A stretch of DNA of 62,745 nucleotides, the filler included, from Collodictyon triciliatum (taxonomy: Eukaryota): NCBI GenBank assembly GCA_043381765.1. It is 10 parts of 10 records of this genome, joined end to end, with 100 filler letters (N's around TTAATTAATTAA, not from the genome) between each part and the next. Parts side by side here need not be neighbours in the genome. Positions count along the whole stretch, not along the records: positions 44,676 to 52,016 come from JBHJMP010003947.1; 9 more parts are not named here. One strand, written 5' to 3'. The notes under the pieces were generated by a model. The model did not search any database. It was given only the letters and a program-made list of their open reading frames with translations, and was not told where the DNA came from. The position numbers and the translations under genes were made by a program. Shown here piece by piece: positions 1 through 62,745 of this stretch (its first letter is position 1; each line of letters opens with the position of its first letter).

Positions 1-158
1 AAAAAAAAAAGGAAAAAAGGAAAAAAGGAAAAAGAAAAGAAAAGAAAAGAAAAGAAAAGAAAAGAAAAGAAAAGAAAAGAAAAGAAAAGAAAAGAAAAGA
101 AAAGAAAAGAAAAGAAAAGAAAAGAAAAAACTGCATGAAAGAACGTGATATAACTTAC

Positions 159-1134
159 TCAGGTGCGCCATTCTTAAAGAATTCGTCTCTTTCATTTTGC
201 ATGTCACGGAATGTGGATGACAAGAAAATTCGCACTACACGCTCATCGTAAATAATGGGGTCGAGCTTTTTTGTTGTTTCGTATTTTTGTGGTGAAGGAA
301 CCCATTTTTTAAGTCTGTTTTTCTTCAATTCTTGGCGAACAAGCTTCATCTAGGATATTTTTCCAATTATTTAAACCTTTCAGGAATTCATAATTATGTC
401 ATGTATAAATACGATTGATTCATCTAGGGAGATTACTTTATCCAAGAGGATGCATGTTCGAATAAGGATGATGGAACCTTTCTCGTCCAGCTCAAGTCCT
501 AAATCCCATGCAGGAAAATGTCAGTTTATGATTTTACTTTCATAATGTAGTCATAAAGAACAATTGAAAATGTATGGAATGCACTGAGCAGAAAAACACT
601 ACATACCCTCGAAGGGGAACGGTGCGTCTGCTATTTGGTAAAGCTGCACAGCGGTTTGGTATCTCTCGGCACACTTTTTCTAAGGAAAGGAGAAGGCCAG
701 TTAATTTTCATTCTTTTGTGTCAGGGCAATACAGGTCATACCGCAAATGCTCCTTTATGAGATACACTTTTTCCGATCAAATACCACAAAATTGGTTGGA
801 TCAATTCTACTTATTTAATAAAAAAAAAAAGTCAGTTTTTCTCATTTGTTCAAGGGGAATAACTGGGAAAAGCCTGTGTAATACATGATTGGGAATATAA
901 TACAGAATGTTACAGAGGGCCAAAAAAAAAAAAAAAGAGAGAGAAGGAAAGGTAAGTCTACCGTGAAGTTCATCCCTCTCCTCAGAGGGCATGTCGCGGT
1001 CTAGTTGAAGTTTTGAAGCCCAGGTGCGCAAGGTCTTGTGATTTAGATCTATCAAAGCCTTTTCTGTAATGGGCTGATTGCTTGGAAAGTGAAGAAGAAA
1101 AGTAATGAAAGCGACCGTAAATAGATGTCTGGAC

Positions 1135-1214
<80 letters not shown>

Positions 1215-1612
1215 NNNNNNNNNNGGGGTTTTTTTTTTTTTTTTTTTTTTTTTTGTAAATGAAAGGAAGGTATGCACATGAGACCAATAAAATCAAGGAA
1301 CTAAAAGACAGGTGGGACAGTTTGCCTCCACTTACGCAAATAAACGAGAGTTGTAGTCAACGAGCGAGTCTTGTGTTACGACTTCGATCAACATGATGAG
1401 AAAGAAGCCGTCATGAAAGTCCTGATCGATATTAGAAGCCCTCAGGTCGATCTTCGACAGCTGATAGTTCGCCCATTCCAAGAGGGCCTGCAAAAGATTT
1501 TGAGAGCATGATGTGAAACAGCGAAGCATACAGCAAACTATTCATGTTGCAGATGCGTCATTAAAGAACCTACACGATCGACGGAGGCGGGGCCGGCATT
1601 GGTGCCGCTCAT
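159..1612 (-). CDS. Calponin-homology (CH) domain + DUF4062-like domain protein, spliced, 3' part runs off the window start
   Basis: Spliced exons read MSGTNAGPASVDR|ALLEWANYQLSKIDLRASNIDQDFHDGFFLIMLIEVVTQ...ELIQPILWYLI, matching the CH consensus LLxWxN...DFxDGxxLxxLIE...ILWxLI. A later exon reads VRIFLSSTFRDMQNERD, the DUF4062/TEP1/NWD1 signature RxFxSSTFxDMxxER. Junctions are GT-AG and phase-compatible; the start codon is tentative. Confidence 0.7.
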
Positions 1613-2275
1613 TCTCGAACTGGAACTCTAAGCAACAGAAAAAAAAAACGGAGGAGGGATCTGCGGTTTTCCGCGTTGATGTTACGTCTCCTTGGTGCCC
1701 TTGGCAGTACGCGGCCTGCTTGCCTGTTGCGCTTCCTGTACGGCGCTGATCAGTCGACCTCCTGTCATTTTCGCACAACCACACACATCCTTGTTTCTTT
1801 GCTCTCGCGTGCTTGATTCATCTGGTGGCGAAGCCTTCTGCGGGACTAGCGTGACACATTCGATCACTTCGATTGTGGGTAGCAGTTGACATGCAACTCA
1901 TCTGGAAAAATTTGCCGGAGGGGGAATTTCGGCAAAGCGGCAAGATACAAACAAAAAAAAAAAGTCGGAATGTCATCAATCACGGTCTTATGTTTATTGA
2001 AGGGTTGCACTGGGCATGGCTGCGCATGTTGGTTGTGTATCGGGAATGAGGTCTAAATTCTATTATACTATCCCAGAGACACGTGAATACACTTCTGCAG
2101 ACAACTCGTGTATGTTTTCTCTTTGATTGTTTCAGGTTGTGCGATGGTGCCCCGGTGGGTTCTCATCTTTGGTCTTTCTAATATACACCACTTTGGTGAG
2201 AATGTAAAAACGCAGTGGTTGCTCGGTTATTATAACGTCGATGTATAGTCAGATTGGGTAAGTTCATGACTTTTG

Positions 2276-2352
<77 letters not shown>

Positions 2353-2367
2353 ATCTAATACATACGG

Positions 2368-7187
<4,820 letters not shown>

Positions 7188-7348
7188 TGTCAATTGTAAT
7201 GGTCAGATTATATAATTATGGATCTTAATCTATACACAGTTTTCTTTTTCTTTTTCTTTTTTTCTTTTTTTCTTTTTTTTTCTTTTTTTTCTTTTTTTTC
7301 TTTTTTTTCTTTTTTTTCTTTTTTTTCTTTTTTTTCTTTTTTTTCTTT

Positions 7349-7448
7349 NNNNNNNNNNNNNNNNNNNNNNNNNNNNNNNNNNNNNNNNNNNNTTAATTAA
7401 TTAANNNNNNNNNNNNNNNNNNNNNNNNNNNNNNNNNNNNNNNNNNNN
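7349..7448. other. Artificial contig-joining linker (44 N + TTAATTAATTAA + 44 N); also at 14799-14898, 22246-22345, 29690-29789, 37133-37232, 44576-44675, 52017-52116, 59453-59552 and 60560-60659
   Basis: The same 100-bp spacer, with stop codons in all six frames, occurs nine times. The contigs between are 7350, 7347, 7344, 7343, 7343, 7341 and 7336 bp (length-sorted), then 1007 bp. Confidence 0.98.
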
Positions 7449-7540
<92 letters not shown>

Positions 7541-7643
7541 TTGATGAGTTTATGGACTAAAAACAAAACAAAACATGAAAAGACGGAGCAAGGAAAATTT
7601 GCATATAAATTATGGTGGATATAAATTCAACAGAATTAAACAC

Positions 7644-9976
7644 CATTGGGTGATGCAATCTTCACAAAAAACATGTCTGCAGCGAAGTACGACGGGATTG
7701 GACATTTCTGAGTCGTGGCATATTGGGCATGTGCTCTCCTCACCCAAAATCTCTTCTGCGCGTACATAATCCCCGTAATGCTACATATCGAGCACATATA
7801 TTTAGACTAGATTATGCGAGTGTTTGAACTAAATAAGTAATAATACAATATCGAGCCTTCCTTTTCTTTATATAGAATAAATTAGATGAACATCTTATAA
7901 TAAAACATTTTAATTCTCCTTTTGTTATATGTTATATCTACTTCGCTGAATTTCGTTTGCTCATAAAAACTTTACATTTAATTAAATGGAAAAATCATTT
8001 CTCAAAAATCAGTTCAATTTTTTTTTTTTACATGACAACATGAAGCTGATACATACCTCATCTTCCACAAATTTCTTCACGTTAATAGCATAGAGGTTCA
8101 CCCGAATACCAAGGTCATAGACTTTGAGAATTGGATAAAGTATGCTTACGGCATGTGTGAACATCGTGTCATCATAATGGCCTGAAAGATAAGTGCTCCA
8201 CTAGAAACAAAACAAAACAAAAACAAAAACAAAAACAAAAACAAAAACAAAAACAAAAACAAAAACAAAAACAAAAACAAAAACAAAAACAAAAACAAAA
8301 ACAAAAACAAAAACAAAAACAAAAACAAAAACAAAAACAAAAACAAAAACAAAAACAATTTAACATTAGACCGAAGTGCAAAAAAAAAAAAAAAAAAAAG
8401 ACAACCTTGCTAAATGCTTATATCGTTTTATGCTCGGTTTATGTATATGCAAAGATCGAAAAATTACTATGGGAATAGGTGCAGCTATTTTAATCAGTCG
8501 AAACAATCCCTCGATACAGGAATAAATCTGACCCTATAGATTGTGATTATGATAGTTACTTAACATCTATGAGGCGTCCGAATATCCAAAAAAAAAAAAA
8601 AAAAGAAATAAAAATCGAGAATGAGGTACACTTGGCAAAAGATATGAAATGATAAAATAGTCAAATAATGGGATAAAAAAGGAAATGAAAATAATTCGCA
8701 CGTTTCGTCTGTGTGGGTACCGAGCACCAAAAGCCATTACATGCAGGATTTTGACAAACATGCATATGTTTGTCAAGATAAAATCTAAAAAGAGAAACAG
8801 AAAAGAAAAAGAAAAATGTTCAGTCATGCGAGGATGATTCTTCTAATCAATGTTCCAAGTCATCCTCCTTCGTACTTTACATTTGACAGGTCTTGTTATA
8901 CAGGAAACCAAAAACTACCGTTCATAATGAAGTTCCATAAAGACGAAAACAAATCGTGCTTGGCAGGGATTCCAAGAAATACAACAAAGGCTCGACTTTC
9001 TTCGATGCAAAACACTTGAATTAGGATGAACGCAACACATAGAAACAAAGAAATCAGCGTACAGCGCCTTAGGCTTCGAACGGCCTATTATTCATGTAAT
9101 ATCTATGTAAGATATATGCCGCGTCTATGCTCCATTATGGTTCGAAAATATGCGGAAATATGAGAAAAGCCTACTCAAAGGTAGAATCTCACCTTGAGAG
9201 ACACTTGTTGTCGAATAAAACCGTCAATCTTCAGGAATAAATATAAGAACAAACAGAATGTGGATATTCCTAGTCATGGGTGATTTTGTCAGAAAGAAAA
9301 CATAGATATTGGCTTCAGATATGGATAAATAAAAAATTTATTTAAAAACATCAATTATCTCAAAATAAGTGCTGTCAAATATTGCACATTTCGTTTGTAT
9401 TTGATGGATTTTATATGTACAATTAGATAAGTCCCTTCGAAGTCATCTGAACATATATAGGGATATGCAATAATCAACAAAATCGATATATTTGAGAGTG
9501 CCATATCGTCTGCTTTCAATATAAAATAGAAATAAGAAAAAAATTCTCATTGAATTACCAATGAAGTGGGTGTAAACAAAGAGAAAGGCCATCAAGACGA
9601 TAAGAGGAGTTCCTTGTGCAAACCAAACGATGAACGGACGCAACTCAGCCATTTCATCGACCTGTTGGTGTTGCAAGGGAGGCTGCTCTTGCTCTGGGGC
9701 TTGATTGTTGGTATCTGCCAAAGCATTGTGGACATTTGTTGTATTTTCATCGGGTCTGTTGTCTTGAGCAATCTGAATCGCCACGTGTTCTTGTTGCAAA
9801 GGCGGAAGGATCGCTCCTGTTGCAGCATGGTTGGGGGAGAATGGGTGTGGATGTAGAACAGGGGATAATTCATGAATGGATGGAGACCGCGTAGACATGG
9901 ACGGGGACGCAGATGCCTGTGTCATTTGAAACGAGAGATAGCGCTCCATTTGCGACCGAATATCCTCGCTGCTCAT
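7644..9976 (-). CDS. RNFT1: RING finger and transmembrane domain E3 ligase (RNFT1/RNFT2 family), last exon missing at contig edge
   Basis: C-terminal exon HYGDYVRAEEILGEESTCPICHDSEMSNPVVLRCRHVFCEDCITQW is a C3HC4 RING preceded by the family YG motif. The N-terminal exon has a low-complexity stretch followed by WFAQGTPLIVLMAFLFVYTHFIG, the first TM segment typical of the family. Confidence 0.8.
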
Positions 9977-10896
9977 GGACCGCACAGGCCGCTGGTTGAG
10001 CTTGTGCAATAAGTTTAGGCATTTGGAAGTGTGCAGAAATTTCTTGGAGACATATGTCACAACACAACACAACACAACACAACACAACACAACACAACAC
10101 AACACAACACAACACAACACAACACAACACAACACAACACAACACAACACAACACAACACAACACANNNNNNNNNNNNNNNNNNNNNNNNNNNNNNNNNN
10201 NNNNNNNNNNNNNNNNNNNNNNNNNNNNNNNNNNNNNNNNNNNNNNNNNNNNNNNNNNNNNNNNNNNNNNNNNNNNNNNNNNNNNNNNNNNNNNNNNNNN
10301 NNNNNNNNNNNNNNNNNNNNNNNNNNNNNNNNNNNNNNNNNNNNNNNNNNNNNNNNNNNNNNNNNNNNNNNNNNNNNNNNNNNNNNNNNNNNNNNNNNNN
10401 NNNNNNNNNNNNNNNNNNNNNNNNNNNNNNNNNNNNNNNNNNNNNNNNNNNNNNNNNNNNNNNNNNNNNNNNNNNNNNNNNNNNNNNNNNNNNNNNNNNN
10501 NNNNNNNNNNNNNNNNNNNNNNNNNNNNNNNNNNNNNNNNNNNNNNNNNNNNNNNNNNNNNNNNNNNNNNNNNNNNNNNNNNNNNNNNNNNNNNNNNNNN
10601 NNNNNNNNNNNNNNNNNNNNNNNNNNNNNNNNNNNNNNNNNNNNNNNNNNNNNNNNNNNNNNNNNNNNNNNNNNNNNNNNNNNNNNNNNNNNNNNNNNNN
10701 NNNNNNNNNNNNNNNNNNNNNNNNNNNNNNNNNNNNNNNNNNNNNNNNNNNNNNNNNNNNNNNNNNNNNNNNNNNNNNNNNNNNNNNNNNNNNNNNNNNN
10801 NNNNNNNNNNNNNNNNNNNNNNNNNNNNNNNNNNNNNNNNNNNNNNNNNNNNNNNNNNNNNNNNNNNNNNNNNNNNNNNNNNNNNNNNNNNNNNNN

Positions 10897-10992
<96 letters not shown>

Positions 10993-11286
10993 TCCTTTTT
11001 CTTTGACTTTGTCTTTGTCTTTGTTATGTTAGGTTTCTCGCTCCTGTGCTGGGTGCGACTGTTTCTCTGCCAAGGGCAAAATCCGAAGGAAAGTTGTCCG
11101 GATCAGATTACTCATAATTTCCGCGTTTGGTTTCCATCTAATTTCTTGAAGTGGAATTACAGAAATCTTTACTTGGTGTGGAATTTAGTTTATTCAACCC
11201 TCACGAATCGCTGGGAATGCAAATGCGCTCGGGTTTCACGTTTGGCTATGTTGTGACTGGGTAAGAGCAACCGAACTCAAGAATAT

Positions 11287-11654
11287 TCATAAGACACGGA
11301 GATTTGGCTCACATCTCGACAAAATCCAATCCAGAAACGCTTACTCAAATCTCTCATCAGTACCCTCAGCTGAAAAGATTAATGGAAGAAATATTTAGTA
11401 TAATAAAAAAATTTTTTTAGGGGAATATATAAACAGAATTGTAAGGTATTCCGATAAACTTAATTATTATTTTTTTTTAAAAAAAAAAAGCGAAATTTCT
11501 TGGTGTGTAAGTGTATGAGTTCATAAAAACAGTATAATATTACCTCCCAAAGAATCCAACATGAGCCATGGAAGAACATAGGGCTTAATATCCAACCGTA
11601 GCTGACGTTTGCGTAAGATGCCATTATATTTTCTACGCAGCAATTAAATCATAT

Positions 11655-11697
<43 letters not shown>

Positions 11698-12803
11698 TTG
11701 TGTTTTGCACAAAACTTACGAGCCAACAAAATAATCGACGTCCCAGTGCTGATGAAGATCAAAACCCCAAACATGGACATCAACAGACTGGCGTGCAAGG
11801 TTTCCGCAGAGTAGTTATCACTAATCAATTTCAATCGTCGAAAAATGTGCAACTTGAATCGGCTGTATGAATTCCACAGCTCAGACCCAACCACTGTAGA
11901 GAAAAATAGCAAGCATAGCAAGACTGAACCATGAAAAATCAATAATGGAGAGAGCAGCACATATGGGTCTATCTGAAAGAACCCATCTGCAGATATAGAT
12001 ATCAGGATGATTTCAATTTCCATCATCACCAAGAATATAAAAAAGTTTGCAACAAACATTCTATATTCCATAGTTTGAAGAGTGTAGATTGAATTGTCGA
12101 TGCTACAGAGTTAAAAAAAATTACTGCAATTTCTCTCTAATTTATTATAAGCACGAGGCATACAACGAGTGTTATGATATGAGAAGGAATAAATACCTTT
12201 GATACAAGGTACTCTTCATTTTAAAGTAAAATGAAATGATAACATAAATCATCGACAACTGAGACGGTATAAAAACGAAGGACCACAGAAAACTTGCGGG
12301 AAAATGTTTGTCAAGTTTCAAACATATTGCAAGTGGTGATATAAATAATAAAAGAATCATTTGAATTCCGTCGTAAATATGTGGACTCTCAGAGACGATC
12401 TAGAATATTGAATAAACAGATTATATGTGTTTGTCGTGCAGACGAAATTATGCATACCTATTTCACAACCAACGATACGCCATATCTCTGAAGAACAAAA
12501 TAATTAAACGAATAAACGAATAAAAATTACCCTTAGAACGCCAATAAATCCTCGCCGATTTTCTGGTATGTCCTCATTAGAAAATGGAAGCAACCAGTCA
12601 AGTATAATGCAAACACAGCCGCTCCAAAACAGACATCCTACTTCCATATACGACATATCAGATACACCATCGAGTTTCCACTGGACGATTAGGAGGAAGA
12701 CAAAGAACAACACAGCACAACTTAGCCTCATAAAACCAAGGCAGCTGTGGTAGGTTGGGGATGTCTCTCCGAAATATTTTTGAAGAAACTGCCAGATTTT
12801 CAT
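11287..12803 (-). CDS. Multi-pass membrane protein, TMEM185/TMEM60/TMEM203 (fragile-X-F-associated)-like
   Basis: Repeated TM hairpins carrying the family-like motifs IVQWKLDG...SY, ICLKLD...WSFVFIP and SYGWILSP; several hydrophobic exons; stop TGA at 11287-11289. Confidence 0.6.
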
Positions 12804-13126
12804 AATTCCATTAAAAAGAATTCAAAACACGATGATAACGGGTCAAAAGTCAAATTTCTAAAAAGTGAATGATTTTTATAATATTTATTGGGCATATCCT
12901 TACTGTTTGATTTCGATTGATTTCACGGCTTTGCGCTATGAGCACATTATGGTAGTATTTTCCTCCACTTACAATCACTGCTGTCGGGTCGAAGTCGCAT
13001 AGAATCTGATTATTTTTGTAATTTCCTTCGTTAATTTTTTGAAAATAATGAATCCCATTGAGCATTAATTAACTTGGACTGGAGAAAAAAGAACGTGGCT
13101 ACATGCGGAATAGTTTATTGCTTTAT

Positions 13127-13821
13127 TCATGAAAATATTACTGGAAATAACCCGTGATCTTCCAGCGGGTAATGAAGTCCACCCCAATCGTACTTGTGCG
13201 GGAAAGATTTTATGCAATGACCCAAGTCAACATCCCAAACCTGTGAACAAATCTTTGAAATTAAATACATTTTCGATTCTCCCTTCGTTTGGTATTTTCT
13301 TCATCCCCATATTTGAATCGGACGCAAGAGAAAATAGTGTTGTAAAATCGTACTCTGATTGTCCCTATGCTATCTACAGTCGCCAGCACTGTACAGGTAT
13401 TAACTTCGTTTCGGTAGAACTTCTTGGATGAGATGGCTTTTGTATGATAAATTAATTGGCACTATAAAGTTGAATTGTGTAATATTTATCTTTTTTATGT
13501 AATTTTATTTTGTACCTTGAAAAAATATAAAATGCATGGCAATCATCTATGTGTTAACTTTTTTTTTAAAATAAAAATGAAGTTACACAAATGCAATCAA
13601 AATAATGGAATCTTACCTCTTATGGGATGTTCGTGTCCCTCCAGAGATTTTAAGACTCTGTCTGATTCGATAGAGTAAACATAAACTTTGTTGTCCACAG
13701 TAATAAACATGTAAGGAGCACAAAACTAGTGGCATAAAAAGATAAGGTTCAAATACGAAAGCAATACACTTTTCTATTTGAAAAAAAAAAACATCAGGTA
13801 TCATTCGTGTTCGTATTAGTC

Positions 13822-13920
<99 letters not shown>

Positions 13921-14654
13921 CCGGCTCTATGTGCACTTACGCTGGTATGTGAAAATGAGACGCTGGGTGATTGAAAAATAGGTGCGTTCAGTGTCTTTAT
14001 TATCCTTCCATTTGGAATGGACCATATACTGCAAGAGTACAGAGATGGGACCTGTATGTAAATGATTTAGTGTGTATTTGCTGGAGAAAGTCATGAAGGC
14101 TCTTGGGGGAAAATGTATCAGCCAGCATCTGCATACGAGCTAAAATACCGTTAAGATGCAGGGAGTTAGGTGCTTTTGAGGGAAGTCTTGTGACATGATT
14201 TCTATTGTTTGAGATGGAAGGAAACATGTTGGGTACACCAAAGATATAGAAATCAGCTCTCCTGCATTAGAGAAGCAGTTTAGTATTAGAATAAAATAAC
14301 GAGACATATGAACAATTGAACATGTGCTATACACATCATGATATTTCCCTTTATTCGATTCAAGAGTTATTCATATATTGATATCACTGCATGAAACCTT
14401 GCTGTATCATCGTTGATAACTTTTCTCCATCCTTGGACCATACAATAATCATTCCATCAGCACATCCAGTAATTATGTAGTCATTTAGCAGCTCCAAGAA
14501 ACAAACAGAGGCTCCTGTGAATTTTGTCCATCAGAAATATGTATAAAGAATCAATTCATATAAAATTTTTAAAAAAAATAGAAGAAACAGAATATCACTC
14601 AAACCATGTCCTGACAGTAGCTTATTGGTATACTCGTTGTTTCTATACCAAATC
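13127..14654 (-). CDS. WD40-repeat protein, 5' truncated at contig end
   Basis: Exons give KLLSGH|GASVCFLELLNDYIITGCADG...VW, KSLEGHEHPIRAI and LATVDSIGTIR|VWDVDLGHCIKSF. The 3' end is uncertain. Confidence 0.65.
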
Positions 14655-14913
14655 CTTTTGAAAAAATTAAGGGAAAAGGTTACACAAGAACGACCTTTGT
14701 TTGTTTGTTTGTTTGTTTGTTTTGTTTTGTTTTGTTTTGTTTTGTTTTGTTTTGTTTTGTTTTGTTTTGTTTTGTTTTGTTTTGTTTTGTTTTGTTTTNN
14801 NNNNNNNNNNNNNNNNNNNNNNNNNNNNNNNNNNNNNNNNNNTTAATTAATTAANNNNNNNNNNNNNNNNNNNNNNNNNNNNNNNNNNNNNNNNNNNNTT
14901 TTTTTTTTTTTTT

Positions 14914-14946
<33 letters not shown>

Positions 14947-15041
14947 ACTTTCTATTACCTATTATGAAACTTTTTGTGCTCTGCTTTCCGGTTTCAAACA
15001 AAATATTGATTGAGCATTCAAACTTCATATTCTTGTTTCAG

Positions 15042-19879
<4,838 letters not shown>

Positions 19880-20434
19880 TTACATCTCCCAGATAATATA
19901 TCAGGCTGAAGCATATCGGGGTATTTCCAGCTCACCGTGATTCACAGCAGGGTCTGCTGTATGGCCAAGCATAATAAACTGTTTTATCATTTCATATTTT
20001 TACTTTGATAATCTCTTTCTTCTCTTTTGGAGGAAAACGCGGGCGACCACATGATACCGTAATAGATATACAAATATGGAATTTATACTATAATATCTTG
20101 ATTATTTCTATTTATAGTAAATATTTATTAAATACTACAATTAGAATAAGCATATGTATTATAGTATATACATTATTGTCGAATAATTCAAAATTTAAAC
20201 TCTATATGTCGTGAGCCGTTACATCAACGATCACCCAGCCCGAAGTATAACAAACACACTTTCGTATACACCAAAAAACAATTCAATACACATTTAACAC
20301 TCATGCGACAAATCAGTCGCTCAACCGTCTCTGTCACTGGACACTTCACCCACCCTCACACTCACCCACACAAGGAAGGCGAGCTGCAAAGAGCGTCCCA
20401 ACAACCACAACCCCAACCAAAACCAAAAGTACGC

Positions 20435-21731
20435 ATGGCCTCCAGCAGCCAAATGATGCGCGTCAACAAGGAGATCCGCGACCTCCAAAAAGGCGACATG
20501 GAAGGGATTGTGCCTGTCTTTGACGAGTTTGATGTCTTCACTGTGTTGGCCTACCTGCAAGGCCCCGGTTTGCTCTCCTCAGCCCCTTCACAACATTCAT
20601 AGCCCGACGAGGCCAAAAAGCCTCTGCGTCCCTCCACACATATCTCCAGCGCACTCTCACTATGCCGTCGCCAAAGACTCAACGAAGCACAGCAAAACCT
20701 AACCCAACCTCATCAACATATGGCTTCACTCAGCCGGAACGCCGTTTGAGGGTGCCTTCTTCAAGGTCTCCCTGACTATGGGACCCGACTTTCCCTCTGC
20801 CCCTCCAAAAGGTGTTCATGCACGCTCGAAGCCCCAACCAATCGGAAACACACTCTCTTTTCCTTTATCTTGTTCCCTCCCACCCAACCCAGCTGCTATT
20901 CCCCTATATCGTCCTCGTATCTTGCCCTTGCTGAACTCCCCGATCACTTGCTCTCCTGTGTGATTCATGGCTCAGTATGTTCCCTCTCCTACGACCAACT
21001 CACCCACGGCCACTGAAACATGACCAGGACTCTTCCTTACGCGCATCTTCCACCCGAATGTCAGCGAGAAGGGCGAGATATGTGTCAACACCCTCAAGAA
21101 GGACTGGCGACCAGACGTCGGCCTGCGCCAAGTGCTTCTGGTAAGCAATATCCAAGCTGGAAGACACACGCTCCAAAGCCTCCATTCTCCTCCTCCATAT
21201 CCCAGTATCCATCAATCAGCGTTCTTCCCTAGGTCATCTGCCTGCCCTCGCGCAGTATTTGTCCCTCTAACTTCAGGCAAGCAGAGGCCTTCTCCCAGAA
21301 TTGTAACTGATGCCCTAACCCTCGCTCTTGCTTTTGTCCAGACGATCAAGTGTCTTCTGATGATGCCGAACGCAGAGTCTGCCCTGAACGAAGAGGCTGG
21401 GCGGCTGCTCCTGGAGGACTACGAAGGCTACTTTCGCCGGGCCAAGCTGCACACGTCTGTCCACGGGCTAAAGTCGCTTCCATCCTCTGTGTTGGCAGCC
21501 TTGTCTGGCGATGAAAACACTGCAGCCGTGGGGAATGAGGCCGCGTGTTCTTCAGAGTCGGTTGCAGCCGCAGTTGCGGCCTCGCCTTCCTGTCCCGTCC
21601 AGTCACTGGTGGAGGATTCGTCTGCGCCATTGGCTGCCTCCTCTGCTTCGGCACCAAAGAAGTCGAAGGAAGCGCTCGAGGCAGAAAAGAAGAAGCAGCT
21701 GGACAAGAAGCGGACCGTCAAGAGGCTGTAA
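20435..21731 (+). CDS. UBE2S: Ubiquitin-conjugating enzyme E2 S (APC/C K11 chain E2), 4 exons
   Basis: GP|AGTPFEGAFFKVSLTMGPDFPSAPPK|GLFLTRIFHPNVSEKGEICVNTLKKDW, TIKCLLMMPNAESALNEEAGRLLLEDY, and the characteristic C-terminus DKKRTVKRL. Confidence 0.93.
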
Positions 21732-22175
21732 TTGCCATCAGTTGCCCATGACCTGCTATTTCTATTTTTTCCTTTATTTCATACCCTGTCCTTCTCGCCT
21801 TGAGCATCTTTTACTTGGGTTGCGGATTGTTTATATTGAGCTGCACCGAACCTTTTGCTTCCTATTCTGCATCGACTCAACCACTCGATGTAGTGTCTCA
21901 TTTTTGTGATAAATAAACTGGCGTCGAAGGCATCATAGCAGTCCGCATTTGGTTGCGCAACTTGTCTGATTGGTGGCACAAACAAGGCTTTTTCAGTAAG
22001 GGGGCGTTCCAATTGGGCGACGGAGGGCGACTAATCGCACAGACCGCATTCCTTGTCCTGTCTGGAATGGTTTCGATGTGTGTGCGATAGAGAAAAGGAT
22101 TCGATACTGATTAATCTGATGACATAGTTAATTCTCCCGCGCTCTTCGAGCTTGTCTTTTATCTACATTTTTTTT

Positions 22176-22245
<70 letters not shown>

Positions 22246-22402
22246 NNNNNNNNNNNNNNNNNNNNNNNNNNNNNNNNNNNNNNNNNNNNTTAATTAATTA
22301 ANNNNNNNNNNNNNNNNNNNNNNNNNNNNNNNNNNNNNNNNNNNNGACCTGTTGGGCCTATAATATCATATATACATAAACAATATGAAAACAAAAGGTT
22401 AG

Positions 22403-23671
22403 GCAGCAGACTATGGATGTTTCCGTATTGCTTGATTATGTTGGAAAGAATTCCAGCTACTACTTGTTTATGGAGGACGACTTTGAACTGTGCCCACATG
22501 GGATGAGGGCAATACAGTATGTAATGGAAAAGGTAAGAAAAGAATGGTTCTGGTGCATTAATGCCTTTTTACCTTTCAAAATTTTCTGGCTAGGGGTGTT
22601 ATGATATTTAATATTTGATATCTAACCTATTTCTCTGCTTTGGTTCCATTCCATTCGGTTTTTTTCTCCATGTTGCTTGTGTAGACACATTTTCTACCAT
22701 TTGATTGGTCTATCATCAGAATATCCTATGGGCTAAATGGAGTAATAATGAAAGGTACAGATGTCCCGGTTTTTGCGCAGGTATGAAGAAGTTTTAACGA
22801 CAATATCTACCCGTTATGTTCCTTTTATTTAATAGCGTAGTAGACATACACCAACTTTTTTTTTTTAATAATATTGATGAATTTTCAATAAATTAGTATC
22901 TACGAAACAATGTTTTCCGCAGACCCCCTGATCACCTGAGTGTTGAGTGGTATGCCAAAGAAGTGACAGCAGGGTGATTTATATTTGTATTCCAAACGTG
23001 CTTTTATGCCCTTTTATTTCGATGCACATTATTTTTATAGCAACCAATCAATTTAACTGCGGTTGCATCATATTCTGGTCCTTCTGTCCTCTCATTTATT
23101 GCGGACTTTTGTGATGACAATTTTCATACCTTTAAAAGTGACGTGACCATCCCTTAAAATAGAAAAGAATACTTTGGGGACAGAAGACCTGTTGCGTTTC
23201 GCTACAACTTATTTACCCACCTCGGACTGAAATCCACATTACGCGATAAAGAGAGTCGACAGTTTCCAGGCTGCTATGATAATTTAGTATATCCCACTGT
23301 ATTTGAGGTAATTTTGCACATTTTCTCACAAGATTGGTTTCATTTTTTTTTCTTAAAAGACACAGTTATCGGATTCTGGCTTACGACATATCTGCTGAGC
23401 ATACATATTCAATCACACGTATTCCCTCCTTCCGTTTTTTTTTTTTTTTGGATGAAATGAAGCTGTCACGGAATGAGAGCCCATTCTAGTAAATAAAGGA
23501 GCATACCCCGTTGGAATGATTTTTTCCAAATGATTTACCTTAATGCTTTTCCCAATCTCGCTGCCTCAGGTCGAAGCGTTTGACCCAAATCGGTGTGGCC
23601 ACGATGATATAACACCCTGTGACATCGACCCGTCCATGCAAAAGTTCCATTCGATGATGAAGTTTGTCTAG
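22403..23671 (+). CDS. Glycosyltransferase family 54 (MGAT4/GnT-IV-like), 5' truncated
   Basis: QQTMD...YYLFMEDDFELC, GLNGVIMKGTDV, RRPPDHL and NLFTHLGLKSTL match GT54 motifs (Q..D, YxxxxEDD, PxDxL, LFxHxGxxSS). Stop TAG at 23669-23671. Confidence 0.75.
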
Positions 23672-24227
23672 TACCCACACAATCGTGTTCCAGCTCAATC
23701 AGAAGAAATGCCAGGAGAACACAACAGCCTGCCTTCCTTTGGACGGGTGCTGACCCGCCTTGTATGAAAAGATGCAAGGCCATACCTTTTTCGTTTTTTT
23801 TCTTTTGTCGGACTGCTCTGCTTGCCTACGCATAAACACCCTCCGCAGCCCGCTCGATGCTGTGTGCCGAAGCACCCTCACGAAAGAGAACGCACCTACC
23901 CCACCACTGTTTTCTGGGTGCATCCCAACCGCGCCGAAGTTCTGCGGCCATGAGGCTGCACACGGCCAGGCCAAGCTCACGCGCACCCATACCAAATAGC
24001 GGGACGTGTTCCCAGTCGCCGCAGCCATTCCCAACGAACGCGGCTTGCTTGCCTGCCCGCTTGCTTTGAGCCCGTTGGGACACTGCGCTGTCAGACAATT
24101 GACGTTCCTTTGATCAGAATGGCACCGGCAGCAAGGGGAGTCGCGCTATGTCAGGATGCGGGCATGATCGTTTGGAGCGGATTGATTCTCTGCCGAGACC
24201 CCGAGAGAAAGCCCTCCCTCTGCTTGG

Positions 24228-27200
24228 ATGGCACAGGTCCGCTCACCGGCTAATGGCTCGCTTGCTAGCTCGCAGGAAGGTATGAGCATAACACCACCAC
24301 AGGGCCCAAACAAGCGAGCTTCGTACGTCGTCGATGTGCAGAGCCCATCCTTTCACGCTTACATGCCCAACCTCACGCAAGGCTCTAAAGAGGATCAAGA
24401 GCAGCAACAGCCGTTGTTGGCACCAAAGCCCGTGACCCTTTCGGATGTCCCACGCGGCGTGCCATACATCCTTATGCAGGAGGTCTGCGAAAGGTACTTT
24501 CTTTACCAATCTACTACTCTCTATCCTAACCTGCATCTCGGTGGCATGGTGCTGAATCACCCCACTTGCCCATCCTGAGTCCATTTGCAGGCTTGCTATG
24601 TTTATCCCCCTTCCATATGATTTTGCCTGCCCCTCGCCGGTGGGATTCGCCTGTGACCACTCATTTATGGTCCTTCTCCTCACTTCCCATAGATACACCT
24701 TCTATGGCATACGCAGTATCCTCTACGTGTACATGAGTGACTACCATGGATTCAGCGAAGACACTGCCACATTCATCGTCCACCTATTCATAGCATATGC
24801 ATACTTGACTCCCTTGGTGAGTTATGCTCCATTTTTTTATTAATGCACTTCTCTTTTATATACTTCCGTTTGGTTTGTGCAAAATCGCGGAGGATTTATC
24901 AACACATATCTATATGGGTTTAATTTGCCCTAATATATGGTTCATATAAACTATTTTATACACTAAATAGCTATGACGAGGCATAATAACATATCACCGA
25001 ATTTTTTTTTGAATTTGACGAATTTTTCTTTCTATTATCCTTTATCCATCGGATGGCCTCAGTTCATACCACACTTTTTTTCTTAAAAGCCAATCAGACA
25101 TACTATGAACATTATCGCAGCAATATATGTATATAAAATTGTCTAAATTCGTGCAGTTTCCTCTAGATTGCTCCAAATACTCACTCTAAACACGATATTC
25201 TATTTACACTATCTTGTATTCGCACGCATCCAAAAATATTGGATAGTTTGGTGGATTTATATCTGATTCTTATCTGGGTAGGAGCTCACTTAATTTGACT
25301 GGATATGTTTACAAAAAAATGCGATTTTTCTCAGTATATTCAAATTAAAAAATGACATGTTGATTTAAATTGCTCTTTTACAAATATTAAAACCCTAAAT
25401 TAGCATAAACCAAAAGTTTTCAAGAGTCATTTCATTTGTAGTGTTTACAAATTTCACTTCCCAATAGGAAAATACAGAACCATATTATACTTTTCCTTTG
25501 TATACGCCGTGGGATCAATTGTACTCGCACTGACGGCAAATGCCGACATCACCGATGGTCCACAGTTTTGGGGATGTGCTTTGGGTCTTGTATTGGTTGG
25601 ATTTGGAACAGGAACCATAAAGCCATGCATCACAACTTTTGTCGGGGACCAGTTCACTGCAGAGCAGGTGTGCTAGAGATTAAGAGGGGGGTTGACGAAT
25701 TAAAAAAAAGAAAAGGAGGATAATGATTGTAATATGACAAGCACAAAATGGATTAATTTAAGAGTACACTTGATTCTATATTAATTTTTACATATTTAAC
25801 AATAATGTTTTAAAATCAAGTCCGATATGCTTCCATCCGCTTTTGCATGGCTTTACTTGTCCATTAATGTTGGCTCCTTGGTCGCCATGTTTGCCAGTCC
25901 AGTAATCCGTAAAGAACTTGGATTTGAGTACGCCTTCGGGGTACCGGCCTTTCTCCTCGTCGTTGCGATTATTGTATTTTATATGGGTCGAAAACACTAC
26001 CGAATGGTAAGTCGGTGCACATTGCTCAGGGATGTGAAGCTTTTTCAAAGTATTTTCCAAAATTATAGCAACAGAAGTTGATTGCAGATACGAGATTTTT
26101 CAATTGATCGATTTCCATACAGTAAAAAAAAAAAAACCTTTGAAAATTAGATGCCTCTTTCTGACAATATAATGGCGGCATTCTACAGAGTCATAAAGGT
26201 GTGATATATTTCTGGACCTTGTGTATAATCACCCACATTTATCTCAATATTCACTCTTGTAGATTATCTAAAAATAAAAATGAACCGGAGTAAATATTTA
26301 CACAAACAGGATTCCTTGAAAAGCCGCCTCAAAAGAGGCGTTCTCAACCCTCAACCTGCCTTGGAGCATTGGATGGACTCAGCCAAAGAATATCACAGTC
26401 CACGCTTAGTAGAGGAATGCAAAACGATGATGACACTTTTGAAGCTTTTTTTGTAAGCCAAATCTAGAGAGCATGTCCATTCTTATTTTCTGCTGTCCAT
26501 ATAAATTACCTTCTCAGGTGCTGAAGTATTTGATTTGCTAATTATATATAAGGCCATTACCAGTCTTCTGGATGCTTTATGACCAGGTTACTACGCGTTG
26601 GACAATCCAAGCCGAAAAAATGGATCGATTCGTGGGGTCATATGAAATCCCTGAAGACCAAATGTAATCCACCATTCATTTATATTCAATATTTGAGTAA
26701 ATGTCATCAACATGTAAAAGAGCATGTGTTATCGCAATCCATAAATTTCCATAGACAAGTAACCGGACCTGTTATGCTTATGTTTATTATTCCGTTCTTT
26801 GACCGAGTCGTTTATCCTACTCTCGATAAATATGGTGTAAGTCGAAGAATCTACAGTTATATTTTCCATTCCCGTTTCATATGTTTAGTCGTAGAAATGT
26901 AATGAGCAAGTGTTGAAATAATCTGCCTAATCATTTACATTTTTTTCGTTATTAGATTCGAATTGCACCATTAAAGGTTAGTCATACCGATACATAGGAT
27001 AATAAAGCATTTTAAATGATGTATTTATACGTAGAGTCGATTTGCTTGAAGTTTCTTGTGAGAAGGCATAGGCAAGAAACCGATAAAAGAGTTGTTGATT
27101 TCATAGTAACTTTTCATTAGCGAATCACTATTGGTATGATGCTCAGCGCCATAACCTTCGTGGTGGCTGGTCTTGTACAGCTGGTGATTGATTCTCAAGG

Positions 27201-28019
27201 AGAGGGAGAATTATCTGTTTGGTGGCAAGTAATAGAAAAAAAGAAAGATCAGTTATGCAATTCAAAAGAAGCTAAAACACTCCCAGCAAAAAACATACAA
27301 TAAAATTCAAAATATTCACGGTACCCATGATAATTGAATGAGAATATTTGATAAATTTATCTTGTGAAGTAAGCATAAGAGACTCACATATTTCATCTAT
27401 TTCAATACTAGATTCCACAATATTTCCTCCTGAGTTGTTCAGAAACCATCGTAATACAATTTATAGACACACATACACGATACACATTTGTCCCCATGAA
27501 ATCATACTGGGCCAATGATTAGTGTCTGAAAAGAGTCTGTGCTCGTGGTGCAACTTGTTTGGAGGAAAGTGTAACGGTGCAAATATTCTTAGTACTCTGT
27601 CACGGGACTGGATTTTGCATATTCTATGGCACCCCCCAGCATGAAATCTATAGTAATGGCATCCTGGCAGCTGACTGTTGCTGTAGGAAACATCGCTGTT
27701 GCTATCATAGCCGAATCCTCTCTGTTTGATGCTGTAAGTCTTCCAAGCAAATTGAGCATCGTAATTTTTTTTTTTTTTGCATCCTATTTTTTTTTTCCTC
27801 TCGCAAACACGGCCTCCCTTCCTCGTGCGCACGCAAAATAACCCACACGACACAAAAAATCGACAGGCCCCCGAGTTTTTCTTCTTTGCCGCTGTGATGG
27901 GCTTCTTCTCGACCTTTTTTTACTTCCTGTCCTCCGGATTCCACACGACAGCCTTACCGGAATCCAACACACCACACTTCGGCAGCACAGACAGCCAGCG
28001 CCCTGTGAGCGCCCTGTGA
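24228..28019 (+). CDS. Proton-dependent oligopeptide transporter (POT/PTR, SLC15 family), multi-exon
   Basis: EVCER|YTFYG (ExxERFxYYG motif), GGFISDSYLG|KYRTI, GTGTIKPCITTFVGDQF, YLSINVGSL, PVFWMLYDQ, GLDFAYSMAPPSMKS. Confidence 0.93.
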
Positions 28020-28514
28020 GCGCCCTTCGCTTCGGTCGCAGAAGCCGCCAAAGGATGCCTCTTTCGCCCTCCACATTTGCCGCAGCGCAACCGTCCTCCC
28101 TTTTTGGGCCGACCAAGCAGCTCTGCACAGAATAAATCTCGCGCAGAATGAACCTGGCGATCACTGGCGGTCGTTGGCAGGCGGGCTGAGCGAAGGGCGA
28201 GTCTGCCTGTCTCTTCTAACCGCACAGAACACCGCACAATCAGGTCTCCACAGCCCGGTCCAGAGGAATGTCCAACACACAAGCTGCAGAGTTTCTACGC
28301 GAGCGGATGCGTGCCGAGCAAAAGTACGAGTCTGATCTGATCTCTGCTTAAACATGCTTCGAACAAGAAGAAGAAAAAGGCATCCCTGCTGCCCTCACGT
28401 GTTGATGGAGCGGGACCATTGGAATGGGCTCGGCTTTATGTCCGCACCAGGTCCTTTTCGAGTCAACTCACCACACCTGATTTTCTTCCTCTTTTTCTTC
28501 TGACAGGGCGTCGC

Positions 28515-29515
28515 TCAGTCACACAGGAACCGTCCGGGTTGGTGATCTCCCAAGAAACATTTCCCCTCCTTATCACTTTTTAAAGCTGTTTCCATATATG
28601 CGCTAAATAAAAATAAAAATAAAAATAAAAATAAAAATAAAAATAAAAATAAAAATAAAAATAAAAATAAAAATAAAAATAAAAATAAAAACAAAACAAG
28701 ATTGAACAAGCATGAATAAGGAAAAATTAAAAAACAGCAACACGATGAATCAAAAACAAAATGAACCAATATATTATATAAAGAAGCGAAAAATGAAAAA
28801 AACTTCAAAAATCCTGTTGCTGCCCAAAAATTACCCATTACCTTCTCATGTAACAACTAATTGCGCAGAGACTGAATCCCATCACTGGGCGCACTGAAGT
28901 CATTGTCTACGATGTAAGTGATGGTTTGCTACCGTACATATCAGATATAACAACAAAACAAAAAAGCCTGGAGTATAATGCTGACTTGTATGTTGTCCTC
29001 CCAATTTTGCAACTATCGCTTGTATAGACCCCAATCGAGTACAAAATAGATGAAAAGCCGCCACAGGTGACCGTTTCATACTTGCAGTATCTTTCAAGTA
29101 CATGCATTACCCCCACACAGACGGTATTCTCTTCACTTGATTTCACGCATATTCACGATACTGAGACACAACTATATATACCGCCTATTTTATATCACAG
29201 AGACCAGTCTCAACGAAGACATTTACCAAGGAGCAAGTATCGGAGTACGTGGCAAATGCAGACCCCCGCGACTTAATATCAGTAACAACTAACCACATCA
29301 TCAACATCATCATCGGATGTAGAATCAATCGGCAAATGATATGCATATAATCGCATGAAATCAGCCTGAGCCAAGTTCCGCACTTAATTTCTTTCTTTCA
29401 TATGGAAATCCAAACGGACATCTTTATTGTCTAAACTTTATGGAAAATTAGTTACATCTGAATGGCAACATATTTCCTGGAGCGAATGTAATGCATCCAC
29501 CAAAGATGACAACAA
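28515..29515 (-). CDS. Hypothetical spliced gene, 3' fragment
   Basis: Short open exon candidates flanked by AG/GT (LLSSLVDALHSLQEICCHSD; ADFMRLYAYHLPIDSTSDDDVDDV; AYMETALKSDKEGKCF). No family recognised and not all phases resolved. Confidence 0.3.
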
Positions 29516-29596
29516 CTGCGCGTATTGAGCACGGTTTGAAACGAATTGATTCATATTGCTTTGGGTTAATCGCCTTTATTTTCTTTTTCCTTTTTT

Positions 29597-29680
<84 letters not shown>

Positions 29681-30938
29681 TTTTAATTTNNNNNNNNNNN
29701 NNNNNNNNNNNNNNNNNNNNNNNNNNNNNNNNNTTAATTAATTAANNNNNNNNNNNNNNNNNNNNNNNNNNNNNNNNNNNNNNNNNNNNTTTTTGTTTTT
29801 TGTTTTTTGTTTTTTGTTTTTTGTTTTTTGTTTTTTGTTTTTTGTTTTTTGTTTTTTGTTTTTTTGTTTTTTTTGTTATTTGTTTTGATTGCGGGCTGGC
29901 AAAAAGCTTCTTTTGAATAGAAAGTCCGTTGCCGTTCATTATTTCTGGAAATTATCATATAAGCATATCTATCAATCTAAGAAAATCCATAATATGTATT
30001 CCTCATAGATTTCAAACACCAATATCTGCTACCAATCTATTATGCAAGTTTTTTTTTCCTTTGTTCGATTCAACCATCTATTATGCGAGTTAATCATGCC
30101 ACCGCCTGAATTAATGCCCAGCTATAGAATTGTGCCGTTGTCTGCAGAGCATTCGGTTCCAGATTTGCACAGCCTATTTGCACCACATTTCCGGAAGCGA
30201 AGCAACAGAAGATTCAAAGAAACGCGACAAAAGAGCACCCAATCATCAATCAATCAGAAATCGCTTTTTCTTGATTGCTTCGCCTGCCGCTCGCACAACA
30301 AACAAAGGTCGAAAATCTTTGAGGCAGAAGGCAAAAAGATGAAAGAACGATGACCACGCGAAGCAGAGGCAGAAAGACAGAGAGAATCTCTTCAACGTCG
30401 CTACCTGTCTTTTCTTTTCTTTTCTTGTCTTTTCTTTTCTTTTCTTTTCTTTTCTCTTCTTTTCTTTTCTTTTCTCTTCTTTTCTTTTCTTTTCGTTTCT
30501 CGTTCTTCTTTTGTCCCGATCGTTTGTTTGCCAGGAGTTCTCTGCTGATTTATGGCTGCCCTGTTATGCGACTGCCAGGGTTTCCTTCCTGCTCGTGTAA
30601 AAATACCTCTTTGTTCTTTCGCTTATGCTCAGTGTTTGTAATATTCTGAGTTCAGTACGTAAGAGCCTCCTTTTCTTTCTTTTGTCGCATTCTTTCAGCG
30701 GCGTGAATATTTCTCTTCATCGTTGATAAGCACCGGACGAAGAGTCTTTGCAAACAAAACTTTGCACACGGTGCAAATCAAACGAAGCCTGACCCACATA
30801 TATATGTCACCACGATCAAGCCACCCGCGAGGAAACTCGTCCCGCTTTTTCTGAAAGGGCAGGAAAACAAACAAGCCGCTTTTGACTTTGTCCTTGTGTG
30901 ACTTATCTATTCTGATTTTTGTCCATAGCTTGGGTCGA

Positions 30939-31780
30939 ATGTCGGCTTCCTCTGCGAATGCTGCTGCTTTGCAGAACACCCGCATCAGCCTTGGCGAGTC
31001 GACCGAAGAGCATTCCAACATGGGTTTGTGGAGTCATTAGACATAGCTGTTCTTAAGCAACACCGATTATTATTCTACTTTCACTGTCCCGTTCAACCAT
31101 AATCGTGATTCCTTTCCCTCCAAAATACAAGAAAATAGAAGAAAACACAAGAAAAGACATCCCCAATTTACAGTTTTCTTGACATAAATGCTGTCGGATA
31201 TGATAATATATACGTTTGCTCTTTCTTCACATGTAAAGATTCCTCTAGGGGACGCTTTTTACAACTTGACAAAATAACACTTGCATTTTGCAATTTAGAA
31301 AAAGATTATCCAAGCTTTATTCCGAGATATCGACGCAGTGCTGATTCATACGGAAAAATTGTAAAATCGCATGTAATCGCAAAGCCCACTGGTATCTTTG
31401 CAGAGTCTCGGTACCAGGAGGAGTCTGAGCTTTTTGCATGGTTTCAAGACCCTGAGAAAGTGACATTGTGGCGAGTAAAAGACAGGGTGGATTTTCAGAT
31501 GCTAAATCTTTGCTTTAGTATGGCAGCATGTACTCACACGACCTTGTTATCAATCTTCTAAATTATTTGCACATATATCCAATTGATTCACTCCTTGCTT
31601 TTCATCTTCTTCAAAAACCCTAGATGAAAACAGTCAGTGTGGCACTCGTTATTTGCCTCAATATCGGGGTCGACCCACCAGATATTCTTAAAATTCCACC
31701 ACATGCGAAACTTCAGTGTTGGATAGGTATCTTATTAAAGTTATTCAGCAAACCTAATGAATCTCAACCTACTGCTAATT

Positions 31781-31864
<84 letters not shown>

Positions 31865-34800
31865 TTACCAACGTTTATTTTGATACGCACAATTCGCTCC
31901 TATGATAGCATGAACAAATTAATTGCTGTGTTAGAATGATATGTTTTTTCTCTTGAAAATTTCTATTCGTACTGGATATACTTCTGTCGTAATATTATTT
32001 ATCTTACTATAGATCCGACTGAACAGACACCATCCAAAGCCTTGGAGAATATTGGAAAAAACTTACAGGCACAATATGAAGTTTGGCAGGCCAAGGTACC
32101 TACCAATCACCTTTCTCATCACAATTTCATCAAATATTTGCCACATTTTTAAGAAGTATTGATTTCCAACTGATGTGTGCATACTGACATCATTTTTTGT
32201 ATCGCCACTCAATATGCCAGTTACTTCGCCCACTAAAGACCATATTTTTACGGGATTATATGCAGTAACTTTTATGATGACTTCTATGCAGGCCAGATTT
32301 AAACAATGCCTGGACCCAACCGCTGAGGACGTCAAGAAATTGTGTGTTTCTCTGAGAAAATCCTCAAAGGATGAGCGTGTGCTGTTCCATTATAACGGAC
32401 ATGGAGTTCCTAAACCCACACAAAACGGAGAAATTTGGGTGTTCAACAAGGTATTATGATTTTACATGATTTTTCTGTTTCTATATATACCCACACACCA
32501 TTCAAAGAGGATCTGTAAACAAATTTAATATAACAGTACCACAAATCCAACATCCTCATCATTTTGCACAAAATTGAATAGAAAATAAAAAATTATACCA
32601 GTGCCATTTATGCACCGGAATAGTTCTATTTTTGTTTCTTTATTAACAATACACAATTATGAATAGGAATACACACAATATATTCCCCTGTCTATTTACG
32701 AACTCCAAAATTGGATGGCGTCTCCATCGATGTATGTATTTGATTGTTCTAATGCTGGACTCATACTCCAGACATATATGCAGTTTGCAGACCAGAGAGA
32801 TAAGGACAATGATGTAAGTTGGAACTTTTCTCTTCAAAACGAATATCTCAACTTTTTTTTGGTTCCTAATTGATTGCATTATCGCTCAAAATAGTTTATA
32901 CATCTATAAAAGTTTGTCACAGTTTATGTCCCTATTCCTTCAATTCAGAGAAAGATGTCTGTTGGGTCTTCATACACATCAGCATCTGATGCGCCAATCG
33001 ATGTTCGTGATGTCATTATCCTCGCTGCATGCGGCGCGAATGAAATTCTCCCCTTAAACCCAGATATTCCTGCTGATCTTTTCACCTCATGCCTGACTAC
33101 ACCAATTCAAATCGCAATCAAATGGTATCATTTCTGCAAATAATCATCCACACATCAATTTTCATTACCCACATGAGACCATACTATGGATACCCCTTTT
33201 ATATTTATTTCAGTATTTGGAAGACCCTTCCTTTGAATAATTTTGGTAAATCCTAGCGCCCAGCTAGGACATAATGCTAATTTTCTTTTGAATTGGTGAT
33301 CAGGTTTGCGCAGCGGTCTCATTTAATCAGAATATCCGGTGACTTGGCCGAAAAGATACCTGGTCGGCTTATTGACCGACGAACACCTCTCGGGGAATTA
33401 AATTGGATATTTACAGCTGTGACAGATACAATTGCATGGAATGTTTTGTCACAAGGTATGTATGAATTAACTGAGCATGCACTCACACCCACCTATCACT
33501 CCATCTCTTTCTTAGATGTATATCTAATCATCAATCTGGTGCACCATTTGATTTGACTTCATTCCTGTATTAATCGGTGCATACATTCTAATGTGTCTAA
33601 GCATTCCCCATTAACGCTCTTTACTTTTTTTTTTCTTTATCGGCGAAAAAAAAAAAAAAAAGAACTATTCCAAAAACTTTTCCGCCAAGATATGCTGGTT
33701 GCATCACTTCTTCGCAACTACCTATTATCTGAGAGAATTATGCGCAGCTATAGTTGCAACCCTGTTTGTTACCCTAAAATCCCCTCGACATACAACCATA
33801 CTCTTTGGTATGCATCTCAATAAATATCTTTGTCTCGAATTACCATTTTTAACCTGTTGTAACATTTTTAACCTCTTGAATATACTCTTGTTCCTATGTT
33901 GCAATTTGAAAATAATATTCTTCATGTTCAAAAAGCAGTGGACTGAAAGACAACTTCAAGTCCATTGTACTTTCATTCCTTACCTAATATGCAATTAATC
34001 TGTGCAGGGACGCTTGGGAAATGTCTCTGGAGGGCTATTTGGCCCAAATGCCGGCCTTTGAAAAAGACCCAAACTATGTCTTTCAAGTTTGTAATATCTC
34101 GTAGGCTCAGTTCCTGGGTTTCTCATTCTCTTATGACCCATCTGGCTCTTTCATTTTATTCATATATTAAAGTTGAAGCAGCTTCTTTTGTGACTATAAA
34201 CTTTGTTAAATATACCTTTTCTTATTTGTTTACAGTCTAGCTCTTTCTTCGCTGACCAGCTCACTGCATTCGAAATGTGGCTGGAATTGGCCACTGAAAC
34301 GAAAGGGAAACCCGAACAACTTCCCATCGTACTTCAAGTCTTACTGAGCCAATCGCATCGTTTACGTGCTTTGAATCTATTAGCGAGGTTCTTGGATCTG
34401 GGCCCCTGGGCAGTGAATATGGTGTTTATTTGTTCAAACACCATTTCGTTTGTACTCTTTCTCGCTCCTCACTTGGACTCCTCCTATATGGTCACTACAG
34501 ACGCGTTCCATGCTTCTTTTATATATATATATATACTGATGTTTGATTAATGTGATAAACAGGGGCTTTCTGTTGGGATTTTTCCATATGTTTTGAAACT
34601 ACTGCAGAGCCCGGCGATCGAACTCCGTGAGACACTTGTTTTTATTTGGGCGAAGCTACTATCTGTCGATCAGGTATACTCCAGGCAGTGAGCATGATAT
34701 AGTTGTCTTATATTCTCTGGTATTCATGCCACTTCTACGATTTGTTATACATTACGTACGTTACGAAAATGATTCTAACAGAAGTACCTCGTTCTATTCT

Positions 34801-36980
34801 CTCTCAGACATGTCAAATTGATTTGGTAAAAGAGAATAGCCACGTATACTTTATCAACATCTTAGCAAGCTCAGATGCCCCAGTGGAACAAAGAGTTACA
34901 TCTGCCTATGTCATTTCCCTCATACTGTACAAAAATCCGTTCGGACAGGTTCTTGATTTTTGTGATTTATTTGAATAGTATTCCTTCCAAGACATCAACG
35001 ATGAGAATCTGTTTATATGGAGCAAATATAATTTCTTTAAATGCGTCAAAATCTTTTCTTTTTTTCTATACAACCTGAAAGATTTATTATGATTTTTTTT
35101 TTTATACTCCCACAGAACCAATGTCTTCAATCAAATCTACTGCACATTTGTATTGGTCTTTTGACAGACTCCAGTTACCTAATCAGATTATGGAGTTGCT
35201 TATGTTTGGGTAATTTATGGAGTGAGTATGAAGATGCTAAAACATCAGCAATTAAAGAGAACACACATGAAAAAGTACTACAGCTTCTATCAGACCCGTC
35301 GCATGAGGCAAGTTCATACGTCCATTTTTCTCGATATAATCAATAATCAGTTATGCACATCAAATAAACCCTACCAGATTGAATCCGTCTATCATAAATA
35401 CCTATTCAACAATACTTTTTCTGATCGATCTGGCCACCATCACTGACTAGGTTCGCGCGGCTGCAATTTATGCTCTCGGCTTATTTATTGGAAAATTTGA
35501 CTCAAACAACGAAAGTCGCATGAATATCGAGCACAGCATAGGACTATCAATACTTATATCGGCATCAGACCTAAGCAGCCTGGTTCGTCAGGAGCAGGTG
35601 CAATATTCGCTCGATTTATTTATTTCCGCTTTGCTTCTCACCAAACTGCCACATTAAATCTCGAATTCAAAGCTTTGAACCGAAAAAAGAAAAAGAAAAA
35701 AGAATCAAATTTCAATATACAGAAATCTTGTGATATCATCGAAGGCATATAAATATATTACTTATGGTTTTGATTTGTCATTATGTATATTTGTTGTGCT
35801 TATCCATAGTTTCCATACCTCTTTCTCCTCACATTCCATTCACCTCTTTAAATTTATATAATTCACTTTAGGTTCTGGCGCTCTACAAAATAGTAAATTC
35901 GTATCGCAACAACTTCAGAGATACAGCAATAGTTTCTGCTGCTATCGAGTTAAGAAAGAAATCATCTGAAGCAAACGAGACATTGGATTTGGGTCATGAG
36001 GTGATCGACATTCTGAGCCTATGATTGCTTCTTCCTCTTTTTTTTTTATTTTTATTATTATTAAATCGACTTTGTTTGGTGTTTATCACGTTCTCTGAAT
36101 TCACGAATAATACGTAGTAAATTAATGTACGTGATGTGCTGATACTTTATTTTGATTAGGTGGAGTTGGCCATTGAAGAGTGCTTAAAGCAAACTGGAGG
36201 AACAACTTATGAAATCATCTGGGATGTAATTATTCAACTTTCATCGGACCCTATTCCGCAAATTGCCAACTATGCACTACAAATTATTCATCAGGTATTT
36301 TAGTTTATTCTTTGATATACTTCAAAACTTGCACAATTTTTTCCCTTTCTTAAGATTATGGTATTTCTCATTTCTTTTTCCTGCCTTTCTTTTTTGTGTA
36401 GCTCTTTTTGTTTTTAGTATGTTAAGTACTTTCTTTTAATGGAGCATGAACAATCATATATATATCTATCCAAGGTACGATCTTCTTTCCACGTCAAATT
36501 GCCCCTCGAAAGAATCCCTCTCCCGTTTGTACAAACGCACAAAACTGCAAGAAAATCAGCCACTCTTTCGTCGAGAACAAACACCCGAAACGGGTCGCCT
36601 CAAAGAGCAACAGTGACCCCGGCATCGCCTGCCGCTCTGAAGCGAATTCAATCAAGCACTGGGATGTCTGGAACTCGACCAATAGAATTTGTAAGGACGC
36701 AGTCTTGCGAGATAATTTGATTCTATCCAGTTATATGCTGCGAATTTTGATGGATTTTCTTTATTCCTTTGTTCTAAAAAATTTCCAAAATTTGTGTGAA
36801 TTCACAGGAATCTAGTGATGAGCGGTTGAAAAGGACAATGTCATCGGGCGGATTTGTCATTTTGGATAGCCATGATCAAATGAATATGATCACTGACTAC
36901 TCGTCTGATGAATTTGAGCTTGGAAATTATTCCAACTTCTTTGAGTGGACTTGCAAGCGATTCAACATTTCGAAACAAGC
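30939..36980 (+). CDS. RPTOR: Raptor/KOG1 (TORC1 subunit): RNC domain and HEAT repeats; WD40 C-terminus lost at contig end
   Basis: [132 protein letters not shown]. Confidence 0.97.
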
Positions 36981-37232
36981 GTAACATATTCATTCTGATG
37001 AAAATTTAGAGATTTGTTTGTTTGTTTGTTTGTTTGTTTGTTTGTTTGTTTGTTTGTTTGTTTGTTTGTTTGTTTGTTTGTTTGTTTGTTTGTTTGTTTG
37101 TTTGTTTGTTTGTTTGTTTGTTTGTTTGTTTGNNNNNNNNNNNNNNNNNNNNNNNNNNNNNNNNNNNNNNNNNNNNTTAATTAATTAANNNNNNNNNNNN
37201 NNNNNNNNNNNNNNNNNNNNNNNNNNNNNNNN

Positions 37233-37260
37233 TATCATTATCATTATTATCATTATTATC

Positions 37261-37292
<32 letters not shown>

Positions 37293-37434
37293 CATTATCA
37301 TTATCATTATCATTATCATTATCATTATCATTATCATTATCATTATCATTATCATTATCATCATTATCATTATCATTATCATTATCATTATCATTATCAT
37401 TATCATTATCATTATCATTATCATTATCATTATC

Positions 37435-37466
<32 letters not shown>

Positions 37467-37470
37467 CATT
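37233..37470 (+). repeat. (TCATTA)n microsatellite at a contig start; one of many SSRs, e.g. (GAAAAA)n about 30-130, (TAA)n 7449-7537 and 13823-13918, (CAAAAA)n 8217-8357, (ACACA)n 10059-10166, (ATT)n/(GTTT)n 19554-19746, (AAAAAAGAAG)n 41551-41660, (CAAA)n 62625-62745
   Basis: Directly visible perfect tandem repeats, mostly in introns and at contig or gap edges. Confidence 0.95.
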
Positions 37471-37775
37471 AGTAGACTGGTGCCATTTTAGAGTTTTTAT
37501 GTTAGATTTCAATCTAATTTACATGTCAGGTTGTTTAAATATTACAAAGCTAGTTTAAAAAGCAATTTTTTCATCGCAGAAACTCATTACGATTCAAGCA
37601 TTTGTACAGATACGCTGGAAACCCAATAATAGATAAACAGCTGAGGTTTTTCTCATATATAAAGAAATAGGAAAAGATCAATCTAAATGATTTTGCTCCT
37701 TTTTTCCATTACATTTATGACCTTCTACAATCAAGGAGTTTATTTTTTTCAAAAAATATTTCCCCTTGTAATTAG

Positions 37776-38418
37776 GCAGCTTGATTCATCTATTCATATT
37801 TTCGGACACACACATATCCCGTGCGACAAAACCATTGATGGGGTGCGTTATTTGAGCCTTCCTTATGCATACCCAGAGGAACGTAAGCGAATGCAAAGGT
37901 CTAGAAGGATTGCATACCATGATTTTAATTGATATAGTGATATAGTCCCAAATAATTTTTTCCCTTTATTCGATTCAAAATAGTTCCAAATAGTAAATGA
38001 ATAAATAATATCATGAAAAGACGTATCGCTCCTCAAATCAATTACTCATATTATGTTGATATCTTTCTAACTTTAAGTGCATCTATTGGATGATATTTGC
38101 AGGTTTGGAGTTTATTCGTCCATCAATGCTGGATCAGCAACTATGATTGGTTACAGACCGCAGTCCATAGAAGCTACTGAGCCAGAGGAATCTGATGCTG
38201 ATGAAATGCATCAATATAAATACCCTCCAATATTACCCAAATTGATCTGGGAGCCACCGAATAGTGAGGAAGTATGTCTCGAAATATTCACCAGAAATAC
38301 CTGGTTGTCTCATTAGACTAAACCAAATATATTTGCAAATTTTATTGCAATTTAGAAAGTTCACAAATTTTATGCGACATACAACGTTCCTAGGATCGGT
38401 GGGACGAGTTTGATATAG
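37776..38418 (+). CDS. Calcineurin-like metallophosphoesterase, C-terminal fragment
   Basis: SIHIFGHTHIPCDKTIDGVRYLSLPYAYPEER contains the GHxH metal-binding motif and the DGxRY...YPxER tail. The last exon boundary is uncertain. Confidence 0.7.
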
Positions 38419-40373
38419 AACTGGCATACTCTTTGGGTGCCGCATCGGGTGTCCGTCACTAATCGAACAACTATCGCATCCCACCCTGAGGGAAGGAATC
38501 TGGTTATCTCATCGGAGAAAACCCCATATAATCGTATTTCTGTCCTAAAATGGACCCCAAGTCATTCTCTATTTCGATAATCATATTACATTAGAGCCAT
38601 CCTCGCTGGGGAGACCGTTGTATAAGAGCTTCATAAAACCCACTTTATGAACAAAGATAAATAATATACAAAATGAGTAGTCTGTCTTAAGGGACAAATA
38701 AAATCAATCCAGTAACTCGTACCTAAGGCACCTCAACTTTTTTTTCCATATAAGATTCTTTCGAAGGCTGATAATTTCTTCAACACTGGAGATTTCATGC
38801 AAGTACACACAATCTTTCGCTTAACAGTCCTTTTAATGATATACTTAAACACTACATTTCTTGGGACAGTTCTTTCACCGGTAGCTCTTGGATCGAGGTT
38901 TATCCTACGATTACTCACCTTCGAATAAAGGGGGAAAAAATGATTACTTTCCTTTCTTTCCTCATAGTATTCTAGATATCAGCCCACTGATTTGATAGAA
39001 AACAAATCCCCTTACGTTTCGTTGCGACCAACCGCGACGAAAGTACAGTCCCTTTCGAATACACTAGTTCCGCTCTATAGAAATCCATCTCCCTCTATTG
39101 TTTACTGCATGTAGGCATTGTGGTTACACTTCAGGTGTAACATACTGGTAAAACACAGCAGAACCGACCGCAAAGCCAATTGATAAAAGACTGACTCAAA
39201 GTATCGCACTTAAACTTTACTTTCCTATGTATACACTAAGCGTGTAAAGATCAATTATATATTTGAGCTGCTTGTATAGATTTAGGACAAAAAAATACTA
39301 ATTTTTAAATTCCAAAAATCGACCATTTTCGTCATTTCGAGACGCAATTATATTATTCCAGAATAGAGCAGCTCTTCTGGAAAATGTCTGTATTAAGGCA
39401 ATCGACGACATTCCCAATCCGACATCGGCCGATTTGTGGGGCGTGGCTTTCGTTACCCTGGTGCGGGCTTCGCTTAATTTTCATCCTGCCAGGACATTTG
39501 CAGAGTTGCCCGATCGCAATCGATCAAAAACGCATTTTGGCTTCGACTCGCACCATTTGCTCGAGTGTTTTGGAGCCTTTTTCTTCTTTTTATTTTGTAA
39601 TTCACAAATGCTTAAGTGATATATTTGATCAGATCTAAGCAAAGCAAAGCAAAGCAAAGCAGATCAGATCAGATCAAAGCAGATAAAATCGAATCAAGTT
39701 ATTGGAGCCCAACCTTTCTTGACTGTTGCGATCACTCGACGAACAATCTAACCTTGGGTTGAGTGTCTACAGCAACGATCTTTCCTGCTAACATTCGCCA
39801 AGCTCAACTACTTTTCGCTTTCATTGAAGTGGCCGGCGACTTATCGCCTCTTCTCATTATACTTAAAGCTCGGTTATCATAAAATCCCTCTATTCTTCCC
39901 TCAAAAAAAAATTGAAAAAAAGGAAGAGAAACAACTCAAAAAAAAAACACTTATTTGCCTCTTGCCAAGGCAGCAGTTACCGACCCGTCTCATGAAACAA
40001 ATATAGAGATACTCAAAGATATCACGATCAGACAGAAGCTAAGCTTTCGAAGTCCGATCATTATTATCTCTATTTTCTTTGGACTCATTCGATAATAGTC
40101 GGACTGAAAATCATGATCCGCCCTTTGATAAACACTCAACACCACTATCTCAGTCTTTTTAAGTGATCTTCATTTCCTTCATAAGTTTTTTCTTCTTTAC
40201 CAATACAAATCACAGTGTGACTTGAGTTGTTTGTGCTTACCTTTGTTTGCCTTACCTTACCTTTTTTTTTTTGTCTACCTCTCGTTGATATAAAACCGAT
40301 CTGCGCACAGAAGTCACCATTCACTGAACCACCTCGCCACCATCGACGACTTTGGTGTCGCTCCGATCCCTTC

Positions 40374-42847
40374 ATGAGGGTCAAGTCGATCCCCAAGGCC
40401 TCTAGCCAAGCTGTTGTTGGAGCGCCCCCCACAATATTCCCACTTCGCCTACACAGGAGCCAGTTCTCAACTCCAAACGCCTCCTCTGGCGACAGCCCGC
40501 TGTTCTCTTCTGCAAACGGAATGACGCATAACAGTGTCGATCGGAATGACACTGGGCCCACTCCAAACAATAGGCCGAATAGACCCTTAGCGTCCGAGGC
40601 GTGTAGCGATCTACCCTCACTAACAACCTCGGCGAACCTCCTCTTCAATCTGTTCAAAGGAACAGACAAGATTCACCCCAGCGAATCCCCGCAACTACCG
40701 TCTAGCCGATCGTCCCCGTCTGGACAACTTCTTGAAGACCACTCGGCCTCTGTTCCAACACATACACCTTCTGACTACCCGCGCACATTCCTTAACTTGC
40801 TTCCAGACTTCCGCTTTGTATTCCAGCTTCAGATCGATGCTCCGGTACAAGGAAATAGCGCATATACCCAAGCGGTCAAACCAGTAACTGAGCCCTCCAA
40901 TGTTCGACCTATACCGCATATTCCTACAAAACCAAGCACATCATCTCAGGATACGGTGGTAACGAAAAAGCCAAAGCAAAAGAGCCTGGAATACGCAGTC
41001 GCATCATCAGACAATTGCGCTTGTTCTCTGTGTGCTCGTGGTGTCCCCAATGGATATGAAGCTAATATGTAAGACATTTCTTCCCCCTTCTCATCTCCTA
41101 GCATATGATAATCTTTTCACATTCATATTATGAAGGAATAATGCATTTTATAACCCAGTGAAGGAAAAGTTGAGATTTAACAGATTTATTCCCAACCTCC
41201 TCAAAAACATCACGCTAATGGTTTCCTTTCCATTTGCACTCAGCGGAAATGCCCTCCAAGTTATCATGTGGGTTTTATCAGAGCTTAGACTGATCGATCT
41301 GACACGGAATTGCTCCACCGCGTCTTACCACAGCATTAAGAAGGATATCTTACCGTTTCTCAAAAAGCATGCTGGAGTGCTCCTAGGAGGCATCGCAAAA
41401 TTACCGGACTCATTATTCAAGACCTGCATCAAGATAATGACACGGAATTCCAACCTTTTTATGAACTTCGAGAGATACCCCACGGGTGAGTCCATTATCA
41501 CTCACTCCAATTCCAATATAAATAAAACAAATATTTAAACTGAGAATTAGAAAAAAGAAGAAAAAAAGAAGAAAAAAAGAAGAAAAAAAGAAGAAAAAAA
41601 GAAGAAAAAAAGAAGAAAAAAAGAAGAAAAAAAGAAGAAAAAAAGAAGAAAAAAAGAAGAGAAAACATACTCATCATTTCTTATCATCAAAGTACATCCT
41701 TAACCACTCACCATCGAGTGCAACAGCACAAGCATTACTTGACTGCAACATACGATCCACAGGCAAAGTCTCCCCTAACGACCAGCTCTGGAAGCTCAAG
41801 CCAAGCATCAACCCATACGAGATGTTCACCAGCGCGGTCGTGCCACACGAACCAACCCTTTCGCCCATCACAAAGCCAGCCAAGGCGAGCTTACCCGACG
41901 CCAAAAAGCGGCCACTTTCACCCGCACAAGTCTTTCCAACCACAGAGCCGCAGCCGCAGCCGCAGCCACCACCATCGCCACTGCTGCTACCACCCACTCC
42001 GTTTCCCACCACGATAGTCATTCCACGCCCAAAGTCGATGCGCACCGAGCCGCCTGCATTGTCCCTTGGCAACTTATCTGCACCAGAGACAGCAACCATG
42101 GGCGCACAGGAAGCTATGGGCACCCCGCACAAAAGGGCAGAGCAGACCACCACACACATCAAGATTCGACTGACTCCGCGGCCGCACCCGGCCGTGGCTG
42201 AGAGTGCCGCAACGCTAGGGCAGAACGGCCCGGTGCATCACAGATGTAAGACACCCCCGGCAGAGTCGGCACCGTCAACAGACATCGCACCCGCAGAGGC
42301 CCTGCCTGCATCTGCCCTCGAGCGTAGCGACAACAGCGGCAGCGACTCATCACTTGACCTGTCTGCATGGTCGGCCCGCGTGGGAGACCGCCGGTGCGGA
42401 CACTGCAACACGGGCAACACGGTGCTGTGGCGGCAGGGGCCTGACGGCAAAGGGACGCTGTGCAATGCCTGCGGCGTCCGGTGGAAGCGCGGCATCATCA
42501 AGGTCACCTCAAAGAGGTTTGTGCCCATGACTTTTGCCCACGACGCGCCCACCGGCCTGAGCAGAAACAAGGACTTTGCCGACGGACTCGCAGATGCGGC
42601 CCATTATGCTGCACGCAGGCATGGAAGTGTCCACGGTCGGCTCTTGGCAGGTGTGGGTGCAGATGCAGATGAGGATTTGGATGATATTGATGATGAGGAC
42701 GAGCTGTGCGATGAGGAGGATGGGCTGTGTGATGAAGAGGATGACGAGGAAATTGACATCACCGTCAGCCAGGACGAGAAGGACTCCGACGAGCAAGACG
42801 AGCTGCTGGAGACAAACGAGGCGGCTCCAGACTTTTCTCCTGCATAG
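40374..42847 (+). CDS. GATA zinc-finger transcription factor (C-X2-C-X18-C-X2-C) with an upstream Cys/winged-helix-like domain and acidic tail, 3 exons
   Basis: CGHCNTGNTVLWRQGPDGKGTLCNACGVRWKR. Upstream exons splice in phase: CACSLCARG...|GNALQVIMWVL...KKDILPFLKKH...NLFMNFERYPT|GKVSPNDQLWKLKPSINPY. D/E-rich C-terminus; the start codon is tentative. Confidence 0.85.
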
Positions 42848-43903
42848 CACCGGGCAAAGAAAGGGACGGGAAGGCAAGACAAGGGAAAGGAAAACGAAAG
42901 AAAACGCAAACATCATTGCCCACTCACCCACCCAACCAACCGCACAACTGCGTGTACATCACACATGCCTTTGCTGTGAAAACACCTTTCTCCTTGATGC
43001 TTGCCTTTCTTTTTCTTTTTACATCGCCCCCTTTCTCATCCTCTCGAGGCAACTCTGTCCGATGGCCCTTCCTCTTTCTTTTCCCCCTCATCCCCTTTCA
43101 ACCCCCATCTCCTCCTCCTTCCACCGCCCGTCAATCCAGGCCTCGCCCACTCCGCCAAAAAGATACCGCACTACTGGCAGAGAAGAGGCTTGCAGGTGAG
43201 TTCTCTCTCCCTTACATTTCCTTTCCTTTTTTTCTGTTTTTGTTCTTGTTTTGTTATTGGATTGCCCATATCGCTGTATGTAACACCCAGTCGGCTATCT
43301 GCACGCACCTCGGTTAGCAGGGAATCTGGTCAGCCAATAACCCAGCAAAATCAACCAGCAAGAAAACAAAAAACAAAAAACAAAAAACAAAAAACAAAAA
43401 ACAAGAGACGAACGACAAACAACAAACGCAAGAAAGCCCTCCGCGGCCACGGACAGACAGCTCCGCTTAATCAACTTCCAATCTCAACATCCATCAGTCT
43501 GACTCCATCGCAACGGGTTGTGGCAGACTGCGGCTTCTTTGTATGATATTTATTCACACCCACCGCCAAAAACCAACACCAGCATCTACCTCACCACTCG
43601 CCCGAAGCACTCTTTTTTTTTTTTTTGCAAGCCCGTTTCTCTTGTAGCCTGTGCCCTCCTCTCCTCCCCTTTCTCGCTTTCGCAAACAGCATAGTCCTTG
43701 AATAAACATCGACGCTCCATCATCAATTGCCATCACCAAAGTGCACACAGAATATGCAAAAAAATAAAATAAAAAAAAATAAAAATAGTAATAATAATAA
43801 AAAAAAAAGAAAGGCAATCTAGATCGCGTGTGGAGCCGGGAGTTGCGAGGATTCATTAGTACAAACAGGGCGTGGGATATGGAAACAGAGCGTGGCCAGG
43901 CGA

Positions 43904-44463
43904 TCACTTGAAGTTCTTGTGCGGGGCAAGTGCATTGTGGAGACGCAGGCGATTTCCTGGCAGAGGCGGCCCACGCTTGCTTGCAGGAGATATGCGCACA
44001 GGAATAACCGGGAGCAGCGGCACCTTGTGCTCCAGCTTCTAAGGCGGAGTGTCAGAAAAGACCGAGAAATAATAAAAGAAAAAAAATGAAGACCGAAAAT
44101 GACAGGGAATAGTTCACCTCTGGGTCGGTTGGGTACATCTTTCTGCCCGGGTCGTTTTCTGGGTCTGGTTGGTGGAAAAAGGATTGGTGAATAAATGAAT
44201 AAATAAATGAAAATTAATAAATAATCGCTAGAAAATCCTTGATGCGGCCTGGCGTTTACCCCGAAAATCACGAACATTCTTGCGGGCGTAGTGGGAGGGA
44301 GAAGACTCAGCCTTGCGGACAGACGCATGACTGGAAACCCCGCCTGCCGAACCACCGCCACCGCCACCACCCCCTCCGCCTCCACCTGCTGCTGCGATGC
44401 CCATCCGGAGCGCTGCGTTCATTCCTGGCATGATGGGTTTCCCGTCGAGCGAGTCCTTCTCGG
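43904..44463 (-). CDS. 3' exons of a hypothetical gene (poly-Gly containing)
   Basis: Acceptor ctcatag then ...AAAGGGGGGGGGGGGSAGG...RKN, donor gttcgt, acceptor ccttag then KLEHKVPLLP...HKNFK*. Phase-compatible and GC-rich; no family recognised. Confidence 0.4.
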
Positions 44464-44510
44464 CTATGAGCAACAATAGAGGAAAATGTAAGAAAAAAAA
44501 GAAAAAAAAG

Positions 44511-44575
<65 letters not shown>

Positions 44576-44675
44576 NNNNNNNNNNNNNNNNNNNNNNNNN
44601 NNNNNNNNNNNNNNNNNNNTTAATTAATTAANNNNNNNNNNNNNNNNNNNNNNNNNNNNNNNNNNNNNNNNNNNN

Positions 44676-45156
44676 ACTCAGCGCGTCTGACATCCTGTTT
44701 GGCCCACAATACCAAATGACCCACGACTCTAGAATACTCTGGACAGTCACAAGGGAACATATGCTGTGGTCCTTATGGAGTGTGCGTGCATTCTCTCGCT
44801 CCATTGATTCACCCGAACGAGAAATTAATGTACCGAGGCTTGATAGCCTCATGCAATACAGCTTCCTGAACAGCCTGCTGAAACACGCCTGCATTCTTCG
44901 CTACTCTGACCGCAAGCGAAGAGAGATGTGGGAATGTGTCGTGCGATATCTCCCACAGCATATCCAACCCTGCTACCCACGCAACCAATCAGCCAGTTGG
45001 GATGCCCACCTGACCAGCTCGCTATCACTGATTTCTTTCCAGTGCTACCCTCTCCATGGTAGTGTCTTCTCCTACTCACATTTGCTCTCTACTACGTGTA
45101 CCAATCTCGCCCCTTTGTATGGCATATCCTCGCTACACTTTGAATCGAACAAATGA
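44676..45156 (+). mobile_element. 3' end of non-LTR retrotransposon ORF2 (remnant)
   Basis: ILFGPQYQ...LWTVTREHMLWSL...LDSLMQYSFLNSLLKH...YSDRKRREMW aligns by eye with the post-zf-RVT region of the element at 59869-60559. Confidence 0.65.
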
Positions 45157-46983
45157 AAAAAACATCTTACAAAGCACTGTATGGTGAGGAATTAGCCTAT
45201 GCTTCCTTGTGTAGGTCATCTTAGACTTGCACGAAAACTGTGGGTTTTAAACGCAGGTTTTTGAATTATGAGGGCTGAGCCCAACCGGGAGCCGTTTAAA
45301 GGGTTGCTTTGAACACCAAATCACTAATTTCCAGAGTTGCTTTTGAATTATTCTACGAACATGGATGAGTCGGAGAGTAGAAAAAAATGTCAGTTGCTTG
45401 CCACATCCCACCCCCCAAGCCAGAAACTTACTAGGGTAGGCAGCACAGGGTGCTAGAAGGCCATAACACTATGCAGGTGGAAAGGCGTGGTATCATTGTA
45501 TTTTTTTCTTCCATTCGATCTGTGCGAGATGATGGGGATTTTGGCTTTGCATGAATCCTTTGATATTTAAAAGGAACGTGCTTGTATGAGAAGAGTTCGA
45601 TCATGATCTCTTGCATTTTTTTTTCGCCCAGCTGTTGTTGCAGCAAGGTTGAAAGTTGATAAACATTTATTGGGCTTTTATACAATTGCACCATATTTGA
45701 CCATATATGTCTGTGGGGAGCTTCATAAAATACTGATTAAATAGTTGGCAAAATATTCCCTATCATATTATAACTATATAATAAACAATCATAGATAACA
45801 AAAACCTTCGGCATAATTCACACCCGTTCTCTTCCTCTCATACTTTTTTTTTTAAAAAAAGAAGCAATCTTTCTGAAGTATGATTAGCACAGAAGGACAT
45901 TCAAACTGAAAAAGTAGCATATTTTGCGAATATCCAGTAAAAAAATGATGCGAGGTAACCCGATATTATCGTTGGTGAATTCATTTTAGATATATGAATT
46001 CGATTTGCTATTACTTGTTCTATATAATTCAAGCCATAAGAAGGCACATAGTGTATGTTGAGTGAATGTATAAAAAAAGGATAAATGCTGATGCTTCTTC
46101 AATTAGTCACAATCAAAGCACACCCGAACGGGGTCGATAACATAATTTCATATATATATGCAGTCTCTATTTCTAGTATTGTACCTCTCAATATTGTTCA
46201 ATATTTTTTATCTGACAAGGAAAAGATCTATATAGGCAGTATTTTCTTCCTACCCTATGAAAATGCAAAACTTTGACTGAGCGAGGGATTATTTTGAAGA
46301 TAAATTCTCTTACTTATCAATTTAATTCGAGCCCTTCGATCAATACACCCCAAAAAAATTTCTTAATGAAGATGATTTATAGCATTTAATTCTAAACCTA
46401 GCCTTATTTTGATAGACTCTTCTTTCTATTCATGGTCAAATTAATAATAATTTTTTTCTCACGCCACATGGTTCCTTATTCTGTAATGACATTCACTTTT
46501 AATTTTGGTATCAATAATCAATATGAAAGCATTTCGAGTGTTGATGAAAATGAATTACTGAAATAACAAAACTAATAGAATGATAGTGGGAAATTTAAAT
46601 TAAACCTTATAACAGTCATTTCTAATATCTTACAAACGAATCAAAATAGTTGCTCAGTTTTTTCCCCTTTATTCGAAAATAGTTGCTAAGTTAATCTAAT
46701 AATTAATCGAAATTCATGATGATTTTGAAAAGGTTAACTTCTTAGGCTGTTTCCATTTTTAATTTTATTCAATTGGCTAAACCTATAATAATATTGGGAT
46801 AGTTTGTCGCATAAAGTAATTTGATTTCTAACACTGATCTATTGATTAGATATTTTTGAATGAAATCGAATTCTCAAATGAAAATCATAGCAGCCACTGG
46901 TATACTCACATCCCATTCTTATTTTATGCATGGCATACATTTTTTTGGCTTAATGCGATCATGTTGCTATAATAAGAGTAAAT

Positions 46984-49900
46984 ATGTACCATATAATAGG
47001 TTTTTTTTCTTTTTGTTGTTTTTTATCATGTTATTGCCAAGTATCCTCGATTTACACATGCGGGATTGGCCATACTAATTGGATTCGTGCTGTTGCTGTT
47101 ACTTATGATTCATCAAAAATTATTACTGGAAGTTTCGACAATAAAATTAAGATTTGGAATCTAAATGATGGAAGTTTGATTCGAACACTTATTGGTCATA
47201 CAAACGAAGTATGGAGTCTTGCACTTCCTATTGATAAACCCCTAATTTTATCTGGAAGCATGGATAATACAATCAATATTTGGAATCTTGATGATGGAAG
47301 TTTGATTCGCACATTAACAGGGCACACTTCCGTCGTTGTCTGTATCACTGTAATGCGTGAAAGTTTGAAAGTAATCTCTGGAAGCACTGATTGTTCTATC
47401 AAAATATGGGATATATCTGACGGAAAATTAATTCGTACATTCAGTGGCCATACTGGTCAAGTTAATGGAGTTTATGTGACCTATGACGATACACGAATTA
47501 TATCTGGAAGTTATGATATGACAATCAAAATCTGGAATATTTCAGAGGGAAGTTTAGTTCAAACACTGACAGGACATAGTCTTTCTGTCAGATGTGTTGC
47601 CATAAACCGTGACGGTTTTATTGTATCGGGAAGTAATGATAAATCCATCAAGGTATGGAACATCACTGATGGAGCTATGATTAGGTCATGGATAGGTCAT
47701 ACTCAATCAATTTGTAGCATAGATTTCCATCCTGATGGGTTATTAATTGTCTCTGCAAGTTACGATAAGACAGTAAAAATATGGAATCTTTCTGACGCGG
47801 CTTTAATAAAGACTTTAGCTGGTCATTCTGGTTGGGTTAATCAAGCTATCATTACGTCTGACGGATCGAGTATAATTTCTGGGAGTGCTGATTGGAGCTC
47901 AAAGTTATGGAGATTCCCTTCTGGAGACCTTATTTACACCTTAATGGGGTCTAAAATCAAAAGTATTTTCAAAAGCGGGACTCATGACATTTTTATAACA
48001 GGGCATATGGACAATAGCATCAGAACATGGAATTCATTGAACGGAAATCCTATTCTTTCAATTTATGGACATCTTGATATAGTCAAAACATTGATATTGA
48101 AGAATAACGAACCGCTCATTATATCAGGAAGTGTCGATACTACTATAAAAATATGGAACATCGATAATGGAACGTTAGTTCAATTATTTCAAGTACACTC
48201 AGCTTCAGTAAATTGTATCCTTATCTCTGCAGATGAAAAAAAAATTATATCTGGAAGTAGCGATAAAACAATCAAAATTACAAGTATTTCAGATGGAGCT
48301 GTAACTCGTACGTTAACTGGGCACACTGGAATTGTAACGAGCCTTGCTTTAACTCCCGATAATTCAAAAATTGTGTCCGGAAGTTCAGACAAAACAATCA
48401 AAGTTTGGAATATTTTTGATGGAACATTAGTCCAAGAAATAAAAATTCACACTGATTCTGTAAATTCTGTTGCCATAACTTCAGATGGAACGATAATTGT
48501 TTCTGGAAGCAGTGATAAAACAATCAAAATAACCAACATTTCAGATGGAAATATAATTCGCACACTCAATGGGCACACTGGAATCGTCAATACAGTTTCA
48601 ATATCTCCTGATGACTCGAAGATTATTTCTGGGAGCAGTGATAACACAGTTAGAATTTGGAGCTTTTCAAATGGAGTCACAATACATATTCTGAACGAAC
48701 ACGTTGCAGCAATAAATGGAATATCAATTTTCTTAAATGGCTCGAGATTTTTGTCAGGAAGCGATGACACAACAATAAAAATGTGGAGCTTGCCTGATTT
48801 CAGCTTGACTTTGACAGTTTCAGGCCACACAAGTTCGGTTAATAGTGTTTCTTTAAGACCAGATAAAACAAAAATTGTGTCTGGAAGTAGTGATAAGACA
48901 ATTAATATTTGGAATTATGCTGATGGTTCTCTATCGCTATCGATAAGTGCCCATTCGAACGCCGTGAATAGTGTAGTTGTTTCGGCTGATGGAACAAAAA
49001 TCGTATCAGGAAGCAGTGACCAGACAATTAAAATGTGGAATCTTTCTGATGGTTTACTATTGAAAACATTTAATGGTCACACTGCAGCTGTTCGAAGCGT
49101 CGCAATATCATCATATAATTCGGTTATGGTATCAGGAAGTGATGACATGACTTTAAATGTTTGGAAAGTTTCAGATGGAACTTTAATAAGAACCTTATAT
49201 GGACATACGAAAGCAGTGAATTCTGTTTTTATTACGCCTGATAATGTCAGAATTATATCAGGCAGTGCTGATTTTTCAATAAAATTATGGAATTCGTCAG
49301 ATGGAGTATTGATAAGAACCATAACTGGCCACGGAAACGCCGTAAGATGCGTTATTACATCTCCAGATGACACGAAAATAATATCTGGAAGCAGCGATAA
49401 CACAATCAAGATTTGGAATATATCAGATGGCGTGTTAATTCGAACCCTTATTGGACACAAAAGTTCAGTAAATAGCATTTCGATATCACCTGATGGAACT
49501 AAATTATATTCTGGAAGCAGTGATAATTCAGTCAAAATATGGACAATATCAGATGGAAGAGAAATCAGAACACTTTTGAGTCATACCAGTTCAGTCAATA
49601 GTGTTTTTGCTACACCTGACTCTAAAATAATTTCAGCAAGCACAGACGCATTCATCAAAGTCTGGAGTCCATGCCAAGGAGGATACTTTTTCAATCAACA
49701 ATCAAATACATGCGATAGATGTCCAACTGGCTCTTACAATAACGGAAACGAGCTCACCTCTTGTTTAAAATGTCCAACTGGAACTTATAATCCATCAACT
49801 GGCTCCACAAGCCTCAAAGATTGTCTTCCGTGTGAAGAAGGAACATTCAATAATCTTTTGGGCCAATCAATATGCAAAAAATGCGAAGCTGGGACGTTTA

Positions 49901-52016
49901 ATAATCTAAAAGGCCAAGTGACATGTAGTAATTGCACTGCTGGATTTTACAGCAATTCAGGAGATAAGTCGTGTACTCCGTGCCCTGCAGGAACATTCAA
50001 TCCAACCATCAGGGGTGCTGGAAATTCTTCATGTCTTTTATGCGAACCAGGAACATACAACAGCGTCGATGGAAAATCGAGCTGCTTCGATTGTCCTGTT
50101 GGGTTTTTTATTAATGAGAAAGGAAAGCAATTTTGTAATCCATGCCCTACTGGTACTTACTCAAACAAAACGAAATCAATTACCTGTGAAAAATGCCTGG
50201 CTGGTTCCTACAATCCAAATGTCGCATCAACTAGTATTAGCAATTGTCAATTGTGTCCGCAAGGGAAATTTTCATCAAAATCGAGTGAATCAGCTTGTGA
50301 ACTATGCCAACCTGGTACATTCAATCCATATATCGGCCAGATTTCATGTCTTGAATGTAAGGATGGTACTTATAATCCAAAGTTTGGTTCAACAAGTAAC
50401 AAATCATGCATTGAATGCTCAGCAGGAACTTTTGGGAATAATTACAGAGATGATTGCTTATCATGTCCAGCTGGTACATTCAACGACAAAACTGGCTCAT
50501 TCAATCAATCATCATGCATTTCATGTCCAAATGGAAGCTACAGCTCAGAAAGAAGCTCATCATGCAGTTTATGTTTATCAGGATTCTATCAAAAAGAAGA
50601 AAACATGAAAGACTCAAAATCATGCTACTCTTGTCCGAAAGGCACATTCAATTCAAATTCCGGCTCATATGGCAACACATCATGTATTGAATGTCCACAA
50701 GGTACTTGGAATGATAGAGAGGGTCAAGCATCATGCACATCATGTTTAGCGGGGACATTCAACGATAAAACCGGCTCATTCAACCAATCATCATGCATTT
50801 CATGTCCAGATGGAAGCTACAGCCCAGAGAGAAGCTCTTCATGCAGTTTATGTTCACCAGGATTCTATCAAAAAGATGGAGTTATAAAAGATTCAAAATC
50901 ATGCTATGCTTGTACAAAAGGTACATTCAACTCATACTCCGGCTCATATGGAAACAAATCATGTATTGAATGTCCACAAGGCACTTGGAATGATAGAGAT
51001 GGTCAAGCATCATGCACATCATGTCCAGCTGGTACATTCAACGATAAAACTGGCTCATTCAATCAATCATCATGCATTTCATGTCCAGATGGAAGCTACA
51101 GTTTAAGTGGAAGTGCATCATGTAGTTTATGTTTATCAGGATTCTATCAGAAAGAGGGAATCAAAAAAGACTCAGAATCATGCTACGCTTGTCCAAAAGG
51201 CACATTCAACTCATACTCCGGCTCATATGGAAACAAATCATGCATTGAATGTCCACAAGGCACTTGGAATGACAGAGATGGTCAAGCATCATGCACGTCA
51301 TGTTCAGCTGGTACATTTAACAATAAAACTAGTTCATATAATCAATCATCATGTGTTTCATGTCCAAATGGAAGCTACAGCTCAGTTGGAAGCGCATCAT
51401 GCAGCTTATGCTCATCAGGATTCTATCAAAAAGAAGGTGTGACAAAAGACTCGAAATCATGTTATGCTTGTCCAAAAGGTACATTCAACTCAAACTCCGG
51501 CTCATATGGAAACAAATCATGCATTGAATGTCCACAAGGTACTTGGAATGACAGAGAGGGTCAAGCATCATGCACATCATGTCCAGCCGGTGCATTTAAC
51601 GATAAAACTGGCTCATTTGACAAATTATCATGCATATCATGTGCAAATGGAAGCTACAGCTCAGAAAGAAGCGCATCATGTAGTCTATGTTCATCAGGAT
51701 TCTATCAAAAAGAAGGAATCATAAAAGACATACAATCATGCTATGCTTGTCTAAAAGGCTCATTCAACTCATACTCCGGCTCATATGGAAACAAATCATG
51801 TATTGAATGTCCACAAGGTAGCTGGAATGATAAGGATGGCCAAGCATCATGTACATCATGTACAGCTGGTACATATAATAACAAAACTGGTTCATTTGAC
51901 GAATTATCATGTATATCATGTGCAAATGGAAGCTACAGCTCAGAAAGAAGCGCATCATGTAGTCTATGTTCATCAGGATTCTATCAAAAAGAAGGAATCA
52001 TAAAAGACATACAATC
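46984..52016 (+). CDS. Intronless putative secreted/surface protein: signal peptide + 21 WD40 repeats + Cys-rich (ephrin-receptor-like/GCC2-GCC3-type) repeats; 3' truncated
   Basis: Single open frame of about 5 kb. Hydrophobic N-terminus MYHIIGFFSFCCFLSCYC; 21 GH...SGSxDxTIKIW units to about 49668; then CxxCPxGTY/FN repeats to the contig end. Confidence 0.9.
50461..52016 (+). repeat. Coding tandem repeat, 279-bp (93-aa) period, about 5.5 copies
   Basis: Units start at 50461, 50740, 51019, 51298, 51577 and 51856 (SCPAGTFNDKTGSFNQSSC...CPQGTWNDREGQASCT) and are highly similar at the DNA level. Confidence 0.92.
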
Positions 52017-52240
52017 NNNNNNNNNNNNNNNNNNNNNNNNNNNNNNNNNNNNNNNNNNNNTTAATTAATTAANNNNNNNNNNNNNNNNNNNNNNNNNNNN
52101 NNNNNNNNNNNNNNNNTAGAAAAGAAAAGAAAAGAAAAGAAAAGAAAAGAAAAGAAAAGAAAAGAAAAGAAAAGAAAAGAAAAGAAAAGAAAAGAAAAGA
52201 AAAGAAAAGAAAAGAAAAGAAGAGAAAAAAGAATACATAC

Positions 52241-55200
52241 ATTTTCCCATCTTCGGAGCCCGACAAAACGTATCGACCATCTGAGCTGTAGCAACTTTTT
52301 ATACTCCTCTTGACACAAATAGAACCCATATAAACACCAATCGTAGCGTAAGTCTTCAGTTCTACTGATCTATATGACACATCATTTATTATTATTTATT
52401 TTTTGCCAATAACTTGATCATACTAATATATTTTCATTACACATATGATGCCATCTTTGTTATATGTGTTAGCTACAGTATTCCTTCGGATTATCTATCC
52501 AATATTTATATCTACACACTTTTGGGTGTGATGATCAAATTCAAATTTAACCAGCAATGACCTAATTTGGTTGTTTTGGCTGTGGACAATCATTCTCCGT
52601 CCTGTCGGGTGCAGTTTGAGATTTGTGATTGCGTCGGACTGGCATAATATTAAAAGGATCAGCTTTGGAAGGTCTGATATAATCTACTTGGACATGATAA
52701 TTTTATCTTGCTTTGTTATTGATACAATCCCCCAACTCCCTCTCACTTCCCTGATGGTTTTCCACGGTGATAGTACATTCATTTAACTTATTTTTTATAT
52801 AATTTTTTGATATTATCATATCTGCAACAGTTAAAGCCTCTCAATTCACTAAATGGAAAAGTGAAACAAGATAGAGTAAAATACATTAGCCACAATACAA
52901 ACCGTCTTCTCCGGTGGATGTATGGAGCGAAGACATTCATATCCTTCAAAAGAAGCACTGGCGCTTTGCTTTTTGGACCAAACACGAATGACGCCGCCGC
53001 CATCGGCTGTATACATTTTCTGACCCTCCTAAATCATGAAACAATCAAATTTAGTTCCTATGGGAATCATTATATTTTCTCTTAATAAAGACAGACATTA
53101 TCGATAGCTAGGTATCGAGAAATAAAATTAATTTTATATCAAGTCAGAACAATTAGCATACGACCTTCTCAAATAGCACAGAATTAATGTAGTTTCGATG
53201 AGATGGCATTTCAAACAACAAAGTTCCATCATCTCGGTTCCAAAGACGAACCATTGTATCAAAGGCGCCAGTGGCAATAATTCTGAAAATAAACAATCAT
53301 TAAAATATTATCTTGCAGATTGAATCGTATGATAATTCGGGTATGATTCGTCTTGCCTGGGACTTCTTGCCGTTGGGTGATATTGAGCAGCATATACAAA
53401 TGATGTGTGCTAAATATTTTATTTTAGTTAATTTTTTTAATAGGCAATCAGTCAGTGACGAAGTTTTTCAACCTCTATCATATTCCATGATTTCTTTGTT
53501 GTTTTATCTTCTTATGCAGATACCTGAAGAGTCATAAAGGAATGCTGTCTTGGATCCCTCAGGAGCCAAATCTTAGCAGTGAAATCAGAAGACGCTGTGA
53601 CAAACTCACTTCCATTCGGTTGCCAACATATCTCATGTATGATATCATGATGTCCTGATGCGATTATCAATATAATCTAAACATTATACTATTTTTTCTC
53701 CATTTATCTTGTCACAAATGTTAATCGTATTATAAACCTGAATATTTGGAGACAATATCTCCGGATAACACTTCGAAGATTTTCACTGGATATGTTTGGT
53801 TATCTCCACATCCAGCAGCCTATTTATGAGATAGAACAATAAGAAGAAGAAAAAAGAAGAGTAAAATAAGCAATCATTGGCAACACAGGTAGGATGCTCT
53901 GTCACCAATCGTCGATTTCTTTGTTGGAAATTTGAAATTTTATGGAATACATGCTTCAAATGTTTATATTTCGGCGATTAAATTCAATTTACCAAATATT
54001 CACCGTCAGGTGAGAATTGTATTGATAGACATCCCCTTCATAAAGAAATAAATTAATCAAGCAATTATTTATGGGTTCAATAACTTCACTTTATAAGGAA
54101 AATACATTTGAGCTAATTATGCATACGGGGGTAAATATTTGGAAATTACATCGATGCCGTATCGAATTTGTGCATTAGACTATTTGGAAGTTTACTTCGT
54201 TGGCCTGGTAGTCGTTTCCATCGCATAAAAAGCTGGAACAGTTACAGACAAGAATGTTTTAATAAAATATTGCAAACAAATTATTTAGGACCTAGGAGTG
54301 TGTTGGATATATATTTCTTTCTTGGTGCTCATTTTTCTTATATTTTTTTAGAGGAATACTTTGAGTTCATCGGGCACATCAGGGTCATCTGTTTTTTCTT
54401 GGGCGATATCTTGTCCTTTATGTTGTTCCATGATTTCTTCATAAGTTAAGCGACCGAGCTCTTCCTTTATGTTTACAGCAAGCACTTACTTTATAAGAAA
54501 ACTCATAAACATATGTATGATTATTGTGCATGGTATCATTCATACTACTAAACCTGGAATGGATTTGTTGGTCGCCTTCCTTGGTAAGCCTCGCGCTCAG
54601 GCCTTTTCTTCCCGCTAATTGTTATGTGAAGTGTTGAAGGATATTCCTTCCTCTTATCTGTGGTAAAGAATATGACAGAACATGTAAGAGTTGTTGAAAA
54701 AATAACTCCATTTGAATCGAGATATCGATGATAGTATGATACAGGGGAAAAAAAACATCCATACATTTATCAAAGACAAGCTGGTAGATTGGCGGAATCT
54801 TGAATCGTGAATGAATAGATTGGCCTGGGTGATGGTAAAGCTGAATACGAATAGGCTTTTCTGTGTTTGCAACACCAGTCGATCCAATTATCTTTAGGAA
54901 CCCCCAACAGATACGGTAATATCCATCAGGAGACACAGTCCTACAAAGAAAAAATCAATTCAAATAGACTTTTGACAATACAACACCTAAATGAGAAAAG
55001 ATTCAGTAATGGATCCTTACTTTTCAGGTTGCTTTTTAGAGGAAAAATCGATAATTTCGAAAAGTAGGATGACTTCTGGCTTTGCCAAAAACAAATAATC
55101 TTCATCAATCAAGATCTCCTGTTAAAACAATATAATCATAGTGAGGCAGAGAAGACTGTAAAAATTGGGAAAATTATCGGTTTTTTTTATCAAAGAATCC

Positions 55201-57115
55201 ATTTCACCTCATCCCAAGATGGTCTGAAGTCTTTACGATCTGATATTGCACTAATCTGCATGCGGAATAGGGGTTAAATACAGCTCTTTTTTTTTTTTTA
55301 AACACATATGCAAGAAAATTTCTACTCCAGTTTGCAGGGGCATAATGTAAGGGTACGGAGCAGACTCATTTCCGGATGGTAACACTTATGACATGATATA
55401 CAATAAGATCTAAAATGAGTAATTCCTCGCCGGGTACTTGTAATTCATTAATTTTTATAATTTGAAGGTATCAGGCAGTATTTTATCAATTGACACCATT
55501 TACATTTTGTTCCACTCTCAAATTGACTAACAACGGATTTTTTTGGGTCCTGCTTTTCAAGGTAATTTCCAGTGAACATATCTGTGATGAAATATATATA
55601 AAGTTCGACGGAATCATCAAAGATGTAATATTTAGGAAATTAAATGAGATACAATCAAAATTTGTGTTCCTACTTATCACGTGTATTCTAACGGATGGAT
55701 GTTCCAGGAATGGGTGAGGACGCAACGGGTCTGTCTTATGTACTTTGATGGATATGCAATGGTCCGCGAAGTCCTCAGGTCCTTTGTCTCCAAAGAGTTT
55801 TGGTGGCTCTGCCAACACGCGGGCTTGCGAAGACATATTATGACTGGGAGGAATTTCACTTGAATGCGGAAGATCCACGTCGGCTGGTTGTTTTGGCCTC
55901 TCAATAAGTGATTCATGAACGCTTCCATCATCACCATCATCGATGGTCCCCACATAATCAGGATTGGAACTTTGGTTTTGAGTATTCTCTTGATTGTTGT
56001 TGATCATTTCATCTGCATCACTGGCGATAAGGGTTCGGCTGGGTCTCGGTGTTTGCTGCCCTGCACTCTGTGACTTCGAAGGTCTTCTTTGTTGATGCTT
56101 GTAAGGTGATGCAGAGGTGATGGCGTTAGGTTCAGCGGAGAGTTTTTCATGTTCTATTAGAGGTTGGCTTTCTGAAGGTGCATGGGTTGGAGCTTTTCCT
56201 GTTTTCTGAAAACGGCTCAATAGACCTTTCAATTTGTCGACTGGATAGAAGAAGAAAGAAGTGCAGGAGTTAAGCAATTGAGAATATATTTCTTGATAAA
56301 GAATTCTTTCTGTTCGCACTGATATACTTTCTCAATAATCAGTTGAAAAGTAATAAATATCAGAGTTGCTGATTTTACGGTGTGATGAGCGGATTAGAAT
56401 TTTTTTTAACAACCTGTTGATGGCTTCGGAGTGTCCAACATAATGCTTGATTTCTGTTCATTATCTGTATTCTTGTCGTGCATAATTTTCAGGCTCGCCT
56501 TGGGCTCTTGAGTATCGGGAAGGTCGAGAGGATCTGTTTTGCTGTGGCCAGTAGTCTTGTTTTCCTATAAATGAAAATAGTTGAGAGACGCCATGGTGAT
56601 TTTATCTGTTGTCTATATTGATGGCCAAATATTTGATTTCTTATCATAAAAGAATTTCATGTAATGTCAAATACGTAATTTTATGTAGTTGATGTGTATA
56701 GTAAAAACCTTCGGCTTCCCACTGGCGTAATTATTGAGTGAGATCGATTAGTTTTAAATAAATGGTTGTTTTTTTTTTTAAAAAAAGAAGTTATTGCGTT
56801 GTTAAATGGTAACATCCTTGGTGATGTTTGAAAAGGGCGATATGAAAATCAGTATACCTTTCATCATGCAAATAATTAGAGTGTGTATTTTGCTCTTCTT
56901 TGGAAAGTAGCACTTCTTGTGAAGCTCGCCTGTTCGATTTGCCTGGTTTCTACATAATTCATCATATTTTCTAGAAGAGCCATTCCCACAATATCAAGAA
57001 AGACATACCTTATTCTCATCCAATAATATCACAGCAACCATTTATCTCTGCGGAGAAATCAAAAGATGAAAAGGAAGGATGATAGCGCAATATACCTGAG
57101 CAAATCCAACACCTG
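52241..57115 (-). CDS. AHI1: Jouberin/AHI1-like ciliary transition-zone protein (C2-like domain + WD40), both ends incomplete
   Basis: SIKVHKTDPLRPHPFLEHPSVRIHVI, PEVILLFEIIDF, YYRICWGFLKIIGSTGVANTEKPIRIQLY, YPSTLHITI, WKRLPGQRSKLPN, GCLSIQFSPDG, GHHDIIHEICW and ASSDFTAKIW follow the AHI1 motif order as I recall it. Confidence 0.88.
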
Positions 57116-57628
57116 NNNNNNNNNNNNNNNNNNNNNNNNNNNNNNNNNNNNNNNNNNNNNNNNNNNNNNNNNNNNNNNNNNNNNNNNNNNNNNNNNNNNN
57201 NNNNNNNNNNNNNNNNNNNNNNNNNNNNNNNNNNNNNNNNNNNNNNNNNNNNNNNNNNNNNNNNNNNNNNNNNNNNNNNNNNNNNNNNNNNNNNNNNNNN
57301 NNNNNNNNNNNNNNNNNNNNNNNNNNNNNNNNNNNNNNNNNNNNNNNNNNNNNNNNNNNNNNNNNNNNNNNNNNNNNNNNNNNNNNNNNNNNNNNNNNNN
57401 NNNNNNNNNNNNNNNNNNNNNNNNNNNNNNNNNNNNNNNNNNNNNNNNNNNNNNNNNNNNNNNNNNNNNNNNNNNNNNNNNNNNNNNNNNNNNNNNNNNN
57501 NNNNNNNNNNNNNNNNNNNNNNNNNNNNNNNNNNNNNNNNNNNNNNNNNNNNNNNNNNNNNNNNNNNNNNNNNNNNNNNNNNNNNNNNNNNNNNNNNNNN
57601 NNNNNNNNNNNNNNNNNNNNNNNNNNNA

Positions 57629-59385
57629 CAGCCACAGCCACAAGGCCAAGCCGCCCAGCAACCAGATCCACCCGTCGGGCAAGGAGGCGGCAAGCGGCGG
57701 GCCACCGAGCGCAGGGGTTGTGCTTGGCCTGGGCCTCGGCCTGGGGCTCTGGTCGTCGCCGCCAACCGCGTCGTCATGGTTCGGCGCACCCGGGGGGACG
57801 TCGCCGACAGCCTCGCGGGGCAAGAGCCCTGTGGCCACGCTGGACGACGTGGCAGAGCTGAGCCACAACCACAGCCACAACCACAGCCACAACCACAGCC
57901 ACAACCACAGCGGCGCAGCGCACGAGACCGCGGCCGGCGTGGACACGGTGGACGACAGCGACGTGGGCCTCGAGCGGTGGAGCGGCCGCATAGCCGACGA
58001 GTTGCTGGAGGCGCGCTTCCTGGCCGAGCTGGGGGCCCGCCCGAGTGTGGGATGTGCGCGTGCGCGTGCGGTGCTGCAGCTGCTGTCGCTGTCGGCGGCC
58101 CTGGAGCTTGCGCAGATCCTGCTTGCGGCCCCGCGGCTGCCGGCGGCGCTGCCCCTCGGCCTGGTGCTGCTGCACTCGTGCTGCTGCCTCGCGTTTCTGG
58201 CGCTCTCCCGCCACACGCACACCCACAATCACAATCACACTCACACGCACACCCGCGCAATGTCGACATCGCCCCGCAACGCGGCCGTCTGCTACCTCGC
58301 GGCGCTCGTCCTCTGGCGCGTGGGCCACGTGGCGCTGCTCCTCTCCTCGGACAACAGCGACTGGGGCGACCTGTCTGCCGCCGCCGCCCTCGTCGACCCA
58401 TCCCTGTGCTCCTCGCCAACCTCGCCACCGTCCTCCTCCTCGCCGCCCCGCTGCCCATCCTCGGCGCCTACGTTATCCTCGGCCTCGCCGCCCTGCTCCA
58501 TGTCCTCGCCGCCATCTTCTTTGCCGTGTCCCTGCAGTCCGCCTCGCACCTCCCGGCCTTTCTGGCTCTCTCCCTTCCCCTCTCCTCCGTGGCCTATCTC
58601 GCCTCCCGCTTCTTTCACGTCGTCCCGAGAGACCTGTTCCTGGACGAGTTTTCTCAGCCCTCGGTGAGTGACTAGTCTGGCATGCTGAAGATGCAAATCC
58701 GTTTATGTATATATCTAAGTCTATATATCACTACGCATACATGTCTACCCGATGGCATGTACACATGAGCATATGAATCAATATCTGTTTTTTTCCCCTG
58801 TCAATCTTATCTTGTGCTTTTCTGTATCTCTCTCTTTCATTTTTCTTCTTTCCTCCCGTAAAATTTCCTCGCTGCATTCAAATTTTGCTTAAATAATAAT
58901 AATGATAAATTGCTGATTAGTTGGACACAGATTCCAAACGGATATCACAGGCAAATGATCATGTTTCCAGCCAGGAAGCTATTAAAACCAGACAAAAGAC
59001 TTGTTATAGCTCAAATTACAGCACAATGACAGGCTGGATGAGAAAAGCCACAGTTCGCTCGATGGCAACAAATGTGACTATAAGCCAAATGCAAATCCAA
59101 AAAAAAAGAATAACTGCAGTCAATTTCATCCACTCCATACACCATAATTCACACTCGTTAACATATGGGATTTTATTTTGGTTACACTCTCTAGTCATCA
59201 AAAAGCCATCATTTTTGGAAAATCGAGTCACTCGACATTCAACTGGGGTCGAGTCTTTATGTGGTACCCTACGGAGAATACTTTCGTTCAAAGTTTCACA
59301 CAGCAGACGTCCTGGCTCGCTCTATAAATCTTCCCAAAACATCTGAGATGATAAAATACTATGAGACCGAGAGCTGCATGTTGTT
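57629..59385 (+). CDS. Multi-pass membrane protein followed by a degenerate TKL-like kinase N-lobe; apparent frameshift near 58397; both ends incomplete
   Basis: A GC-rich exon has hydrophobic helices in one frame up to about 58397 and continues in the -1 frame (PIPVLLANLATVLLL...PRDLFLDEFSQPS|gtgagt). Exons 58921-58950 and 59195-59385 give FWKIESLDIQLGSSLYVVPYGEYFRSKFHTADVLARSI...YETESCML. Confidence 0.55.
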
Positions 59386-59604
59386 GTAAGTAGCCACTCA
59401 TGAATTCTTTTTCTTCACTCACATGTAAAGTCAATATCATTCACTTTGGGGTNNNNNNNNNNNNNNNNNNNNNNNNNNNNNNNNNNNNNNNNNNNNTTAA
59501 TTAATTAANNNNNNNNNNNNNNNNNNNNNNNNNNNNNNNNNNNNNNNNNNNNAAAAATTTTTATTCTATAATTTAAAATTTTTTTTTTTTTAAGCTTAAA
59601 AATA

Positions 59605-59605
<1 letters not shown>

Positions 59606-59636
<31 letters not shown>

Positions 59637-60559
59637 TGATTTCAATTCAATCATTAATTGAGAGAAAACAAAGTCGAGGAAACCGCCTTCACCTCTAGGA
59701 CAAAAATAAGCTGTGGACGAGACAGTGGAAATCCCGGATTGTGTGGTTGGAGTTTCTGTATTTTGGGTGAAAGAGGAAGAAAAAAAACAAGATAGGAAGG
59801 AGGAAAGTTTTTTTTTTATTCTTCATTTTAATTTTGTGCAAGATGGTGAAGATGTTGACATTGGTTCACTAGCCATTGTTTGCGTGGACGCTACTTGTTG
59901 GCCGGGTGGCGGAGAAGTAGTCGGTTATCAGGAATTGCATCCTGCGGTTTGGCCTGTAGCCTGGGTCTTGTGCTTGCATGAGAGAGACAAAACGAAGTTT
60001 AATTTCTTTCACAGTCTCTTTCCACATGTCTCTTCTCGCAGGGTCTGAGTAGTAGAGAACGTGCATGTGGCGAAGAAAGCTGTTGAGGAAAGATATTTAT
60101 ATGATGACATCCAGTCAATTATCAGGAATGGGTGGCTGGTTGTTGAGTCTTGCTTTGCGTGAGTATATGCACGCTATCGACATAGTCCATAGCAAATGGC
60201 CTCGCTTCGCTGCCCATAATGTTTTTGCCTTTGGACGCAGCTGTTGCAGAGGCCCAAATATCGCCTGGATTGGACCAACAGCCGCAGCCGTCTTGAGTGT
60301 CAACCGAAGAATCTCACCGGTTGTTTTGCGCAGGTTTTGAGCGAAGGGACATTGCACAAATGTGTGCTCGATGGATTCATCACCGTTGCTGCAAAGTGTG
60401 CATTGTTGGGAGACTTTGCCAGCTTTTGCCGCGCGTGTGCCTATCCATAGCTCCCTATTGGTGATATTAAGCATGAGAGAGCGGTGATTTGGAAGGACTT
60501 GCGGGGTTCGTGCTTGTCTCCAGCTCGCGGTGAGCGGGGTGTGGGTGATGCCCAGTGTT
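59606..60559 (-). mobile_element. Non-LTR retrotransposon (L1/Tx1-like) 3' end with zf-RVT and poly(A) tail; pseudogenised
   Basis: CTLCSNGDESIEHTFVQC is a CCHC zf-RVT motif. The ORF is broken by in-frame TGA (60115-60117) and TAA (60097-60099) and ends at 59869. A 3' UTR and an A-rich tail follow (T-run at about 59606-59637 on +). Confidence 0.8.
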
Positions 60560-60659
60560 NNNNNNNNNNNNNNNNNNNNNNNNNNNNNNNNNNNNNNNNN
60601 NNNTTAATTAATTAANNNNNNNNNNNNNNNNNNNNNNNNNNNNNNNNNNNNNNNNNNNN

Positions 60660-60701
<42 letters not shown>

Positions 60702-60949
60702 NNNNNNNNNNNNNNNNNNNNNNNNNNNNNNNNNNNNNNNNNNNNNNNNNNNNNNNNNNNNNNNNNNNAACAAAAACAAAAACAAAAACAAAAACAAAAA
60801 CAAAAAACGAGTACAAACCAGCCAATTAAAGCTGAAGATTCAACTCAAACTATATGAAATGAAAGTGTACACTAATAATCATAGCATATAATATGTTGAA
60901 AAGTCATATGCACTAAGTTGATAATAGTATTGCAAATAATATGTTTTAG

Positions 60950-62546
60950 AAGCAAATGAACCAGATTCTGAGGATTCCATCCCACTTGGCCCACTCCTTG
61001 TCTCTGCTCCATCAACAAATCTCACCATTCTGAATCCCACCGAGAATCGCTCTTCTGAATCGGAGTGTCGAGTTTTGTTCGACTCCCTCTGCGAATGCGA
61101 CCCACCGTTGCCGCCCACCGCAAAGCCGATTCTCATCAGATTTCTTCCCGATCATTCGGCACTATGCTTTGTCTGTGATTCTGGTCATATCTTCCTCATT
61201 CCCATGCAACTCCCTGCTTTCTTCAACGAAGCAGACGGCGACCTCTCATCCCAGGTAGTCTTTTATTTTATTTTGCTTTGCTATGTTTCTTTTTTATTTT
61301 TTAAAAAAAAGAAAGACAAAGATTTTCATCGCATTTTACTTTCTCTTACACATGGATTCATTTTATGATACTCTTATATTTCAATCCGATGAATTAATTA
61401 TGAAAGATTTTTCATACCTGATTATTATATACCAAATCATCGAATTAACTGTAAACCACCGATTCAGATCGAATGTGTTGGGCATGTTGAGGACGGCCTT
61501 GCTGCTGCCTCATGGAGCCCTGATGGAGAGCTTTTGGTACTCATTTCATGCACCGGAAATATCCTTCTAATGACAGCAAGTTGGGATGTGTTGGCAGAAT
61601 CCCGTGTGCCCCTTTCAAGCGAGTCGAATGCTCAAATGAAATTTTCCTACCACCACTCATCGGCTTGTTGGCGCGGGGATGGAAAATACTTTGTGTGCAG
61701 CGTTTTGGATAGAATATCATGCAAGCTTTATTCACATATTACATATGTGCCAAAGATTCGTTCTTCATACTTTATGAGTTTTTGTACATATGATCAAGGT
61801 TTCTGTGAAGTACATATTATAATTCCTTTTAGCTCTCATTCCACGTCGCTTTGATATGTCATGAATAGGTCATAGGGCAATATTGGTCTATGACAGAGAT
61901 GGAAAAAAGCAAGCGACATGTGAAAACACTACCAAAGTCGAAAGTCCACTATCATGGAGGTTCCAATCAATTTTTCATCGATTTTACCCGCAACGTTTGT
62001 CTCTTTGAAACAAAAGCAAGAGAATGAAATGTTTTCCGTCAAAATTGAACACTTTGAAGTGATTATCCTTTGTTTTAAAAAAAAAATTCCTTCTCTCTCC
62101 GTGTCAATCCATATTATAGACCTAGTGGAAACTTGATTGCTGCAACAGAGAAGCAGCAGAATGGAAAATACTTTGTCGTTTTTTTCGAAAGGAATGGGCT
62201 CCGTCACGGAGAAATCATACTTCCCTTCAATTCCAGTGAAGCTGAAGTTGTCCAAATTGGTTGGAACATAGAGTCTGATGTCATCGCTGTGTTGAGCAAA
62301 AGTAAAGAAAAGGTTTTTTTTTTCTTCTGGGAGTATTTGAAGCTTGGTTGATGCAATCCAGAAATTGAATTTTTTTTATTTAGAAACCTAAGTTAAATAT
62401 ATATGTATCGTAGCATATTCTTCAACTATACTCTATGAGCAATCATCATTGGTATTTGAAGCAAGAATTTGTCTATGATAATATTCCGGGAGCTACTTTC
62501 TCATGGCACGAAGAAAAATCTTATTTCATCACTATTTTAGTTCCAG
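60950..62546 (+). CDS. ELP1: Elongator complex protein 1 (IKI3/IKAP), N-terminal part
   Basis: IECVGHVEDGLAAASWSPDGELLVL, CWRGDGKYFV, LSWR|PSGNLIA, VVFFERNGLRHGE, WNIESDVIAV, NHHWYLKQE. Confidence 0.95.
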
Positions 62547-62745
62547 GTTCATCGCAATATGAATCACACAATTACTTTCTCATGGAACACAACTCTACAC
62601 TTTACTACTTTGGACCTTTTTTTAAAACAAACAAACAAACAAACAAACAAACAAACAAACAAACAAACAAACAAACAAACAAACAAACAAACAAACAAAC
62701 AAACAAACAAACAAACAAACAAACAAACAAACAAACAAACAAACA

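Follow-up and report, generated by a model that had tools for sequence, protein, structure and literature searches.

The gene lies on a 7.3-kb contig (44676–52016) of the window, which is the whole 62,745-nucleotide stretch of Collodictyon triciliatum DNA that we analysed. It consists of a single reading frame on the plus strand (46984–52016, 5033 nt, 1677 residues) that encodes, in order, a hydrophobic leader, 21 WD40 repeats and 42 CxxCxxG-aromatic units matching Pfam Ephrin_rec_like (Table 1). As the initial annotation had stated, no intron is needed to read the frame across its 5033 nt, and the C-terminus is missing because the frame leaves the contig at 52016 inside a 279-nt tandem repeat. 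A formal frame end at 52068 is artificial. The linker that follows the contig end (N44-TTAATTAATTAA-N44) is found nine times in the window, where 0.04 occurrences would be expected, and the window is therefore a chain of unrelated contigs, each about 7.4 kb long. These contigs are small and very uneven in GC content (0.20–0.53). The 3′ remainder of the gene was absent from the other contigs of the window in a tblastn search with the protein, which returned weak matches to an ordinary WD40 gene on the minus strand (53174–53676). Rfam gave no match anywhere in the window.

Table 1. Coordinates of the gene, its parts and its surroundings, counted along the window
Feature	Position	Strand	Description
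Upstream part of contig	44676..46983	+	159-aa open frame at contig edge (44677-45153), AT-rich sequence after
In-frame TAA	46951..46953	+	11 codons 5′ of the ATG
Signal-peptide-like leader	46984..47037	+	Residues 1-18 (MYHIIGFFSFCCFLSCYC); based on hydrophobicity
Probable propeller 1	47038..47940	+	Lead strand (residues 19-28) and repeats 1-7 (residues 29-319)
Probable propeller 2	47941..48822	+	Repeats 8-14 (residues 320-613); repeat 8 degenerate
Probable propeller 3	48823..49671	+	Repeats 15-21 (residues 614-896)
Non-repetitive stalk part	49672..50454	+	Residues 897-1157; C897 and 14 CxxCxxGx[FYW] units
Tandem stalk part	50455..52016	+	Residues 1158-1677; cut by contig end
Gap and linker	52017..52116	none	N44, TTAATTAATTAA, N44; different contig beyond

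Besides the frame at the contig edge, the region upstream of the gene (44676–46983) contains no open frame longer than 101 aa, and its GC content declines from 0.50 to 0.25 on the approach to the gene. Open frames, Pfam and tblastn with the protein gave no sign there of sequence coding for WD40, cysteine-rich or NTPase domains. The initial annotation had allowed for an upstream cytosolic domain such as NACHT; no NACHT or other NTPase domain appeared among the 25 best of 55 Pfam families for the frame itself or in the 2.3 kb upstream. The start codon at 46984 has an A at −3, and no 15-residue stretch of the protein is more hydrophobic than residues 4–18 (Kyte-Doolittle 2.05). All other 19-residue windows have means of 1.36 or less, leaving no further membrane-spanning candidate in the frame. 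Cleavage of the leader would fall after C18, in our reading by eye, and the first GH of the WD40 part comes 10 residues after the leader. The N-terminus is thus signal-peptide-like in its hydrophobicity, as first described, while the signal peptide stays putative, with no basic residue ahead of its hydrophobic core.

The WD40 head spans residues 29–905 and repeats every 42 residues, giving 21 units with the consensus GHTxxVNSVxxxxDxxxIxSGSxDxTIKIWNxSDGxLIxTLx, in agreement with the regular array described initially. Pfam PF00400 recognised 20 stretches (E 1.2e-173), repeat 8 being degenerate. A division into three seven-bladed propellers, also part of the initial description, is likely rather than proven, judging from sequence and model. 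Whole WDR5 chains (~305–335 residues, one solved seven-bladed propeller) align to residues 603–895, the two least consensus-like units are repeats 8 and 14 (8 and 13 of 26 consensus positions, respectively), and the confidence of the AF2 model dips at residues 320–380 and 570–610. This model was built with an alignment of 36 rows that leaves residues 301–350 uncovered. Its mean pLDDT is 74.8 (35.8 when no alignment was used), with four strands per repeat and values mostly above 85 in the blades (80–96 across most blades of the propeller 1 region), falling below 50 at residues 320–378, a stretch without alignment coverage. The top Foldseek match of the model was a two-propeller Nostoc protein, 2ymu_A (E 4.8e-48). 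The leader and stalk were modelled at low confidence (stalk pLDDT <50).

The initial annotation had likened these repeats to fungal HET-E/NWD and bacterial STAND arrays. In HET-E/NWD proteins the repeats are nearly identical to each other. Internal conservation is unlike that here: the units share on average just 56% nucleotide identity (highest 71%) and 37% amino-acid identity, and TRF reported no tandem array in the WD40 part. Because synonymous differences between units reach 0.69 per site, near saturation, the repeat units are old by this measure. They are also near the family consensus, with designed consensus propellers among their best PDB matches; being both old and close to consensus, they make identity to bacterial proteins a weak guide to descent. 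Across the 21 blades there are only six cysteines, with no sign of the disulfide-per-blade pattern of CRINKLY4 that would indicate an extracellular-type adaptation, and N-glycosylation sequons, considered as a mark of secretion, show no enrichment over the repeats (9 versus 13.3 ± 3.0 expected). The last blade is complete, ending in IKVWSP, and the first cysteine of the stalk follows directly without a linker.

The stalk is 772 residues long and contains 84 cysteines, and all 42 of its units fit CxxCxxGx[FYW]. The more than 770 residues of CxxCPxG repeats claimed initially are therefore present in length and cysteine spacing, while the proline occurs in just 21 of the 42 units. Pfam Ephrin_rec_like (PF07699) recognised 20 stretches (E 6.4e-117). 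The distal part is built from a super-repeat of 279 nt (93 aa, five units) in at least 5.6 copies, detected as a tandem array at 50460–52008 (period 279, 5.6 copies, 88% matches). Copies are 84–89% identical, and dN/dS is 0.17–0.32 in all 10 pairs of full copies, showing that purifying selection acts on them. N-glycosylation sequons are slightly high in the stalk (19 versus 14.3 ± 3.2 expected).

Among proteins of solved structure, the stalk best matches MST1, a mastigoneme protein of Chlamydomonas (8tx1_A, E 2.4e-40). MST1 is described as a rod outside the cell, composed of ephrin-receptor-like cysteine-rich domains with a disulfide ladder; in the domains matching the stalk, the ladder has a spacing of ~11 Å. 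It also contains nine Ig-like domains and a polyproline helix, and it forms a filament by polymerisation (PMC10602792). As described there, it differs from the present protein in having no propeller. By analogy, we infer that the stalk cysteines form disulfide pairs outside the cell or in a lumen, and the stalk is, on this comparison, of the disulfide-laddered extracellular type. If the MST1 spacing holds here, the stalk would be ~45 nm long, and the 93-residue super-repeat would set this length and may vary it.

Since the stalk is of an extracellular type and no membrane-spanning segment lies between it and the WD40 repeats, the propellers should lie outside the cytoplasm. Domain order and the lack of such a segment thus support the secretory-type topology proposed initially, in which the cysteine-rich stalk follows the WD40 propellers. 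We consider it probable that the gene is real, protein-coding and of eukaryotic type, and that it encodes a secretory-pathway protein with three seven-bladed WD40 propellers on a disulfide-laddered stalk behind a putative cleaved leader. The cleavable leader would lead straight into the propellers, and these would cap a long and rigid stalk built from at least 42 Ephrin_rec_like units. At such a distance from the membrane, they could serve as a head that binds other cells, prey, matrix or particles.

We compared the gene with relatives taken from the best 120 or 150 matches of 3191, 1070 and 404,111, a selection that smaller two-domain proteins may escape. Among the 378 relatives retrieved (best matches listed), none has WD40 and an Ephrin_rec_like stalk in one protein. 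WD40 was absent from all 120 best stalk relatives, 23 of which carry a propeller of another type (RCC1-like 19, Kelch 2, FG-GAP 1, NHL 1). In all seven stalk relatives that were examined (P0131, P0132, P0134, P0142, P0146, P0160 and P0169), the propeller precedes the stalk and a membrane-anchor-like segment follows it, and five of the seven have a hydrophobic leader. For instance, P0131, P0142, P0134, P0160 and P0146 consist of a hydrophobic leader, an RCC1 propeller and 34–37 CxxCxxGx[FYW] units, followed by a hydrophobic tail or membrane-spanning segments. Such propeller-stalk proteins from protists and metagenomes (P0131, an MMETSP transcript; P0142, a cluster of 302 sequences; P0132, from Percolomonas) resemble the gene product in their leader, N-terminal propeller and 34–45 CxxCxxGx[FYW] units, with stalks 28–34% identical to that of the gene over 95–99% of its length. 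Their heads, however, are RCC1-like, Kelch, FG-GAP or NHL, whereas that of the gene would be three canonical GH-WD propellers. The hydrophobic tails or membrane-spanning segments in which these proteins end are the best guide to the missing C-terminus, which by analogy would most likely be a GPI-type or transmembrane anchor. Literature searches found no experimental study of these protist relatives.

Leaders placed before WD40 arrays were also common. Among 224 retrieved WD40 relatives, 49 have a signal-peptide-like leader with a regular WD40 array within 80 residues, a finding that shows WD40 arrays not to be purely intracellular modules and weakens the initial view of them as overwhelmingly intracellular. 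These exported-type arrays are mostly metagenomic, few having organism names, and are called bacterial-looking by their leaders, 44 of the 49 of which contain basic residues. Such proteins, for example P0332, P0077 and P0246, share with the gene a leader followed by a long regular WD40 array, 43–46% identical to its WD40 part. They differ in that many have a non-WD40 C-terminal extension of ~360–590 residues, and none has a cysteine-rich stalk; P0332 carries a C-terminal caspase-type peptidase domain (Peptidase_C14, E 5.4e-20). Among the matches listed, STAND NTPase-WD40 sensors (fungal HET-E/NWD, cyanobacterial NACHT/nSTAND-WD40) scored highest in sequence against the WD40 part and have the same regular 42-residue GH-WD repeats; 2ymu_A, the top structural match, is grouped with them. 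In contrast to these sensors, the gene has no NTPase domain, and its product is read from the sequence as exported rather than cytosolic.

Apart from CRINKLY4, literature searches for this architecture and for WD40 outside the cell yielded only a review of cyanobacterial orthocaspases and a sorting receptor of Giardia whose lumenal part includes a weak WD40-like region. The ectodomain of the plant CRINKLY4 receptor kinases (ACR4, PpCR4) has a single N-terminal seven-bladed propeller, called WD40 by the authors of its description, with a disulfide in each blade, followed by a compact cysteine-rich domain of ~90 residues with weak TNFR likeness; a membrane-spanning helix and a kinase come next (10.1101/2020.08.10.245050). 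From this description, CRINKLY4 shares the order of propeller then cysteine-rich region and is the sole solved and genetically studied case of the layout, while the gene differs in its three probable propellers, its few blade cysteines without a per-blade disulfide pattern and its stalk of more than 770 residues. A well-characterised family with exactly the architecture of the gene was found neither among the 378 relatives nor in the literature searches. A propeller on an Ephrin_rec_like stalk with a membrane anchor is already frequent among protist and metagenome proteins. Because other propeller heads occur on the same type of stalk and leaders precede WD40 arrays elsewhere, the novelty is lower, and we read the gene as a WD40 head variant of an already known propeller-on-stalk surface-protein design. 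The ESM Atlas, queried with the whole protein and with residues 780–1100, was uninformative, returning only WD40 clusters (scores ≤0.86) and no two-domain cluster.

It is possible, if on balance rather unlikely, that the contig is foreign to the intron-rich genome of its neighbours, coming from a co-sequenced protist (contaminant, prey or symbiont) or reflecting the recent acquisition of a foreign gene. Conserved genes elsewhere in the window (Raptor_N, ELP1, PTR2, protein kinase) have exons of ~100–300 nt separated by short GT-AG introns, and the gene has none. A Raptor exon from one of these contigs matched a EukProt transcript best (89% identity), with amoebae, Naegleria and animals following in mixed order (83–87%), which gives no taxonomic resolution. 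Moreover, its GC3 of 0.27 is below that of all 12 conserved exon pieces sampled from other contigs (0.34–0.88), the window consists of small leftover contigs of uneven GC, and the best named stalk relatives (among the best 120 listed) are free-living protists (Percolomonas, Anaeramoeba, Andalucia). However, the contig carries one gene only, and the comparison sample is small. As a variant, a bacterial exported WD40 array might have been fused to a eukaryotic stalk: among the matches listed, the WD40 part is 49–52% identical to cyanobacterial arrays and 40–43% to fungal ones. This identity says little for units so old and so near consensus, however, and GC3 is the same in the WD40 and stalk halves. 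A scan of 185,579 representative bacterial and archaeal genomes for a relative of the WD40/stalk junction likewise yielded 56 pattern matches, none of which was confirmed as a close relative.

We consider it unlikely that the gene model is incomplete at its 5′ end, such that one or more upstream exons, on the contig or beyond its start, provide the true N-terminus, in the form of another signal peptide or additional domains; even then, the product would be a WD40-plus-stalk protein. The leader codons are rich in TTT, TCT, TGT and TTA, forming a T-rich tract, and the next AG (47039–47040) falls exactly at the start of WD40 homology, so that what is translated as a signal peptide could instead be the pyrimidine-rich 3′ end of an intron, in line with the short GT-AG introns on the window's other contigs. 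Against this, the frame starts at an ATG that has an A at −3 and lies 11 codons past an in-frame stop, the spacing from leader to first GH matches the layout of the exported-type WD40 relatives, the 2.3 kb upstream contain no WD40, cysteine-rich or Pfam-recognisable coding piece, and the remaining 5 kb of the gene are intron-free. An assembly chimera of a WD40 gene and a cysteine-rich gene, or an unexpressed relic, is highly improbable. In its favour are the small size of the contig, its end in a collapsed tandem repeat, the absence of the domain combination from the retrieved relatives and the different TCA fractions of serine codons in the two halves (0.26 versus 0.64), but one frame stays open through the junction for 5 kb, the final blade is complete and abuts the first stalk cysteine, no exact repeat of ≥18 nt is shared at the junction to mislead a k-mer assembler, GC3 is equal in both halves, dN/dS is well under 1, and the serine bias is accounted for by the amplification of a single 279-nt unit.

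The secreted triple-propeller reading also allows a bolder extension, which we regard as quite unlikely: canonical GH-WD propellers, which cytosolic STAND immune and incompatibility sensors use for recognition, may have been moved outside a eukaryotic cell, three of them at the tip of a length-variable stalk (~45 nm or longer), where they would act in self/non-self, prey or mating recognition as a receptor, with the head perhaps captured from a bacterial exported WD40 array. Canonical WD40 propellers in eukaryotes are regarded as cytosolic or nuclear scaffolds, and if this extension is true, the gene would encode the first eukaryotic extracellular receptor made from true WD40 repeats. The gene is truncated and its practical value limited for now. 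If confirmed, the secreted protein would imply that the WD40 fold works in the secretory pathway without CRINKLY4-style per-blade disulfides, and would provide an extra head type for protist propeller-on-stalk surface proteins, a large class that is well represented in environmental data.

The gene at 46984-52016 was open in a single frame from its ATG through the final base of the contig (1677 residues), with an in-frame TAA 11 codons 5' of the ATG. Residues 4-18 (IIGFFSFCCFLSCYC) formed the most hydrophobic 15-residue segment of the protein and were followed by 21 WD40 units that keep strictly to a 42-residue register (residues 29-905; PF00400, 20 stretches, E 1.2e-173, repeat 8 being degenerate). 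The final blade ended in ...IKVWSP, and from C897, directly after it, ran 42 stalk units, all of which fit CxxCxxGx[FYW] (84 cysteines in total; Ephrin_rec_like, 20 stretches, E 6.4e-117). The initial annotation had described a leader-like start, 21 WD40 units and then cysteine-rich repeats within one ORF. This was confirmed, including the repeat count; its form of the stalk motif, CxxCPxG, was right in its cysteine and glycine spacing, with proline present in 21 of the 42 units. The blades contained six cysteines and no excess of sequons, and so carried no marks of secretion. Our placement of the protein outside the cell depends mainly on the covalent link between head and stalk with no membrane segment between them, not on the leader alone: the Kyte-Doolittle mean was <=1.36 in every later 19-residue window, implying that there is no internal membrane-spanning segment. 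With moderate confidence, we read the gene as encoding an exported, probably membrane-anchored surface protein, in which a triple WD40 head held on a long, disulfide-laddered stalk would serve as a putative binding module.

The combination of WD40 and stalk domains (both at E <= 1e-3) was matched by the gene's own protein and by 0 of 378 relatives, which comprised the best 120 and 120 from indexed searches and the best 150 from an exhaustive comparison with 1.84 billion representatives. The hit lists were 3191, 1070 and 404,111 entries long, and shorter proteins combining the two domains may lie further down. The best 150 stretches from the exhaustive search reached no further than about 11 residues past the WD40/stalk junction, two Atlas queries returned WD40 clusters only, and no relative of the junction was found in bacterial and archaeal genomes. 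A well-characterised family of the same architecture, which the initial annotation had named as a counter-argument, was encountered neither among the 378 best relatives nor in the literature searched (Ephrin_rec_like with WD40, GCC2_GCC3 with RCC1, and extracellular or secreted WD40). In the crystal structures described for CRINKLY4, each blade of an extracellular seven-bladed propeller carries one disulfide; the propeller leads into a cysteine-rich domain of ~90 residues, which precedes a membrane helix and a kinase (bioRxiv 10.1101/2020.08.10.245050). The lumenal region of a Giardia sorting receptor is described as weakly WD40-like (PMC3423367).

The best match to the stalk was only 35% identical, so the stalk has no close relative. 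The 120 best stalk matches were all eukaryotic or metagenome-derived, with named sources including Percolomonas, Anaeramoeba, Andalucia, Triparma, Aureococcus, Plasmodiophora, Mnemiopsis and various animals. According to stored Pfam lists, these 120 included RCC1-type (19), Kelch (2), FG-GAP (1) and NHL (1) propellers and no WD40 domain. Five of the stalk relatives (P0131, P0142, P0134, P0160 and P0146) shared a hydrophobic leader, an RCC1 propeller and 34-37 CxxCxxGx[FYW] units, followed by membrane-spanning segments or by a hydrophobic tail at the extreme C-terminus; such tails look GPI-signal-like in our own reading, and the Percolomonas proteins carried several membrane-spanning segments C-terminal to the stalk. 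Given these alternative heads and anchor-like ends, a propeller head on an Ephrin_rec_like-type stalk with a membrane anchor is, by predicted domain order, a frequent design. The earlier proposal of a surface protein with a WD40 head on a cysteine-rich stalk therefore stood as to domain order, although the design itself is already known with other propeller heads; the gene is a WD40 variant of it rather than a system of a new kind. Among solved structures, the stalk's best relative was MST1, a protein of Chlamydomonas mastigonemes (8tx1_A, E 2.4e-40), followed by ELAPOR1 (E 1e-8). In MST1 these domains are described as a disulfide ladder with a spacing of about 11 A in an extracellular filament (PMC10602792), from which the 42 units seen here might, as a rough estimate, span 45 nm.

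The best WD40 matches were arrays from cyanobacteria and other bacteria (49-52% identity), with basidiomycete NACHT-WD40 proteins at 40-43%. Designed consensus propellers also ranked high among PDB matches; the repeats are simply near the family consensus, and identity to bacterial arrays thus says little about descent. By a crude rule of our own (M start, hydrophobic leader, WD40 array beginning within 80 residues), 49 of the 224 fetched WD40-type relatives bore a leader, with K or R within the first 12 residues in 44 of the 49, and these look like exported bacterial arrays. Metagenome proteins whose leaders look bacterial (P0332, P0077, P0246, P0307, P0323 and similar) repeatedly showed a signal-peptide-like leader, ~14 WD40 repeats and then ~400-590 further residues at the C-terminus. 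In P0332, one of the 49 and the sole case checked, this extension was a caspase-type peptidase (Peptidase_C14, E 5.4e-20), which would make the layout an exported WD40-caspase architecture. Extracytoplasmic WD40 domains are likewise predicted in a review of cyanobacterial orthocaspases (PMC7475262). Taken together, the leader-bearing arrays and this review indicate that bacteria commonly have canonical WD40 arrays outside the cytoplasm, and the view that WD40 propellers are overwhelmingly intracellular holds for eukaryotes but not for bacteria.

AF2 gave a pLDDT of 35.8 from the sequence without an alignment, and a mean of 74.8 for residues 1-1000 with an alignment of 36 WD40 relatives. In the latter model each repeat had four strands and most blades scored above 85; confidence was low for the leader, the stalk and residues 320-380, the last of which the alignment did not cover. 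Its top Foldseek match was the two-propeller Nostoc protein 2ymu_A (E 4.8e-48), also the best PDB match by sequence (E 6.4e-130). Complete WDR5 chains, each one seven-bladed propeller, aligned with residues 603-895, and consensus match was lowest in repeats 8 (8/26 positions) and 14 (13/26). Together, these results make three seven-bladed propellers, split 7+7+7, likely. Segment 19-28, ahead of the first GH, resembled the strand following each WD unit and could close the first propeller, in which case repeat 21, directly followed by the stalk, would require no such strand behind it.

The gene's contig may come from another organism than its neighbours, since the gene lacks introns, its GC3 (0.27) is below that of all 12 conserved exon pieces from other contigs (0.34-0.88), and the window strings together small leftover contigs. 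A Raptor exon on a neighbouring contig matched a EukProt transcript best (89%), followed by amoebae, Naegleria and animals at 83-87% identity, pointing to no single lineage. It is also possible that the 5' end as read is incomplete and that an upstream exon exists: the leader is encoded by a T-rich tract (TTT TTT TCT TTT TGT TGT TTT TTA TCA TGT TAT TGC) followed by AG at 47039-47040, right where WD40 homology begins, and the Raptor_N, ELP1, PTR2 and protein kinase genes on other contigs are broken up by GT-AG introns, leaving short exons. However, the ATG carries A at -3 and stands close after a stop, the leader-then-GH layout is common to exported WD40 arrays, and the 2.3 kb 5' of the gene held no recognisable coding piece, including any exon for a cytosolic domain such as NACHT, another of the counter-arguments raised earlier. 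An assembly chimera or relic gene is unlikely given equal GC3 in the WD40 and stalk halves (0.27 each), the lack of exact repeats >=18 nt linking the two parts or at the junction, and dN/dS of 0.17-0.32 in 10/10 pairs of the five full stalk super-repeat copies (11-16% of bases differing), which implies that the protein sequence has been under selection ever since these copies formed. By contrast in age, the WD40 units are old (mean nucleotide identity 56%; 0.69 synonymous differences per site).

TTAATTAATTAA with 44 N on each side occurred nine times in the window at a spacing of ~7.44 kb, against 0.04 expected, and the window is thus a pseudomolecule of small unlinked contigs (ordered from large to small, at ~7.44 kb each and finally 1.1 kb). 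It is common to join contigs by linkers of this kind, with stop codons in every frame. Sequence beyond the gene's own contig (7341 bp) is therefore not genomic context, and the ORF stop reported at 52068 falls within a linker, outside the contig. The C-terminus is missing, as first noted: the frame is open to the last contig base, within a 279-nt tandem repeat (at least 5.6 copies, 88% identity) that forms the final 1.55 kb before the contig end and encodes a 93-residue super-repeat of five CxxCxxGx[FYW] units. A tandem repeat reaching the contig end is the usual reason for such a break. No continuation was found on other contigs of the window; the WD40-like pieces on the next contig were rejected as an ordinary WD40 gene.

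Features of the window by position
Feature	Position	Strand	Remark
Gene's contig	44676-52016
Conserved exon pieces	31624-31902 and 32163-32456; 61393-62743; 25404-26078; 21024-21728	+
Conserved exon piece	2371-4078	-
Intron-free ORF	16843-19257	+	804 residues, no Pfam match; other contig than gene's
GATA zinc-finger ORF	41522-42844	+	contig 37233-44575, much more GC-rich; GC3 0.88 in finger
Weak WD40-like exon pieces	53174-53676	-	next contig; best E 7.65e-04 to gene's repeats
zf-RVT ORF (reverse transcriptase zinc-binding region)	60118-60558	-	retroelement fragment
N44-TTAATTAATTAA-N44 linkers	7349-7448, 14799-14898, 22246-22345, 29690-29789, 37133-37232, 44576-44675, 52017-52116, 59453-59552, 60560-60659
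(GAAAA)n, (TTTC)n and poly-A	52124-52222; 31779-31866; 44541-44575		near or at contig ends and within an intron

The assembly is that of an intron-rich eukaryote: the conserved exon pieces, which belong to eukaryotic genes and are separated by short GT-AG introns, include a Raptor N-terminal domain, an ELP1 propeller, a POT/PTR2 transporter, an AGC-type protein kinase and a ubiquitin-conjugating enzyme. The GC-rich GATA contig suggests that the contigs are mixed in composition or in source, and the microsatellites and homopolymers are likely causes of assembly breaks. GC content per 2 kb ranged from 0.20 to 0.53 across the window.
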